Part shown: one piece after another, positions 1-64,000 of the stretch
Layout of the letters: the number at the start of each line of letters is the position of its first letter
How positions within the stretch are numbered: position 1 is the first letter of the stretch
Assembly (NCBI GenBank): GCA_965263355.1
Contig: CBDHHL010000032.1
Span: forward strand, 928,001 to 992,000
Source of the DNA: Leptolyngbyaceae cyanobacterium
GTDB lineage: Bacteria; Cyanobacteriota; Cyanobacteriia; Phormidesmidales; Phormidesmidaceae
Length of the DNA stretch: 64,000 bases
Direction: 5' to 3'
Translations under genes and position numbers: made by a program
Notes under the pieces: model-generated
Told to the model about the DNA's origin: nothing
Seen by the model: the letters and a program-made list of their open reading frames with translations, nothing else
The model's database searches: none

Positions 1-964
1 CCACAGGATTTAACTGTCTTGAAATATCGCGGATTTCCTCTTCTAACTGCTCCACATCCCCTGACAAATCACCAATTCGCTCTGCATGATTGGCATCATC
101 AGTGTGTAAGTTAGCGACTTTCTCCAATAGAGAAAGCCTTGTTTTCTCCAGCTCAATTCGCTCCAGAATCAACCGTTTGCGTTGCTCCAGACCTTCCTGC
201 CCTTGAGATAACGGCTGAGGCTCGTTAAATGTATTGGAATCTAGGGCAAAAAAGTCGATACCTCCATAGCGAAAGGTATAGTATCGGTTTGGTACACGGG
301 TAAATTCACCGGGTACATAGCGCAAACAGGTATTGTCTGCAGCTGTGTAGTGCTTATCTAGATGAGCCCTTAGCTGTGCTGGCTCTAACTCACCCAGATA
401 ATCGATAAAGGCCTTTGCATAAGCCTTGCCGGTATAGGACCCATGCCAACCTAAATCAATATCAATATAAGACCGTAACAGTTTGCGGATAGGCTTGCTC
501 AAAATTGACAAAATCCCCAAAAGCAGCGGCAGATTGTAGTAGTCATGGTTGCCCAAAGTGGGTAAAAATGGCCGCCGAAAAATCATCTGATCATAGGCAA
601 TCTTTTTAGGCGTCTTCCCACCGACTAACCATTCTCGATAGGGATTAATAAAATTTTCAAAATATTGTTCACTGGAACCCACCAGATACACTACATCCCC
701 TGTATGGAGGCAAAACCGAGCATCTTCTCCCTGGGATAGCATGGCTTCAGCCACTCGACGCTGGGGGCTATCGCCCCGATATCGTCCGGTGCCACTGTCG
801 CCAAGCACCATAAATGAAAACTCAGGATCATCCGCATGGCCATCATCAATAAAGAGCCGGGTTTGGTCGATATTGCGCTCTGCAATCAGTGGGTGTTTCC
901 AGTGGACCCGAGCACGCATTTTGCGAATTTTAGTGGCAATAGACGTATCAGTAGGTAGAAGCAT
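1..964 (-). CDS. Calcineurin-like metallophosphoesterase (3' end runs off the window)
   Basis: Not in the ORF track. Manual translation from ATG at 964 gives MLLPTDTSIATKIRKMRARVHW...VLGDSGTG...HTGDVVY...LGNHDYY, the DxG / GDxxY / GNHD metallophosphoesterase motifs. Confidence 0.85.
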   Translation of the reverse strand, partial: MLLPTDTSIATKIRKMRARVHWKHPLIAERNIDQTRLFIDDGHADDPEFSFMVLGDSGTGRYRGDSPQRRVAEAMLSQGEDARFCLHTGDVVYLVGSSEQYFENFINPYREWLVGGKTPKKIAYDQMIFRRPFLPTLGNHDYYNLPLLLGILSILSKPIRKLLRSYIDIDLGWHGSYTGKAYAKAFIDYLGELEPAQLRAHLDKHYTAADNTCLRYVPGEFTRVPNRYYTFRYGGIDFFALDSNTFNEPQPLSQGQEGLEQRKRLILERIELEKTRLSLLEKVANLHTDDANHAERIGDLSGDVEQLEEEIRDISRQLNPV

Positions 965-1027
965 AAAGATAAATAATCAAAATCCCAGGGATAATATTAG
1001 AAAATCGCAGTCTCTAAAACATTTCTG

Positions 1028-1855
1028 TTATAGTTGTCTTTTCAAAGATTGTTTGAAATTTCCAATAAACTGCTGACATAGTTCTTTTTCAATATCCAAA
1101 AGAGAAAGAAATGGATTTAAGTCCTCCAATTCCACCAGGAGTAAATCTCCATCTTTCGAACGACACGCATCCACACGCTGTATCCCATATTCTAAAGGAC
1201 TCCATTCAATAAACTGTTGGGCAAATGCCAAATCCTCCTGAGAATAATCATAGGATTCTAATTGCCACCGCTTCTGTTGGTCAGGTGCATAGAGAGCATA
1301 CTGGATTTCGTTGTCTATGTAATAAAAGGAGATTTCATGGCGGATATCTATTTTGGGCTGAACCAGAATGTTATCAAAGTCTATGTGCTCCAGTTTGTCA
1401 GGCTCAACCATTCTCATACCAATAGAGTCTGCGCCATTCTTAAGCTTAACGACATAAGACTCTACATCCGGTAATAGACCGATATTTTCCTTCGCATCAA
1501 TGGTGGGTATAACTGGAAAATTCTGCTCCGACCGACTAAGATCAACCAAATATTGTTTTCCTAACATATCAGCCTTGCCCGTAAGACTGTTATAAACAAC
1601 ACTGTTATTAGCCAACAAACGGTTTCGAAATGCCTCATATTCTTTTTGATAGTACATAACCGGCCCTGTATTTCTGAAAACGATGGCATCGACCACGGTT
1701 TCAAACGGCTCCGTATCTTTAGGGTGACAAATAATCAAATTAAAGTCTTCCCTGAGCTGGGATGTTAGGAAAATGTCTTCGGCATTGTAAGCTCTGCCCC
1801 TGGCTTCGCAGTAAAGGTCTGTCACAAATAGGATAGTTGGCTTTCTGGATAGCAT
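1028..1855 (-). CDS. Stand-alone ATP-grasp-fold protein (RimK/glutathione-synthetase-like), function unknown
   Basis: GKQYLVDL, VVKLKNGADSIG, LVQPKI and RVDACR...LLVELEDLNP match ATP-grasp nucleotide- and metal-binding elements. Confidence 0.65.
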   Translation of the reverse strand: MLSRKPTILFVTDLYCEARGRAYNAEDIFLTSQLREDFNLIICHPKDTEPFETVVDAIVFRNTGPVMYYQKEYEAFRNRLLANNSVVYNSLTGKADMLGKQYLVDLSRSEQNFPVIPTIDAKENIGLLPDVESYVVKLKNGADSIGMRMVEPDKLEHIDFDNILVQPKIDIRHEISFYYIDNEIQYALYAPDQQKRWQLESYDYSQEDLAFAQQFIEWSPLEYGIQRVDACRSKDGDLLLVELEDLNPFLSLLDIEKELCQQFIGNFKQSLKRQL

Positions 1856-1941
1856 ATGATATCCCCCTAAGTTTAGACGATAGGTTCACTGGGCAATAAA
1901 TGATTGGAAACGTATTACTTACCGATAGAGCTATGAAAGAG

Positions 1942-3024
1942 TCATACCTTGGCAACCAAGTTATGACTTAATGACTCAGAGTCATCTAAATTTCGCATCA
2001 TATCTCCAATGCGCTTGATAAAACTAGCCGTTGGTACTGCTAGTAACAGTCCTAAAAAGCCAGCTACTTTTGCCCCCACCAACACCGCAATCAGGACCAC
2101 AGCTGGATTTACCCCCGTCATCTCTCCAATTAATCGGGGTGCGACCACATTTTCATTGATTTGACCAAGAATAATAGCCGTTACTAATACCTTTAACCCC
2201 AACCATGGACTTTGAAATGCCAGTAGGCTGCTAACCAAAACAATACTGATCGTACCGCCAAAGGGAATAACACTAGAGGCCCCAATAACCACACCAAATA
2301 ATAATCCAAAAGGAATTTCTAAGACGGTAAATGCCACTGACAATATGGTCCCTAAAACTAAAGCAATAATCGCTTGTCCAGCAAAATAGTTTTGCAAACT
2401 AGGCTGCAGTGCAATCTGTATTCGATCTTGCCATAGAGGGGGGAACCAACTTAAGAGACCTCGCCACAGCTCAGGACCAAAGACAACTAATAAAACGCAG
2501 AGAATTAAGGTAATGAGCAAATTTACGGTACTGCTAATAGTTTCAACGGTCAGGTTAATGAGCTGACTGGTGAGTGATTTTAGTGCTGTTGATGCTTGTT
2601 GTAGAAGTTGATTAGATAAATCGCTTAAATCTACTGGCAAGTTTTGTATGACACTCTGTTCATCCAGAACTTGAATCTGTTGTTCAATTTTGTTCAGCCA
2701 AGCGGGTAATCGATTGGCAAACTCCACCAACTGTTGAAAAATCAACGGACCTAAAATCAAGACAATGATGCTAATCGAAATCAGAGTGGATATCATCACC
2801 AGTGAAATGGCCCAACCTCGGCCTAAGCCTCGCTTTTCTAAAAAAACGATTGGAAATTCCAGTAGAAACGCGAGTAGACTAGCCAGGGTAACGATACTAG
2901 TGATCGGTTGAAAATATTCAAATAGCAGAACTATCAACCAACCATCGATAAAAATCAGGGGTAAAATCAGCCCAAATTTGAGCCATCCCGGTAGTTTTAG
3001 TTCTGACAACATAGACGAAGCCAT
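1942..3024 (-). CDS. AI-2E (PerM) family transporter
   Basis: Multi-TM 360-aa protein with IPFGGT, QINENVVAPRLIG and GFLGLLLAVP motifs. Confidence 0.9.
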   Translation of the reverse strand: MASSMLSELKLPGWLKFGLILPLIFIDGWLIVLLFEYFQPITSIVTLASLLAFLLEFPIVFLEKRGLGRGWAISLVMISTLISISIIVLILGPLIFQQLVEFANRLPAWLNKIEQQIQVLDEQSVIQNLPVDLSDLSNQLLQQASTALKSLTSQLINLTVETISSTVNLLITLILCVLLVVFGPELWRGLLSWFPPLWQDRIQIALQPSLQNYFAGQAIIALVLGTILSVAFTVLEIPFGLLFGVVIGASSVIPFGGTISIVLVSSLLAFQSPWLGLKVLVTAIILGQINENVVAPRLIGEMTGVNPAVVLIAVLVGAKVAGFLGLLLAVPTASFIKRIGDMMRNLDDSESLSHNLVAKV

Positions 3025-3425
3025 TGCTTAGGGTTACAACCAGCAATCATAGCGAATGGCTAATCAACTGAAAGTAGTGCAGATGCCCTAGCTCTATCAG
3101 GTTCATCGGGCTTGTTCGCGTTACTGCTACTGTCGCCAATGTAGCTAGCACTTATGGAAACAATGTAATGGCCATGGGGGGACTTAAACAATCGATATTT
3201 CGAAATGTCTGTAGTAAGAGTTGTCGAGAACTATCATAAAAGCCGATGGAGTAGAGCGATGGGACCGTTATCTTGAGGCTGGTCTATATCTGTTGCGACG
3301 GCCAATGATATATGGCCACTCAACCTTCATTTATCAGCTTGACTATGCCTCATGGTTAATACACAAAGTTGCCACTATCAAGTGAACGCGTAAAAATAAT
3401 ATAGATATGCAACGAACGAGCTACT

Positions 3426-4670
3426 TTGAACGCTTTTACTGCTAACCCCCTTAGTGCACAGCCCGACCATCAACAGCGGACTGCTCATACTGATATTGCA
3501 ATTGTCGGTGCAGGCATAGTGGGTCTGACCCTGGCCTGTGCCCTTCGCTATAGTGGTCTGACAGTGGCCGTGATCGATGCTCAAAGTCAGGAAAAGACAG
3601 CAGCTCGCGATCGCGCCTATGCGTTTTCCCCTATGTCAGCTCGTATTTTTCAGGAACTGGGGCTATGGGAGCAGGTGGGTCCTTACATTACTCACTTTCA
3701 GCGTGTGCGCATGTCCGACGCAGACTATAGCAAAACGGTTAATTTTTATCCCACAGACAGCCCTGTTGATGCTGTTTATTACGGTGCAGAGCATCGAGTA
3801 TTACTCAATGCCTTACAAGGTTTAGCCATTAATATCCATCGTCTGACCCCGTATTATGAAACGACCCTGGTTGATATTCAAACAACAGCATTGGGGACAC
3901 AGCTCACCTTAGAGGGGAATGGCCAGCGGCAGATATTACATACTCAATTATTGGTAGGTGCCGATGGGAATCGGTCAAAAATCCGCCATTTTGCGGGTAT
4001 TCAAACCTCAGGTTGGGCCTATTGGCAATCGTGTATCACAACAGTGCTAGCCCCGGCTAAATCTCACCAAAATACAGCCTATGAAAAATTTTGGCCCAGC
4101 GGTCCCTTCGCCATTTTGCCGATTCCAGGGAACCGTTGCCAGGTCGTGTGGACGGCTTCCCATGCCGAAGCAGAGGCGATGTTGACCCTATCTGAGCAAG
4201 CGTTTTTGACAGAGCTGCGCCGTCGCTATGGCGACGACATGGGTGACTTAAAAATGCTGAAACCACCCATGATGTTTCCAGTGCAGTTAATGCAAAGCCA
4301 TCACTACGTAAAACCAGGCATTGCCCTGGTGGGTGATGCAGCCCACTGCTGTCATCCTGTCGGCGGACAGGGACTCAATATGGGTATTCGGGATGCTGCT
4401 GCCCTGGCCAAAATTCTACAAGCAGCCCACGTCCGTCAGGAGTCAATTGGGGACATACGCGTCCTCAAACGCTATGAACGCTGGCGACGCAACGAGAACT
4501 GGCTAATTTTAGCCATGACCGATCTGCTAAATCGGTCATTTTCTAATCACTTTTTGCCCTTGGTATGGCTCCGTCGCGCCGGTTTTTGGGTAATTGAACA
4601 TACCATACCCCTCAAACGTATGATTTTACGTATTATGACAGGCTTTTTTGGACGGCAACCAATTGTTTAA
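3426..4670 (+). CDS. FAD-dependent hydroxylase, UbiH/UbiF/VisC family
   Basis: GAGIVG Rossmann motif, LVGADG, LVGDAAHCCHPVGGQGLNMGIRDA. Start codon uncertain (TTG). Confidence 0.9.
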   Translation: MNAFTANPLSAQPDHQQRTAHTDIAIVGAGIVGLTLACALRYSGLTVAVIDAQSQEKTAARDRAYAFSPMSARIFQELGLWEQVGPYITHFQRVRMSDADYSKTVNFYPTDSPVDAVYYGAEHRVLLNALQGLAINIHRLTPYYETTLVDIQTTALGTQLTLEGNGQRQILHTQLLVGADGNRSKIRHFAGIQTSGWAYWQSCITTVLAPAKSHQNTAYEKFWPSGPFAILPIPGNRCQVVWTASHAEAEAMLTLSEQAFLTELRRRYGDDMGDLKMLKPPMMFPVQLMQSHHYVKPGIALVGDAAHCCHPVGGQGLNMGIRDAAALAKILQAAHVRQESIGDIRVLKRYERWRRNENWLILAMTDLLNRSFSNHFLPLVWLRRAGFWVIEHTIPLKRMILRIMTGFFGRQPIV

Positions 4671-4956
4671 ATACAGTAAAGAATCCTTGCTTAAGCACTG
4701 ATCACCTCAGCAGAAAACCATTGAAGATAAAAGGTTTCAGCGGCCATTGAAAGCTTTACAAAGAATAGTAACAGCATTGTTTCGTAGGGTTTTGCCGTAT
4801 TCCAGAATACCTATTACGCGTTTTGGCGTAGATGTTTGCTGTAATAGCTGATGTTCTTAGCCTAAGGAATTTCCTATTCTCTATATCAAGGGTGTTTAAG
4901 GCATTAGTTCTCATCTACGCATCAAAACTATATACACCCTTTAAAGAAATCGCATT

Positions 4957-5223
4957 ATGTCGATGTCGTCTTTAGCTCTATCTCCTCACCCGCAGTATCT
5001 GAGTAATAACACGCCCCCCCCCCCAAATATGCAACGTATGGGGACACGTTGTTGGCAACGGCTTGTCAACCAGGGAGTGCCCCTTGAGGATGCTCGAGAA
5101 CTCGCGGCTACAATTGTCCACTTTATTTATTTGGATAGTACGCTCTCATCAGCCCAAAAGGAGCTAATTGGTCGTTACTATCAACATATCTGTGCTGCAA
5201 AACTGTCGTCCCTACAGATTTAA
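4957..5223 (+). CDS. Small hypothetical protein, paralog of 5560..5844
   Basis: Shares GTRxWQxL..GVP...A.E.A..IV and LIGRYxQHxCA with the next ORF. Confidence 0.75.
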   Translation: MSMSSLALSPHPQYLSNNTPPPPNMQRMGTRCWQRLVNQGVPLEDARELAATIVHFIYLDSTLSSAQKELIGRYYQHICAAKLSSLQI

Positions 5224-5559
5224 TAGGGGTAAAATGCTATCTCTCAGGGGCTTCAGGACTGAGTTGATGGTGTGCACATAGGGGGTGTGATCAAACAAAC
5301 GGAAGACCGGGTATCAAATCACACCTACTTCTTGATAGTTTGAATAGATTTACGAAATAGTCTTCGCAGTTTCTGTAGAGGCTTTACATGAGGTCAGGAC
5401 GTTTGCCAAGCAGTTCAACGATTACGGTTTTACGAATGAAGTTGTTTTTGCAAACGTTTGTCCTGAGGCAGGATACTGTAATTCATCAAGTCTTACGGTA
5501 TTCGATCAGTTCTGTTGCTTCCTGAATCACACTAACCCGCTTATACGGAAGGGGATACT

Positions 5560-5844
5560 ATGCAGTCGTCTGCATCTGTTTTGTTAGAGAGAGAACCACA
5601 ACCTATTGCCACAAAAAAAATCTCTAAGCGAGAAAGGCTTAAACGAATAGGGACTCGCCATTGGCAACAGCTAATGAGAGTTGGGGTGCCCCAAGACCAT
5701 GCTAAGGAAATTGCGATCGCAGTCGTTCGTTATAGCCACCTCGACTGTCGTCCATCATTTAAGGAAAAGCGTCTGATTGGCCGCTACTGTCAGCATCTAT
5801 GCGCTGTCGGTCTGTGGCGATTAGAAATGTTACTCGGCAGCTAG
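5560..5844 (+). CDS. Small hypothetical protein, paralog of 4957..5223
   Basis: Purine-rich RBS (GGAAGGGG) upstream; motif shared with the preceding ORF. Confidence 0.8.
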   Translation: MQSSASVLLEREPQPIATKKISKRERLKRIGTRHWQQLMRVGVPQDHAKEIAIAVVRYSHLDCRPSFKEKRLIGRYCQHLCAVGLWRLEMLLGS

Positions 5845-5854
5845 GATGCTGATC

Positions 5855-5883
5855 GTAGGGGCAACTGCATGCAATGCCCCTAC
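5855..5883. repeat. GTAG-type REP-like palindrome
   Basis: GTAGGGGCA-actgcatgcaa-TGCCCCTAC hairpin between convergent genes. Confidence 0.75.
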
Positions 5884-5900
5884 AAGATTTTTCCTAATAT

Positions 5901-6167
5901 CTACGCTGCAACGGCTAGTAGCTCATCCAGCTTCTGACTCGCATTCAGAGCATGGAGCGCATCACAGCCACCAATGTGCTGATCGTTGATAAAAATCTGA
6001 GGCACTGAGCGCTTACCATCGGACCCACGGGCAACCATCGCCTCCCGTGCTTCTTCGTCTCCGTCGATCATGTGCTCAATATAATCGACATCTTTGCCGT
6101 CCAGGAGCCGCTTAGCACGAATACAGAAGGGACAACTCATCCATGTATAGATTTCAACCTTTGCCAT
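5901..6167 (-). CDS. grxC: Glutaredoxin 3
   Basis: CPFC active site, SVPQIFI and HIGGCD. Confidence 0.95.
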   Translation of the reverse strand: MAKVEIYTWMSCPFCIRAKRLLDGKDVDYIEHMIDGDEEAREAMVARGSDGKRSVPQIFINDQHIGGCDALHALNASQKLDELLAVAA

Positions 6168-6259
6168 TGATTTGATACCTGAAGTAGAACTGCTGGTGAG
6201 ATCCTAGCGCATCTCTATCTGCCAGAAAATATTTGCCAGAAAACCGTCAGATGTAAGCC

Positions 6260-7393
6260 CTAAAAGTCTACGCCGCGCTTTAGCTCCACACCACGCTCAG
6301 CATAGTGCTTATGGTTAAACACCTCAGAATGGGCACTGGCTAGCTGAAAATAGGCAGGTGGATTTTTACAGCGTCCTGTAATAATCACTTCTGTATCCTT
6401 TGGTTTACGCAGCAATGCCTGCAATATGGGCTCCTCGGGCAATAGTTCCAGGTCCACCGTAGGATTGAGTTCATCCAAAATAATTGTTTTGTACAAACCT
6501 GACGCAATGGCTGTACGAGCTATTTCCCAGCCTCGCTCAGCTTCTACATAGTCAATGGTTTGCTGTTGTCCACGCCAAACGATAGCATCTCGACCACAAC
6601 GTTGATGGTCCACTAGATTTGGATAGCTCTGACGCAGAGCCTCAATGGCCGCATCCTCGGTATAACCATTTCCCCCCTTCAGCCACTGGATAATCATCAC
6701 CCGATGGGACTTATCCTGACTGATGCCAATGCCAATGGCCTGAAGCGCCTTACCCAGGGCACTGGTGGATTTACCTTTGCCATTGCCAGTGTAGATTTCA
6801 ATACCGGTTAGGCCTGGAATTTCGGAAATAGCATAGTGCTGTGGCTTCATCTCTGAGTGCAGGTCGGCCACCTCAAGCAAAGCAGACGGTGCACTACGCC
6901 CCGTGGCAATCACTTCTAGATAGTCGGGTTTACGTCTCAGGGTGCGGACGACATCGTCAATGTCCAATAGCCCCAAATCAAGTACTGGGTTTAATTCGTC
7001 TAATACCACAACGGAATAAAGGCCAGATGCGATCGCCCCCTTCGCCACATCCCATCCTCGTTGGGCTTCTTGTTGATCAAATTTAGTAATATCCTCAGCC
7101 CCAAAATACTCAGCCCGCCCTGTCCGCACCTGATCGATCAGGTGCGGAAAGCCCCGTTGTAGTGCCTCAATGGCCGCATCTTCGTCATAGGTACGGCCCG
7201 GCCCCTTAAGAAACCGCAGCAACAGGACGCGACTTTCCATAAAGGTTTGAATACCTAGCCCAATGGAACGTAGCACCACCCCCAATGCCACCTGAGATTT
7301 ACCCTTACCCTCGCCATCGTAGACATGGATTTGCCCCACCATACGCTCTGAGTTTTTTTGAGCAGTGCGAATGCCGATACCGGAGCGAGCCAT
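6260..7393 (-). CDS. cobO: Cob(I)yrinic acid a,c-diamide adenosyltransferase, cyanobacterial two-domain form
   Basis: Two P-loops (GEGKGKS, GNGKGKST), two LDELN motifs and a C-terminal RGVDF. Confidence 0.9.
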   Translation of the reverse strand: MARSGIGIRTAQKNSERMVGQIHVYDGEGKGKSQVALGVVLRSIGLGIQTFMESRVLLLRFLKGPGRTYDEDAAIEALQRGFPHLIDQVRTGRAEYFGAEDITKFDQQEAQRGWDVAKGAIASGLYSVVVLDELNPVLDLGLLDIDDVVRTLRRKPDYLEVIATGRSAPSALLEVADLHSEMKPQHYAISEIPGLTGIEIYTGNGKGKSTSALGKALQAIGIGISQDKSHRVMIIQWLKGGNGYTEDAAIEALRQSYPNLVDHQRCGRDAIVWRGQQQTIDYVEAERGWEIARTAIASGLYKTIILDELNPTVDLELLPEEPILQALLRKPKDTEVIITGRCKNPPAYFQLASAHSEVFNHKHYAERGVELKRGVDF

Positions 7394-7440
7394 GAAGAAA
7401 TTAACAATAGGGTGAACCGTCTACGATTGTAGCGTTAGGC

Positions 7441-7480
7441 ATCCCGGTAGGGACGTTCCATGGCAAGTCCCTACCGGGAT
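7441..7480. repeat. GTAG-type REP-like palindrome
   Basis: ATCCCGGTAGGGAC...GTCCCTACCGGGAT 14-bp arms; core GACGTTCCATGG shared with 9153..9190. Confidence 0.8.
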
Positions 7481-7583
7481 ATCCCAAAATTATCAACATT
7501 AAATCATGGGGTATTTATATATTTTAGATGTTCTTCTTTCCAAATTAGGTATACCCTAATGTCTTAGATTCTCGGAAAGGCCC

Positions 7584-8153
7584 ATGGGCGAACTTGAACC
7601 GGTATTTCCGCTAAAGGCGGTAATATTTCAAATTTTATTTTTATCAGTGGCGATCGCATTAGAAGCTATGGTGCTACGCCAAGGGTTACGGCTTGGCTAT
7701 AAAAAGAGCGTGCGCTATGCGGCGGCAGTTAATCTACTGGCAGTGGTGGTAGGTTGGTTTGCCTTCTTAGCCATCGAGCCACTCTTTGACCCCCGCCTCC
7801 AGGCTCAGGTGATTAGCTATGTGCTATTTGATAATTTGATCAATAACACCCTTAAACCTCAGATGGGGTGGATCATTCTAGTTATTGGTCTGGTCGCTTT
7901 TTTTATGACCCTCATTCTCAAGCTCAAAGGATTAGAGCTGTTGATGAAGGCTGTCAATGATTGGAATTTACCCACTAAACCTAAAAACTTAAGTCGCAAA
8001 GAACGCTACAGCCGTTCTCGTACGGGTACGACTTTGTATCAAGAGGCGGCGTCCAAATTTGCGATCACAGTCCTCCAGGCCAATGCTTTGAGCTTTAGTG
8101 CCATTCTATTGCTGTTAGTTATGCGGTCTTACCTGCTTAGGAGTGTCGCATGA
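7584..8153 (+). CDS. fraC: Filament integrity protein FraC
   Basis: FPLKAVIFQILFL.VAIALEA and VL.ANA.SFSAI motifs; first gene of a three-gene operon. Confidence 0.85.
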   Translation: MGELEPVFPLKAVIFQILFLSVAIALEAMVLRQGLRLGYKKSVRYAAAVNLLAVVVGWFAFLAIEPLFDPRLQAQVISYVLFDNLINNTLKPQMGWIILVIGLVAFFMTLILKLKGLELLMKAVNDWNLPTKPKNLSRKERYSRSRTGTTLYQEAASKFAITVLQANALSFSAILLLLVMRSYLLRSVA

Positions 8154-9145
8154 TTGATGTACTCAAGGATGCTATCGATAAAATGCGCGGGCTGATCACA
8201 CCACCCCGCTATCTGTCCTGGCAAACGTTGTTATTGCTAAGTTTGTTTTCTTGGGGCATGGCTACCCTGGCCGAAAGCACTGAGGCCACTTCGACCACCG
8301 TATCAATCCTCAGCACCGGCAGCTGGCTGTTTCTAACCATCGCCATTTGGTGGGGGCTGGCCACTAATCCAGTCAAAATCGGGGTTGTTTCCATTAGCCC
8401 CTGGATTACAGCAGCAGTCATGTGTGTATTCGTATTTAGGCCATGGACGCCTGAACGACTACAGCTAGCCATGGCCCTTTGGCCAGTGATTGCCACCGTC
8501 CTGGTGGCAATTCCTAAGTTTTGTGACTGGAAATTGGACCTATCAATCCCCCCTCCCCCGGTGCGTCAGGAACTGATTGTTCTTTTGCTAATCAATTTAT
8601 TGTTTAGTAGCTGGATTATGTTTCATTTTCGTATCCAGCATTGGTTCAATGATTATCCTAGTCTGGTTGTCGAAAATTTAGATAGCAGTGCCTTTGTCTA
8701 TCGAATTGGTGATGACACAAACGGCAGCTCTCAGGCCGAGACCTTGCTGACCAGTGCCGCAGATAACCTGGTCAAACAGTTGGATGATACGCCCTGGCCC
8801 CGAGTAGAACGATGGTTGTTGAATTTAGACAACAGCATCAATTCGGTTGCCGATAACATCGTTCTTAATGCCATCAGTGAAAGTGTTTTTTGGAGTTTGG
8901 ATGCGCCGCGTCCCAAGTCTGTATCCAATGGCTATCAGATCAAGCTCAGGGCTAATTGGTTAGGACCAACGGCGGAACAAAATGGTTATTACGTTGAAAA
9001 AGTCTGTACCATTTTGCCTCGCACCCTTAAAAAACGAACTGGTGACGAACCGACTCAAACCTCCACCCCTGTCGCCGAGGTCAAGTGCTCTGATCAGACG
9101 ACCAGGGTGGAACGTCAGGTTGCCACTGACAAACCGGCCACGTAG
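8150..9145 (+). CDS. fraD: Septal junction protein FraD (DUF5357)
   Basis: 4-bp overlap with fraC; PP...SWQTLLLLSLFSW, five TM segments and a periplasmic C-terminus (W.GP...GYY.EK.C). Confidence 0.85.
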   Translation: MIDVLKDAIDKMRGLITPPRYLSWQTLLLLSLFSWGMATLAESTEATSTTVSILSTGSWLFLTIAIWWGLATNPVKIGVVSISPWITAAVMCVFVFRPWTPERLQLAMALWPVIATVLVAIPKFCDWKLDLSIPPPPVRQELIVLLLINLLFSSWIMFHFRIQHWFNDYPSLVVENLDSSAFVYRIGDDTNGSSQAETLLTSAADNLVKQLDDTPWPRVERWLLNLDNSINSVADNIVLNAISESVFWSLDAPRPKSVSNGYQIKLRANWLGPTAEQNGYYVEKVCTILPRTLKKRTGDEPTQTSTPVAEVKCSDQTTRVERQVATDKPAT

Positions 9146-9152
9146 GGTACAC

Positions 9153-9190
9153 AAATTGTGGAGACGTTCCATGGAACGTCTCCACAATTT
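9153..9190. repeat. Perfect 38-bp palindrome (REP-like) between fraD and fraE
   Basis: AAATTGTGGAGACGTTCCA|TGGAACGTCTCCACAATTT. Confidence 0.9.
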
Positions 9191-9210
9191 AATATCAATC
9201 ACAAATCGCT

Positions 9211-9993
9211 ATGTTAAATCTTGCTCGTATTATCGTAGTGGCTCGCAATGTCTTTCTAGAAGTCATTCGCGATCGCATCCTATACCTGGCTGGGTTGTTT
9301 GCACTGCTGATGGTTCTGGCGTCGGTAATGCTGCCCCAAGTGGCTGCGGGCACTAGTGACAAAATCTTTTTAGACCTGGGGTTGGCAGCCATCAACCTAT
9401 TTACCCTGGTGGTCGCTATTTTTGTTGGCACCAGCTTGGTCAATAAAGAAATTGAAAAAAAGACGGTGCTGGTCTTACTGGCCAAGCCCGTCAGCCGATT
9501 TGAAATTATCCTGGGCAAACATTTGGGACTGGCTGCTGTAATTGGGGTTTTGATGCTAGTTCAAACGGGGATTTTTATCATCCTACTGACGGTTCAGAGC
9601 ATTGAGTATCCAGCGGGGAGTATGCTGGTTGCGATCGCATTTATGTATCTCGAAATGCTGCTGATCATCGCCATCACCATCGTATTTGGTGTATTTACCA
9701 GTTCGCTATTGGCCACACTGCTCTCCTTTGGTACCTATCTCGTCGGTCACCTCAGCACCGACCTACTTAAACTTAGTCAGCTAGCCGAGTCCCAAGGCTT
9801 CCAAAAAGCTGTAGAAGCCATGTATTTGGTGCTGCCTGACCTGGAACGGTTTAACCTTAAAAACGAAGCTGTTTATGGTGCAGCGTTGTTGCCCGGTCCT
9901 GGCACCTTAGCCTTAAACGTGCTGTATGGCATGATTTACACGGTTTTGTTATTAATCATTGCCGGTAATATTTTTACTCGCCGTCAGTTTTAA
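9211..9993 (+). CDS. fraE: ABC-2-type permease FraE
   Basis: NVFLEVIRDRILY and KEIEKKTVLVLLAKPVSR; located directly after fraD. Confidence 0.85.
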   Translation: MLNLARIIVVARNVFLEVIRDRILYLAGLFALLMVLASVMLPQVAAGTSDKIFLDLGLAAINLFTLVVAIFVGTSLVNKEIEKKTVLVLLAKPVSRFEIILGKHLGLAAVIGVLMLVQTGIFIILLTVQSIEYPAGSMLVAIAFMYLEMLLIIAITIVFGVFTSSLLATLLSFGTYLVGHLSTDLLKLSQLAESQGFQKAVEAMYLVLPDLERFNLKNEAVYGAALLPGPGTLALNVLYGMIYTVLLLIIAGNIFTRRQF

Positions 9994-10131
9994 GGGCATC
10001 CAACTCGGTCGCCTCACCCTCTAACAGTAAGCATGTCTAACATTATGAGACTTGAAGAGGTCATGTTCATAGTCTCCAGGGGCTCATATCACCACTTAAA
10101 ATGGAAGCTAGTTCTGTAGAAACGTTCCATT

Positions 10132-10779
10132 ATGGTTAGTGCAGCTCCTTTAGTTAAGCAGCCTGTACCAAAGCCAGTGGGTGAACAGCGGGTGGTATTT
10201 AACTCGCTTACCTGGCAAGGTTTTTTAACGATGCGGCAATCGCTGAGTCCAGATCGCAATACGCGATTAACTTACTTAGAGGGGACATTAGAAATTACGA
10301 TGCCGCTTGAGATCCATGAGTTTTCAGCCTGGTTAATTGGGCGTTTCATCTACATTTTAGTATCGGAACTGGGTATGGAACTCAAGACTATGGGCTCAAC
10401 GACACTGGATCGGCAAACGTTAGATCGATCGGGTGAACCCGATGCGGCCTACTATATTCAGAATCAACCATTAGTAGCGGGGCGGGATGTAGATCTAGAA
10501 AAGGACCCACCGCCGGATTTGATTGTGGAAGTAGATATCACCCATACGGATATTGATAAGTTGCAACTGTATGCAGCGATGGGTGTACCCGAATTTTGGC
10601 GGTATAACGGAGAAGTTTGGCGGATTTACCAGTTACAGAATTCTGATTACGAGGAAGTGGATCAAAGTCCCACATTTCCCCAGGTCCCTAAGACCAAACT
10701 ATATGGGTTTTTATCGACAGCTAGAGAAAATGAGATGAGGGCCGATCGAGAATTACGAGCGTGGGTGAGAACTCTGTAG
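10132..10779 (+). CDS. Uma2 family (DUF820) PD-(D/E)xK endonuclease
   Basis: EPDAAYY, PPPDLIVEVDIT and YAAMGVPEFWRY. Confidence 0.92.
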   Translation: MVSAAPLVKQPVPKPVGEQRVVFNSLTWQGFLTMRQSLSPDRNTRLTYLEGTLEITMPLEIHEFSAWLIGRFIYILVSELGMELKTMGSTTLDRQTLDRSGEPDAAYYIQNQPLVAGRDVDLEKDPPPDLIVEVDITHTDIDKLQLYAAMGVPEFWRYNGEVWRIYQLQNSDYEEVDQSPTFPQVPKTKLYGFLSTARENEMRADRELRAWVRTL

Positions 10780-10871
10780 TTTGTCCACAGACTACTTTCT
10801 AGCTGACTGGAAAACTGTGTACTACCGAATGCGCAGTTAGTTACACTATGGCTGTCGTCACCTGTAAAACT

Positions 10872-11030
10872 ATGACAGCTCCACAACCAGGCGTTTCCAT
10901 TTCCAGTAGCACCGTCTCTGGTGAGAACATTAACCAGGGCGATAATAATCAGGTAGTACAGGGCGATGGCAACCAGGCCGTCGTCGGCAATGTCGGCACC
11001 TGGTTAGGCATCGCCGCATTATTTGCCTAA
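10872..11030 (+). CDS. Small Q/N/G-rich ORF homologous to the N-terminus of the downstream NACHT protein
   Basis: NINQGDNNQVVQGDGNQAVVGN versus NIAQGDHAHTLQGNQNKANVGN; hydrophobic C-terminal tail. Alternative start at 10848. Confidence 0.5.
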   Translation: MTAPQPGVSISSSTVSGENINQGDNNQVVQGDGNQAVVGNVGTWLGIAALFA

Positions 11031-11066
11031 AAAAAATCCTTATCCCGAACCCCGACCAATCCCCAC

Positions 11067-11132
11067 GTAGGTTGGGTTGAACCTCCCATACCCTAATCCT
11101 CACATCCCCCCCTACATCCCGCGAAACCCAAC
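11067..11132. repeat. GTAG-type REP-like element with expanded loop
   Basis: GTAGGTTGGGTTGA...GAAACCCAAC; same arms as 54564..54593. Confidence 0.7.
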
Positions 11133-11146
11133 AAATCCGATACCCC

Positions 11147-13239
11147 ATGCCCCATCCCCCCGAGCATGAATTTGAAATCGAAAATTCCTCTGTGCAAGAC
11201 ACCAACATTGCCCAAGGCGATCATGCTCACACCCTCCAGGGCAATCAAAACAAAGCCAATGTCGGCAACCATAATGTCCAGGTAGATGGCCAGGGGCACA
11301 CCGTCATCGTCCAAACAGCCCCCACCGAAAAACGCCCCCACTTGGAGCACATCCTGCTAGACGAAGTGGCCAACGAAGTCAGCTACCGACGGCAGCAGTC
11401 ATTACACAATCAGGTCTTTATCGAACTGGGTAAAACACAAGCCCCAGAGCAGATTCGTTGCCCATGGGCCATGGAAGTGAAAATAGGCAAACAAGCCCCG
11501 GAACCCATTCCCCATGGTCAGACCATCGCCGATGTATTTGAGCGGGATGACATTAAAGGAAAATTGCTCATCCTAGGTCAGCCAGGAGCAGGCAAAACCA
11601 CCACCCTGCTAGACCTGTCTAAAGCATTGTTAGAAAATGCCCAGCAAGACGCCACCAAACCTATTCCCGTTCTGTTTAACCTATCTAGCTGGCGGGATGA
11701 CAAACAAACCATTGCCCAATGGCTGGTAAACGAACTGCAAGAAAAATATCAGGTGCGCGAGGCCAAAGGGCAGGAACTACTAGAAGCTAAAAAGCTACTG
11801 CCCCTGCTAGACGGTTTAGATGAACTGGCAGCCCAGCGCCAGGAGGGTTGTGTAAAAGCTATTAACACCTGGCTGGGGTCAGACCTGGGTGTGGGCAAAG
11901 TAACTGTATGCAGCCGCATACATGAATATGAGACCTACAAAACGAAGCTAGCGCTCAATGGCGCAATTTGCCTACAGTCGCTAGAGAAAGCAGAAATAGA
12001 ACAATATTTGCAACGGACTGGCAAGACCAAACTCTGGCCCGTGATCAGTCAAGATAAAACTGTTTTGGACCTGGTGCAGGTGCCCCTATGGTTAAGCGTA
12101 TTGACCCTGGCGCAGGATGAACTAGATCTAGAAAAGTGGTCACGGTTAGAGACAGATAAAGAAAGGCTGACGCTGTTGCTAGATGCCTATGTGAGTTCGC
12201 GGCTGGCGGCACCGCTGAACGAGAAAAATTGTAAGTACTACAAACTGAGTAAAGTCCCTACAGCAAGGAAAACCCGTCATTGGCTGGTGTGGCTAGCCCA
12301 GAATATGGGTCAGGATGAGTTTTTAATTGAGCGTATGCAGCCTGAGTTGTTAAAGACCCGTGGTGAAAAGTGGCAGATGCGTCTGCTTGGATGGCTTATT
12401 TGGGTCTGATTTTGTCTGATTGGAGTTGTGAGTCTGATTGCGGAAGTGGCCTGGGTCTGGTTGATTTTCTGATTTGGGGTCTGAGTTTGGGTCTATTTTT
12501 AGGTCTGAATTGGGGTCTGATTTGGGGTCTGATTTGGGGTCTGATTAGGGGATTATTTGGGTCTGATTCAATTGATACTGTTGAGGTTTTGAAAATAAGT
12601 TTTTCGCGGCGCGAAAAATATTTTTCAACCAACTGATTGTGGGGTCTGATAGTGGGTCTGATTGGGGGGGGATTTTGGGTCTGGTTTTGGGGCTGCTTGA
12701 GGGTCTGATTGTGGGTCTGATTGGGGGTCTGATTTGGGGTCTGATTATTTTGGGGTCTGATTGTGGGTCTGATTGTGGGTCTGATTTTGGGTCTAGTCGA
12801 AGGCTTTAAAGCTGACATTCAAACTCAAGTACAGCCAAACCAGGGCATTCTCAACTCTGGTAGAAATACCCTATTTTTGTTGGTCATTTCTGTTCCCACT
12901 GCTCTTTTACTGTGGTTCGCTTTGCCCCCTATACTTGCCAGCACCAACCTATTAACCAGTGATGAAATTGCCACCACTACTGCATCAGGAATTGCCATTC
13001 TTTTTTGGAGCACATGGGCCTACGGCGGCGGCGACGCCTACCTCCGCCATTACGCCCTCCGCTTCGTCCTCGCCCGCTCCGGCAAAATCCCCTACCTCTA
13101 CGCCAACTTCCTCAACTATTGCACCGAGCGCCTACTGCTCCAGCGCGTCGGCGGTCGCTTTCGCTTTTTACACCGCACCCTGCAAGAACACTTTGCCACC
13201 ATGCCATTAGAAGATTATGGTCAGGGAATGAAACCTTAA
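11147..13239 (+). pseudogene. NACHT-domain NTPase with multi-TM GLIxG-repeat C-terminus, interrupted by frameshifts and stops (pseudogene, phase-variable gene or assembly error)
   Basis: Walker A GQPGAGKTT and Walker B LLDGLDEL in 11147..12409. Continuation lies in another frame (12370..12636; 12763..13239 ending LLQRVGGRFRFLHRTLQEHFA, typical of this family). Confidence 0.8.
12395..12795 (+). repeat. Degenerate 12-bp tandem repeats GGTCTGATTNNN (GLIx) in two blocks
   Basis: For example ggtctgatttgg tandem copies at about 12514-12549 and ggtctgattgtg copies at about 12754-12789. Confidence 0.85.
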
Positions 13240-13289
13240 AACAACTCACATCCCTTGATGGGTAGGCATTTAGGCTCAATCGGTTGGAT

Positions 13290-13310
13290 GGTGGGCCGTG
13301 CCCACCCTAC
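13290..13310 (-). repeat. GTAG-type REP-like palindrome overlapping the Uma2 stop codon
   Basis: Minus strand reads GTAGGGTGGGCACGGCCCACC. Confidence 0.7.
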
Positions 13311-13888
13311 AGGATATTCTCTACGTTTAAAACAAAGCCGGGCAAAACATCTCCGCCATCAATCTGTTGCGGAACTTGCAATACTTCCACAACTTGCCCT
13401 GGACGATAAATCTCTACCGTTTTATTTTGCGGGTCAATCAACCATCCCAACCGCACATCGTTTTCCCGATACTCTTCCATTTTTGCCTGCAACGTCGTCA
13501 ACCGATCCGTTGCCGAACGCAGCTCAATCACAAAATCAGGCGCAATGGGCGGAAACTTTTCTCGCTCTGTTGCACTCAACGCCTCCCAACGACTGAGCTC
13601 AATCCACGATGCATCTGGAGAGCGCTCTGCACCATTCGGTAACTTAAAACAGGTGGACGAATCAAACGTATAGCCAAGTTTGGTTTGTCGATTCCATAGA
13701 TTCAGATCAGTCGTAATATCAGCATTACGACGACCACTTTCACCACCTGTGGGGGGCATAATAATCAACTCTCCCTGGGCGGAACGTTCAAATTTTACAT
13801 CTGGGTTGGCTCGACAAAGCTGATAAAACGCCTCGTCTGTCAGCTTGCCAATGGGATCAAGGGTAATAGTGAAAGCGGTCATAGACAA
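13307..13888 (-). CDS. Uma2 family endonuclease
   Basis: FDSSTCFKLPNGAERSPDASW, APDFVIELRS and RLGWLIDP. Confidence 0.93.
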   Translation of the reverse strand: MSMTAFTITLDPIGKLTDEAFYQLCRANPDVKFERSAQGELIIMPPTGGESGRRNADITTDLNLWNRQTKLGYTFDSSTCFKLPNGAERSPDASWIELSRWEALSATEREKFPPIAPDFVIELRSATDRLTTLQAKMEEYRENDVRLGWLIDPQNKTVEIYRPGQVVEVLQVPQQIDGGDVLPGFVLNVENIL

Positions 13889-13941
13889 AAACGCTAAGAT
13901 TAGCCATTACTGACTCAAATTATAGAAGATCGCTTTATTCC

Positions 13942-15339
13942 ATGAATTATGTCAAACCTTGGGCGACCCTAATCACGGCCCTCGCTGTTCTGTTTCCCAC
14001 CACTTCGGTCAGTGCCTACTGCCGAGCTGATCTCACCCAAGAAATTGATGCCATTGCCGCTCAGCCTAGCCTAAAAAAAGCTCGTCTTGGTGTACTGATC
14101 GAAACCCAGTCTGGGCAGGAAATTTATAATCGCGATGGCGAGCGCTACTTTGTACCAGCCTCTAATGTTAAGCTGCTGACCACAGCAGCGGCCCTAACAA
14201 GCTTGGGGCCTAACTTCACCATTCGCACCTCAGTCTACGGTCAACCCGAAGCGAACAGCTTGCAAGTAGTGGGCCGGGGCGACCCCACCTTTAGCGATGA
14301 GCAGCTCAACAACCTGGCCAATCAACTCAAAACCCTAGGTATTACTAATATCAGTACCCTGCTTGGCAATGACACTTATTTTGCTGGCCCCACCGTTAAC
14401 CCCAACTGGGAATGGGAAGACGTCCAGGCCGGTTATGGAGCCTCCGCCAATAGTCTAATTCTCAACGCGAATGAACTGGGCCTAACCCTTTATCCCCAAG
14501 CGGTTGGTCAACCCCTGCGCATCGAATGGGACGACCCCACCCTGCAACGCCAGTGGCAGATCGAAAACTTCTCCCGGTCAGTTAGCGCTGGCCAACCAGA
14601 ATATGTCGACATTGGTCGCGATTTGAGTCGCCCTATCCTCAGAGTCTACGGTCAGCTGATCGCCGGAGCTGCCCCCGACACTGCCTCAGTCGCCATACCC
14701 AATCCAGCCGACTACTTCATCAACCGCTTTCAAAGCATATTAAGCCGACAGGGCATTACCGTTAACCAAACAGGTCTTACCACCGCAGCCCCCAGCGGCT
14801 CCGAGTTAGCCGCCATTACCTCCCCACCCCTGGCTGAATGGATGATCCGCACCAACCGCAATAGCAAAAACATCTACGCCGAAGCTATGCTGAAATCCTT
14901 AGGTGCAAAAGATCCTGAGGATGCCACCACCGCTGGCATCATGGCCGTAGAAACCATCTTGGAACGTGCAGGCGTCAATCCAGATTTATACGAAATTGTC
15001 GATGGCTCTGGTCTTTCGCGCCATAATCTGGCCACCCCCCAAGCCTTTGTCGATACCCTCCAGGCCATGGCTCGCTCACCGCACGCCACCACGTATCGCA
15101 ATTCCCTGGCTGTTGCTGGCTCTAGCGGAACCCTCCGCAATCGTCTGGGCGGCATTCGCTTTGTTGGCAAAACCGGAGCCATCAGCCACAACGCCTCACT
15201 GTCAGGCTATCTCGACCCAGTCAACCATCAACCCTTAGTCCTCAGCATTATCATCAATAACCTGGACCAACGCGGTGCAGTCCTACGCCGCACCATAGAC
15301 GACATCGTCAAAGTTACCGCTCAACTAAAAAATTGCTAA
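13942..15339 (+). CDS. dacB: D-Ala-D-Ala carboxypeptidase/endopeptidase (PBP4, peptidase S13)
   Basis: Signal peptide; SxxK (PASNVK), SxN (SKN), DGSGLSR and KTG motifs. Confidence 0.93.
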   Translation: MNYVKPWATLITALAVLFPTTSVSAYCRADLTQEIDAIAAQPSLKKARLGVLIETQSGQEIYNRDGERYFVPASNVKLLTTAAALTSLGPNFTIRTSVYGQPEANSLQVVGRGDPTFSDEQLNNLANQLKTLGITNISTLLGNDTYFAGPTVNPNWEWEDVQAGYGASANSLILNANELGLTLYPQAVGQPLRIEWDDPTLQRQWQIENFSRSVSAGQPEYVDIGRDLSRPILRVYGQLIAGAAPDTASVAIPNPADYFINRFQSILSRQGITVNQTGLTTAAPSGSELAAITSPPLAEWMIRTNRNSKNIYAEAMLKSLGAKDPEDATTAGIMAVETILERAGVNPDLYEIVDGSGLSRHNLATPQAFVDTLQAMARSPHATTYRNSLAVAGSSGTLRNRLGGIRFVGKTGAISHNASLSGYLDPVNHQPLVLSIIINNLDQRGAVLRRTIDDIVKVTAQLKNC

Positions 15340-15542
15340 ACCGTGCCCACTCAACAGCAATTGGTGGCTGAGCTGGCCGAAGCCCACTCAACAGTAATCC
15401 AGCCATTTGGGAATACTGTTGGGGTATACGCTAAAATATACGTCTTCCTTAATATTTATTTTAGATTTTCTTTTTTTAGTAATTTTTTCACGTCCCCTGT
15501 CCTCTATCAAAGGGGATTACCACTATTTCCTAGTGCCCCACC

Positions 15543-18500
15543 ATGTCTCGTTTCAATTCTCGTCAAGACCACCTCAACTATTACTATCAGCAGATTCAGA
15601 CGGTTATTTTGTCGCGTCAAAACCCAGTCACGGGTCTGCTGCCCGCAAGCACTGCTATTAATACCCATGGGGACTATACCGACGCCTGGGTACGGGACAA
15701 TGTGTATAGCATTATGGCGGTGTGGGGGCTGGCCCTGGCCTATCGAAAAATTGATGAGAATCTGGGTCGTACCTATGAGCTAGAACAAAGTGTTACTAAA
15801 CTGATGCGCGGTTTGCTATTTGCCATGATGCAGCAAACCCCAAAAGTAGAAAAATTTAAGCGCACTCAAGCCCCCCTCGATGCACTCCACGCCAAGTATG
15901 ACACCCCTACTGGCACTACTGTAGTGGGCGACGATGAGTGGGGCCATTTACAGCTGGACGCCACCTCTGTCTACTTGTTGATGCTGGCCCAAATGACCAG
16001 TTCAGGATTACAGATTATCTATACCCATGACGAGGTCGATTTTGTTCAAAATCTGGTTTACTACATTGGTCGTGCCTATCGCACAGCTGACTATGGCATC
16101 TGGGAGCGAGGTAATAAGCTAAACCACGGTAAACCTGAACTGAATGGTAGTTCAGTTGGTATGGCCAAAGCCGCCCTGGAAGCGATGAATGGCCTCAATC
16201 TATATGGCGTGCGCGGCGGTCATGGATCAGTAATCCATGTACTGCCAGATGAAATTGCTCGCACCAGGATTACGTTGGAGTCTTTGCTGCCTAGGGAATC
16301 GGGTTCTAAAGAAATCGACGCGGCACTGCTTAGTGTGATTGGCTTTCCAGCATTTGCGGTGGATAATCTTGATTTATTACAAGCCACAAATAACGCTATT
16401 GTCGAAAAGCTACAGGGGCAATATGGCTGTAAGCGATTTCTTAGGGACGGCCATCAGGCTGTGGTAGAAGATGCTGAGCGCCTGCATTATGAGCCTGGAG
16501 AACTCAAGGATTTTGAGCATATTGAATGTGAATGGCCACTGTTTTTCTGTTATTTGCTACTCAATAGTCTCTTTCGGAATGAAGGCGATCAGGCGGCATT
16601 CTATCGGGAACGTTTGGAGGCCTTGGCTATTAGTAAAAATGGGCTAGATCTGCTGCCCGAGCTATACTACGTTCCCAAGACGGTGATCGAGGCTGAACGT
16701 GATAATCCCCATAGCCAGATTCGTGAACCCAACGACAATGTTCCCCTGGTATGGGCTCAGAGCCTATATTATCTGGGGCAAATGCTTCAGGATAAACTGA
16801 TTACCCTAGGTGACATTGACCCCTTGGCCCGCCATCTTAAAGTGGGACAAAATCGCCGACCCATTGTGCAGGTTTCATTGTTATCGGAAGATAGTGACTT
16901 ACAACAGGAACTGGCTAACTATGGTATCGAAACTCAGGTTTTAGAACAGATCGATCCGGTACAGGTACGGACCTCGACTGATTTGGCTGACCTTTATGCC
17001 CAAATTGGCTGTAATGACAAACTGCAAACGACTGGACGTCCCGATCGTCGTCTGCGCAGCCTGACCACATCCCGGATCTTTCGCATTCAGCGAGAAACGG
17101 TCGTTTTTGTGCCTGCTTTTCTGGACCCCAGCCAGTTTTACATTACCCTTGACTATCACTTTCTGGTGGCCCAGATTCGTAGTGAGCTGGCCTACATCCA
17201 TGAGCATTGGAATGAGCCTGGTCGGCCTACGGTAACATTGCTGTTAACCCATCGTATGTTTGAACTGGGGCATAAGGCGATTAATGATTCCCCATTACTA
17301 CAGTTGATTTTTGAGCTAAAGGATGGTGAATGTAACGGTGTCCCCGTTAAGGTGGGGTCATTGTTCCAAATGATGCTGACAGCGGCCACCGAACGCATAG
17401 AAGATGTGCCTTTAACGAATACGGGTGAGACATTATCGTCCTACACCATGCCCATTTCGGCCTATTTAACACTGTCTGATAACAATACTAAACCGCTTAA
17501 TCAGATTCAGGAACTCGATCTGGAACGCGAAACGGATAGTAGGCAGCTGCTTCAGGCACTAAAGGCATCTGACAATCTATATGAGCAAATCGAACTGACC
17601 AGTAATTTGTGCCGGTTAGAAAATCTGGGTTTTGACACTGGCTGGGGTGAAGAAACTGGAGAACCGGTCATCCTGGCTAATTTACTAAATGAGATTTATA
17701 CGAAGGCAGGGCGTCTAGAGCTGTGGGGCATTGTGCGACGGGCAGCTGGATTACTTAATAAAATGGCCATTGGTTTGGCGGATGCAGCCACCGAACTGCT
17801 AGTCCGGCAAAAGCAAATTGCTGTGGGTAAGGCCTACAGTGAGGCATCGCTGATTACAGACCCACTGTCCCCCCAGGAATTGCTGGCCAAGATTAATGAG
17901 TTTTGTGGTGAGGATATTCGCGATCGCACCCTCAGCCAAGAAATCCTTATTTACCTCAGCGTTTTGATCAAATCAGAACCTGAGCTATTCGAAGGGCTGC
18001 TTACCCTACGAGTCAGCTACTTAATCTTGCTGATCAACAGTGAGATTTGTCGTGAACATTACTGCACCCAGGACGAAGCCTACGAAACTCTCATGGCCAT
18101 GAGCCCGTTTGAGATCAAAATGCGTCTGAGACGTGTATTGGCAGGCTATGAAGGGCTAGATAACAATCTGTTTCGTCAGGAATCTATCCAGGCTCGTAAA
18201 CCTAAATCAGTTAACTGGGTCGTTTTTCCCAAGGCTGAAGAATCAATATCTTCAGAAGAAGACTGGTTACACAAGCGTCAGCGGGAAGGGGGCTTACATC
18301 GTATTCCGGACGATTTTTATCCCCGCATCTGGCGGCTACTCAAGCACTGTAAAGGTATTGTCATTGGTGACAAACTAGAACGCCGAAACCGGCTAATCAG
18401 CGAACTGATCCTATCTGACACCACACCCGAAGAAAAAGATTTCGCGTTGCGTATCGAACATCTTTTCAACAAGATTCAGGCCCCCGAATATCGCCAGGTC

Positions 18501-18782
18501 AATGTCGAAGCCCTGATGGAACTCTCAGAACTTTTCGACACAAACTCTGACTGGCAGATAGACGACTACATCGTTTTAGATGTCCTCGTCGGTCACGCTG
18601 TCCGTCTGGCCTGGATCGAAGGTGGCGATCATCGTGCCCATCGCTATCTTCAAGATAAAGCCAAAGCCTGGCGTTCATTTTACCAAGACTCTCCTCACCG
18701 CTGTGCTCAATACATTGCAAAAGCAATGGAGTTTCTGATCGAACTCAATGAGCTAGGGGCAGGGGAAATGAATTCCCTATAA
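15543..18782 (+). CDS. Glycoside hydrolase family 15 / phosphorylase kinase alpha-beta-like protein
   Basis: DAWVRDNVYS, WGHLQLDAT, DYGIWERG, YGCKRFLRDGHQ, ECEWPLF and PLVWAQS. Confidence 0.92.
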   Translation: MSRFNSRQDHLNYYYQQIQTVILSRQNPVTGLLPASTAINTHGDYTDAWVRDNVYSIMAVWGLALAYRKIDENLGRTYELEQSVTKLMRGLLFAMMQQTPKVEKFKRTQAPLDALHAKYDTPTGTTVVGDDEWGHLQLDATSVYLLMLAQMTSSGLQIIYTHDEVDFVQNLVYYIGRAYRTADYGIWERGNKLNHGKPELNGSSVGMAKAALEAMNGLNLYGVRGGHGSVIHVLPDEIARTRITLESLLPRESGSKEIDAALLSVIGFPAFAVDNLDLLQATNNAIVEKLQGQYGCKRFLRDGHQAVVEDAERLHYEPGELKDFEHIECEWPLFFCYLLLNSLFRNEGDQAAFYRERLEALAISKNGLDLLPELYYVPKTVIEAERDNPHSQIREPNDNVPLVWAQSLYYLGQMLQDKLITLGDIDPLARHLKVGQNRRPIVQVSLLSEDSDLQQELANYGIETQVLEQIDPVQVRTSTDLADLYAQIGCNDKLQTTGRPDRRLRSLTTSRIFRIQRETVVFVPAFLDPSQFYITLDYHFLVAQIRSELAYIHEHWNEPGRPTVTLLLTHRMFELGHKAINDSPLLQLIFELKDGECNGVPVKVGSLFQMMLTAATERIEDVPLTNTGETLSSYTMPISAYLTLSDNNTKPLNQIQELDLERETDSRQLLQALKASDNLYEQIELTSNLCRLENLGFDTGWGEETGEPVILANLLNEIYTKAGRLELWGIVRRAAGLLNKMAIGLADAATELLVRQKQIAVGKAYSEASLITDPLSPQELLAKINEFCGEDIRDRTLSQEILIYLSVLIKSEPELFEGLLTLRVSYLILLINSEICREHYCTQDEAYETLMAMSPFEIKMRLRRVLAGYEGLDNNLFRQESIQARKPKSVNWVVFPKAEESISSEEDWLHKRQREGGLHRIPDDFYPRIWRLLKHCKGIVIGDKLERRNRLISELILSDTTPEEKDFALRIEHLFNKIQAPEYRQVNVEALMELSELFDTNSDWQIDDYIVLDVLVGHAVRLAWIEGGDHRAHRYLQDKAKAWRSFYQDSPHRCAQYIAKAMEFLIELNELGAGEMNSL

Positions 18783-18846
18783 CCAAAGACCTATCTCTGG
18801 CACCAGCCGCTACAATAGGACACGTTCATTTCACCCCTCGTCCACT

Positions 18847-20337
18847 ATGACCGCTGCGGCACCTGCAAAGACCGAGTACGAAGCCGTCATTGGCTTAGAG
18901 ATCCACTGCCAACTCAGCACCAACACCAAAATTTTCACCCCCAGCTCAGCTGAGTTTGGGGCAGCCCCCAATACCCACATTGATCCCATTACCTTGGGTA
19001 TGCCTGGGGTGCTACCGGTGCTTAACGAAAAGGTTTTGGAATACGCGGTCAAAACGGGCCTGGCCCTAAATTGCCAGATCGCTCCTTACAGCAAGTTTGA
19101 CCGTAAGCAGTACTTCTATCCTGACCTGCCCAAAAACTACCAAATTTCCCAGTATGACCTGCCCATTGCTGAGCACGGTTGGATTGAAATTGAACTGGTC
19201 GATAAAAAGAGCGGCAATGTAGACCGTAAGAAGATCGGCATCACTCGTCTACATATGGAAGAAGATGCCGGCAAACTAGTCCACGCTGGTAGTGATCGAC
19301 TTGCCGGCTCTACTTACTCATTAGTGGACTACAACCGAGCAGGGGTGCCGCTGGTTGAAATCGTCTCCGAACCTGATTTACGTACAGGCAAAGAAGCCGC
19401 TGAATATGCCCAGGAAATCCGCCGAGTTGTCCGCTACTTGGGTGTGGGTGACGGCAATATGCAGGAAGGGTCTCTGCGCTGTGATGTCAACATTTCCATC
19501 CGGCCCAAGGGACAGGAAGCCTTTGGTACCAAGGTAGAAATCAAAAACATGAACTCCTTCAGCGCTATTCAAAAGGCGATTGAGTACGAAATTGAACGTC
19601 AGACTGAAGCTGTAGAAAGCGGTGACGAAGAAATCATTCAAGAAACTCGTCTGTGGGATGAAAGCACCCAGGTTACTAAGAGCATGCGCTCTAAGGAAGG
19701 TTCTAGTGACTATCGTTACTTCCCAGAGCCTGACCTACCTCCGATCGAAGTGTCTAAAGAGCAGCTCGAAAGCTGGAAATCGGAGTTGCCTGAGCTGCCA
19801 GTTGACAAACGCCATCGCTATGAAACCGAGCTAGGATTATCTGCCTACGATACCCGCGTGATTACCGACGACGCCAGCATTGCCGACTATTTTGAGCGGA
19901 CTATTGCCACTGGAGCTGAGGCTAAGACCTCCGCCAACTGGGTGATGGGTGATATTGCCGGTTACCTTAATGCCGAAAAGCTCGCTATCGGTGATATTGC
20001 TTTAACACCAGAGAATTTGGGTGAAATGGTTAACCTGATCACCTCCGGCACCATCAGCAATAAGATTGGCAAGGATCTGCTACCCACACTGCTCAAAGAA
20101 GGGGGATCCCCAAAAGCCATTGTCGAAGAAAAAGGGTTGGTCCAGATTTCTGACCCCGCTGCCATTGAGGCGATCATCGATGAAGTCATGGCGGACAACC
20201 CAGATGAGTTAGCAAAATATCGGGCTGGCAAAAAGAAACTTCAAGGCTTTTTCGTTGGCCAGGTGATGAAACGTTCTGGTGGAAGGGTTGACCCTAAACT
20301 AACTAACCAGTTACTTGGCAAAAAGCTAAATGGGTAA
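18847..20337 (+). CDS. gatB: Asp/Glu-tRNA amidotransferase subunit B
   Basis: VIGLEIHCQL, FDRKQYFYPDLPKNYQISQ and DYRYFPEPDLP. Confidence 0.98.
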   Translation: MTAAAPAKTEYEAVIGLEIHCQLSTNTKIFTPSSAEFGAAPNTHIDPITLGMPGVLPVLNEKVLEYAVKTGLALNCQIAPYSKFDRKQYFYPDLPKNYQISQYDLPIAEHGWIEIELVDKKSGNVDRKKIGITRLHMEEDAGKLVHAGSDRLAGSTYSLVDYNRAGVPLVEIVSEPDLRTGKEAAEYAQEIRRVVRYLGVGDGNMQEGSLRCDVNISIRPKGQEAFGTKVEIKNMNSFSAIQKAIEYEIERQTEAVESGDEEIIQETRLWDESTQVTKSMRSKEGSSDYRYFPEPDLPPIEVSKEQLESWKSELPELPVDKRHRYETELGLSAYDTRVITDDASIADYFERTIATGAEAKTSANWVMGDIAGYLNAEKLAIGDIALTPENLGEMVNLITSGTISNKIGKDLLPTLLKEGGSPKAIVEEKGLVQISDPAAIEAIIDEVMADNPDELAKYRAGKKKLQGFFVGQVMKRSGGRVDPKLTNQLLGKKLNG

Positions 20338-20521
20338 ACTGGACGTATGGTTACCTGACAGTTATCCTATTTCAGGATAGAAACAGGCACTCACCTGGGC
20401 TAATTGCCCCTGAATTGGCGGGCTTTACATCAACTTTAAGATTGTAAAGTTCTAACAAAATTCCAAAAAAAACTAAATAGGGGGTTACACCCCACACCCC
20501 ATCCGTGGCATACTATGTTAA

Positions 20522-20568
20522 GTAGATGCACCCTGATGGTTGGAGAGCTTGCAGCTCTCCTTTTTTTT
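20522..20568 (+). ncRNA. Candidate sRNA of about 47 nt
   Basis: TACTAT -10 box at 20511-20516, then GTAGATGCACCCTGATGGTT, hairpin GGAGAGC-ttgca-GCTCTCC and T8; no plausible ORF inside. Confidence 0.5.
20542..20568 (+). terminator. Rho-independent terminator
   Basis: 7-bp GC-rich stem followed by 8 T. Confidence 0.8.
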
Positions 20569-20797
20569 GGGCATTTTTCAGTAGGTGTAGAAAATTGTCT
20601 GGAACCATTGTTAGGTCTTCAATTCTGCTAACTATTCCCACTAAAAAATGCTCTCGTAGTCTGTCAGGTCACTCCTCACCCCTCACCCTGATCATTAACG
20701 TTTGCTCCAATTTATTTTCATTCCCAGGGCAACTTTGTAGAGTATGGCAAGGACATTTATTGCCTTATTCCTTAATCTCTATTGCTCCTTCAGCTGC

Positions 20798-21508
20798 ATG
20801 CTTCAACTCATCAATGTTTTACCTCCAGCCAAGCAGCATAAGCTTCGTAAACATCTCAACAAACATCGCTCACTATTAGAATTTGATAACTCTAGCTATG
20901 GCGTGGGGCGACAGCGTTACTGGCTAGAACATCAGCCAATTTTAGGTAGCGGTGGCAGATCGTACCAACCCGCTGTGCGACAGCCTCAATTTTGGGATTT
21001 TTGTCAAACTATTTATCAACGGGCCAGCCGTATTGCCCTGCCAGATCAGGAAGCCCTCAAACCGGATCTAGGCCTGATTGCCTACGGCGGTGTTGGCATT
21101 CGTGCACATCGTGACGATCCCTATGCCGCTTGTCCAGCAGTTAGTATCAATCTTTCTATCAACCCTACCCAATGGGGCTATACCCCCACCTATCCTGGTT
21201 TTGCTAAACGTCGTCCTAAACGAGCATCAGAGCAAATTTATCGATTACCACCGGGGGCGATCATTATGTTTAATAGTCAAAATCCCCACCGTGTGATTAA
21301 TCCTGATTTGGAACGGTGGTCTATCAATCTGTGGCGGATTTCCTCCGCTTGCCGCCCCTACTTTCAAAGCTATTTGGATGCCTGTGCTGACGATAATGCG
21401 GTAAGCTTTTTGCCACAGGTGGGAGAAAACGACCATGAACCAGATCGAGCAAAAGGACCTAGAAATTGGGAGCCTACAGTGGGTATACCGCGAACTAGTC
21501 CCCAATAG
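20798..21508 (+). CDS. 2-oxoglutarate/Fe(II) dioxygenase, AlkB-like
   Basis: HxD (IRAHRDD), distal H (QNPHRV) and R-x-S-I-N (ERWSINLW). The 3' end overlaps the next gene. Start chosen at MLQLINV. Confidence 0.7.
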   Translation: MLQLINVLPPAKQHKLRKHLNKHRSLLEFDNSSYGVGRQRYWLEHQPILGSGGRSYQPAVRQPQFWDFCQTIYQRASRIALPDQEALKPDLGLIAYGGVGIRAHRDDPYAACPAVSINLSINPTQWGYTPTYPGFAKRRPKRASEQIYRLPPGAIIMFNSQNPHRVINPDLERWSINLWRISSACRPYFQSYLDACADDNAVSFLPQVGENDHEPDRAKGPRNWEPTVGIPRTSPQ

Positions 21509-22286
21509 TCCCAACGATAAACCACCTGTTTTGATGCTCCATGGGTTAGTCTCCCAAAGTTATAGTTGGCGTGATGTGATGCCCGCCCTGGCAGAACAGG
21601 GCTTTCGTAGCATTGCCCCCGACTGGATCGGCCATGGATCATCCTCAAAGCCAGATAAGCGTGAGTTTGCTTACGATCAAACCAGTTATTTCAAGGCCCT
21701 CAGCGCCTATATTGAGGCATTGGAATTAACTCGATTTTCTTTGGTGGTGCAGGGCTTTTTAGGCGTCACCGGGCTACTCTACGCCGCCAAAAATCCTGAC
21801 AAAATTGAAAAGCTGGTTATTCTCAACACTCCCTTACCACCGACAGCAGATCTACCGTTTCCTGTAAAAATGATGGGCTGGCCCTTTGTGGGTGACATGA
21901 TGACCCAGGATCCGCTCCTGGTAGACCGTACCCTGGAAGGCGGTGGCCCTTACCAGGTGGACGATGAAGATTTGGATATCTATCGGCGTCCATTTCTAAA
22001 AAGTTCTGATGTGGGCCGTGCTCTGATGTGGACCATTCGAGCGATGAAAACACCCCAAATCACTCAGCAAATCGCCCAAGACTTTGCTAATTGGTCCCGT
22101 CCTACACTAGTCGCCTGGGGCATTTCAGATCCCTGGCTATCGGCGGAAAATGCAAAAGCCTTTGCCCAAGGACTTGAGAACGGTGAGTACGTGGAACTTG
22201 AAGAGGTTGGCCATTACGCCCAGGAAGATTGGGCAGATAAGGTCAGTGAAGCAGTGGTGCCATTCTTGCGAAAGCAAGCAGTTTAG
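21435..22286 (+). CDS. Alpha/beta-fold hydrolase (haloalkane-dehalogenase-like)
   Basis: LMLHGLVSQSYSWR, APDWIGHGSS and GHYAQED. Confidence 0.9.
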   Translation: MNQIEQKDLEIGSLQWVYRELVPNSPNDKPPVLMLHGLVSQSYSWRDVMPALAEQGFRSIAPDWIGHGSSSKPDKREFAYDQTSYFKALSAYIEALELTRFSLVVQGFLGVTGLLYAAKNPDKIEKLVILNTPLPPTADLPFPVKMMGWPFVGDMMTQDPLLVDRTLEGGGPYQVDDEDLDIYRRPFLKSSDVGRALMWTIRAMKTPQITQQIAQDFANWSRPTLVAWGISDPWLSAENAKAFAQGLENGEYVELEEVGHYAQEDWADKVSEAVVPFLRKQAV

Positions 22287-22341
22287 AGAGTTTTAATTCA
22301 CTCCTCACGGTCTCAACCGAAATTTTAGCGTTGACACTGCC

Positions 22342-22535
22342 CTAGGTGAATTGGTCAGGATCTATCCCTAAGGCCCATAGTTGTTCTGCTAGTTTAGAAG
22401 CTGTAGATAACTCCCAGTCGCGCATCTTCCTGCAGCTTACTCCCCAGTTCATTTCCGACTTTGGTCGCAACAATCTCGATGACAACATCAGGTGATTTAC
22501 CAAATTCCCATACCAAGTATGTGCGGTTTTTCTCC
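22342..22535 (-). pseudogene. Uma2 endonuclease remnant
   Basis: One frame reads EKNRTYLVWEFGKSPDVVIEIVATKVGNELGSKL...RLGVIY. It is joined out of frame to the typical tail KLAEQLWALGIDPDQF. Confidence 0.75.
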
Positions 22536-22581
22536 GTGGGAAACGCATCTAGTCCTAAAGAGACATCATTAGACAGGAACT

Positions 22582-22974
22582 TTATTCACTCTTTTGTTGG
22601 ATATCTCTGGCGCTCAATGTTGTTTGCAACTCTGTAAGTATTAGAGCTTGCTCTTTTTGGAGATTCTCTAGTCTGGCCAAGATACTGATTAATTTTTGCT
22701 CTACAAGTTCGTCAGTTGGAGCGCTTGAAGTAGACGGAATTTTTGCGAGTAACCAACGCACCAGGAAAAAAGGAGATTTTCCTAACCATTTAAGGAGACG
22801 ACGTAGGAGCTGACCAATCAGGGAGATACTTAATTGCAGAAAAATGATCAGGGCGATTGCGATCGCAAACAACCAATACGGATGATGCAGCCCCCACAAA
22901 AATGCTGTTTCCGTTGGCGTTAATATTGCCCCTGCCAGGACAGTGGGCATTGCCCACCCTATAGTAATCATCAT
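22582..22974 (-). CDS. Hypothetical membrane protein with C-terminal coiled coil
   Basis: HHPYW plus a TM helix; ILARLENLQKEQ..IL.EL. Confidence 0.7.
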   Translation of the reverse strand: MMITIGWAMPTVLAGAILTPTETAFLWGLHHPYWLFAIAIALIIFLQLSISLIGQLLRRLLKWLGKSPFFLVRWLLAKIPSTSSAPTDELVEQKLISILARLENLQKEQALILTELQTTLSARDIQQKSE

Positions 22975-23013
22975 CTCACTCTTTATGCTTCACCCCAACC
23001 CTTACCAATCATC

Positions 23014-24063
23014 TCACCGACCACGGCGGAACCGCTTACGATTTTTCAACTCTCGTTTCACAGCAATGCTCCATTTATCCACCAACGTCATCATGGCAGG
23101 CATATCCCGCGAGACTTTATCCTCCCAACCTAGCTCAGCCACCACCGACTTAAATGTACGCCGCTTAGTCATCCGATAGGCAATCTCCTCCACCTCATGC
23201 CAGGTCAATTGGCTTTCAATATTGGCCTTAGTAATTACCGTTAATAGGCTGGTATATCGATTTCCCTCCGCCTCAGTCATCATAGTATGGGGAATATCTA
23301 ACACTCGAGCAAAGCAGTGGTACCAGCAATAGGGTTGATGTTCTAAGGCTGCTTCAAAAAAGCGCTCATGATCATAATTATTAACAGCTCGATCGCTTTC
23401 ACTAGAGACCATAAAAATTGGCGCAATGGGAGATTTTTTGACCCGCTTAAAGTTATATTTTGCAATTCGTAGCACCGCCCGCAGAGCAGAAATCTCAAAC
23501 CCTGGATAGCTCGGCCCCATCAGTTGTTCCCACTCAAAATAGGTGTCGATGTGGTTAACAAATAGATCAATTACTTTGCTACTAGCACTAAAATAGGGCG
23601 CAAACAAAATTGTCCGGTAGACATCATCGGCCTTTTCCATCGCCAACCAGGTAGCCAGGGTAGCTCCCCCCGACAACCCCCCAATAATCACCTTAGCCCC
23701 CATCTTTTTAGCAATTTGGAGCCACTGGAGTCCAAACTTAAGATATAGCCGTGGATCGTCCGTCAACGGGGGTGGATTACTCGGTCCCCAATTACCGGCT
23801 AAGCCGTGGTAGGGCAGTAAAGGGACCAATACGTTATAGCCAGCCTTATGCATGGTCTGAGCCATGGGAATAAATTGATAAGGCCCCGCCGTAAATCCAT
23901 GGAAAAACAAACAAACCTTATCAGTAGGTTGACTATGGAATAAAAAGTACGAACGGCACAGATTATCAATCAGTGATAACTCTGATTCACGAGCCGATAT
24001 TTTGCTCTCTATAACCTTTTTAAGTGTTAGGTAGTCTGCCATAGCAACATGATGTCTGGGCAT
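23014..24063 (-). CDS. Alpha/beta hydrolase (carboxylesterase/lipase-like)
   Basis: FFHGFTAGP, nucleophile elbow GLSGG, D.AV and PHTM. Confidence 0.85.
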   Translation of the reverse strand: MPRHHVAMADYLTLKKVIESKISARESELSLIDNLCRSYFLFHSQPTDKVCLFFHGFTAGPYQFIPMAQTMHKAGYNVLVPLLPYHGLAGNWGPSNPPPLTDDPRLYLKFGLQWLQIAKKMGAKVIIGGLSGGATLATWLAMEKADDVYRTILFAPYFSASSKVIDLFVNHIDTYFEWEQLMGPSYPGFEISALRAVLRIAKYNFKRVKKSPIAPIFMVSSESDRAVNNYDHERFFEAALEHQPYCWYHCFARVLDIPHTMMTEAEGNRYTSLLTVITKANIESQLTWHEVEEIAYRMTKRRTFKSVVAELGWEDKVSRDMPAMMTLVDKWSIAVKRELKNRKRFRRGR

Positions 24064-24169
24064 AGTCGCATACTACCGCTCAGACTTTACATATTCCTCA
24101 AGAATACGGGACTGCTTAATATCTTGGTCAAAGAGTAGCCTGAGAGGGTATCTTTATTGCCTAAAACTT

Positions 24170-24511
24170 CTATTCTTGAGACGTTGACTTTTCAGTTGAT
24201 GTCTCCTCAGGTCGCCGCTGCTTATCCGCATTGCTTGTCAGTAATAAGACAGTTCCACTGCCATCTACAATGCATGAGCCCCACTCGTTGGGTACTTCGG
24301 CAACAGACCAAAGGATCAAAAATGTGCCGTCTTCCATTGCCTCTGCTGGGTTTAATGTTGGCGTTCGCTCAGGTGCTGCCACGGTTTCATAACAGCGATG
24401 GGCAATCGCTTCAACATCATTTGGAATCACTAGTTTCTTAGGACCACAGGCACTTACGCCCGTCAACAGCAATAACAATAGGTAACGCAGCTTAGTCGCC
24501 TCCATGGTCAT
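24170..24511 (-). CDS. Hypothetical lipoprotein
   Basis: Lipobox LLTGVSAC; start at MTMEATK inferred. Confidence 0.65.
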   Translation of the reverse strand: MTMEATKLRYLLLLLLTGVSACGPKKLVIPNDVEAIAHRCYETVAAPERTPTLNPAEAMEDGTFLILWSVAEVPNEWGSCIVDGSGTVLLLTSNADKQRRPEETSTEKSTSQE

Positions 24512-24662
24512 CGGGCTGAAATCGATAAAATTTCCACAGCGCTTAAATCGTTCCCAGCGGTAATCAACGGATATCCTCGACAGAATCATTCCTTAAATCA
24601 GTAACGCCCTTACAATCAATAGAAGCTGGTAGCAGCTTACAGAACTTTTAGACCCAGTCCCC

Positions 24663-25169
24663 ATGCAATTATTTCCCTTAGTCCTCTCCCTACTAATTGC
24701 CGTTTGCCTAGCGTTTACTGGTTTACCGGCGATAGCTGCGCCTGTGGCAGTCTTACCGGGTCTAAAGGGCGTCTTTACAGGCACACCGCCCACCGACATT
24801 GGTCTTCATGATGCCCAATTGATTGCCTGTCCAACGTCGCCTAACTGTGTCAGCAGCAGTGCCAGGGATGACGAGCACTATATTGCTCCGATTGCCTATT
24901 CAGCAGATAAAGACGCTGTCCTGGATAAGCTGGTGGCCATTATTAACAATCAGCCTCGTACGGAGATTATTGAACAAACGGATGATTACATTTTGGTAGA
25001 GTTTACAAGCCGTTTAATGGGGTTTGTGGACGATGCTGAATTTTACTTTCTACCCAATGAAAAGGCCATTGCCATGCGATCTGCAGCGCGGTTGGGTGAG
25101 TCTGATTTAGGTGTGAACCGGCGGCGATTAGAGCAGTTTCGTCTAGTATTACAGAATTTGGGGGCCTAG
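24663..25169 (+). CDS. DUF1499 domain protein
   Basis: CPTSPNCVSS, FTSRLMGFVDD and RLGESDLGVNRRR. Confidence 0.9.
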   Translation: MQLFPLVLSLLIAVCLAFTGLPAIAAPVAVLPGLKGVFTGTPPTDIGLHDAQLIACPTSPNCVSSSARDDEHYIAPIAYSADKDAVLDKLVAIINNQPRTEIIEQTDDYILVEFTSRLMGFVDDAEFYFLPNEKAIAMRSAARLGESDLGVNRRRLEQFRLVLQNLGA

Positions 25170-25175
25170 TGATGT

Positions 25176-26042
25176 ATGGCGAGCGTGCCAACCGTAGCTG
25201 CTGATTCTTACCAAATCCGCCCCATGAGTCGCCGCGAGCTAGACCTTGCCGTTGACTGGGCTGCTGCAGAGGGATGGAATCCAGGTCTGCACGATGCAAA
25301 TTGCTTTTACCAGGCTGACCCGACTGGATTTCTAATGGGGTTTCTCGATGGCAAGCCCATCGCCTCGATTTCAGCGGTTAAGTACGGTGAATCCTTTGGC
25401 TTTATTGGCTTTTATATTGTACAGCCAGACTTTCGAGGTCAAGGGTATGGGTTAGCCATTTGGAGAACTGCCCTTAATTATTTGCAGGGGCGTAATATTG
25501 GTTTAGACGGTGTCGTTGCCCAGCAGGATAACTACGCAAAGTCTGGGTTTAGCCTGGCCTATCGGAATATCCGGTATGAAGGTGTGGGTAACGGTCAGGC
25601 GCAGGGGTCAAACTGTATGCCATTGGCCGATTTGCCATTGGAAACTGTGCTTGAGTATGATCGGCGCTTTTTTCCTGAGGTGAGATCGCACTTCACCCAA
25701 TGCTGGACTACCCACCCCAATCACTACGCTGTGGCCAGGGTACAAGCACAAACGCTAACAGGCTATGGCGTCCTACGTCCCTGCCGCAGCGGGCATAAGA
25801 TTGGGCCGCTCTTTGCTGATACAGCCGCTGTGGCCAATGAAATTTTTCAGACCTTGGTGGCTCAGGTTCCGGCAGGCAGCAAATTTTATTTAGATGTCCC
25901 GGAAGTTAATGGTGACGCTATCGCACTGGCTAAGCGGTACAACCTGAACTATGCATTTGAAACAGCCCGGATGTATACCCAAGCAGCCCCAGACTTACCA
26001 TTAGACAGAATTTTTGGGGTCACTACCTTTGAGTTGGGCTAG
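25176..26042 (+). CDS. GNAT N-acetyltransferase (two-domain, YitH-like)
   Basis: WAAAEGWNPG, RGQGYG, KIGPLFAD and FETARMY. Confidence 0.9.
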   Translation: MASVPTVAADSYQIRPMSRRELDLAVDWAAAEGWNPGLHDANCFYQADPTGFLMGFLDGKPIASISAVKYGESFGFIGFYIVQPDFRGQGYGLAIWRTALNYLQGRNIGLDGVVAQQDNYAKSGFSLAYRNIRYEGVGNGQAQGSNCMPLADLPLETVLEYDRRFFPEVRSHFTQCWTTHPNHYAVARVQAQTLTGYGVLRPCRSGHKIGPLFADTAAVANEIFQTLVAQVPAGSKFYLDVPEVNGDAIALAKRYNLNYAFETARMYTQAAPDLPLDRIFGVTTFELG

Positions 26043-26111
26043 TGCCCACGCCCTAGAACGCTACAATATTAGAAATATTAAGTGTTCGTTACATTGGGAA
26101 GGAAGTTGGTT

Positions 26112-27758
26112 ATGGGGCGCAAGCAAGCCATCGTCATTGGGGCTGGAATTGGTGGACTAGCCATGGGCATCCGCCTCCAGAGCTTAGGATTTGATACCAC
26201 CATTGTGGAAATGCTAGACGCCCCCGGTGGTCGTGCCTATGTACGCAAGGCAGACGGGTTTACCTTTGATATGGGGCCAACCGTGATTACCGTCCCCCAC
26301 TTTATTGAGGAGCTATTCTCCCTGGGGCGTGATAAAGCTGCCTTAACCCAAGATGATTTTCCAGCAGACATTGTTGATGAGAGCAAGCGTATCAAATCCG
26401 GCATTTCTGGCGGACCTAACACCAGTCGCTACGTCAAAATTGTTCCGGTTCTTCCTTTTTACCGCATCTACTTTGATGATGGCACCTTCTTTGACTACGA
26501 CAGCGACCCTGAGAACACCCACCGACAGATTTTAGAACTGGGTGAACCTGGCGATTTAGAAGGCTACGAACGTTTCCATGCTGCCGCTAAAGCCGTTTTT
26601 GAGCGAGGCTTTTTACAATTAGGCTATACCCACTTTGGTAGTGTTGGCTCCATGCTGCGGGTGGTGCCCGAACTGCTTAAATTAGATGCGGTACGCACTC
26701 TGTTTAGCTTCGCGAGTAAGTATTTTAAGAGTGACAAACTGCGCCAGGTGTTTAGCTTTGAGCCCTTGCTAGTGGGCGGCAATCCCCTCTCAGTACCTGG
26801 CATCTACGCCATGATCCACTTTGTTGAGAGCACCTGGGGTATTCACTTTGTCATGGGGGGTACTGGCGCTTTAGTTAGTGGCTTTGTGAAAAAATTTGAG
26901 GAGTTGGGTGGAAAGATTGTTTACAACGCCCAAGTCAGCAAGATTAATGTCACAAAGGAAAATGGAACGAAAGTTACTAAGGGCGTGACCCTGGCTGATG
27001 GTACGGTCATGGACGCCAATGCGGTAGTGTCTAATGCTGACTGGGCCACCACCTACGGCAAAATGATTGAGCCCAAATATCGATTCTGGAATAGCGACCT
27101 GCGGGTAAAAGTGACCCAGCAGTCCATGTCAGTATTTGTCATGTATCTCGGCTTTAAGGCCGACGGCAATGAAAATACCAAACTGCGGCACCACAATATC
27201 ATTTTAGGTCCTCGCTACGAAGAGCTATTGAAAGACCTCTTTGGTCGCAAGATTATGCCTAAAGACTACTCTCAATATGTCCACCTACCCACATTGACCG
27301 ATCCTTCCCTGGCACCGGCAGGACACCATGCAGCCTATATTTTGGTCCCCGTGCCCCACAATGGGTCTGGCATCAACTGGGATGAAATGGGCGAGACACT
27401 GAAAGATAGCGTGTTGACATTTATGCATGAACGGGGCTATCTGCCAAACATCAAAGAGCGTTTAGTGCACTGCAGCTACATCACGCCCGACTACTTTGAG
27501 AACACCCTGGATGCTTACATGGGCAATGCGTTTGGCCCTGAACCCCTGTTGATACAGTCAGCGTTCTTTAGACCCCATAATCGCAGTGAGGATATTACAA
27601 ACTTATATATCGTCGGTGCAGGCACACAGCCAGGGGCGGGGACACCTAGCGTGATGATGTCCGCAAAGATGACAGCGCGTCTGGTGGCAGAGGATTTTGC
27701 GATCGCGCCCGAAATCTTAAGTGGCACTTCTGAAGAGAAAGAAGCTTCCCTAGTTTAG
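26112..27758 (+). CDS. crtI: Bacterial-type phytoene desaturase (CrtI family)
   Basis: [36 protein letters not shown] and [28 protein letters not shown]. Confidence 0.8.
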
Positions 27759-27793
27759 AAAGTTGTTCGTTAAAGCAAACAACTTTCTAAACT
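27752..27793. terminator. 16-bp inverted repeat at the crtI stop (terminator or stabilising hairpin)
   Basis: AGTTTAGAAAGTTGTT...AACAACTTTCTAAACT. Confidence 0.65.
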
Positions 27794-28168
27794 TGACAAC
27801 TTTTGATTTGTGTCACTTTTTCAACCGATCACAAAATATTAGCTGAGGCCTCGTTTGCTGTAATAGTGACTGGGCCTTTATTTTAGCAATCAATACGTCT
27901 GTTATTCAGAGCATTCTAACGCTCACAAACTAACCATGTATTGACTCAACCATATATAAAAGGTAAAGAAAGACTAAGAGTATTTACCCATTTCACAAAA
28001 ACCACGCCATTATCATAGGCAAGCGAACATAATTAACACTTTGATGGTGGTTCTTGAACATCATCAACACGTTTAGAAGTGGCAGAGGAGTTGCATTATT
28101 TAGATGACTTAGGAGAGACCTGAGTCATTTCATTGACCATTGTATTATCTTTATATCAAGGGGTTCCC

Positions 28169-28348
28169 ATGACACTTTTTCCTGCAATTATAGTGTTCGT
28201 GATCGTTTTTCTGTCTTTCTCTAAAGAAATACTCGGAAAGACCGAAGAACCTAAACAGAAAAAGTTAAAAACTGATGGTACTGAGCCCAGCATGTCCGAT
28301 GTTCTGCTCAGATATAGACTAATGAATGAACTCCAGGAAAAGTCCTAG
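28169..28348 (+). CDS. 59-aa single-TM microprotein
   Basis: AAGGGG RBS, N-terminal hydrophobic helix, charged tail and a downstream terminator. Confidence 0.55.
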   Translation: MTLFPAIIVFVIVFLSFSKEILGKTEEPKQKKLKTDGTEPSMSDVLLRYRLMNELQEKS

Positions 28349-28397
28349 AGAGAAAAGATTACCCATCACTTGGTGTCAACTTGGCACAAATATATTG

Positions 28398-28434
28398 AAA
28401 GGCCAGCTACTCTTGTAACAAGCTGGTCTTTTTT
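28398..28434 (+). terminator. Rho-independent terminator
   Basis: AAGGCCAGCT...AGCTGGTCTT followed by a T run. Confidence 0.65.
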
Positions 28435-28585
28435 AGCTAAGGTGACTTATTTAACCTTTTCCCCAGAAGCATCCATCACCAATTCTGATCAGTTGTTGTT
28501 AACCAATAAAATCGATTTTAGTCTCAATACTTGGCAACACTAATACTCTGCAAATCTGAACCACTCTAAAAAGAAGGAGTTGTTT

Positions 28586-28855
28586 ATGGTGACAAAACGG
28601 AAACAATACAGTGCAGAATTTAAGGCAAAGGTAGCAATAGAAGTCATTTAAGAAAAAACGCCTGAATTAGCTAGCCAACATGCGATCTACCCAACGATGA
28701 TCAATGACTGGCAATGTTAGCCTTTCGAAGAGGCCAGCACCCTGCTTGAAACTATCAAAAGCAAGAATCAACAAAAATTGGGATACCTAAGTTCAAATTA
28801 GTGCACTGTATTATCAAATCGGTCCACTGAAGTTAGAGGGCGATTTTTTAACCAC
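28586..28855 (+). mobile_element. IS3-family transposase OrfA remnant (pseudogene)
   Basis: MVTKRKQYSAEFKAKVAIEVI*...IYPTMINDW and a frameshifted LYYQIGPLKLEGDFL; AAGGAG RBS; internal stops; no OrfB. Confidence 0.8.
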
Positions 28856-28867
28856 GGACGGGCATGT

Positions 28868-28979
28868 CTAGCGTGATGATATCCGCAAAGATGCCAGCCC
28901 GTCTGGTGATTGAGGATTTTGATATCAATCCTTCAGTTTAGCTGGTACTTCTAAAGAGAAAAAAGTCTACTCATTTTGA
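28868..28979 (+). repeat. Degenerate copy of the last ~113 bp of crtI (27646..27758)
   Basis: CTAGCGTGATGATaTCCGCAAAGATGcCAGCcCGTCTGGTG...GAGGATTTTG...ACTTCTaAAGAGAAAaAAG aligns up to the equivalent stop codon. Confidence 0.85.
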
Positions 28980-29145
28980 CTTAAACCGCATTCAAATTGA
29001 AAACTGGAGACTCCTCTATAGGAAAACTACAGTTCTAGATGTGAATAAGGTTTAATAAATTCCCTATTTTGTTACTTTTTCCAGAGGGTAGTAGAGAATT
29101 GATTAGTCGGCCAAGAAATTAGCTTTGGAGCTTAAGAATAGAATC

Positions 29146-29706
29146 ATGTCTAACTTAAATTTGAACTTAGGCTGCGGTGCTACGCGCTTAGCAAACTATA
29201 TTAATGTCGATAAGTTTGGTGACCCAGATCTTAAAGTCGATCTAGAAGAGTTTCCATGGCCTTGGAATAGTAACAGTGTGGCAAACATTGAGTTAAGCCA
29301 TGTTCTAGAACATTTGGGTCAACAGACAGATGTATATCTTCAAATTATTCAAGAGATGTATCGGGTCTGCCAACCCTCAGCAAAGGTACATATAAGGGTT
29401 CCTCACCATCGCCATGACAACTTTCTACACGATCCCACCCATGTTCGGGCAATTACCCCTTATGGTTTAAGCATGTTCTCCCAAAAATTTAATAGAGAAC
29501 GCCAGCTCAATGGAGAACCGACAACACCTCTAGGAATCTATTTAGGGGTTGATTTTGAGTTAACCAAAACTCACTACGTACCCAGTAAACTCTGGTATAA
29601 GCGCGAACCTGAGCGAGCTGATGATATCGATTACTTACTTGAGCAAAGTGCCCTCTACAATAACTTAATTCAGGAAGTCGATATGATTCTGATGGCAATT
29701 AAGTAA
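29146..29706 (+). CDS. Class I SAM-dependent methyltransferase-like protein
   Basis: LNLGCG, HVLEHL, EMYRVC and DPTHVR. Confidence 0.85.
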   Translation: MSNLNLNLGCGATRLANYINVDKFGDPDLKVDLEEFPWPWNSNSVANIELSHVLEHLGQQTDVYLQIIQEMYRVCQPSAKVHIRVPHHRHDNFLHDPTHVRAITPYGLSMFSQKFNRERQLNGEPTTPLGIYLGVDFELTKTHYVPSKLWYKREPERADDIDYLLEQSALYNNLIQEVDMILMAIK

Positions 29707-29982
29707 GGTGTGACTCTTTTAGAGTGGGTTCATAAACTATTATTAATTTACACTGTATCCCTTTTGAATAAAGTTTTTTGGTATTACAGTTCAGATGCAC
29801 TGAAAATACTTTAAATAATTTCAAATCCTTTACGTTAGTTCACGAATCCACTCTACATAGGATACTACCACTGCCCACCAACCTTCATCCTCAAAGTACC
29901 CCTGCGGGTAATGTCAAACATTTATCCGAAATCCATACTTAAGGGATTGTTGTATAAGCGGCAGCAGTCAAGGTGTCTGTCT

Positions 29983-30501
29983 ATGTCTACACAACCCATC
30001 ACCCCAAGTTCGATCACGCTCCGAGCATACTGCGACGAAGATTGGCCCGCAGTATGCACAATCCATGATCGTGCCCGTCCTTATGAATTAGAAGGATCAT
30101 GTGATTCTCAGGCATTTCTACCCCTGGCAGATGACCATGACGACCTCGAAACCTTTCACCGCGCTGAAAAGTTTATTGCCTGCTTAGCAGAAGACATCGT
30201 TGGGTTTGTCGGAGTTGACGAAAATTTGATCTCCTGGCTATATGTAGACCCCGATTACTTTAGCTTGGGCATTGGCCGGGAACTCCTGCAACTAGGCCTG
30301 GAGTTAGCTGGCCCCAACGCCTGGACAGTGGTACTAAACGGCAACACCCGTGCCCGACAACTCTACGCTAGCGAAGGCTTCCAGGTTATTCACAGATTTA
30401 AAGGCACCAATGCCGGATATCCATGCATCTGCTTAGAACTCGCACTCAAGCCAAACCGTACACAGTTATGTGTAGACCAAACACAGTTTTATGCAGCCTA
30501 G
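29983..30501 (+). CDS. GNAT N-acetyltransferase
   Basis: LYVDPDYFSLGIGRELL and N..AR.LY..EGF. Confidence 0.85.
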   Translation: MSTQPITPSSITLRAYCDEDWPAVCTIHDRARPYELEGSCDSQAFLPLADDHDDLETFHRAEKFIACLAEDIVGFVGVDENLISWLYVDPDYFSLGIGRELLQLGLELAGPNAWTVVLNGNTRARQLYASEGFQVIHRFKGTNAGYPCICLELALKPNRTQLCVDQTQFYAA

Positions 30502-31016
30502 AACTCTTTAAAAATCAGGCTCGTGGTTTCCCTTATTAAGCCTTGATTCACTTGATAGGAAAGACTACGTGTATCCAATGCTACGGTTGTTGCGAACTAA
30601 TAAGCATGAATTGATGCATCCACTTTTTTTAGTAATCAAAGGTATTAAGCATTATTTCAAATCGAGTTTTCCTGTTTTTTTTTAAAAAGTGTTGGGCAAT
30701 ACTTAACGTATCAGAATCATTTGCCTCAAGCATGTTCACGTTAAAGGTCTGTAGAGATTTCTGTAGCAAAGTTAACGTTTTGAGCATGAAAAATGGTTGG
30801 CTTAGGTTCTCTTCTATAATGCTTAGTCACTCCCAAAAGAGAGCTGAAGCACGCCTCAAATACCTGTCAACATCATTCGCAAATATAACCGTCCTTAGAG
30901 ACCTTTATGGTTTGAGATTAAACGTTATCGATAATCTCCTGACTTAGTTAAAGCGATCTAGAAACAGTAGTAGGGTTCTGAACTATATGAAACAATCTGT
31001 CCAAGGAAATTAAGGA

Positions 31017-31535
31017 ATGTCAAGAAGACTCTTCACTGGAATCACGTTAGGAATCGTTTCACTCACTGTATTAGCTGGAGCCAGCTATGGGTCTTCTAGC
31101 GAGCCAGTTACTGTCGACGTTTATGGCTCATCCTATAGCATTGAGTTAGACCATGATGCGACGGATCATGTGCTCAGAAATCAACCATGGTGGGGCAATA
31201 AGGAACTCGCCAGTGAACTCTGTGAAGCATTGGTTTATCAGGGTGAAGATATTGCCAGTATTGGCTACAACACAATGGAAATCAGAGGACAAGACTATAT
31301 TGAAGCCTATCTTGTCATGCCTCTCGCCACATGCACTGGTCCTGTTTTAGTTTCGCAAGCAGATATTGGCCAAATGACTAGCGGTACGTTTTTTGTCATT
31401 TCAGGTAATGTTTGCTTAACCAGTAATACTGACGTGCTGAGTAGCCAACTTCGTAAGCATCAGCATCCATATCTTATGCCTCAGAATATAAGCGTACTCA
31501 ATTGTGATTATTTAAACAATTCAATTATGTATTAA
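31017..31535 (+). CDS. Hypothetical exported protein
   Basis: Signal-peptide-like N-terminus, QPWWGN motif and AAGGA upstream. Confidence 0.6.
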   Translation: MSRRLFTGITLGIVSLTVLAGASYGSSSEPVTVDVYGSSYSIELDHDATDHVLRNQPWWGNKELASELCEALVYQGEDIASIGYNTMEIRGQDYIEAYLVMPLATCTGPVLVSQADIGQMTSGTFFVISGNVCLTSNTDVLSSQLRKHQHPYLMPQNISVLNCDYLNNSIMY

Positions 31536-31648
31536 GGGCAATTCTGCATTAAGGGGAACAAACTGGCAAGTTAGTGTTTGTGGGTTAGCAAAGCCTCTAC
31601 AACGGAGAATCCTACTTGTCGTAACGTTAGGCTTTGACTAATATACGT

Positions 31649-31687
31649 AAAAAAAGGAGTCAAAGGCATTCTCGCTTCTGACTCCTA
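31649..31687 (-). terminator. Rho-independent terminator closing the riboswitch-controlled unit
   Basis: Minus strand AGGAGTCAGAAG...CCTTTGACTCC followed by T7. Confidence 0.75.
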
Positions 31688-31715
31688 TCTCTTGCTCCCT
31701 AAATTCTGAACACAC

Positions 31716-31844
31716 TCAATGAATTAAATGCTGACGGCAGCATTCCTGTTTTTGTCGATTAGCTGGACTGCCATAGGGTTTAGTATCCATTACAGAAAAT
31801 AAAACTACCCCTAGACACAGCAACACACTGAATCGAATAAACAT
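31716..31844 (-). CDS. Possible 42-aa ORF (MFIRFSVLLCLGVVLFSVMDTKPYGSPANRQKQECCRQHLIH)
   Basis: Manual translation; hydrophobic N-terminus; lies between the 49-aa ORF and the terminator; no clear RBS. Confidence 0.3.
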   Translation of the reverse strand: MFIRFSVLLCLGVVLFSVMDTKPYGSPANRQKQECCRQHLIH

Positions 31845-31868
31845 TTGAGCAATTAAGTTCAATCCAGC

Positions 31869-32018
31869 TTAAGTGTGAAACTGGCCTTTAAAGAAATCTA
31901 ACGGCTGCCTAAAGGGCGACGAGCCACTAATAACCCAGCACAAAATTGGACAAAATACGATGAAATAAACTGTCAGTACTGCAATTAGTTCAGTAGCAGT
32001 GAACGCATTGGATGTCAT
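31869..32018 (-). CDS. 49-aa single-TM microprotein under glutamine-riboswitch control
   Basis: MTSNAFTATELIAVLTVYFIVFCPILCWVISGSSPFRQPLDFFKGQFHT; perfect AGGAGG RBS 7 nt upstream; below the ORF-track cutoff. Confidence 0.75.
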   Translation of the reverse strand: MTSNAFTATELIAVLTVYFIVFCPILCWVISGSSPFRQPLDFFKGQFHT

Positions 32019-32049
32019 GAGATCGCCTCCTAAAAATATGCATCGAAGA

Positions 32050-32124
32050 GGCGCGTTCCTTCGGGGAAATATCCCTACTTCCGTCCCTTATGTCCGAAAA
32101 TTTTAGAACCAAAGGATGAACGAT
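32050..32124 (-). promoter_or_regulatory. Glutamine riboswitch (glnA RNA motif)
   Basis: Minus strand ATCGTTCATCCTT...AAGGGACGGAAGTAGGG-atattt-CCCCGAAGGAACGCGCC. Shows the P1 CGTTC/GAACG stem and the conserved GACGGAAGTAG and GAAGGAACG segments of the motif. Confidence 0.88.
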
Positions 32125-32134
32125 ATTTGCATCT

Positions 32135-32148
32135 GTATTTTACGCTAC
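32135..32148 (-). promoter_or_regulatory. NtcA box overlapping the -10 element (repressor position)
   Basis: Minus strand GTA-GCGTAAAA-TAC (GTA-N8-TAC) containing TAAAAT, 10 nt upstream of the riboswitch. Confidence 0.75.
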
Positions 32149-32324
32149 AAAAGCCCTAACTAGTCAAGCGGGGCAATCAAAATGTCTACAGTTCATAACA
32201 GAATTAGGCTAATTGGTTACAGCAACTGAAACATATTCTTTTAGCCCAGAATAGCGACCTAACTTTTGATACATGGAGAACCCCTTCTAAGGGAAAATTT
32301 TAACCTTCAATACCTGACGGCTTC

Positions 32325-32759
32325 TTATTGGCTATCTGGATTTATGGGAGCTATATATTCATTATTAGCACGCACGTAACAAGTATATGCAACAGCCGTT
32401 TCATCAATCACCCGACGATGGAGATCAAACATACTGGCACGCACTTTGAGCCATGGCTGCCCATCCACCAGCTCAATGGCATCATTTGTATTGTCAAAAA
32501 CAGACTCTACAACTGCGCCATAGGCGAGGGTCACGATAACCAGGCCGTTGGCATCACGACAGTTAAGCCCTGTTGGATCGGGCTCAATAACCAACCACTG
32601 CCAGTGAGGATAATAGCCTCTATTGCCCCATACTCTGGCGGAGGGGAAGTCACCATTGGTATCAAAGTTTGGCACATCTGCCATCTGCGCCTGTACCGCA
32701 TTTGCAAAAGAAAAAGCACCCAGAAATGAGGCTAGCCATAAGCGAGTCACCATCGCCAT
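32325..32759 (-). CDS. Hypothetical exported protein (possibly SH3b-like)
   Basis: GGAG RBS, signal peptide, W.V.EPDP.GLNCR and CYVRAN..YIAP. Confidence 0.75.
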   Translation of the reverse strand: MAMVTRLWLASFLGAFSFANAVQAQMADVPNFDTNGDFPSARVWGNRGYYPHWQWLVIEPDPTGLNCRDANGLVIVTLAYGAVVESVFDNTNDAIELVDGQPWLKVRASMFDLHRRVIDETAVAYTCYVRANNEYIAPINPDSQ

Positions 32760-32856
32760 ACTCCTAACATCAGCTAGGTCAGAATAACACTGTCCACTTG
32801 CCGAAAATCAGCCAGTGGACAGAGGGCGGGAACCGTCAAAGTTTGTCAGTCTTAGC

Positions 32857-33504
32857 TTAGGCAAGCATATCAAACAGTAGGATTTCAGCATCATCCGACT
32901 GCCCTTGAAGCAAAAGTGTCTCAGCATCTGTAACACCTGCACCATCACCTGCACTAAGAGACTGACCATTAAGCGCTATGCCGCCACGCACCACCTGCAA
33001 CCAGACAGCACGGTTAGCTGAGAGAGTATAGTCAACTTGTTCATCGCGACCATCTTGGGAAACTACCAAGCGTAATTTGCCTTGTTTCTCTTCAGGGCTA
33101 AAGTAGGTTTGTTCATACCCAGGCTCAATACCCTGTTTTTCGGGCAATACCCAAATCTGAAGAAAGTGTACAGGACTGTCTTTTGAAGCATTATACTCAC
33201 TGTGGCTAATGCCAGTACCCGCAGACATTCGCTGCACATCTCCAGGACGGATAATGGAACCATTCCCAATACTGTCCTTATGTTCTAACGATCCATCCAC
33301 AACATAGGAAATAATCTCCATGTCGCGGTGACTGTGGGTAGGAAACCCTTGCCCAGGAGCAACTTTGTCTTCATTGATGACCCGCAGGCTGGAAAAGCCC
33401 ATATGGGCTGGATCATAGTAGCTACCAAAAGAGAATGTGTGACGACTGTCGAGCCAGCCAAAGTTAGCGTTGCCTCTTTCTGATGCTGGGCGAATGGTGA
33501 GCAT
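32857..33504 (-). CDS. Pirin family protein (YhhW-like), apparently with an internal deletion
   Basis: [31 protein letters not shown] and [19 protein letters not shown] before the ATG at 33504. Confidence 0.9.
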
Positions 33505-33674
33505 GATTTTACCTCCGCTAGTTCTATAGAGTGGAACTGATTTAAACCTTGTCCATGTCCAGAAAGATTGTTTCGACTCAGAAGAACCTACAGGTTCCAA
33601 CTTGGACGTGGTTTAGAACTGATTTAATTATGGATTGCAATCCAGAAAATGACAATAACTAATTAAATAGACGA

Positions 33675-33697
33675 ATTGTCACAAAAAAAGAGACAAT
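33675..33697. promoter_or_regulatory. Putative LysR operator
   Basis: ATTGTC-N11-GACAAT inverted repeat between the divergent pirin and LysR genes. Confidence 0.5.
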
Positions 33698-33734
33698 AAA
33701 GTCATTCAAACATCGTTCAAAGGTTACAGGTATC

Positions 33735-34640
33735 GTGGATAAATTTGCGGCTCTTCATGCATTTGTGCGGGTAGTAGAAGCCAGTGGCTTTGCCGCCGCT
33801 GCAAGGGATATGGGCATGTCGCGCTCAGCGGTGAATAAGTTGGTAATTGCCTTGGAAACTGAACTGGGCGTCCGGCTACTACAGCGCAGCACTCGTCAGG
33901 TAACACCCACAGCCACAGGGACTGCCTTTTATGAACGTTGTTTAGGTATTTTGGCCGACCTGGAAGAGGCAGAACTAGCCGTCTCCCAAGAACAAGCTGA
34001 ACCAGTAGGAACATTGCGGATCAACGCGCCTATGACCTTTGGCACATTACATCTAGGATCAGTAATAGCGGAATTTATGACCAAATATCCTACATTACAG
34101 ATACAGCTAACGCTTGAGGATCGGTTTATCGATCCGTTAGCAGAGGGATTTGACCTCACTCTACGCATCGCTGAACCGAACAAGTCCTCTCAGCTAGTGG
34201 TACATGAATTGGCTAAGCTGCCACGCTTGCTATGTGCTGCGCCTAGTTATCTAAAACAGTATGGTACTCCGACATTAGTACAGGACTTAAAAGAGCATAG
34301 CTGTTTAGCTTATGGTGAACTAGCCGGTCGCCATGAATGGCTATTAGATGGACCTGATGGTGAAGTCAGAGTATCTGTAAATGGGGCAATGTGCTCTAAC
34401 AATGGTGAAGTTCTCAGGGACGCTGCCTGTCAGGGGCGAGGCATTGTTCTATTACCTCAATTTATTGTGCAACAGAGTTTGGAGCAGGGAGATCTGCAAA
34501 AGATTGTCTTGGATTATCAGCCTCGGGCTTTGTCTCTATGCGTGATCTATCCAACAAACCGACATCTATCTACTAAGGTGCGGTTGTTAACAGCATTTTT
34601 GCAAGAACGATTTGGAGAACTTTCTGGCTCTCTGAGCTAA
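33735..34640 (+). CDS. LysR family regulator (CrgA-like)
   Basis: [18 protein letters not shown]...[19 protein letters not shown]. Confidence 0.95.
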
Positions 34641-34671
34641 TGTACCTAACGTATTTTTTTCTAGATAACTA

Positions 34672-35106
34672 TCAACCCTTTGCCAATCGCTCACAAACAA
34701 ACTCTTCCATCTCTTCGTAGAGAAATTGAAGCTTTAGACCGGATTCTACATCCCCTATCTGACCACTTAGTTCCCTCAGTTCCCCAACACGATTCGCGAT
34801 CACCTCACTGGAGTCATAAAGGGTATCTGGGGCTATGCCACCCCGGCGTCCAGCTTCCAAAAAGGTAGCTTCCAAGTCCTCCCTAAGATAAGCGGAATCG
34901 ATAATACCATTGGGAAAGCTTACGGCTAAATACGCCCGACACTCTAGTTCCATCCGGTCAACGCTATCACCCAACATGATGGAGTAACCGTCCTGATTCA
35001 CGGTAGTGGCAACTTCAGGGGTATTTTCAGCGGGAATTACCTGGGCGATCGCAGGGGCAACACACGCAGTTAAGGTACCAATGGTAAGTAGTAAAACCGA
35101 TTTCAT
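34672..35106 (-). CDS. Hypothetical exported protein
   Basis: Signal peptide ending AIAQ. Confidence 0.65.
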   Translation of the reverse strand: MKSVLLLTIGTLTACVAPAIAQVIPAENTPEVATTVNQDGYSIMLGDSVDRMELECRAYLAVSFPNGIIDSAYLREDLEATFLEAGRRGGIAPDTLYDSSEVIANRVGELRELSGQIGDVESGLKLQFLYEEMEEFVCERLAKG

Positions 35107-35294
35107 AGATCAACGGGGGATTGGGGAGGCAGCCAGCATGAGAATCTATCCAGATCCTATATCGTTACACTGATGTAACCATGGGTTTTGCCTGATTTTT
35201 AGAGCCTTCTTTAGCTTCTCTTAATGTATTGCCCAGTTTAGGCAGATTACTTCACCTCAAAGCCCAGCCCCCCTATTCATCTAACTTTAATCAC

Positions 35295-35795
35295 CTACCA
35301 CCAGCGCACCGCCAACATTGAAGCTTCAGGAATATCGTCTTCAGCCGGCCAATCAACTGGTTTGTAGGTACCAAAAATGTGGTCCCACCAGTCAAGACCG
35401 AGGCCAAAATTGTGGTGCCACATACCGTACTTGTGATGAACGTAGTGGACGGGCATTTTCATCCAGAAGCATTTGCGAGGGTTTTCATGCTGCAACTGAT
35501 GGGCATAGGCAGAAAAGGCAGCATAAACGAGGGCACCGCTGGTCCAGCCGAACCCGACGATTAAGGAAAAGATAAAGGGAATAGCCATTGCGATCGCACT
35601 TCCCAATACATAGTCTCGAAACTCCCACAATACGCCCTGACCCTCGTTACGACGATGGTGGTCGCGATGGCGCTCACCCACTTTAGGAGACGCATGCATC
35701 AGCCGATGGAGCCAATACTCCACAAAGCTTGCAAACACAAAGGCTGCAACAAAACTAATCGCAAAAATGACAGACTGGGGCATTAGTAACTCCAT
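35295..35795 (-). CDS. Sterol desaturase / fatty acid hydroxylase family protein
   Basis: His boxes HRLMH, HRDHH, HQLQH and HYVHH; NFG...WWD.IFGT. Confidence 0.9.
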   Translation of the reverse strand: MELLMPQSVIFAISFVAAFVFASFVEYWLHRLMHASPKVGERHRDHHRRNEGQGVLWEFRDYVLGSAIAMAIPFIFSLIVGFGWTSGALVYAAFSAYAHQLQHENPRKCFWMKMPVHYVHHKYGMWHHNFGLGLDWWDHIFGTYKPVDWPAEDDIPEASMLAVRWW

Positions 35796-35884
35796 TAAAG
35801 GTAAGCACGAGCTAATAAGCCCGCTACTTCATTTTATTATTGTGAAATCTTTTTAAGAAGACAAGACGTATTGTAAAGTAGCCC

Positions 35885-37567
35885 ATGCCTTACTCTCCCC
35901 TGCAGTTATCCATGTTTGCCCTGGCGATGGCCAGCCAGTGGCAGCAGCGTGCCTTTACTCGCCAGCTGCCCCAAGCAAGCGCTATCCAAGCTCGGTTTTT
36001 GCAAAAATTACTTAAAGAGCAGCAGGGGACGGCCCTAGGACAAGCCTTAAAACTAGATCGCGTTAGTAGCATTGAGGAATTTCGCCAACAGGTTCCCAAA
36101 TGGAACTACGACGGCTATGCTCCATACTTTGAGCGAGCGGCAGCGGGAGAGCCAAACGTGGTATCACCATTCCCGGTACAGAGTTTTAACATGAGCAGCG
36201 GCTCCACCGGCAGCCGTAAACTCATTCCCATTACCAAACGGGTCAAGCAAACTCGAGCCTATGCCAATCAAATAGCCATGGGCTATGCCTTTGAACAATC
36301 TCGTACCCAGGGGGGTAGCATCGGTCAACTATTGCTGACAACCTCAATCGCACCTCTGGGCACAACGAAGGGCGGCATCACTTACGGCCACGTTAGTGGT
36401 AATCAGTTGCGCACCACACCATCGTTTGCATTCAAACAGCTATTTGCTCAGCCCTATGACGCCATGCTGGTGAATGATACTGCCGCCCGCAACTATGTTT
36501 GTTTGCTGTTTGGTCTACAACAGCGATGGCTGACCTACATAGGTGCTAATTTTCCGCTGATCATGCTACAGCTATGCACTTACCTGGAAAAATTTGGCCC
36601 TGACTTAGTCAACGATATTGAACGGGGTAACATTTCCCAAGATATTTTTCTAGAACCAGAGCTGCGCCAATCATTACAACAACAACTATCGCCCCACCCT
36701 CAACGGGCCAAAGAACTGCAAGCTGTACTAGCTGACCATGGTCGGCTGTTACCTCGCTATGTGTGGCCAAATTTGGCATTTTTAATTACTGCCCGAGGCG
36801 GTCCGTCAGATTTTTATTTTGAACGTTTTAATGAGTATTTTGGGAATACCCCCATTTTTGGCGGTACCTATGCTGCGTCAGAAGCTGTCTTTGGGAGCTA
36901 CTGTCAGCTCAATGCCGACGGAGCTATTTTGGCATTAAAAACAAACTTCTTTGAGTTTGTGGCCCCCGATCAGTGGGAACAGGATAATCCTAAAACCTTA
37001 CTGCCCCATCAGTTGGAAATCGGCGAATATTATCGTGTATTAATCACTAACTATTCAGGATTTTGTCGGTATGATATTGGCGATATCTTACAAGTCATAG
37101 GCAAACGCCACGGTGTTCCTATAATTGTTTTTCGCTACCGTCGGGGGGGAACTCTCTCAGCGATTTCAGAAAAAACGACTGAGTATCATGTCACTCAGGT
37201 CATGGCTGCCTTGCAAGGAAACTTACCCATTGAGGATTTTTGTGTCACTCTCTCAGAATCTCTTATCGATCCCTATTATGTGCTCAACATCGAACTTGCA
37301 GGCAACAATAAACTATCTGATCCAAAACAATTTTTAGCCGCGTTTGATCACCATATGCAACAGACCAATGAGTCCTATGGGTTCAAGCGTCAGAAAAATG
37401 ATATTACCCGTCCCCAACTCAATCTTTTAGCGCCGGGCAGCTTTAAGCAGCTGCGGCAGCAAAGGCTGAAACCAGGAATTTCGGATGATGTTCAAGTGAA
37501 ACTAGCTCATATCAGTTGCGATCGCACGCTCCTGGACAGCATCACCATCATCCAACAAATTCGTTAA
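35885..37567 (+). CDS. GH3 family acyl-adenylate/amido synthetase
   Basis: SSGSTG..KLIP, YAASE and RYDIGD. Confidence 0.9.
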   Translation: MPYSPLQLSMFALAMASQWQQRAFTRQLPQASAIQARFLQKLLKEQQGTALGQALKLDRVSSIEEFRQQVPKWNYDGYAPYFERAAAGEPNVVSPFPVQSFNMSSGSTGSRKLIPITKRVKQTRAYANQIAMGYAFEQSRTQGGSIGQLLLTTSIAPLGTTKGGITYGHVSGNQLRTTPSFAFKQLFAQPYDAMLVNDTAARNYVCLLFGLQQRWLTYIGANFPLIMLQLCTYLEKFGPDLVNDIERGNISQDIFLEPELRQSLQQQLSPHPQRAKELQAVLADHGRLLPRYVWPNLAFLITARGGPSDFYFERFNEYFGNTPIFGGTYAASEAVFGSYCQLNADGAILALKTNFFEFVAPDQWEQDNPKTLLPHQLEIGEYYRVLITNYSGFCRYDIGDILQVIGKRHGVPIIVFRYRRGGTLSAISEKTTEYHVTQVMAALQGNLPIEDFCVTLSESLIDPYYVLNIELAGNNKLSDPKQFLAAFDHHMQQTNESYGFKRQKNDITRPQLNLLAPGSFKQLRQQRLKPGISDDVQVKLAHISCDRTLLDSITIIQQIR

Positions 37568-39318
37568 AACGGCGTGTATTGGATGGAAAAATGAATCCCA
37601 CTGTCCTGCAACCCCTCATCATCCGTATCTAAATCCACCAGGGGAATGCCCCAATCCAAACGGGCAGAAAAATTGTCACTCTGTTGCCAGAACAATCCGA
37701 ACCCTGTTCCGACCAAAGTATCTGGACCAGGGGAACTACCATCATCATTCCAAACAGTACCTACGTCTATAAACGGCGTAACCTGCAATACACCATCTAG
37801 CTCCGGAACCCTGGCAATGGGCCAACGCAACTCCGCCGATAACAACGCCCCATTATCACGCCGTAACGCATCTTGTCGATAACCACGAACACTTTGCCCC
37901 CCGCCCAGGCTAAATTCCTCTTGGGGAAGTAAATCATCGGTAGTGAGCTGCACGTCCCCCCGCAAGAGAAACAATCGATCTGGTTTACCCAATAGTTTGA
38001 TCCACTGCCCTTGACCACGCCAGGAAAAGAACCGGCTATCCGGGGCGTCATCATTGATGGTGGCACCGAGTAAATCCACCCCCACGTTGAACTGCGATCG
38101 CAATGCCAATACATGACGCTGACTGCGCTGCGTCCACTCTTGAAAAAACCGTACGGCACTTGTGCGCGTACGACCATTTTCATCGGCACCAGGGGATAGG
38201 GGAAATGGCCCTATATCGTCTAGACCTAAACGGGTTTGACTGGTTTGATGGGATAGGGTAAGACCCAGAGCCGCGTCCTGGGTAGGCGTTTCAATCAAAG
38301 GATGACGATAACCCAGCTCATAGTAAGCACTGTCAGAGGAAATATCGAGCACCGAAAACGCAGAATTAATCACCCGGCTATCGGCGTAACCAGCTGCTAG
38401 ACGCAACGTATCGTTATTAGGACTGACTGGCACAGTGTAGCTAAAGTCCACACCATCACTGCCGTCAGTATGCTTATAATCCAGCGTAACTCGATCACCT
38501 ATACCAAACAGGTTACCTTCATCCACCCCAAGACTGACCTGGGTGCCGCCAATATTAGGCGATCGATTATTGGCCAAACTTGTATTAACTGCAAACGAGT
38601 CCGCCTCAACCACATCAATGACTAGCAAACTCGTCCCTGGCTGGACTCCGGCTTGTAAATCGGCAGATACCGTTTCTATTAATGGATTTAATTGCAATCG
38701 CTGCAGACCAGCCAAAAGTGTATCTACGTTAAGAGGAGGCTGGGCCCCTAATCCCACGCGACTACGAATATAGTCTTTATCTAGACGCCGGGTACCTCTA
38801 ACAACAATATCCTCTAACCGCCCTTCTACTACCTGAATAACGACAGTATTATCAACAACAGTCTGAGGCGGGATCAATGCTCCAGAGGTTAGATAGCCAG
38901 CTTGCACGTACCGATCGGTAATGGCCGAGCGCAACGCTAAAAGCTCATTAAAACTAAGCTGTCGATTACGATATTGATCCAGTAATTCTGCTAAATCCTC
39001 TTCATCGAAAATGGTGCTACCCATAATCTCGATATTTTCCACATAAAACTTAGCCTCCCCTTCTCCCAATCCCTCATCTGGAGGGACCGGTTCACCAGGA
39101 GAAAGAAGTTCATCCGGAGAAGGTAAGGATGGAGGTAAAGGCTCATCCGGTAAGGGGATCTCTGGCAGCGTCTCAGGCGGAATCGGTGATGTTTGAGCCA
39201 CGAGGGCACTTGCAGACGTCTGCACCATGGCCGGATAAACCAGTAAACAGCCGCACTGCCCTAGACCAAATAATATTTTTGTCAACAAAAATGAATAGTA
39301 TTTGTTTCTTAATACCAT
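37564..39318 (-). CDS. TpsB (ShlB/FhaC/HecB) outer-membrane transporter
   Basis: POTRA Y...GY.TS.A.IPPQ, VRGY motif (SVRGYRQD) and a beta-barrel end with terminal F. Confidence 0.92.
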   Translation of the reverse strand: MVLRNKYYSFLLTKILFGLGQCGCLLVYPAMVQTSASALVAQTSPIPPETLPEIPLPDEPLPPSLPSPDELLSPGEPVPPDEGLGEGEAKFYVENIEIMGSTIFDEEDLAELLDQYRNRQLSFNELLALRSAITDRYVQAGYLTSGALIPPQTVVDNTVVIQVVEGRLEDIVVRGTRRLDKDYIRSRVGLGAQPPLNVDTLLAGLQRLQLNPLIETVSADLQAGVQPGTSLLVIDVVEADSFAVNTSLANNRSPNIGGTQVSLGVDEGNLFGIGDRVTLDYKHTDGSDGVDFSYTVPVSPNNDTLRLAAGYADSRVINSAFSVLDISSDSAYYELGYRHPLIETPTQDAALGLTLSHQTSQTRLGLDDIGPFPLSPGADENGRTRTSAVRFFQEWTQRSQRHVLALRSQFNVGVDLLGATINDDAPDSRFFSWRGQGQWIKLLGKPDRLFLLRGDVQLTTDDLLPQEEFSLGGGQSVRGYRQDALRRDNGALLSAELRWPIARVPELDGVLQVTPFIDVGTVWNDDGSSPGPDTLVGTGFGLFWQQSDNFSARLDWGIPLVDLDTDDEGLQDSGIHFSIQYTPF

Positions 39319-39512
39319 AATCCTATTAAACTGCTATGCGGCCACGGTAGAAACGACTAGCTGTCTCAGGATGCCCCGTTTATATTGAAGTATTTAAATT
39401 TTTCAGCAGTATTGATGACGCGGTCTAGGATACCAGATGACACGATACTGGTTACATTTAGTTCAAGTAACATTAATATCGCCTACAAACTCCCTCAATC
39501 TGAGCTATTCGG

Positions 39513-40913
39513 CTAAAACGTTACAGACTGAATCGGCAATGTTAGGGTGAAGCAGGTTCCCTGCCCTAAGGTGGACGCTACATCAATAGAGCCACTATGC
39601 TTATCGACTACAATCTGCCGCACAATAGCTAACCCTAATCCCGTTCCCCGACCAACCTCTTTGGTCGTAAATAAATGATCAAAAATGCGTGGTTTGACGG
39701 CCTCATCAATGCCTGCACCATTATCCTCAATCTTGATCACAATACATTTATCATCTGCTGCTAAACCAGTGCTGACAGTTATTAGGTTTGATCGAGTCTT
39801 AGGAACTTCACAATTCGCTAGTTGGCTAATATCATCTAGCGTATCAATGGCATTTGCCAACAGATTCATAAAAACCTGGTTCAGTTGACCGGCAAAGCAT
39901 TCAATCTCTGGAATATCCTGGTAGTACTTTTTAACCTCGATTTCTGGTCTATTTTCATTGGCCTTGAGGCGATGCCTTAAAATCAACAAGGTACTATTAA
40001 GACCGTCATGCACATCAAACGATACCTTGTGTTCTTCATCTGCCCGTGAAAATGTGCGAAGACTATCACTAATATTGTGAATACGTTCCATACCTGTGGC
40101 CCAGGAAGACAAAAGTTTTTCTAAGTCTTGGCTTAAAAAATCCAGCTCAATCGATTCAATCCGCTCTTGAATAGCTTGCCCTGGGTCTGGAAATGTCTTT
40201 TGGTACAGTTCGATTAACCCTAACAGCTCCTGAATATATTCTCGGAGTGGCTCTAAGTTACCCTGCAAAAAACTAATGGGGTTATTAAGCTCATGGGCTA
40301 CACCTGCCACCAAATTCCCCAATGCCGACATTTTTTCATTTTGGACTAGCTGCAACTGAGCCTGCTGCAGTTTTTTTAGAGAATCTGATAACTCAGCCGT
40401 ACGTTGCTCAACCCTATGTTCAAGGTCTTGGGCTAATTGGTGGAGCCGAGATTCTGCCACAGTTTTTTCAGCAATCTCCTGGGTTAACAGTTCATTCTTT
40501 TCTTCTAACGCTTGAGTAAGAAATTTCAGGTGCAAATGAAGTTTGACACGCGCGATGACTTCTTTTTGCTGAAAGGGTTTAGTGATGTAGTCTACGGCCC
40601 CCATCTCTAATCCTTGCACCTTGTACTTAGAATCTGAAAGGGCCGTCATAAAAATGATGGGTATCGCCTGGGTCTCAGTATTGGCTTTTAGCCGTTGACA
40701 GGTTTCGAAACCATCAATTCCAGGCATCATCACATCCAACAAAATAAGATTAGGCTGCGCATATTTAGCCTGTTCAATCGCAGATACTCCATCGGTAGCC
40801 ACCAGCATTGTCCAATCATTGCCTTTAAGGGCATCAGACAGCACCTTTAAGTTAGTGGGCTTATCGTCCACTAACAATATCCGCACTGGCTGATCAAAGG
40901 AGCTGCTGGTCAT
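39513..40913 (-). CDS. Cytoplasmic REC-histidine kinase
   Basis: [24 protein letters not shown] box and G boxes. Confidence 0.93.
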
Positions 40914-43711
40914 AGGGATTTTCTAAGTGATACATGAGCCTGTAACAGCTGCTTGATTTTTGCAATCTGAAAATTTGAAGCCAGTGTTTGCAATGTATTA
41001 ATCAACTGTTGTGACTGAGCATCTGTCACCACCAGTGTCTTTAGCTTAGTTTCGATGTCCTGAATATTCCCCATCATCGCCCAGTGGTAAAGCTCATCCA
41101 AGATGGTATCAGGGATTAAAACAGGTGTATCCATCTTTAAATTGATGGGTGAACTTGGTTCAATCTGAGAATTATTCAAATCACTCTCATCGTATAGCCA
41201 CTCAAGCGCAAGCAATGTTTCCAAGGTTTCTGTTAGAGTTTTTAAATCAATGGGTTTAGGCAAAAACGTATTCGCACCAGCCGCTAAACTGCGTTGGCGA
41301 TCCGTTTCAAAAACACTGGCACTAATCACAATTACGGGAATATCTTGAAGTCCTTTGATCTGCCTTAACTGTTGAAGTAAATCAACTCCATTGAGTGTAG
41401 GCATAACCAAATCCGTAATAATCAGGTCAGGATATTGCTGCTTAATTAACTCTAAACCAGTTAAGCCATTGTCAGCACTATAGACATGGAATCCGATAGA
41501 ACCCAAAAAATCCAACAGCAGTTTAGAATCTTCTGAACTATCATCAATGACTAAAATGTTTGGAGTTTTTCCTTTAATACCAATAATTGTTCTGGCTGAG
41601 TCAATAAGGTGACTGCGGTCACCATACTCCAGCACAGGAATTTCCAAATCCATCCAAAACAGACTCCCCTCCCCTGGCATGCTTTGTACCTGAAGCTGGC
41701 TCCCCATTAACGTGACAATTTGTTGACTAATGGCTAGCCCCAAACCTGTTCCCTCTGACTTACGCTGACCATTGCCAACTTGCTCAAATGGTTTGAAAAT
41801 CTGTTCCAATTGGTCTGAAGTTATACCAATTCCCGTATCCTCAACCGATATACGCAGCCGACAATATTGGATTAACTGAGATGAGCCATCAGAAGAAGCG
41901 TTATCTAACCGCTTTACACTAAATGCAACACTCCCTTGATCGGTAAATTTTATAGCGTTACTAATCAGGTTAATCAAGACTTGACGAAAGCGTTTTTCAT
42001 CAATCTTCACTATCTGAGGTAGCGGGTAATCTAGGTTTAGAGTAAAGGTAAGCTCTTTTGCACGGGCACGAATCTGACACATCTCAGCCACACCCGATAG
42101 CAATGGCTCTAGATAAACCTCTTTAGGAAACAGTTCAAGCTTACGGGCCTCAATTTTGGCAAGGTCCAAAATATCATTAATCAAGGTGAGCAGATGGTTA
42201 CCACATTGATGAATAATCGAAATTTTATTGTGCTCTTCGTCTGTTAACGTTCGTGAGTTTTGCAAAATTTGGGTATATCCCAAAATGCCATTGAGGGGTG
42301 TACGTAGCTCATGGCTCATATTGGCTAAAAACTCGCTTTTGGCTTGGTTAGCATTATCAGCAGTCTGTTTAGCTTGGGCAAGTTCTTGCGTACGCTCTTT
42401 CACCTTTGTTTCTAGGGTGAGCGCATAATCTAAAAGCCGTTGATGAGAAAACTTCAACTGCTGATTTGTGAGCTGTAACCGATGTTTTTTAAACCGACTA
42501 GTGGTTGCGATCGCACTCCCCACTAAAGCCACCATCGGTGCCACGACCGGCAACACCCACCCCATTAGAAAACTGATATAACTTCCCCCTAGAAGCAATA
42601 TAGCACTCCCCCCCGTGACGACACTCGGCATTAAAAACCACCGCCGCTGCCGATTTTCTTGATGGTTATAGGTTTCTAAAAACCAATTTCCCAATGTCCC
42701 CCCAAACGCCCACAGAGTAATCCACAGCCACTGATATTCCCATGTCCAGCCCCGCAATAGAGGCCGTTTCCCCAGAGCACTGTCCAATAGATAGCTGGTA
42801 ATGTTGGCATGAATTAGCACACCAGCCATACGCTCATCTGCAGGCCCAAAGCCACCACTGTAGGGAGTGGCAAAAAAGTCCTTAGTACTGGCAGCAATGG
42901 AACCAATGTAGACAATGCGATCGCGCATCAAGCCCTCAGGAATCTTACCTGCCAGTACATCCGTAATTGAAATTTGTTGATATTGATGACTAGGACCATG
43001 CCACCCCATCAACACTTGATAGCCACCTAACTCATGGTTAGGGTAGCCAGCCGCCCGTCGCACCATCGGTAAAAAATCAGCCTGCCCCAACCGAAACTGC
43101 TGCCGGTCAAGGTTAACAGATTCAAGGACAATGCCATCCTGTTCTAGATAATTAAGGGCTAATTGGGTGCCCAACCCAGTTTTAATGACAGATGTTCGTT
43201 TATCTTCAGCAACGACTAAAATACGCCGAATGGTTTGATCCTTATCTGATACAAAATCAGCAACGGCAACCTGGCCAGTCTCTGCCAAGATTGGTGGAGG
43301 AGCTACCTGTCTACCAAAAACCTTCTCCACACCAATCAGTTGAGGTGTTGTCTCAAAAACATCCAGCAGTTGCCGATGCCCTGGCTCTTCCGGTAAATCT
43401 CGATACAGATCTAACCCAATCACCCGAGGCTGCTGAGCCCGAATATTAATTAACACCTGAGCCAAGGTTTTATCCGTAATGGGCCAGTGTCCCAACGCCT
43501 GAATATCCGGCTCATCCACCGTGACCACTACCACCCGATTATCAACAGGTGCTAACGCTCTACGACGATAAAACTCATCGCGGATAGCCCATTCCAACAA
43601 GTTTAACAGACCGAACCCATTGACAAAAATCACAATAGCGGACACACCAGGTGCCACAGACCAAATGGGCTTAGATTGCCGAATAAATTGTCTGAGGGCA
43701 ACTAAAAACAC
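40910..43711 (-). CDS. CHASE2-domain hybrid sensor kinase (CHASE2-3TM-HisKA-HATPase-REC)
   Basis: [28 protein letters not shown] and [10 protein letters not shown]; 4-bp overlap with the downstream REC-HK. Confidence 0.93.
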
Positions 43712-43863
43712 GTACTGATTAATCTATCCGTCAAAATCACACTCCATCCCAATGTTATGAAGTATTCGAGACTTTTAGTCTAAATCAGTAAATGATCAAT
43801 CTCCATGTCTGTTTCACTAAAGGACTTTAACTTTAGTTCGTAACAAATAATGCGCGTGAGTCA

Positions 43864-44883
43864 TCAAAGGAAAGAATGCTCTAACAAAGAATCTAACCCA
43901 ACTGAGTCAAGGAACTCAGTCCAATTAGCAATCGTATCAACCTGAGTTTGAGGATTAAGTTGTAGCTCAGCCAACTGTTCAGCTGCATCGTACCAGATGC
44001 CAGCTTGGGCTAACACCTTAGCTTTCGCCAAACCAGTAAGCCCATCCACTTGAACAACAGAAGCTACATCAACACGCTTAATCCAAGCAGTCACATAGGG
44101 GCTGCTTGGTGTAATGTATTGGCCCGTTTGCAACGTTACAAACCATTGATAATATTTGCCAACAGCTAATTCTGGAGCATTCTCGTGTAGAGTAATCCTC
44201 AAAATACCATCCGCTCCATCCAAAGGAACGACCTGACGATAAATGACTGATCGAGTCTCATCTTTTAGGCTAAAAATCGCAGTATGCGCTTTAGTTTCAG
44301 GCAAATAAGCCATGATTGTAGGTCGCGCTGAAACAGTCAACCCATAAAGGTTGACTGGAGTCACAGGCATCATAGCTGTTACATAATTAGGCGCAAACCC
44401 ATGAACCGCAACACTCCCCTCTTCTGAGGAGAACAGAGCACTATCTTCAACACGACTTTCTCGAGAGGCACCGCTCACTGTACTCTGAGGGGCTGCATTG
44501 TCTGGAGGCGGGGTAAACCCAATTCGAGAGGCACCACTAGTTGCACTATCAGGCGCAGAATTGTCTGGAGGTGGAATAAACCCAATTCGAGAGGCACCAC
44601 CAGTTGCATTATCAGGCGCAGAATTGCCTGGAGGCGGAATAAACCCAATTCGAGAGGCACCACCAGTTGCACTATCAGGCGCAGAATTGTCTGGAGGCGG
44701 AATAAACCTGATACTGCTGCGGGAAGCCCCGCCATCACCACGACTTGGAGCAGTGTTGTCCACCGGAGGAATAAAAGTCACTGCTAAGGTCGGCGCTAGA
44801 GTAGTCAACCAGAGCCCTAAGCTTATATATGTCAGCCTGACTAGATTACTCAACAAGCTATACTTCATCACCATACGCCTCAC
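43864..44883 (-). CDS. Exported DUF928 domain protein with N-terminal peptide repeats
   Basis: Signal peptide; GLTVSARPT..AYLP, L.VGK.YQW and GIWYDA. Confidence 0.88.
   Translation of the reverse strand: MRRMVMKYSLLSNLVRLTYISLGLWLTTLAPTLAVTFIPPVDNTAPSRGDGGASRSSIRFIPPPDNSAPDSATGGASRIGFIPPPGNSAPDNATGGASRIGFIPPPDNSAPDSATSGASRIGFTPPPDNAAPQSTVSGASRESRVEDSALFSSEEGSVAVHGFAPNYVTAMMPVTPVNLYGLTVSARPTIMAYLPETKAHTAIFSLKDETRSVIYRQVVPLDGADGILRITLHENAPELAVGKYYQWFVTLQTGQYITPSSPYVTAWIKRVDVASVVQVDGLTGLAKAKVLAQAGIWYDAAEQLAELQLNPQTQVDTIANWTEFLDSVGLDSLLEHSFL
44461..44781 (-). repeat. Five in-frame 63-bp tandem repeats (21 aa, xxFxPPxxNxAPxxxxxGASR)
   Basis: Unit positions 44521, 44584 and 44647 are exactly 63 bp apart. 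Confidence 0.92.
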
Positions 44884-45270
44884 TTAACCCTAGGTAAGAT
44901 TGCTGAAGTAATCGATACTAAAAATGCAAACGTGCAGATAACCCTTTAACACAGACCTATGCGCCTTACTCTTCCTAGTAAACTTTGTCTCAATTCAAAC
45001 CTCATTTTTTTTTACCGACTTTCTACTAAAAACCATAGTTACGTAGAAATAAGAGAGCCTTATTTAGGATAAATCCTAGTCAATTTTAATCAAAAGCAAG
45101 GACATAATCTTTATGATTATTGAGCATTTTATAGAGCTAATTAGCCCCAAAAAATTTATCGAATACTTATTTTTTTAGTTTTGCGAAAGTTCACCCAAAG
45201 TCTTTTGTAAAAATTCATGAAACGAGTTTACGCAAATTCACGCAAAGTCTCTTTTTTTAGTTACTTCCGC

Positions 45271-47844
45271 TTAGAGCCAGTTACCAATTAACACATAGGG
45301 CGACCAGAAAAAGGGCTCAGCAAAGTCTTTGTTTTTTAACAACTTCAGCTGTGCCTGACGTAGCGCTTCTGCCTTAGTCATCCTAGACTGTCCTAGATTT
45401 TGATAAAAATCGATCATCAGCTGCTTAGCCACTTCATCCCTGACAGACCATAGAGTCGCTAGAGTAGAACGGGCACCCGAGCGAACCGCTAATCCAGCTA
45501 ACCCCAGTGTGGCCCGATCATCCCCTGCAGCTGTTTCACAGGCACTGAGGGTTAACAGCTCAATGGCCTGACTACGCTCCGTTTCCCTACGTTTCAGCAG
45601 CTCTGATAACTCATTGATATTGATAGCCCCATCCCAAGTTAGAAAAAAGGTCTGACTAAAATCAGAACTAAACTGCCCATGGCTTGCTAAGTGGAGCACA
45701 TTGACTTGACGATCGGTCAAACTTTGACGTAGAGACTGACGCGTAAACTGCTGATCTAATAACTGATGTGAAGAAAACAGTTTACTGATATTGCTTACCT
45801 CTTCTTTAACCGCAGGCAATGCACTGAAACGACCGCGGGCCTGACTAATGCCAGCCACAATAGCATTATTGTCTTGGTTCTCTAAAGCATTGGCCGGTAA
45901 TAGCTGTAACCCTGGCGATAGGGCAACAGCATATTTTTCAATCAGGTATTGCTGGCCGTCGTGAAGAGCCGACATCGGTAAATTGCGAAGCAGACCGTCT
46001 AACACAAATACTAGAGTTTGCTCTGGCTTCAACAGACCGGCCTCTTCCGCTGGACGGATTAACCAGTTGTATAGAGTCTGGGCATAGCGTAATTGATCCT
46101 GACGATCGGTGGATGGATGCAGATTAGTTAGAAATGAGCGCAGCGTAGTTTCAAGTTGAGCATATTCGATCTTAGTTTCGTAGGCTTGCAACTGACCAGG
46201 TTGCGAATAAATCACTGCTAGCCGATCATCTAGAATGATGGCGTAAACCACCATGGCGTTGGCATCAATTTGATCAACTTTGTCAGTCTCAAGGTCTATA
46301 CAAGCCTCTCGAAAGAAATTGTCTAATTCTGCTATTTGTAGATTTTCTAAAATCACACGCGCTTTCTGTAAGGAGTTCTGACTCCCCTCTCGTAAAAGCT
46401 GTGAAACCAGATCTCGGTAAACCGGTTCTACCTGCTCTCGGTAGGAAAATTGAATGTCCTGGTTGATTGCTATCAGATCTCCCCGCAGACTTTGTAGAGC
46501 ATCCACCGCCTTCGTGTAAGCATCGATAGACGACTGTAATTCTCCCTGCTGTTCAAATAGCTGTCCCAGCTGCCAGGCTGACTGGGAAATGATATCTGCT
46601 GATTGAATAGATTCGGCTAGGAAAAGGGATTGTTCAGTTAAGTTAAGGGCATCGGTTAGTTGTTTATTCTGACGATATAGCCTTCCTAACTGATAGAGAG
46701 AGTAAGCCTCGGCTCGCCAATCTTTCAGTGCTTTGGCCGCTCTCACACCATTGGCTAATAGCTGACTAATTTGAGGGGTTGACAGAGGCTGAAGATCGTG
46801 GGGAAGTCGAGACAAATTGTGGGCCAGGTTAACGGTACCGTATACGGTCGTACGGCTGGCTGACATTGTAGTGAGCTGCTTTTGAATTTGCGCAGTAAGT
46901 TGAGAAATATCTGCTGTCTCTTCAAGATCGACATAGGTGGAAAGTTTATCTAAACGAGCCTGGAGCTGATCAAGCGGGATGAGCGCAGCGTCCTCCGCAG
47001 CTTGAAAGTAATCCAGCGCCTTTTGAGGTGAATCGACCTCAGCAGCCAACTTACCAATGCTCAAGTAGATAGAACTTAGTTCGGTTTGAGCGTCTAAATT
47101 ACGGGCTAGCTCAAGGCTTTGGGCCAGTACATTGTAACTATCACGGGGAGAACCGATCAGCTGTAGCGTTTGCCCTAAACTGCGCAATGCGGCAATTTTC
47201 AGCTGGCTATCGGGCAGCGTATTTAACTGCTGTGTAATTATTTGCAGTTGATCCTTGGCCCGTCGATAAAAACCTAGGGTTTGTAATGCCTGGGTCTGGT
47301 TAATTCGCACCCCCAAAGCACCCGCTGTGTCATCGGCCTGGAGATAGTAGATCTCTGCTTCTTGCCAAAGCTCTAGGGCGGTTTGAGCCTGACCACCGTG
47401 GTTCAGTGTAAGGCTAGCCTGAGTATTAAGGGTTTGAGCCCACAAAATCGGCTCTATATGGGGGGCCGTTTCCAGTAATGTTCGACTCATTTCAACGGCT
47501 TGCTGAGCCTGATCCCAGTTGTTGAGCGCTTGCTGGGCAGAGGCGATACCATTCCAGCCCATAACCTGACGAGGCAGATCTTCTTGTTGAGACGCTTGCT
47601 GAATGGCAATTTGCCACTGTTCAATTGCAGCCGCAAACTGTCCTGCGTGGTAATGGGTGCGTCCGACTGCCAATAGATCGCTGGCTGATATGGCCTGAAC
47701 TGTTGTAGCTGGTCGCTCTGGTGTTTCAGTAATTGCTGGAACGGGTAAGGTAGGGTTAAATGCGATCGCAACCACCACTAGAAACCCTAATACCCCAAAC
47801 CCCAACCAACGTAATCTTTTTATTCGGAAAGACAAATACGCCAT
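45271..47844 (-). CDS. TPR-CHAT (caspase/separase-like) protease with N-terminal signal/TM segment
   Basis: TPR repeats; catalytic His in LHLASHGQF and Cys in LSACETA; terminal PFFWSPYVLIGNW. Confidence 0.93.
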   Translation of the reverse strand: MAYLSFRIKRLRWLGFGVLGFLVVVAIAFNPTLPVPAITETPERPATTVQAISASDLLAVGRTHYHAGQFAAAIEQWQIAIQQASQQEDLPRQVMGWNGIASAQQALNNWDQAQQAVEMSRTLLETAPHIEPILWAQTLNTQASLTLNHGGQAQTALELWQEAEIYYLQADDTAGALGVRINQTQALQTLGFYRRAKDQLQIITQQLNTLPDSQLKIAALRSLGQTLQLIGSPRDSYNVLAQSLELARNLDAQTELSSIYLSIGKLAAEVDSPQKALDYFQAAEDAALIPLDQLQARLDKLSTYVDLEETADISQLTAQIQKQLTTMSASRTTVYGTVNLAHNLSRLPHDLQPLSTPQISQLLANGVRAAKALKDWRAEAYSLYQLGRLYRQNKQLTDALNLTEQSLFLAESIQSADIISQSAWQLGQLFEQQGELQSSIDAYTKAVDALQSLRGDLIAINQDIQFSYREQVEPVYRDLVSQLLREGSQNSLQKARVILENLQIAELDNFFREACIDLETDKVDQIDANAMVVYAIILDDRLAVIYSQPGQLQAYETKIEYAQLETTLRSFLTNLHPSTDRQDQLRYAQTLYNWLIRPAEEAGLLKPEQTLVFVLDGLLRNLPMSALHDGQQYLIEKYAVALSPGLQLLPANALENQDNNAIVAGISQARGRFSALPAVKEEVSNISKLFSSHQLLDQQFTRQSLRQSLTDRQVNVLHLASHGQFSSDFSQTFFLTWDGAININELSELLKRRETERSQAIELLTLSACETAAGDDRATLGLAGLAVRSGARSTLATLWSVRDEVAKQLMIDFYQNLGQSRMTKAEALRQAQLKLLKNKDFAEPFFWSPYVLIGNWL

Positions 47845-48063
47845 AGTCTGACTTTTGCCCTATGCAACAACAAACGCCCTAACCATTGGTACCATCAAGC
47901 AGACTGCAATACCCTTAACATCAACATCACCCTATAAGTATGTCAACAAGGGACAGCAAACGTCATCAGGAACATGCATCAGTTTGCCCTCATCTAAAGC
48001 TGCATTAATTTTTTTGGGCAGCGTCAAGACTCAGCCTCTCTAAAACCAACTATTCTTTCCTTG

Positions 48064-50721
48064 CTAATTAAAATCCATAGAAGCATCAGCACAGGTAGTT
48101 TTGGAAACCGATGAAACAGCTGCCGCATTCGTTGCAACTAGCTCAACTTGCCCCAGGTCATTGTGATACCAGATATTAGCTTCCTCTAATGTCGCATCAG
48201 TTGACACAACAGAGAATTCAATCTGGGAATCGTTGAGAAAAGAAGTGAGGTCGCGGGTGTCAGTCCAGATGCGATCGCGATGCACCCCCTCAGTCGGGGC
48301 CGCAGGCACTCCACCACGCCCTGTGACAACAAACTGATTACGCCCGCCCGTACAGCCCTGAACAACCTGGTTGCTGGCATCTGCTAAATTTTCAGGCAGT
48401 TCTACCAGTCCTGAATCTGGCTGTACATTAAAGTCATTAATGGCAACCGTACCACTGAGACCAAACTTAGAACTTGCGGTAATGTCGTTATCGGGGGTGA
48501 GTTGTTCGCGGAACATCAATCCAAACAGCCCCTGGGTCGTAATATCAATGTTGCCACCACTGCCAAAAACCGCATTGGCAACAATGTCACTATTCTCTAA
48601 ACCTAGAATGACTGGAGCAACTAAAACAATATTACCTCCAGCAGCCATGTCTGTAGCACTCGTCACAATTTCGCTATTTTGACGCAACAATATCAGCTGA
48701 GTAGCATTGATATTGATATTGCCCTCAATACCCGCTGTTACTTGTGCCTGCAAAACACCATCGTTGAGCACAAGATTGTCTGCAGAGATTGTCAAATTGC
48801 CTGCATTGCCCTCATTCAAACTACTGACCGACACTTGCCCCCCATCGCGAATGGTAATTTGATCGCCATTGAGCCTAATGGCACCTGCATTAAAGCTAGT
48901 AGTTGAGCTAGACGTGATTGCACTATGAAATAATGCATCATCCGATTGTCCAGCAATGTCAATTTCGCTGGCACGAATGTTAATGCTGCCTGCTGCTCCA
49001 AAACCCTCAGTCGATGCCGTAATCTGTCCTCCACGGGAAATCTGCAACTGATCAGCTTCGATATCTAGCGATCCTCCATTACCGGTGGAATCTATATTCA
49101 CACTGGCAACGATACCACTCACCGTATCGGACGCGTCCACAACAGCATCAGCTACCTCAATCAGGTCAGCCTGGATAGAAAGATTGCCCCCATCACCACT
49201 GCCAACAGTATTAACGGCTATTTTGCCCCCTTGAGTAATCGTTAACCGGGGTGTTGTCAGGCTCAGGTCTCCCGCATTTCCAGTAGACTCAAATTCAGCA
49301 CTCGAAAATATACCGCTGGACAAAAGATCCCCAAAAACAACTCCAGTACCTTGAATATCAACGGCATCTGTCGCCGTAATCGTAAACGCCCCTGAGCTAC
49401 CCCCACCAAAGGTACCAGTGCCGATTTGGCTACCCTCCCGCAGTACTAAACGCTCAACATTTAGAATAAAATCCCCACCATCACCTGCATCGGGGCCTTC
49501 TCCAAAGGTCGTCGCTTGAATAAGTGTTGGCTTTTGAGCCAAAAGTTGGTTGGCAGTAATGGTCAGATCCCCTCCTTGACCAGGTCCAAACGTGTCTGCT
49601 GCAATGACAGTCGCGAACTCATTGGAGATCCCCAATAGAGAAATGTCATCCGCATTGATTGTCAGGTCTCCTCCTGCCCCCGTTCCCTCCGCTTCGGCAA
49701 CAATAAAGGCTGTATTTGTCAACGTCAACAGATCTGTCTCAATTAATAGGCTATTGCCCTGTCCTGCAGCTAGGGGACTCACATCAATAACAACCGGGGG
49801 AAAGGTATCATCTCCAATCAGCTCCAACTTGTCAGTAGCGCGAATAGTTAGAGTTTCACCATCAGAGTCTCCCAGGTTAAATGCGAATAGGGCCGCATCG
49901 TCGGTCAGGGTAATCGAGCGACCCTGCAATTGAAATCGACCCCCTCCATCACCACTAACATCAACCATCGCCCCTTGAGTCAGCAGAATATCTTGAAAAT
50001 CAGTAGCATTGTCATAGGTAATCAAAAACGTGTTGGGATCGATGGTGACTTGGCTATCTGCCGCCACACCACCCAGCACAGTATAGCCAGACTCTACGAT
50101 GATGTTACTTCCGAAAAATTGAAGATTACCACCTAACAAACCCAGAGATTCTCCAGTATTGAGAATTAACTCACTTTGATTAAGGGTAATCTCATTGGCC
50201 GTATTACCAAACTGCAAACCGACAGGGGTACTAACGCTTAACAGAGGAGCACTGTTCGAATTACGACTACTAAAACTCAGTTCATCGTTAAATAAAACAC
50301 TCTCGGCTGTACTGGCAAAGAATGATCCTGGCAACAACAAACTTGCATTAGCTCCAAAGGTAATACCGTTGGGATTGATCAGAAATAAATCCGGATTGTT
50401 CCCACCGGTTAGCTCTAATTGTCCATCGATCAAAGAGAGATTTGCCCCCGTTACTCGACCAATAACGACATCCACAGCACTCTGAGTGCCATCTAGCTGA
50501 AACAGCACATCGGCTGTACTGGGTGAAAATTCTTGAAAACTGTGGAACAATGTTGTCAACTGCTGGCTACCGCCCGTGACGGTGAAGGGGCCATCGCCTG
50601 CAATGGTGGTACCCACTGTTCCATCCGCGACTACATTCTGAGCATAGCCAGGCAAAGCCAATGCCAAAATGCCGATTACCCCCAGCCACCCTATGGGCCA
50701 AGCAAATCGTCTATTGCTCAT
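48064..50721 (-). CDS. TpsA / filamentous haemagglutinin N-terminal domain protein (copy 2)
   Basis: Signal peptide, LFHSFQEFS, NPNGITFG and GxGGxLxIxA beta-helix repeats. Confidence 0.92.
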   Translation of the reverse strand: MSNRRFAWPIGWLGVIGILALALPGYAQNVVADGTVGTTIAGDGPFTVTGGSQQLTTLFHSFQEFSPSTADVLFQLDGTQSAVDVVIGRVTGANLSLIDGQLELTGGNNPDLFLINPNGITFGANASLLLPGSFFASTAESVLFNDELSFSSRNSNSAPLLSVSTPVGLQFGNTANEITLNQSELILNTGESLGLLGGNLQFFGSNIIVESGYTVLGGVAADSQVTIDPNTFLITYDNATDFQDILLTQGAMVDVSGDGGGRFQLQGRSITLTDDAALFAFNLGDSDGETLTIRATDKLELIGDDTFPPVVIDVSPLAAGQGNSLLIETDLLTLTNTAFIVAEAEGTGAGGDLTINADDISLLGISNEFATVIAADTFGPGQGGDLTITANQLLAQKPTLIQATTFGEGPDAGDGGDFILNVERLVLREGSQIGTGTFGGGSSGAFTITATDAVDIQGTGVVFGDLLSSGIFSSAEFESTGNAGDLSLTTPRLTITQGGKIAVNTVGSGDGGNLSIQADLIEVADAVVDASDTVSGIVASVNIDSTGNGGSLDIEADQLQISRGGQITASTEGFGAAGSINIRASEIDIAGQSDDALFHSAITSSSTTSFNAGAIRLNGDQITIRDGGQVSVSSLNEGNAGNLTISADNLVLNDGVLQAQVTAGIEGNININATQLILLRQNSEIVTSATDMAAGGNIVLVAPVILGLENSDIVANAVFGSGGNIDITTQGLFGLMFREQLTPDNDITASSKFGLSGTVAINDFNVQPDSGLVELPENLADASNQVVQGCTGGRNQFVVTGRGGVPAAPTEGVHRDRIWTDTRDLTSFLNDSQIEFSVVSTDATLEEANIWYHNDLGQVELVATNAAAVSSVSKTTCADASMDFN

Positions 50722-53700
50722 ATCTACAGGCCATTACAACACAGCATTTTATCTCAGGCCCATCTACCTCACTTAGTTAGAAAGCTCAGGGTAAGGGATG
50801 AGTTTGCACCCATATGGGTTCTAGAGTAGCAGAGATAGCGATGCGATCGCACCAAAGCAATGCTGGCAATTTATCAAGTTTCTTGATATTGATATCTCCA
50901 CCTCCTGCTCAATCATGTAATCCTCATAAAGAAAATGCTGACTTGGAGGAAATGGCACAGGTAGCGCTGGCAAATGATGAAACAGTTGCATTGGCTGAAA
51001 TCAACTCAATTTGTCCTAGAGCATTGGTATACCAGACATTAGCTTCTTCTAAGATCGCATCAGTGGGCAAAACAGAAACTTTAGTTTGAGAATTGTTGAG
51101 AAAAGGAGTGAGGTCGCGGGTGTCAGTCCAGATGAGATCGCGACGCACCCCCTCAGTCGGGGCCACAGGCACTCCACCACGCCCTGTGACAACAAACTGA
51201 TTACGCCCGCCCGTACAGCCCTGAACAACCTGGTTACTGGCATCTGCTAAATTTTCAGGCAGTTCTACCAGTCCTGAATCTGGCTGTACATCAAAGTCAT
51301 TAATGGCAACCGTACCACTAAGACCAAACTTAGAACTTGCGGTAATGTCGTTATCGGGGGTGAGTTGTTCACGGAACACCAACCCAAACAGCCCCTGGGT
51401 CGTAATATCAATATTGCCACCACTGCCAAAAACCGCATTAGCAACAATGTCGCTGTTCTCTAAACCAACAATTACCGGAGCCGTTAAGGTAATATTCCCT
51501 CCTGTTGCCATACCAGTGGCACTGGTCACAATTTGACTATTCTGACGCAGCAATATCACTTCAGTTGCCGTAACTTCAAGATTTCCTTCACTACCGCCAG
51601 TTACCTGAGCTTGAAGAGTTCCATTGTTCAGAGAGAGTCTCTCAGTGGAAATCGATAAGTTACCAGCAGCGCCACCGTTGAGGCTATTGACTGACACAAC
51701 CCCCTGATCACGAATCGTAATCTGATTACCAATAAGATTAACCGAACCAGCATCGGCACTGGCATCGGCATTCGTTGTCGCACCAGACATAATTCCACTG
51801 CTAAACAGACCATCCGTAGATTGTCCCGAGACTTCAATTTCATCGGCACGAATCGTTACAGTCCCCGCATTACCGGCTCCATCCGTAGAGGCCGTAATTT
51901 GTCCACCATTATAAACACTTAAACGATTTGCCTCAATATCTAACGACCCACCATTGCCAGTTGAACCAGTGACAGCATTGGCCACTAAACCACTGACCGC
52001 ATCAACAAAATCTACAATTGGATCGGCCACTTCTATTTCATCGGCTCGAATAGTAATATTCCCTCCATTACCCTCTGCAAGGGTATTGACGGCAACTTTT
52101 CCTCCTGCCACAACGCTTAATCGAGGTGTGGTAATACTCAAGTTGCCAGCGTTTCCAGTCGAACCAGGTTCAGCACTGGAAAATAAACCACTGGATATAA
52201 CACCACCAATAAATGTATTAAATCCAGTAATTTCCACAAAATCTGTCGCCACCACCACTAAATCACCAGCGTTGCCGCCCGCCCCCTCAAACGGACCTGT
52301 TCCTACTTGGGCTCCATCACGTAGAACTAACGACCCAATATTAAATCGTAAATCACTACCATTTCCACTATCAAGTCCTATGCCCAAAACATCACCAGTC
52401 ACCCGCGCCGTACCCTGAGCGATTAAACGCTCAGCAGTAATTTCGATCCCGCCTCCTTGTCCGCTATCATAAGTATTTGCAGCAAGAACAGTTGCAGCTA
52501 TATTTCCATCGGGATCTCCCAACAGCAAAACATCGTTTGCACTGATAGTTATCCCCCCGCTAGCCCCTTGAGCAAGGGTATCGGTACTGACATAAGCTGA
52601 TTGACTAAGCAATAACTGATCTGCCTCAATCAGTAACTGATTACCTCGCCCCTCACCATAAACATCAACGAAGATGAAACTGGTATCGGGTGCCGGCATA
52701 TTTGTTCCAATCACCTCTAATTTTTCAGACGCTTGAATAGTCACTGTTTCACCATCGGCTGCCCCCAGATTAGAGGCTTCTAAAGCCGCATTATCAAGTA
52801 CCCTCACATTACGTCCCTGGACTTGGAATCTACCACCACCATCACCACTAACATCAGCATATGTTCCCTGGTCAAGGGTAACATCCTGAAAAGAAGTTGC
52901 ATTTGTGTAGTCCAACAAAAAAGTATCCGTCTCCAGAGCAACTTCACTTCCTGGGGCTACACTACCCAGAGATAACATTCCCGCAGGAGCGTTCAAGAAA
53001 CTGCCTGTAACCTGCAGCTCTCCCCCCAAGAACCCTAGAGACTCTCCTGGATTAACAACTAGGACTCCTTGATCAATATTAATCGGACTGGCAACAGCCC
53101 CAAACTGTAACCCTACTGGCACACTCACTGACAATAAAGGTGCACTCCCAGGATCGCGGCTGCTAAAACTCAGTCCATCATCGAATAAAACACTCTCCGC
53201 TGTACTGGCAAAAAATGATCCTGGCAACAACAAACTTGCATTAGCACCAAAAGTAATACCGTTGGGATTGATCAGAAATAAGTCTGGATTGTTTCCACCG
53301 GTTAACTCTAACTGCCCATCAATTAAAGAGAGATTTGCCCCCGTTACTCGACCAATAACGACATCCACAGCACTCTGAGTGCCATCTAGCTGAAACAGCA
53401 CATCGGCTGTACTGGGCGAAAATTCTTGAAAACTATGGAACAATGTTGTCAACTGCTGGCTACCGCCCGTGACGGTGAAGGGGCCATCGCCTGCAATGGT
53501 GGTACCCACTGTTCCATCCGCGACTACATTCTGAGCATAGCCAGGCAAAGCCAATGCCAAAATGCCGATTACCCCCAGCCACCCTATGGGCCAAGCAAAT
53601 CGTCTATTGCTCATATCTACAGGCCATTACAACACAGCATTTTATCTCAGGCCCATCTACCTCACTTAGTTAGAAAGCTCAGGGTAAGGGATGAGTTTGC

Positions 53701-53749
53701 ACCCATATGGGTTCTAGAGTAGCAGAGATAGCGATGCGATCGCACCAAA
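50290..53749. repeat. Direct repeat of about 570 bp (50290..50856 and 53183..53749, offset 2893) covering the tpsA 5' end and upstream region
   Basis: Near-identical nucleotide sequence; both copies end at GCGATCGCACCAAA. Confidence 0.9.
50924..53614 (-). CDS. TpsA / filamentous haemagglutinin N-terminal domain protein (copy 1)
   Basis: Same motifs as copy 2; about the first 143 aa are identical to copy 2. Confidence 0.92.
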   Translation of the reverse strand: MSNRRFAWPIGWLGVIGILALALPGYAQNVVADGTVGTTIAGDGPFTVTGGSQQLTTLFHSFQEFSPSTADVLFQLDGTQSAVDVVIGRVTGANLSLIDGQLELTGGNNPDLFLINPNGITFGANASLLLPGSFFASTAESVLFDDGLSFSSRDPGSAPLLSVSVPVGLQFGAVASPINIDQGVLVVNPGESLGFLGGELQVTGSFLNAPAGMLSLGSVAPGSEVALETDTFLLDYTNATSFQDVTLDQGTYADVSGDGGGRFQVQGRNVRVLDNAALEASNLGAADGETVTIQASEKLEVIGTNMPAPDTSFIFVDVYGEGRGNQLLIEADQLLLSQSAYVSTDTLAQGASGGITISANDVLLLGDPDGNIAATVLAANTYDSGQGGGIEITAERLIAQGTARVTGDVLGIGLDSGNGSDLRFNIGSLVLRDGAQVGTGPFEGAGGNAGDLVVVATDFVEITGFNTFIGGVISSGLFSSAEPGSTGNAGNLSITTPRLSVVAGGKVAVNTLAEGNGGNITIRADEIEVADPIVDFVDAVSGLVANAVTGSTGNGGSLDIEANRLSVYNGGQITASTDGAGNAGTVTIRADEIEVSGQSTDGLFSSGIMSGATTNADASADAGSVNLIGNQITIRDQGVVSVNSLNGGAAGNLSISTERLSLNNGTLQAQVTGGSEGNLEVTATEVILLRQNSQIVTSATGMATGGNITLTAPVIVGLENSDIVANAVFGSGGNIDITTQGLFGLVFREQLTPDNDITASSKFGLSGTVAINDFDVQPDSGLVELPENLADASNQVVQGCTGGRNQFVVTGRGGVPVAPTEGVRRDLIWTDTRDLTPFLNNSQTKVSVLPTDAILEEANVWYTNALGQIELISANATVSSFASATCAISSKSAFSL

Positions 53750-53775
53750 ACCGTTACCCTAGAATACGACGACTC

Positions 53776-54549
53776 ATGACAGCGCCCATGCCGGTCTCCC
53801 TGCTCACCCTCAAAGACATCGATAAGGTTTATCAAAACGGTACAGTCGCTTTACAGGGAGTCAATCTAAATATCAAACCGGGGGAGTTTATCAGCCTGGT
53901 GGGGCCATCGGGCTGCGGCAAAAGCACTATATTGCGTTTAGTGGCTGGGTTGGGCTCTCCCACTGACGGCATTATGCACTGGCAATGTCCCAGCGACCAG
54001 CGTCAGCTAGCCTATGTCTTCCAGGATCCAGCGCTGATGCCCTGGGCTAATGTTGTAGACAATATCTACTTACCCCTAAAGCTGATGGGACAGTCACGGC
54101 GATCTGTCCGGGCCAGCATTCAAGATGCCATTAACACCGTTAACCTCTGCGGCTTTGAACAAAGCTACCCCCGGCAGCTATCAGGCGGAATGAAAATGCG
54201 CGTATCCATTGCCCGAGCGCTGGTCACTAAACCTCAAATACTACTGATGGATGAACCCTTTGGTGCCTTGGATGAAATGACCCGCAGTCGTTTGAACAGT
54301 GACCTGCTACACCTATGGAAAGCAAAACACTGGACCGTCTTATTTGTTACCCACAACATTTATGAAGCCGTTTATCTCTCTACCCGAGTAATCGTTATGG
54401 CAGCCCATCCTGGCAGAACTGTGGCAGATATTCCCATTGAAGCAACCTATCCCAGAATAAATTCGTTCCGCACATCGTCACAGTTTAATCATTATTGTCG
54501 CGAAATTATGGCAGCCCTGTCAGAGGAGGAAGGTATTAGCCTGGGTTAG
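53776..54549 (+). CDS. NitT/TauT family ABC transporter ATP-binding protein
   Basis: GPSGCGKST, LSGGMKMR and LMDEPFGALD; start at MTAPMPV inferred. Confidence 0.92.
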   Translation: MTAPMPVSLLTLKDIDKVYQNGTVALQGVNLNIKPGEFISLVGPSGCGKSTILRLVAGLGSPTDGIMHWQCPSDQRQLAYVFQDPALMPWANVVDNIYLPLKLMGQSRRSVRASIQDAINTVNLCGFEQSYPRQLSGGMKMRVSIARALVTKPQILLMDEPFGALDEMTRSRLNSDLLHLWKAKHWTVLFVTHNIYEAVYLSTRVIVMAAHPGRTVADIPIEATYPRINSFRTSSQFNHYCREIMAALSEEEGISLG

Positions 54550-54563
54550 AAGCGCAGCAGCGC

Positions 54564-54593
54564 GTAGGTTGGGTTGAATTCATAAAACCCAAC
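54564..54593. repeat. GTAG-type REP-like palindrome
   Basis: GTAGGTTGGGTTgaattcataAAACCCAAC. Confidence 0.75.
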
Positions 54594-54686
54594 ATTATCC
54601 ATACAAGAAAAACGCAGATTAGACAGGTCATTAGAACCATAGGTGAGCATCCCCCATTATTCCAAAGAACAATCATAAAACAACAA

Positions 54687-55508
54687 TTGTCACAGGTATC
54701 ACAGGTGTTCAAGAACAGAAAATCAGAGGCAATTTGGAATTGGTTAGCCCCAGCCCTAGTGGGCCTAACCGCCATCATCGGTTGGGAGCTTTTCGTACGC
54801 ATCACCAATATCCCCCCCTATCTTTTGCCAGGTCCAGGGCTGGTGCTCAAAACCCTAGTAGAAGAATGGGGAGATTTATTACCATCGCTCTTAATCACCG
54901 TTCAAATTACGGTAACAGCTTTTTTAGCCGCTGTTGTATCAGGCCTGTTGATTGCAATTCTGTTTGCCCAAAGTAAGTGGATCGAGCGCAGTTTTTTCCC
55001 CTATGCAGTGATTTTACAAACAACACCGATTGTTGCGATCGCACCCCTGATCATCATTTGGTTTCAAAACAACACCTTTATGGCCCTAGTGGTATGTGCC
55101 TGGATTGTAGCCTTTTTTCCAATTGTCTCTAACACCACCCTGGGTCTTAACAGTGCCGATCACAATCTGCAAAACCTATTTGAAATCTATGGCGCATCTC
55201 GCTGGCAGACCCTAATTCATTTGCGATTGCCCAGTGCACTCCCCTACTTCCTAGGAGGACTGCGCATTAGCGGTGGTCTGGCCCTAATCGGGGCAGTTGT
55301 AGCAGAGTTTGTAGCCGGTACCGGCGGCACACGTGCCGGTATTGCTTATCAGATTCTAATTTCCAGCTTTAATCTCCAGATTCCTCGAATGTTCGCTGCA
55401 TTGCTGATGACGACAGTGTTAGGGGTAGCCATCTTTGTCGGGCTAACGGTATTGTCTGATCGGTTACTGGCCCATTGGCATGAGAGTGCCATTAGACGAG
55501 AAAATTAA
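54687..55508 (+). CDS. NitT/TauT family ABC transporter permease
   Basis: LQTTPIVAIAPL, GASRWQ..LRLPSALP and IGAVVAEF. Start uncertain. Confidence 0.9.
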   Translation: MSQVSQVFKNRKSEAIWNWLAPALVGLTAIIGWELFVRITNIPPYLLPGPGLVLKTLVEEWGDLLPSLLITVQITVTAFLAAVVSGLLIAILFAQSKWIERSFFPYAVILQTTPIVAIAPLIIIWFQNNTFMALVVCAWIVAFFPIVSNTTLGLNSADHNLQNLFEIYGASRWQTLIHLRLPSALPYFLGGLRISGGLALIGAVVAEFVAGTGGTRAGIAYQILISSFNLQIPRMFAALLMTTVLGVAIFVGLTVLSDRLLAHWHESAIRREN

Positions 55509-55521
55509 CTACAAGGAAATT

Positions 55522-56859
55522 ATGTCTGGATTTGTCAATGTGCCTGATACCGCGCACTACTGGTTAACCAATGGTCGGGTACCACTATGTTTATTAGACA
55601 ATGATTTAACCCTGGAACCCATTGCCTCCTTGCAGGCGTTTCCCCATCAGGAGGCATTGGTAGCGGTGGATATAAAGATTATGAAGGGGACGATTGCCAG
55701 CATCATGCCCGCTGGCCAAACGGACCTGGGGGATTTACCCAAGGTTGATTTGGGTCAAGGACTAATCTGGCCTTGCTTTATCGATATGCACACCCATCTC
55801 GATAAAGGCCATACCTGGCCACGGTGTCCTAACCCTGACGGGACCTTTAGGGGAGCCATAGAAACCGTACGCAACGACCATCGCAACTGGCAGCACGATG
55901 AGCTGTACCATCGCATGGAATTTGGACTCAAGAGCAGCTATGCCCATGGCACCCAAGCAATTCGTACCCATTTGGATAGCTTTGGTCCCTTAGGACGCAC
56001 TAACTTTGCAGTGTTCGATCAACTTCGACGTCAATGGACCGAAAAACTTCACCTGCAGGCTGTATGTCTGGTATCACTAGACTATTTCCTAACCCCAGAA
56101 GCAGAGTCCTTAGCCCAACTCGTAGCAGAATTCGATGGGGTATTAGGGGGAGTAGCCTACCTAAATGAAGCGCTCGTTTCTCAGCTAGATCAGGTCTTTA
56201 CCCTAGCCAAACGCTATGGGCTAGATCTCGATTTCCACACCGATGAAAGCCTTAATCCAGAAGATATTACCCTACGCTACGTAGCCGAAGCAGCACTGCG
56301 CCATAATTTTCAGGGTTCAATTACCTGTGGTCACTGCTGTAGTCTGTCCGTACAATCCCCTGAGGTCATTGAACACACTCTATCGCTGGTCAAGGCAGCA
56401 AATATCGGTGTTGTCAGTCTGCCTATGTGTAATCTTTATCTGCAGGATCGTCAACCTACGTACACTCCACGCTATCGAGGGGTGACTATTCTCCATGAAT
56501 TACATCAATACGGTATCCCAGTTGCACTAGCTAGCGATAACTGCCGCGATCCGTTCTATGCCTATGGCGATCACGATGGGTTAGATGTATTCAAACAATC
56601 GGTACGGATTGGTCATTTGGATCGCCCTTTTGACCATTGGCCCAAAAGTCTAACCAGCCGTCCTGCTCAACTAATGGGCCTAGCTGCCAATACAGGCACT
56701 CTGACAATTGGAAACTCGGCTAATCTGATTTGCTTTAAAGCTCGTACCTTAAATGAACTCGTGGCCAGGGCCCAAGAAAATCGAGTAGTTCTACGTCAAG
56801 GGATACAAATAAATACGACCTTACCGGACTACAGAGAGTTAGATAGCTGGATCAGCTGA
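55522..56859 (+). CDS. Cytosine/creatinine deaminase-like amidohydrolase
   Basis: DMHTHLDK, DFHTDES, GHCCSL and SDNCRDPFY; AAGGA RBS before the ATG at 55522. Confidence 0.88.
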   Translation: MSGFVNVPDTAHYWLTNGRVPLCLLDNDLTLEPIASLQAFPHQEALVAVDIKIMKGTIASIMPAGQTDLGDLPKVDLGQGLIWPCFIDMHTHLDKGHTWPRCPNPDGTFRGAIETVRNDHRNWQHDELYHRMEFGLKSSYAHGTQAIRTHLDSFGPLGRTNFAVFDQLRRQWTEKLHLQAVCLVSLDYFLTPEAESLAQLVAEFDGVLGGVAYLNEALVSQLDQVFTLAKRYGLDLDFHTDESLNPEDITLRYVAEAALRHNFQGSITCGHCCSLSVQSPEVIEHTLSLVKAANIGVVSLPMCNLYLQDRQPTYTPRYRGVTILHELHQYGIPVALASDNCRDPFYAYGDHDGLDVFKQSVRIGHLDRPFDHWPKSLTSRPAQLMGLAANTGTLTIGNSANLICFKARTLNELVARAQENRVVLRQGIQINTTLPDYRELDSWIS

Positions 56860-56874
56860 AATCCTAACAAAAAA

Positions 56875-57558
56875 TTACGGGCTCTCTGAAGTGACAGGGG
56901 CCACATCTAAGCGCCTTAAGGAAATTTCTGCAGCCTCTGACACTTGAGGATGGCTATCTTTAGCCAAATATCGCAGTGCCGAAACACCCTTATCACTGGG
57001 CATATTACCTAACGCCTCTGCCAGTCGCTGCCGTACTAGCCAATCTTCAGACTGCACAAAAGCCAGAATTTCAGTCAAGGCTGTCAGGTCGCCAATTTCA
57101 CCGAAGGCGGCAATGGCTGCCTGCTGCAGAATTACCTCTGGACTATGAAGTGCTTGAATTAACGCATCATGAGCACGGGAATCCTTGAGGTTACCCAAGG
57201 AAACAGCCGCACTAAAGCGCACTAACCAATCGGTATCTTCATAAAATGAACGAATCAGCGGCTCAAATGCCCGTGGATCCTCTAAATACCCCAAAGCACC
57301 CGCCGCATCAGCACGAATACCATAATCTGGGTCAGTTTCTAAAATTTTGACCAACAGAGGAAAGCTTTCTTTAGTTTGCTTCACACCCAAGGCAAAAATT
57401 GCCATGGAACGTACCTGTTGATTTTCATCATCTAGGACTAACTTAATCAGCTCTAAGGCATCAGACCCCGGCACGTCTCGCAGAGCGGCCAGTGATAATT
57501 TTTTTTCTTTGAGATCACCGGTTCTAAGTTTCTCAGCAAGGACGACCAAGTCAATCAT
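56875..57558 (-). CDS. HEAT-repeat PBS-lyase-like protein (NblB-like)
   Basis: DPDYGIRADAAGALG, DTDWLVRFSAAVSLG and DWLVRQRLAEALG. Confidence 0.85.
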   Translation of the reverse strand: MIDLVVLAEKLRTGDLKEKKLSLAALRDVPGSDALELIKLVLDDENQQVRSMAIFALGVKQTKESFPLLVKILETDPDYGIRADAAGALGYLEDPRAFEPLIRSFYEDTDWLVRFSAAVSLGNLKDSRAHDALIQALHSPEVILQQAAIAAFGEIGDLTALTEILAFVQSEDWLVRQRLAEALGNMPSDKGVSALRYLAKDSHPQVSEAAEISLRRLDVAPVTSESP

Positions 57559-58069
57559 GGGCTCAAGAATAGGAATTATATAGAAATTATAGTTAGGACT
57601 ATCGACAGATATACAGACAAATACTGGATTCCATCATAGTTTACAGGGCAGGGGGAATGGCCCAATAAATTCCGATCCCCATTTCAGTGAAATGTGCGGA
57701 ATTCCGAACGGCGTGTTTGAAGGAATTACTCTGGGAAGGCTAAATAACATCTCAAAGCAACTGCTTACTCAGGCATTTCCCAATATCCACAACCTTAGTT
57801 AAAGGGTTCCATAGTCCAATGGCTTATTTATCTCCAAATAAACGACAAACTCGCCGCAACCGCCATCGATATACCCCCGCACCTAACGGTAAACCTAGAC
57901 GCACTCGTTCTGGCGGTAGTCGTTAAAACGTCTAGCAAAAATTTCTGTTTTTGTTAACGTTAGTTTGGTGTGAGAGTTGTTATAGCTAAAGGTATGAATA
58001 GGCCCTTAGCGTATTGACTCGTGACGGTCTTTTCACCAGATAAACTAACAACCTACCCTGAGGCTATCC

Positions 58070-58456
58070 ATGACTACCAGTAATGTTCTGCAGTTTATGC
58101 AGAAGACTGCCAACAACACCACGCTGCAGAAGCGACTTGAGCAACTGCTTGGCTGTGGCGATGGCGACATTAGTTCCAGTGTAAATCTTGATCCCGAAGA
58201 ATCCCTGGCCTTAAGCCAGCGTGCACCCAAAGTAATCGAATTGGCTGCATCCCTGGGCTATGAGTTTTCTAACGATGAACTGCTATCTGTGATTGATGCT
58301 TTTCAGCAACATCAAAATGGCACTATTTCGGATCAAACCTTTGCCGATCTCGTTGGGATCGCATCAGACGAAGGCGTACGTCCTGCCGTAAGAAATAACT
58401 TCAAACGTCTTGCCAATTATTTGTCTAAGACCTATTTAGGCGTACGTCTGTCTTAG
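58070..58456 (+). CDS. Nif11-like domain protein
   Basis: NVLQFMQK..N..LQ..L and VIELAASLGYEFSNDEL match the Nif11 pattern, with an insertion. Confidence 0.65.
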   Translation: MTTSNVLQFMQKTANNTTLQKRLEQLLGCGDGDISSSVNLDPEESLALSQRAPKVIELAASLGYEFSNDELLSVIDAFQQHQNGTISDQTFADLVGIASDEGVRPAVRNNFKRLANYLSKTYLGVRLS

Positions 58457-58494
58457 AAAAAGGGCTTCTAGCAACAAAGCAAATAGTTCTTAAT

Positions 58495-58533
58495 AACCTG
58501 GGGTTTCAAATTGTTTTTTTGAAACCCCAAGTT
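58495..58533 (+). terminator. Inverted-repeat terminator
   Basis: TGGGGTTTCAAA...TTTGAAACCCCA. Confidence 0.7.
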
Positions 58534-58853
58534 TCTTTAAAGAGATTACACAACAATGATCCCCGCATATATCTCCGAGTAATCTCTGGTCATCCCCAGG
58601 GATATTTTTTTTACGTAACGCCGCTTTGAGAAACGTAACAGCTCTGGATAAGAAAGTCTAAGTCCGTTAAAGTGTCATTGGACTATCTATGGGTCCTGGT
58701 ATAACAAAACAATAGGCAGTTACTCTAGCTGGTGCCTCTGATAAGTTTGTGTAGGCTAACGTTCTAAGTCTGACCACTGTGAATGAAGGTGAATTTCAGT
58801 GGCAGTTTATCGCCTTTCTCCTTAAATCTTTTCTATAGTGCAGGTCACATAAC

Positions 58854-61409
58854 ATGGTTAACTCCCATTTTGTGACGGCGTCAGCGTTTGACTCTCAAGA
58901 GCTGATTCCGTTGTCTGAGGTGATTGCATCTGAGGTGTCCTCGTCTGAAGTATATGTATGTGTTCATGGGCACTTTTACCAACCGCCCCGAGAGAACCCT
59001 TCCCTAGAAGCCGTGGAGCGACAACCGAGCGCAGCTCCTTTCCATGATTGGAATGAACGGATTCTACGTGAGTCTTACCGCCCTAATGCCTTTGCCAGAA
59101 TCATGGACCACCAGGGCCAGATTCTACAAATTGTCAATAACTATGAGTTTATTAGCTTTAACATTGGCCCCACGTTAATGAGCTGGCTAGCGCGCCACGA
59201 TATTGAAACATACCGACGGATTTTGGCAGCGGACAAACACAGCTGCGATCGCAATAACGGCCACGGTAACGCTATTGCCCAGGTTTATAACCACATCATC
59301 TTGCCCTTGGCCAACGAGCGCGACAAGCTTACCCAGGTACGCTGGGGCATTGCCGATTTCCGCAAGCGTTTTCATCGTGATCCCGAAGGAATGTGGCTAG
59401 CAGAAACTGCCATCGATCAAGATACGTTGCGGGTACTAATCCAGGAGGGGATTAAATTCACCATAGTTGCCCCCTCTCAAGTCCAACGCTGCCGTCAAAT
59501 GGCTGATGGTAACCATGGTGTAGGGGAATGGCATGAGGTTAGCGGTGGCCAAATTGATCCCACCCGCCCCTATCGATGTTTTGTGCCTGGATTACCAGCC
59601 GACAAAAACTATATTGATATTTTTGTGTACGACGGTCCGATTTCAGGCGACATGGGCTTCAGCAATATTCTGCAATCATCCCAGTCCTTCGCTAACCGGA
59701 TCAGCCAAGCAATCCGTGGCGATCGTAAAGAGGCCCAGCTAATTTCAGTGGCTACTGATGGTGAAACCTTTGGACACCACCGTGGTGGAGCAGAACGGGC
59801 CCTAGCCTATGCCCTGCAACATGAATTTATTGATCGGGGCTGGAACGTCGTTAGCTATGCTCACTATCTCAGCCTATTTCCCCCCACTTGGGAGCTAGCA
59901 CTCAAACCAGTCACCGCCTGGAGTTGTGCCCATGGCGTAGAACGCTGGAAAAGTGACTGTGGCTGCGGCGGTGGCGGTGAATGGCATCAGCGGTGGCGCG
60001 CGCCCCTGCGTCAAGCCCTCGACTGGCTGCGGGATGAACTGAGCGAAATTTACGAAATTACCGGGGAAGAGCTGTTTAAGGATGCTTGGGCCGCTCGGGA
60101 TAGTTATATCGACGTCGTGTGCGATCGCACACCCTTAACTATCGAACTCTTTTTAAGCCAACACCAGCATCACGAACTCACCCAGGTGGAACGCACAGAT
60201 GCTCTCTGCCTGCTAGAGATGCAGCGCCATGCCATGCTGATGTATACCAGCTGTGGTTGGTTCTTTGAAGAAATCTCCCGTCCCGAAGGTACCCAGCTCC
60301 TACGCTATGCGGCTCGGGCAATCGAACTTGCCGAAGCGATCTGTGGCGAATCCCTGGAAGCAGACTTTATTCAAAAACTAGCGCTAGCTCCGAGCAATGT
60401 CCCCCAGTTTAAAAATGGAGCCGGTGTTTACCGGGCCAAGGTACAACCTGCTCGTATTAGCCTTGAACAGGTAGTGGCCCATTACGCCATGTCATCGTTG
60501 TTTCACACCTACCATCGTGAGCAACGTCTGTACTGCCACACATTGCTTCATCAAGACTATCAAAAGCAAACCATGGGGGCACTTACCTTGGCCCTGGGGC
60601 AAGTTAATATCGTCTCAGAAATTACTCAGGCCAAGGAAGACTACACCTTTGCGGTGTGCCATTTAGGGGGCCAGGAATTTATCTGTGGCATTCGCCCCTT
60701 CAAAAATAGAACTGCCTATATTCGGGCAAAAGAGGCTGTACTCAAAATATTTGCCCAAGGCAGTATGGTGCAAACCATTGCGGCAATCCAAACTCAGTTT
60801 GGAGAACACACCTTTAATCTGCAGCAACTGTTTAGTGAAGAACGTCAGCACATCATGCAGTTGCTCAGCCAGAATACCCTGGATCAGTTAAACCAGCTAT
60901 ACACTCAAATTTATCGGGAAAATTATGGCGTTCTCATGGCCTTTCATCGTGAACATATGAACGTGCCCCGAGAACTGCAGGTAGCCGCCGAAATTACCCT
61001 TAGCCGTCGTGTGATTGATATTTTACGTCACCTGGAGCAAGACCTAAGCGACGTTGACGAACACATCTTGGCCATTAGCACCGGATATTTGGGTGAACTG
61101 GAAGGCATCGCCATTGAAGCCAACCATTTACACTGTCATCTGACGCTGCCTGATGCAGCACCACTACTAGAAGGCTTAATTCTACAAACCCTACGCCAAA
61201 CGCTTCAAATCGAGCCGGACGCTGCTAACCAAAGCTGCACAATCACCGTCAATCCTATGACTATTCAAGGAATTCAACGATTAATTAACCTGGGAATTAA
61301 TCTGGGACTCAAGCTCAATCTAGAACGTTCTCAAGAAGTCTACTATCACTACACCCAACATTGTCCCGCGATTTCTAGCCTGGGCCAGGCACTTGGGCTC
61401 AAGGAATAA
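58854..61409 (+). CDS. Glycoside hydrolase family 57 protein with DUF3536
   Basis: HGHFYQPPRENP, GMWLAETA, ATDGETFGHH, WSCAHGVERW and MYTSCGWFF. Confidence 0.92.
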   Translation: MVNSHFVTASAFDSQELIPLSEVIASEVSSSEVYVCVHGHFYQPPRENPSLEAVERQPSAAPFHDWNERILRESYRPNAFARIMDHQGQILQIVNNYEFISFNIGPTLMSWLARHDIETYRRILAADKHSCDRNNGHGNAIAQVYNHIILPLANERDKLTQVRWGIADFRKRFHRDPEGMWLAETAIDQDTLRVLIQEGIKFTIVAPSQVQRCRQMADGNHGVGEWHEVSGGQIDPTRPYRCFVPGLPADKNYIDIFVYDGPISGDMGFSNILQSSQSFANRISQAIRGDRKEAQLISVATDGETFGHHRGGAERALAYALQHEFIDRGWNVVSYAHYLSLFPPTWELALKPVTAWSCAHGVERWKSDCGCGGGGEWHQRWRAPLRQALDWLRDELSEIYEITGEELFKDAWAARDSYIDVVCDRTPLTIELFLSQHQHHELTQVERTDALCLLEMQRHAMLMYTSCGWFFEEISRPEGTQLLRYAARAIELAEAICGESLEADFIQKLALAPSNVPQFKNGAGVYRAKVQPARISLEQVVAHYAMSSLFHTYHREQRLYCHTLLHQDYQKQTMGALTLALGQVNIVSEITQAKEDYTFAVCHLGGQEFICGIRPFKNRTAYIRAKEAVLKIFAQGSMVQTIAAIQTQFGEHTFNLQQLFSEERQHIMQLLSQNTLDQLNQLYTQIYRENYGVLMAFHREHMNVPRELQVAAEITLSRRVIDILRHLEQDLSDVDEHILAISTGYLGELEGIAIEANHLHCHLTLPDAAPLLEGLILQTLRQTLQIEPDAANQSCTITVNPMTIQGIQRLINLGINLGLKLNLERSQEVYYHYTQHCPAISSLGQALGLKE

Positions 61410-61433
61410 TCACCTAATTCCCCCCTGAGTAAC

Positions 61434-62045
61434 TTATCGCTGGTACAGAATACGAGCATCAAACCCTAAACGGCGAGCAGCTCGCACGCGCCTCAGGGCA
61501 TCTGAACGCCGATCAAAACGGCCAATATTGATAAACTCTCCTTGACGGGCACGATCAACCATCGCATTACCGAATGAACGTCTGACATCCACCAGATCGT
61601 CGCTTGACTCAATTACAGCAGCAACATAAGGGAAATCATCCTCTAAGTCATTGGCCACATCAATGGCAACCACCCGATCCCCTGTATTCACCGCTGTATT
61701 TACATTGATTCCCAACACATCCAGGGTTTGTGGGCCAGCGATGCCTGTAACTGGCAAATCGTACCACTGCTGAAACTGCGCTACGGCTGCCTGGGTCATG
61801 GGTCCATAGGCACCATCTATGGGGCCTGGATCAAGACCATTGCGATCAAGCGCCTGTTGTAAAGCTGCCACATCACTACCGGAATCACCAAGTCCTAGGG
61901 AAGGGCGAACAACTGAACGGGGAATACTACTAGGACTCGGTGGAGGGGGGACTGACGGTGGGGATAAGCGCTCCTGAGCTTTGCTAGGTAACCCAAGCAA
62001 GAGACAAATGCCGCCGACAACGGCAGCCGTTAGCAATTTAGACAT
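61434..62045 (-). CDS. Exported peptidoglycan-binding domain protein with SPOR-like C-terminus
   Basis: GDSGSDVAALQQAL...IDGAYGPMTQAAV..FQ. Confidence 0.85.
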   Translation of the reverse strand: MSKLLTAAVVGGICLLLGLPSKAQERLSPPSVPPPPSPSSIPRSVVRPSLGLGDSGSDVAALQQALDRNGLDPGPIDGAYGPMTQAAVAQFQQWYDLPVTGIAGPQTLDVLGINVNTAVNTGDRVVAIDVANDLEDDFPYVAAVIESSDDLVDVRRSFGNAMVDRARQGEFINIGRFDRRSDALRRVRAARRLGFDARILYQR

Positions 62046-62243
62046 GGAAATATTTCCTGAGACAACGCCGACAGATTCTAACTCAGCAAACGACGTTAGC
62101 TTAGCTAGAGCATACTCACTCAGCTAGATACCGCTCCGGCTGAGCTTGATGGCGTATATAGTAACGGATGATTGACAAAACTGTACTTGTTATTGTTGCA
62201 ATTGCTCACATTTCATCCCGAAGGCCCCTAATGTCGAATGATC

Positions 62244-63149
62244 TTAATCCCGAATGATCCGCGCTTCGTAGCCAAGCCTGTTAGCAAAATCAACCCAGTC
62301 ATCGGCATCATCAGGATCGACAAAGCGGCCAATACTAATATATTCCCCTAAATTATTTCGCTCTGGCGTAGCATCGGGAAAATCTTGGCGAACATCATTC
62401 AATTCAGAATGAGTTGTAATAATAGCAGCGACGTAGCGTCCATGAATCGACCGACTGCTCCCAGACCCTCCCCCGCCATTCCGGGAAGCCCTAGTCCGTC
62501 TGCTATCCCCTATGTCACGTCTGCTGGCATTACGACCATCGGGGGTAAAACCCATATCTATCAATGTATCCCGATCAGCAATGCCATCAACTGGAAGGCC
62601 CGCACTCCGTTCATAGGTCCTTACCGCCTGTTCTGTTTGTGCCCCGTAAATGCCATCGATATCTAGATCAAACTCAAATGTTCTCAATACCTGCTGCAAC
62701 GTCTGTACATCTTCTACACTCGAACTAGGAGTAATACGATCTTCACTGACAAATCCATAATCAGGATGGTATAAACCTACTGCTAATTGCTCTAAATCAA
62801 CGCCTAGCAAGTCTAAGGTTTCAGCATCAGCATCCCCCGTCACAGTAAGCCCTCGAATACTCTGAAACTGACGCACTGCACGAGTCGTTTGTGCACCGTA
62901 AACACCATCGATAGTCTCAGGAAACAGGCCATTGCTGTTCAACTTTTGCTGCAGCTCCCTCACTGCCGGTCCCCGATCCCCTTCTCTGAGGAAATTTTGA
63001 TTTTGAGTGATTAGAACAGCGTCGTGTAATCGACTATTTGGCATCTGGGCCATAACCGGTACACAACTCAACAACCAAACGCCCAGTAATAGTTTGACAC
63101 TGAGCTGAGCTGTAGAACGAGGGGAAGTAACGAAGCCCGAAATGCTCAT
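62244..63149 (-). CDS. Exported protein with two peptidoglycan-binding domains and SPOR-like C-terminus
   Basis: Two IDG.YG.QT..AV repeats; start uncertain (the ORF extends to 63191). Confidence 0.85.
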   Translation of the reverse strand: MSISGFVTSPRSTAQLSVKLLLGVWLLSCVPVMAQMPNSRLHDAVLITQNQNFLREGDRGPAVRELQQKLNSNGLFPETIDGVYGAQTTRAVRQFQSIRGLTVTGDADAETLDLLGVDLEQLAVGLYHPDYGFVSEDRITPSSSVEDVQTLQQVLRTFEFDLDIDGIYGAQTEQAVRTYERSAGLPVDGIADRDTLIDMGFTPDGRNASRRDIGDSRRTRASRNGGGGSGSSRSIHGRYVAAIITTHSELNDVRQDFPDATPERNNLGEYISIGRFVDPDDADDWVDFANRLGYEARIIRD

Positions 63150-63629
63150 GTGCTGTTGTCCTAATATGATCGTTTCTAACAAATACAACATTTTGGCTAG
63201 GTGGAATTACGGCCAAATTTGCGCTGGTGTGCCCAATATACTTATTAAATCACCTGTCTAAGGAATATCGACTTTCACCAACTGCAGTCGGCATAATGAC
63301 GTAAATAAAACCGATATTCAGCATTTAATCGTTGCGATGCATACATTCCGGTAGGGTCGATCTAAACGAGCTATACCCTTACGTGCTCTGAGCAAACAGT
63401 CGATTTTAGCTACAATAATCTAAACTAAATCTAAAAGTTTGTAACATATTCCGGATTAGCCTAACCTTGTTTAATTTAAGCGCTTGAACCTAAGCTTTCA
63501 GTTCCCTTAAGCAGCTCCTTCCCATCTGTGACATGTGACTACGCTGTCCCATGACATAGGCTTCTCGTATCTGGCCATCGTTAGTCAATTATTTCCCAAA
63601 GCTGACTCCGCACTCTCCCATTAAGCCAT

Positions 63630-64000
63630 ATGTTAAGACCTAAGCTTCGTCATGCCTCAAGACGATTTCTGTTGTACCGAGAGCAGCGTTATCCCGATAT
63701 CAAACGGATTGGTATTACTCACTCCTACTGGGGAGACTTATATCATATTTTACTAACCATTGCCTGGCCTGCATTTATTATGCTGGTCAGTGGCTGTTAT
63801 CTACTGGTGAATGCTCTGTTCGCCATTGCTTATAGTTTAGATGCGGATGCGATCGCAAATAGACAGCACGGGCACTTCCTAGACCTATTTTTCTTTAGCG
63901 TCCAAACCATGGCCTCTATTGGCTATGGAGCCATGTACCCCACCAGTACTTACGCCCATACCCTAGTCGTCATTGAGGCAATTTTTGGGCTGTTCTTTGT
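63630..64000 (+). CDS. Inward-rectifier potassium channel (KirBac), 5' part
   Basis: Manual translation MLRPKLRH...WGDLYHILLTIAWP...FFFSVQTMASIGYGAMYP; runs off the window. Confidence 0.88.
   Translation, partial: MLRPKLRHASRRFLLYREQRYPDIKRIGITHSYWGDLYHILLTIAWPAFIMLVSGCYLLVNALFAIAYSLDADAIANRQHGHFLDLFFFSVQTMASIGYGAMYPTSTYAHTLVVIEAIFGLFF

Follow-up and report, generated by a model that had tools for sequence, protein, structure and literature searches.

The seven genes studied here represent a single instance of a set co-inherited in many cyanobacteria, and directly after the predicted signal peptide of their DUF928 protein lie five Arg-ended units, overlooked in the preliminary description of this DNA and newly recognised in this analysis. 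Judged from sequence, the residue at the tip of such a unit appears to be read by both the CHAT protease and the CHASE2 receptor encoded alongside. That CHAT cuts after the unit-end residue and that CHASE2 has the released peptides as its ligand is about evenly balanced between true and false; for the whole chain, including a trigger by TpsA, the balance tips towards the negative.

The gene set and its inheritance

Within the window (the whole 64,000-nucleotide stretch that was analysed), seven consecutive open reading frames had been described on the minus strand at 37564..53614, and all are present there and intact. Their identities were borne out by Pfam: two TpsAs (TPS domain PF05860, E 5e-37 and 3e-34, with TIGR01901 matched too), a TPR protein with a CHAT domain (PF12770, E 2e-60), DUF928, a CHASE2 kinase (PF05226, E 4e-58), a REC-HK and a TpsB. 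The genes and the parts of the DUF928 protein, in gene order, are:

50924..53614, minus strand: TpsA-1, 896 aa; TPS domain behind a signal-like N-terminus, then a passenger predicted to be a beta-helix and a C-terminal domain
48064..50721, minus strand: TpsA-2, 885 aa; same plan as TpsA-1; Cys 790 and 877, TGRGG at 800
45271..47844, minus strand: predicted TPR-CHAT clan CD protease, 857 aa; signal-like N-terminus, His722/Cys769, Asp803, Ala720
43864..44883, minus strand: DUF928 protein of 334 aa when read from its likely start, ATG 44868; signal peptide, repeats, Ig-like plus short TPR-like core
44782..44868, minus strand: predicted DUF928 signal peptide (heuristic), 29 residues ending Thr-Leu-Ala
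44461..44781, minus strand: five tandem units of 21-23 aa, F-x-P-P...G-A-S-R, candidate peptide ligands; unit-end Arg 50, 73, 94, 115 and 136
40910..43711, minus strand: CHASE2 hybrid histidine kinase (CHASE2-HisKA-HATPase-REC), 933 aa; TM 16-34, further TMs (364-401), His467, receiver Asp767
39513..40913, minus strand: soluble REC-HisKA-HATPase histidine kinase, 466 aa; Asp60, His207
37564..39318, minus strand: TpsB/ShlB-type outer-membrane transporter, 584 aa; POTRA and ShlB (PF08479, PF03865)

The coupling of the two kinase genes that had been noticed earlier is seen as a 4-nt overlap (40910-40913), and the phospho-site residues of both kinases are intact. A promoter and terminator scan stayed at chance level (27 vs 26.1 and 13 vs 15.9). 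The literature search found no paper that describes the module, and in a full-text search DUF928 turned up in a single paper.

Gene-neighbourhood statistics, which had been suggested as a check, were obtained for five genomes and place a CHASE2 gene within 4 kb of 41 of 51 DUF928 genes, compared with 0.9 expected, so that the two cluster far above chance in these genomes. CHASE2 lies beside DUF928 in 65 of 75 loci, and CHAT is found upstream of DUF928 in 72 of the 74 loci that could be evaluated. In 18 of 18 genomes DUF928 is accompanied by this CHAT subfamily and TpsA (TPS), and the latter two were found in 0 of 18 DUF928-negative genomes, which may all be related to one another to some degree, at a profile cut-off of 1e-95 that was chosen post hoc; the DUF928-negative genomes stay empty at 1e-40. 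Copy numbers of DUF928 and CHAT are correlated (Spearman 0.82, n=18). CHASE2 itself is present in all 18 DUF928-negative genomes, and 43 of 84 CHASE2 matches in the five genomes have no DUF928 within 4 kb; thus, the DUF928 route cannot be the only input to CHASE2.

Repeat units of DUF928 and the switch of the tip residue

In multi-unit DUF928 homologues, the Phe of the first unit follows the presumed signal-peptidase Ala at a distance of three residues (114 of 142), and the Phe of later units three to five residues past the preceding Arg (459 of 476), which means that a cut at Arg would yield units in the register of the first one. Conservation drops directly after the unit-end Arg, and in the predicted structure the N-terminal region consists of low-confidence, disordered repeats. 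The protein has the layout of a precursor, with a signal peptide, tandem conserved units, a fixed terminal residue and a linked protease and receptor, the release and activity of the peptides being putative. In the yeast alpha-factor and the Gram-positive ComC/ComD and AgrD/AgrC systems, a dedicated protease cuts a precursor and a membrane receptor reads the peptide; here, by contrast, production and sensing of the peptide would both take place in the Gram-negative periplasm, controlled by a secreted filament, and no homology is claimed.

The tip residue is not the same in all paralogues; in one lineage, Arg was replaced by Leu. Among 152 paralogous DUF928 rows it is Arg in 88 and Leu or Phe in 54, 10 ambiguous rows having been left out of the scoring. 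Two residues before the catalytic His, all 40 CHATs scored next to an Arg tip have Ala, and all 31 scored next to a Leu tip have Lys. The position of Asp105 in the window's CHASE2 is Asp or Glu in 52 of 61 Arg-type receptors (Asn or His in 9 of the 61) and in 0 of 48 Leu-type receptors, and that of Asp158 is Asp in 58 of 62 and 7 of 49, respectively. Among conserved columns, no more than 7 of 68 in CHAT and 3 of 53 in CHASE2 change along with the tip residue. The counts, from a Leu-type set that was deliberately enriched, are not independent, as the switch traces to one evolutionary event, which is placed once on the tree of CHAT and once or twice on that of CHASE2. The window has the Arg-type state throughout (Ala720 in CHAT, Asp105 and Asp158 in CHASE2), and a sister locus (L192) has likewise retained the Arg tip, the CHAT Ala and both CHASE2 Asp residues. 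Arg162 and Arg163 of CHASE2, present in the window, are kept in 59 of 59 and 58 of 59 Leu-type receptors. Asp803 is retained in Leu-type CHATs, and the model would therefore require the new Lys to neutralise it. The three-way covariation speaks to recognition rather than to cutting.

It should be noted that this might also be an adhesin locus whose genes are jointly regulated but whose proteins form no direct chain; the kinases would govern when the secretion genes are expressed, and the remaining parts would be export housekeeping. The tps operons are commonly under two-component control, according to the available part of PMC5422565, and DUF928 has no adjoining CHASE2 gene at eight Phormidesmis-type loci. 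However, of five Phormidesmis-type genomes that were searched, four retain a CHASE2 of 52-55% identity elsewhere in the genome, and the covariation of residues in three proteins would be left unexplained, making this explanation very improbable.

In the preferred reading, the locus would encode a peptide relay in the periplasm. The exported TPR-CHAT would cleave its precursor substrate, DUF928, behind every unit-end Arg, and the resulting peptides of about 21 residues would dock on the CHASE2 domain and so alter the activity of the hybrid kinase, which would hand its phosphate to the REC-kinase. Asp105 and Asp158 of CHASE2 would bind the terminal Arg of the peptide, and Arg162/163 the new carboxylate. 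We infer the cleavage, the export, these contacts and the direction of the kinase change. The locus thereby offers a concrete candidate CHASE2 ligand that can be synthesised, and it names the predicted reading residues (Asp105/Asp158 in CHASE2, Ala720/Asp803 in CHAT), with natural Arg-type and Leu-type pairs as a built-in swap control. Tentatively, and with somewhat less than even probability, cyanobacteria may contain families of insulated trans-envelope relays in which variable TpsA filaments are the receptors at the surface, the periplasmic CHAT is their effector and DUF928 peptides are the CHASE2 ligands, the last residue (Arg or Leu) serving as a specificity code for protease and receptor alike and the tandem units of this window as amplification; if true, exported caspase-like proteases and cyanobacterial TpsA arrays would have a signalling role.

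The CHAT protease and the CHASE2 receptor

The catalytic dyad reported for CHAT, His722 and Cys769, is present, and proteolytic activity is predicted from it; the dyad motifs are kept in 72 of 72 orthologous CHATs, and His722, Cys769 and Asp803 are each invariant in 46 of 46. The claim of an export signal held as far as a hydrophobic N-terminal segment is concerned, which, at our own cut-off, 59 of the 66 full-length orthologous CHATs have as well, and which is also found in both TpsAs, DUF928 and TpsB; export itself is probable for these proteins by the hydropathy heuristic on which all export calls are based.

Asp803, which we take to be the counterpart of the S1 Asp of separase, and position 720 may shape the S1 pocket; in TbMCA2, Ser156 is presumably the residue two positions before the catalytic His. 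Only from Asp803 and the switch in the Leu lineage do we infer that CHAT would prefer Arg. A conserved Asp serves the P1 Arg in separase (PMC10317155, available text), and S1 pockets of clan CD are described as formed partly by the loop that bears the catalytic His (PMC4357240, available text).

Csx29 (7ZOQ, 8D9H), SAVED-CHAT (8TL0), separase and HetF share with the window's CHAT the His/Cys dyad and a TPR-controlled CHAT domain. They act in the cytoplasm, in defence or in cell-cycle control, whereas the window's CHAT has an export-like N-terminus. A sequence search with this CHAT alone matched no solved structure; the CHAT profile matched 7ZOQ (E 0.0019) and 8TL0 (E 0.011). The column of Asp803 holds Asp in 8TL0 and another residue in 7ZOQ/8D9H. 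8TL0 was set aside as proof of Arg specificity, the available part of the SAVED-CHAT preprint yielding no cleavage site.

The CHASE2 ligand was still called unknown in a 2023 paper (PMC10581220), in the available part of which Leptolyngbya motility and biofilm formation are under the control of a CHASE2-GGDEF protein. The predicted structure of the window's CHASE2 (pLDDT 90.8) had no clear match in a search of solved folds (best Z 5.1) and thus gives no clue to the ligand. The complex prediction for DUF928 and CHASE2, proposed as a check in the preliminary description, gave a weak pass (0.53, best control 0.10), at a mark that is reached by 116 of 157 solved pairs and 2 of 215 mismatched pairs; only 18 of the 157 solved pairs, and both mismatches, reach it with scores of at most 0.60. 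The runs share at least 58% of the contacts, and partner pLDDT is at least 71. With no solved fold matching CHASE2, the pass is unlikely to stem from a remembered complex. Together with the Arg-ended repeats and the covariation of CHAT and CHASE2, at positions whose chemistry suits the change of tip residue, it lends indirect support to the middle step postulated earlier, from CHAT via DUF928 to the CHASE2 ligand.

The weak pass was obtained with the uncut DUF928 chain, and uncut DUF928 could itself be the ligand or co-receptor, its Arg tip plugging CHASE2 with the repeats acting multivalently, while CHAT would sequester or cut the tip to end the signal. This would account for the same three-way residue switch, and the structured core of DUF928 is conserved. 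Single-motif homologues have a Cys pair in 147 of 162 cases, which would tether the tip region to the core, and a gingipain prodomain puts an Arg into S1 as an inhibitor, according to the available text of PMC4357240. Yet the register of every unit with the signal-peptidase product and the end of conservation at Arg would be left unexplained, and we regard an uncut ligand as rather unlikely, though more credible than a merely co-regulated locus. The multi-repeat, Cys-less form of DUF928 is a single clade, so that the correlation of Cys-pair loss with repeat expansion (55 of 97 rows used) was discounted as evidence. Long DUF928 fusions (750-2140 aa) were searched for and none was found, which carries little weight; matches of 474-543 aa are tandem DUF928 only.

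TpsA anchors and related systems

The only two Cys residues of TpsA-1 (800 and 886) are both located in the C-terminal domain and flank a TGRGG motif (810). TpsA-2 is near-identical to TpsA-1 at both ends and 36-64% identical in the middle. A signal-like N-terminus and TPS domain in the TpsAs and a linked POTRA-ShlB TpsB place the locus in two-partner secretion (type Vb), and the C-terminal Cys pair assigns the TpsAs to the anchored type (HMW1/HxuA/CdrA), with a putative disulfide and putative retention in the TpsB pore. In the proposed chain, filaments would be held in TpsB via this disulfide loop, the loop would dock on TPR-CHAT, and outside engagement of the variable TpsA passenger would turn the protease on, which is the least supported step. 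The link between TpsA and CHAT that had been suggested earlier is supported by co-inheritance and by four natural TPS-CHAT fusions, which lack the TGRGG loop, keep the dyad and adjoin DUF928 and CHASE2.

The C-terminal loop also contains a conserved Arg (90 of 96), a potential competing substrate site for CHAT that would count against the cutting of DUF928. CHAT might cut the TGRGG anchor loop and shed the adhesin, as in the release of CdrA by LapG, with DUF928 as a pseudosubstrate regulator that would link protease action and CHASE2 state. Exactly two C-terminal Cys are found in 100 of 101 TpsA homologues, TpsA, CHAT and DUF928, but not CHASE2, are all-or-none across genomes, and disulfide anchors and cleavage of the CdrA tail by LapG are established (PMC5422565 and PMC11898600, available parts). 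However, the fusions keep dyad and DUF928 even where the loop is missing. Moreover, in the three Leu-type loci seen the loop residue does not track the switch: with a Lys-type CHAT it is Gln at L116 and Arg at L190, and at L204, which has no scored CHAT, it is Arg. The intact kinase here, and a cyclase in its place on the CHASE2 receptor at two loci (L054, L073), fit a signal output, and release of the adhesin is a quite unlikely role of this protease.

LapG lies outside clan CD, and the c-di-GMP relay through LapD runs inside-out. The CdrA/CdrB-LapG/LapD system of Pseudomonas aeruginosa resembles the proposed chain in its C-terminally Cys-anchored TpsA, periplasmic cysteine protease and inner-membrane receptor (PMC5422565 and PMC11898600, available parts). 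It is without a DUF928-like protein, whereas in cyanobacterial loci the protease is sometimes fused to TpsA; in place of a LapG-family protease and a c-di-GMP-binding LapD, the window has CHAT and CHASE2-HisKA-HATPase-REC. In Sinorhizobium meliloti, the CHASE2 receptors of NsrA-CyaK/CyaD1/CyaD2-Clr answer a protein signal that is sensed at the outer membrane, again outside-in (PMC13001267). Its sensor is a beta-barrel and not TpsA/TpsB, the available text mentions no protease or peptide precursor, and the output is cAMP instead of a phosphorelay; CHASE2 is common to both, and the window has no cyclase/Crp-type reader. EACC2-caspase-CHASE2 fusions (Kaur et al. 2021, PMC8195603) also tie CHASE2 to a caspase-like domain in conserved neighbourhoods, but in those proteins an N-terminal caspase shares one chain with the receptor, and TpsA or an exported CHAT is not mentioned in the available text.

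The closest structural relative of the DUF928 core is MtxA of the mtx cluster of magnetotactic bacteria (PDB 4Z29; Foldseek E 5e-5; Z 11.2, next row 8.0; rmsd 4.1 over 147 aligned residues), which is an exported protein and likewise has an Ig-like plus TPR-like C-terminal fold. The mtxA gene is followed by a CHASE2 adenylate cyclase gene, an order like that of DUF928 and CHASE2, and the available text mentions no CHAT, TpsA or mechanism (PMC4439547). MtxA differs in its N-terminal region, which is predicted to be rich in beta structure, whereas that of DUF928 consists of disordered repeats ending in Arg, and the two are 12% identical. In a search for an MtxA-family match, Pfam yields only DUF928 for the window protein, which does not have the beta-rich region, and the leads of an Atlas search were all under 0.9 (MtxA-family lead 0.78). 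Several paralogous DUF928 partners are proteins of about 800 aa with CHASE2 at the C-terminus.

Organization and conservation of the gene cluster

The seven consecutive minus-strand open reading frames reported in the preliminary description, together with their domains and an intact CHAT dyad (His722 and Cys769 are both present), were confirmed in the window:

50924-53614, minus strand, TpsA-1
48064-50721, minus strand, TpsA-2
45271-47844, minus strand, TPR-CHAT protease
43864-44883, minus strand, DUF928 protein
40910-43711, minus strand, CHASE2 hybrid kinase
39513-40913, minus strand, REC-HK
37564-39318, minus strand, TpsB

The phospho-sites of the hybrid kinase (His467, Asp767) and of the REC-HK (Asp60, His207) are also intact, and hydrophobic N-termini point to export of cluster proteins. 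The nearest named relatives among the matches listed are Leptolyngbya/Leptothoe-type cyanobacteria.

Among the best 80 of 186 DUF928 matches from a scan of GTDB genomes, judged where the contig was long enough, a TPR-CHAT gene lies at most 1.5 kb upstream of DUF928 in 72 of 74 evaluable loci, CHASE2 adjoins DUF928 in 65 of 75, and a REC-kinase is next in order in 54 of 66. TpsA is present in 39 and TpsB in 19 of 43 long loci, and a CHASE2 cyclase replaces the kinase at two loci. The neighbourhood statistics proposed earlier bore out this linkage in five whole genomes. Of the 51 full DUF928 matches left once 3 fragments had been removed, 41 have CHASE2 no more than 4 kb away, compared with 0.9 expected, and at least 26 have CHAT at that distance or less, compared with 1.6 expected (150 of 220 CHAT matches being covered). 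Co-regulation of the cluster genes and nothing more would be a very improbable explanation.

Of 61 cyanobacterial genomes sampled, 19 carry DUF928. With the centre genome left out, all 18 remaining positives are matched both by the profile for the CHAT subfamily and by the TPS domain; in 18 negative genomes of at least 3.2 Mb, taken from 42, both are absent (CHAT even at E 1e-40), and CHASE2 matches occur in all 18, each genome being counted singly, whatever its kinship to the others. This pattern argues that TpsA, CHAT and DUF928 are inherited as a unit that plugs into a subset of CHASE2 receptors.

The single paper naming DUF928 in the full-text literature searched (main texts, few of them from subscription journals), PMC5587647, mentions in the part consulted one CHASE2-DUF928 neighbourhood and the response of sll1891 to acid stress. 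Among the papers listed and the excerpts seen from this literature, there is no description of a TpsA-CHAT-DUF928-CHASE2 module; we regard the system as categorically new as a system, its mechanism being a proposal.

DUF928 repeats and the tip-residue switch

In the window protein, a 29-residue putative signal peptide is followed by five units ending in GASR, predicted to be disordered, and by a confidently predicted core that matches the Ig and TPR fold of the MtxA C-terminus. An excerpt of PMC4439547 describes MtxA as an exported protein, with a CHASE2 cyclase gene coming after its own. A single motif is present in 162 of the 359 homologues scored and two to eight motifs in 184; the other 13 fall outside the search pattern. 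Unit length in multi-unit proteins is 21-23 residues for 454 of 476 units, with a Phe 3-5 residues past the preceding Arg; the first-unit Phe lies 3 residues past the putative signal-peptidase site in 114 of 142, matching the spacing in later units. The multi-unit, Cys-less form is a single clade.

In some paralogues the motif ends in Leu. Among 152 DUF928 rows the tip residue, the last of the motif, is Arg in 88 and Leu or Phe in 54, with 10 ambiguous rows dropped and Leu-type proteins deliberately enriched after their first sightings among paralogues. Two residues before the catalytic His, the adjoining CHAT has Ala in 40 of 40 Arg-type cases and Lys in 31 of 31 Leu-type cases (30 distinct proteins), and Asp803 is retained in all. 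CHASE2 position 105 (window numbering) is Asp or Glu in 52 of 61 Arg-type neighbours versus 0 of 48 Leu-type ones, and position 158 is Asp in 58 of 62 versus 7 of 49; these are two of only three conserved CHASE2 columns, of 53, that switch with the tip (7 of 68 in CHAT). The window proteins carry the Arg-type set throughout.

The switch originates once in the CHAT tree (support 99) and once or twice in the CHASE2 tree, and the sister locus L192 retains the Arg state; because of these few origins, it is a single natural experiment and not a statistic. The residue equivalences behind the S1 Asp of CHAT are our assumption. The chemistry of the switch fits, since CHASE2 loses acids as the DUF928 tip loses charge. 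The Leu-type CHAT gains a Lys beside the presumed S1 Asp, whose role we propose from the partial texts of PMC10317155 and PMC4357240.

The earlier interpretation, in which the protease processes DUF928 into the CHASE2 ligand, is upheld in part and recast as a testable peptide-ligand model, cleavage and binding being proposed. The most likely mechanism, which we put at an even chance, is that CHAT would cleave DUF928 just behind the tip residue, releasing peptides that would bind CHASE2. Uncut DUF928 might itself be the ligand, in which case CHAT would sequester or destroy it; this we consider unlikely. The complex of the CHASE2 ectodomain with DUF928 residues 112-334, a prediction suggested earlier, scored 0.53 versus 0.10 for the best control, and lends weak support to the pairing: of 157 solved pairs 116 reach the mark, as do 2 of 215 mismatched ones, and at scores up to 0.60 it is reached by only 18 of the solved pairs and by both mismatched ones. 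Runs share at least 58% of contacts, with partner pLDDT of at least 71.

The TpsA pair and its possible roles

Each window TpsA has its sole two Cys near the C-terminus, flanking a TGRGG motif, and exactly two Cys occur in this region in 100 of 101 homologues. The pair, known here from sequence, matches the disulfide anchors of HMW1, HxuA and CdrA, as described in the sections seen of PMC5422565 and PMC11898600. The two genes share about 132 identical bases upstream (53614-53746 and 50721-50853) and about 280 identical coding bases at their 5' ends; the proteins are 94-98% identical at residues 700-800 and only 36-64% identical between the alike ends, as expected for variable passengers with a common pore and protease. 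Such a pattern hints at recent gene conversion or at exchange of the passenger as a cassette.

Four TPS-CHAT fusions in one genome, which adjoin DUF928 and CHASE2, have an intact dyad and are devoid of the TGRGG loop; in our reading the loop would be a docking element, substituted by the fusion. However, 90 of 96 proteins share the loop Arg, which counts against the docking reading and keeps alive a LapG-like release of TpsA by CHAT with DUF928 as regulator, an improbable alternative. In the peptide-ligand model TpsA would trigger the relay; this is its weakest step, and the whole chain including it is proposed tentatively.

Additional observations

In 62 of 66 mature orthologous CHATs the only Cys are the catalytic residue and Cys515 (window numbering), which is conserved there and missing from the Leu-type lineage; there may be a periplasmic redox latch here. 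About 100 residues lacking a Pfam match follow the receiver domain at the hybrid kinase C-terminus (40910-41220) and could be a degenerate phosphotransfer domain.

Phormidesmis-type loci (L015, L018, L019, L031, L041, L062) have CHAT-DUF928 with no neighbouring CHASE2, flanked in L015 by leuS and a radical SAM gene; CHASE2 at 52-55% identity is found elsewhere in four of five such genomes searched. DUF928 genes occur three to four in tandem at G005:C1:3325843-3328898, with no CHASE2 within 28 kb, and at G066:C80:61581-64378 (two scanned genomes). Between tpsA and CHAT, some Nostoc loci encode a protein of 775-793 residues that bears type IV pilin-like G/H domains (L028:4174-6555, L040:4290-6617).

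Window positions 35295-37567 hold a gene of the GH3 family, the stop of which overlaps that of tpsB by 4 nt, together with a divergent gene for a fatty acid hydroxylase; at L001 and L003, two homologous loci, a convergent open reading frame of similar size follows tpsB. A 1079-residue phosphorylase b kinase regulatory-subunit-like protein (Glyco_hydro_15 and KPBB_C) is encoded at 15543-18782 in a cyanobacterial context, and a trio of fraC, DUF5357 and an ABC-2 membrane gene at 7584-9993 is consistent with a filamentous cyanobacterium as host.

Follow-up and report, generated by a model that had tools for sequence, protein, structure and literature searches.

The window, i.e., the 64,000-nt stretch of DNA from a Leptolyngbyaceae cyanobacterium analysed here, harbours a series of minus-strand genes encoding, in this order, two TPS proteins, a TPR-CHAT protein, a DUF928 protein, a CHASE2 hybrid kinase, a REC kinase and an ShlB protein. 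The TPS-domain (haemagglutinin-like) secreted proteins are encoded at 48064–50721 (copy 1; Pfam TPS, E = 2.6e-34) and 50924–53614 (copy 2; E = 5e-37), the TPR-CHAT protease (857 aa, with a hydrophobic N-terminus; Pfam CHAT, E = 1.7e-60) at 45271–47844 and the DUF928 protein at 43864–44883 (334 aa from the ATG at 44868). The CHASE2-HisKA-HATPase-REC hybrid kinase (933 aa, 40910–43711; Pfam domains, membrane segments 16–43 and 364–405, CHASE2 domain at residues 44–325) is followed by the REC-HisKA-HATPase kinase (39513–40913), which has a 4-nt overlap with the stop of the CHASE2 kinase gene and is likely a downstream relay, and by an ShlB/FhaC-type outer-membrane transporter (37564–39318; Pfam ShlB and POTRA_2). 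A GH3-family acyl-adenylase gene on the plus strand (35885–37567) converges on the ShlB gene and overlaps its stop. An identical block of 135 nt of upstream and 179 nt of coding sequence is common to both TPS genes, past which their middle parts are ~45–60% alike before similarity returns near the end; we read the pair as recently duplicated or converted, the middle being variable. Elsewhere in the window, at 12452–12794, there are two tandem arrays with a 12-bp period (8.6 and 13.2 copies), which no single open frame of >150 codons spans together.

The Repeat Array of the Window DUF928 Protein

The DUF928 protein (PF06051, E = 1.6e-39, 136 bits versus a curated cut-off of 26) consists of a leader, five motif units, a linker and an Ig-like/helical core. 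By inspection, the leader (44782–44868) is predicted to be an export signal, with a hydrophobic stretch at residues 15–33 in the hydropathy profile and an A-x-A end directly after which the units start. Residues 35–141 (44781–44461) translate into five 21-residue units, each ending in GASR: unit 1, the most divergent one, at 44719–44781, unit 2 at 44650–44712, set apart from unit 1 by two Ser residues (44713–44718), units 3 and 4 at 44587–44649 and 44524–44586, and unit 5, the final one ahead of the linker and core, at 44461–44523. This translation is identical to that in the preliminary description of the locus, which had placed five such units straight after the leader. At the DNA level, Tandem Repeats Finder reports a period of 63 bp with 3.9 copies, 89% matches and a score of 382; units 2–4 are 93–96% identical to one another, and unit 1 is 54–63% identical to the others. 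The Arg is followed by Ile at three of the five sites, the commonest residue here in the family being Gly (41–42%). Two or more GASR motifs arose in none of 20,000 shuffles of the stretch, which rules out chance as the source of the array. The number of five copies is that of the window assembly, as public contigs break within the array.

An export signal, as judged from hydropathy, followed by tandem conserved units, all delimited by one and the same candidate site, is the layout of a multi-copy precursor. The preliminary description had termed the protein a polyprotein precursor of peptides; this layout agrees with it, the five units likely constituting a multi-copy peptide precursor, from which release of the peptides is the conjectural step. 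A comparable arrangement is known from the yeast alpha-factor precursor, which carries tandem near-identical peptides behind a signal peptide, with variable spacers and copy number, and depends on dibasic sites for the subtilisin-like Kex2 and on a GPCR; the likeness lies in the tandem layout and is an analogy only. We also considered multi-core RiPP precursors (cyanobactin-, microviridin-like), for which tailoring enzymes are encoded beside a short leader-core precursor. The region 37564–53614 encodes ShlB, two kinases, DUF928, CHAT and two TPS proteins and no tailoring enzymes, and the DUF928 precursor ends in a folded domain, such that this class was rejected.

The Motif in the DUF928 Family

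A DUF928 profile search yielded 7,202 representatives at 50% identity. The preliminary description had called for a survey of motif copy number in homologs and had considered that repeat number may vary between strains. In most DUF928 proteins the motif occurs once, and the window array is thus an amplified version of a family-wide motif; at least three units were found in 112 of 433 proteins, all 112 belonging to one clade of 149. Copy number does vary within two clusters at 90% identity, with 6, 7, 9, 9, 10 and 10 units in Coleofasciculus and 4, 6 and 7 units in Aerosakkonema; the PCC 7375 orthologue of the window protein has three. When units were anchored on F-x-P only (346 units in 82 proteins), Arg was found at position +18 in 95%, Gly at +15 in 96% and Pro at +9 in 97% of them, whereas the spacers between units vary. 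Values of pN/pS between units ranged from 0.27 to 0.50 in the 11 scorable of 13 genes (the other two gave one scorable unit each); by this measure, the units evolve under purifying selection. In AlphaFold models the repeats are disordered and the core is folded. Predicted disorder and freely varying copy number are what one would expect of a dispensable low-complexity linker expanded by slippage; we consider this scarcely credible in view of the family-wide occurrence of the motif, its fixed spacing, the purifying selection acting on it and its covariation with two neighbouring proteins (see below).

Among locus proteins with one or two copies, 77 of 82 have a small-small-x-Arg sequence shortly before a Cys, and in 79 of 84 single-copy members the Cys just after the Arg is retained together with a Cys in the core. 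This co-retention would suit a tethered ligand, i.e., cleavage exposing a new N-terminus of the core as the signal, with the repeats merely providing extra cut sites. Conservation, however, is strong for the residues preceding the Arg and poor for those following it, the Cys pair is gone in 133 of the 149 members of the multi-copy clade (the core Cys being kept in 274 of 284 proteins outside the clade), and the residue with which CHASE2 covaries is the one preceding the cut, all of which renders a tethered ligand very improbable.

The best fold match of the core is MtxA of magnetotactic bacteria, with which it shares an Ig-like plus TPR-like fold at 12–14% identity; where DUF928 has the disordered motif, MtxA carries a second N-terminal domain. 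Pfam MtxA models gave no match in the window DUF928 protein at E ≤ 0.001, PF06051 being the sole hit, and an Atlas row containing MtxA families scored 0.78, to be taken as a lead only. In four family members (P0112, P0113, P0138, P0180) the entire DUF928 domain is present twice in a row, in most cases with a motif for each copy, and four others (L043, L072, L093, P0247) have an additional N-terminal part ahead of the motif, which, judged by eye, we take to be LysM-like, TPR-like or peptidoglycan-binding-like.

The Neighbouring CHAT Protease

The window CHAT protein combines its profile match with a caspase-like fold, matching Csx29, separase, DdvA and gingipain, and with an intact His722/Cys769 dyad, as befits a clan CD protease. 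The S1 pocket of this clan is described as being built from elements of α1, L3, L4 and L5 (PMC4357240). Candidate S1-element residues of the window protein are E682, A720 (45685–45687), D775, W799 and D803, placed by the AF2 model in α1 (E682), at the end of β3 (A720), in L4 (D775) and in L5 (W799–D803). The dyad together with E682, W799 and D803 is invariant in 43 aligned CHAT sequences and sits on α1, L3, L4 and L5. In MARTX-CPD, Gly89, two residues before His91, is reported to contact the P1 Leu (PMC4357240), and in separase D2070 engages the P1 Arg (PMC12609080); the window equivalent of the latter would be D803. A hydrophobic N-terminal stretch is present in 55 of 59 full-length CHAT proteins neighbouring DUF928 genes, and export of both CHAT and DUF928 is presumed.

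The preliminary description had argued for cleavage after Arg by analogy with separase, metacaspases and gingipain R. A precedent among CHAT proteins is the cyanobacterial HetF, reported to cleave PatU3 after Arg117 (PMC9457339). Craspases, on the other hand, are described as cutting after Met or Leu (PMC11506125), and our profile alignments show Leu or Tyr at their position 720 and no Asp at 803. As CHAT proteases are not all Arg-specific, the analogy with separase and gingipain is insufficient by itself. Nor do the acidic and aromatic S1 residues of the window protein (E682, D775, W799, D803) prove Arg specificity by themselves, since E682, D775 and D803 are retained in CHAT proteins paired with a Leu-ended motif (Leu-type, see below). 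In the sequences compared, it is Ala720 that distinguishes Arg-type from Leu-type CHATs.

Covariation of Motif, Protease and Sensor

In two DUF928 paralogues of PCC 7375 the motif ends in Leu; this genome contains both types (L001; L031, L033). We assembled 182 distinct DUF928 proteins from targeted searches, which enriched the Leu set, and from wider regions; their motif ends in Arg in 144, in Leu in 37 and in neither in one case. Position 720 of the adjacent CHAT protein, two residues before the catalytic His and an S1 position, is Lys in 24/24 Leu loci and Ala in 47/47 Arg loci, tracking the terminal motif residue in 71/71 adjacent pairs. When CHAT genes within 7 kb that cover this residue were considered, Lys720 was found in 28/29 Leu loci and Ala720 in 61/62 Arg loci; the nearest CHAT of the Leu-type locus L151 has Ala720. 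The sensor changes as well. In the window CHASE2 protein, D105 (43397–43399) lies within the motif D101-x-Y-R-D105. Asp105 occurs in none of 32 adjacent CHASE2 proteins of Leu loci (21 have Tyr; 3 more loci are uncovered) and in 79 of 91 of Arg loci (2 more uncovered), the remaining 12 having Asn (10), Glu (1) or His (1), and position 103 is His in all 32 Leu-locus sensors.

In the DUF928, CHAT and CHASE2 trees alike, the Leu-type genes fall into one clade, so that the Arg-to-Leu switch is a single evolutionary event. The Arg-type locus L147, which has kept Ala720 and Asp105, is the sister of the Leu clade in the trees of CHAT and of DUF928 and falls into its sister group in that of CHASE2. 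Among 67 conserved CHAT columns kept by the sister, four change in the Leu clade (676, 677, 720 and 824), and three of these lie in S1 segments, which account for 18 of all 67 columns (P = 0.056, borderline). CHASE2 has 56 conserved columns, of which three differ in the Leu clade, 105 being the sole one kept by all three sister sequences. The joint change of the motif residue, CHAT 720 and CHASE2 105 on one branch is the new observation here. Loss of a basic motif residue accompanied by gain of a Lys in S1 and loss of an acid in the sensor would be expected if both proteins read this residue, and the covariation, albeit from one event, ties the motif residue to protease and sensor, with cleavage and binding as predictions. 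The proposal of the preliminary description that GASR is the CHAT cleavage site has gained the dyad, the S1 acids, the HetF precedent and the change at 720 with the Leu motif in its favour, while cleavage itself is still a matter of prediction.

The same three-way covariation could be explained if the tethered, intact motif docked on CHASE2 and fixed it in one state until CHAT cleavage removed the motif, the repeats then conferring avidity or setting a threshold of several cuts, rather than supplying additional agonist. The folded MtxA-like core would fit such a scheme: the gene that comes after mtxA encodes a CHASE2 cyclase (PMC4439547), and the core may therefore itself be a co-receptor. A single proximal cut, however, would remove a linear array, yet all units keep motif and Arg under selection, and we regard release by removal of a docked motif as rather unlikely, if the most serious competitor to agonist peptides.

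Gene Neighbourhood of DUF928

Nine orthologous loci were confirmed, a tenth, weak match having been left out; all are cyanobacterial (PCC 7375, Adonisia, Oculatella and others) and keep the order CHAT-DUF928-CHASE2, for CHASE2 wherever the contig reaches that far. In PCC 7375, CHASE2 is found within 5 kb in 14 of 15 DUF928 loci (chance ~3%) and a CHAT domain in 11 of 15 (chance ~7%). Loci with at least three units have an Ala720 CHAT within 3 kb in 14 of 15 cases. Considering long loci, CHASE2 lies within 1.5 kb of 116/164 DUF928 genes and exported-type CHAT within 5 kb of 72/164, which makes CHASE2 the tighter genomic partner. This difference bears on a pseudo-substrate function, in which the motif would hold CHAT off while CHASE2, sensing something else, would have changed by hitchhiking. 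Clan CD offers a precedent, as the gingipain prodomain is reported to insert an Arg into S1 and thereby to keep the enzyme off (PMC4357240), and the A720K change would fit too; the tighter linkage of DUF928 to CHASE2 and the exact coincidence of the loss of the CHASE2 acid with that of the Arg make it improbable all the same.

Of the 144 Arg-type DUF928 proteins, 84 lack an exported-type CHAT within 5 kb, and 36 lack both such a CHAT and a CHASE2 within 1.5 kb; processing would therefore often occur in trans. Five DUF928 loci lacking a nearby CHASE2 (L168, L176, L183, L185, L189) lie beside transglutaminase-like genes, two of them with ShlB and three with DUF928 pairs.

At eight loci (L028, L034, L035, L038, L084, L086, L093, L104), one protein of 1,266–1,873 aa combines TPS and CHAT domains, suggesting that TPS protein and protease may act together. 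About 70–105 residues from their C-terminus, TPS tails, those of the two window proteins (48064–50721, 50924–53614) included, carry a conserved motif in which Gly residues flank an Arg, possibly a second CHAT site or a docking motif. Such a tail, or the sensor itself, might be what CHAT cleaves if the DUF928 motif were a CHASE2 ligand that is left uncut. The many Arg-type DUF928 proteins without a nearby exported-type CHAT could be explained in this way, and, of 39 TPS-tail matches outside Lys720 loci, 36 carry a small-residue Arg motif; only two TPS tails come from Lys720 loci (one with Arg, one with Gln), too few for a test. With CHAT 720 following the DUF928 residue in every adjacent pair, we assign an uncut ligand a low probability.

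CHASE2 Sensors Next to DUF928

CHASE2 is described as a widespread bacterial sensor whose ligand is stated to be unknown (PMC10581220). The 18 DUF928-adjacent CHASE2 proteins that we checked differ in their outputs, among which are cytoplasmic CHAT, cyclase, GGDEF-EAL, Ser/Thr kinase and TIR. Fusions of CHASE2 were seen to cytoplasmic CHAT (L027, L028, L031, L034, L054, L062, L068, L081), TIR (L040, L050), Ser/Thr kinase (L052) and trypsin-cyclase (L086), outputs of a kind typical of defence or damage signalling. A CHASE2-DUF928 neighbourhood has been noted for a Nostoc strain in the part of the literature available. In the literature covered, which leaves out most subscription journals, we found neither a described function of DUF928 nor a report on DUF928 and CHAT together, and among the matches listed for CHASE2 since 2012 no title refers to a peptide ligand.

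Discussion

Our preferred reading is that the neighbouring CHAT protease cuts DUF928 after each Arg and that the freed peptides bind and activate CHASE2; we see the balance for and against it as about even. What it has in common with release by removal of a docked motif, namely cleavage at the Arg and reading of the motif by CHASE2, is probable. According to the preferred reading, DUF928 and CHAT would both be exported and meet outside the inner membrane, where TPR-CHAT would cut after the Arg of each GASR. Ala720 would leave room for the Arg in S1, and Lys720 would fill the acidic pocket and thereby admit Leu. The released 21–23-residue peptides would bind CHASE2 of the adjacent kinase via their C-terminal Arg, presumably held by Asp105, and binding would set off the CHASE2 hybrid kinase and the REC kinase, the latter relaying the output at a guess. 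For the window protein, the five predicted products have monoisotopic masses of 2113.06, 2299.12, 1994.98, 2055.99 and 2069.02. Several peptides per precursor may raise gain or yield. It is likewise a guess that the TPS/ShlB pair serves as an outer antenna switching the protease on.

Such a system would resemble, in its logic, the protease-released peptide signalling of plant metacaspases. For AtMC4-Propep1-Pep1 and AtMC9-GRIM REAPER-PRK5, a clan CD protease is described to free a receptor-kinase peptide from a disordered precursor at Arg (PMC13157962). At the window locus, as predicted from its sequence, the protease is a TPR-CHAT and the receptor would be a CHASE2 histidine kinase, precursor, protease and receptor being encoded side by side; the putative peptide is present in several copies, is situated on the N-terminal side of the cut and belongs to a protein with a folded core. 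HetF-PatU3 of Anabaena PCC 7120 provides a cyanobacterial CHAT cutting after Arg (R117/S118), but HetF destroys a cell-division inhibitor, the available text describing no peptide product or receptor (PMC9457339), while export is predicted for the window CHAT. DdvA of Myxococcus xanthus, a periplasmic TPR-CHAT in envelope signalling, shares the fold of the window CHAT and, in the profile alignment, the Ala two residues before the catalytic His; it differs in being an anti-sigma factor and in its proposed self-cutting, with substrate and signal given as unproven in the accessible text (PMC11506125). Among CHASE2 proteins, the cyclases CyaD1/D2/K of Sinorhizobium meliloti are reported to answer a protein signal via the outer-membrane barrel NsrA, and Dgc2 of Leptolyngbya boryana controls motility and biofilm, with its ligand stated as unknown; the available descriptions of these systems contain no DUF928, CHAT or peptide ligand.

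Extended to the family, the proposal would be that DUF928 motifs are the long-missing CHASE2 ligands in cyanobacteria, with TPS-activated CHAT freeing 20-mers, with kinase, cyclase, TIR or cytoplasmic CHAT outputs, and with Arg and Leu channels kept separate by matched pockets. We advance this wider scheme tentatively and think it somewhat more likely to fail than to hold. From the covariation, a ligand candidate and a candidate for the processing enzyme can be named, as can the residues to exchange (Arg/Leu, Ala720/Lys, Asp105/Tyr), and the proposal is therefore testable with synthetic peptides. The family comprises 7,202 DUF928 representatives at 50% identity, with 15 loci in the PCC 7375 genome. 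If true, the system would be a bacterial counterpart of plant damage-peptide signalling and would provide a substrate class for many exported TPR-CHAT proteases of filamentous cyanobacteria; repeat number would then act as a strain-variable gain control, possibly with cell-to-cell reach along filaments.
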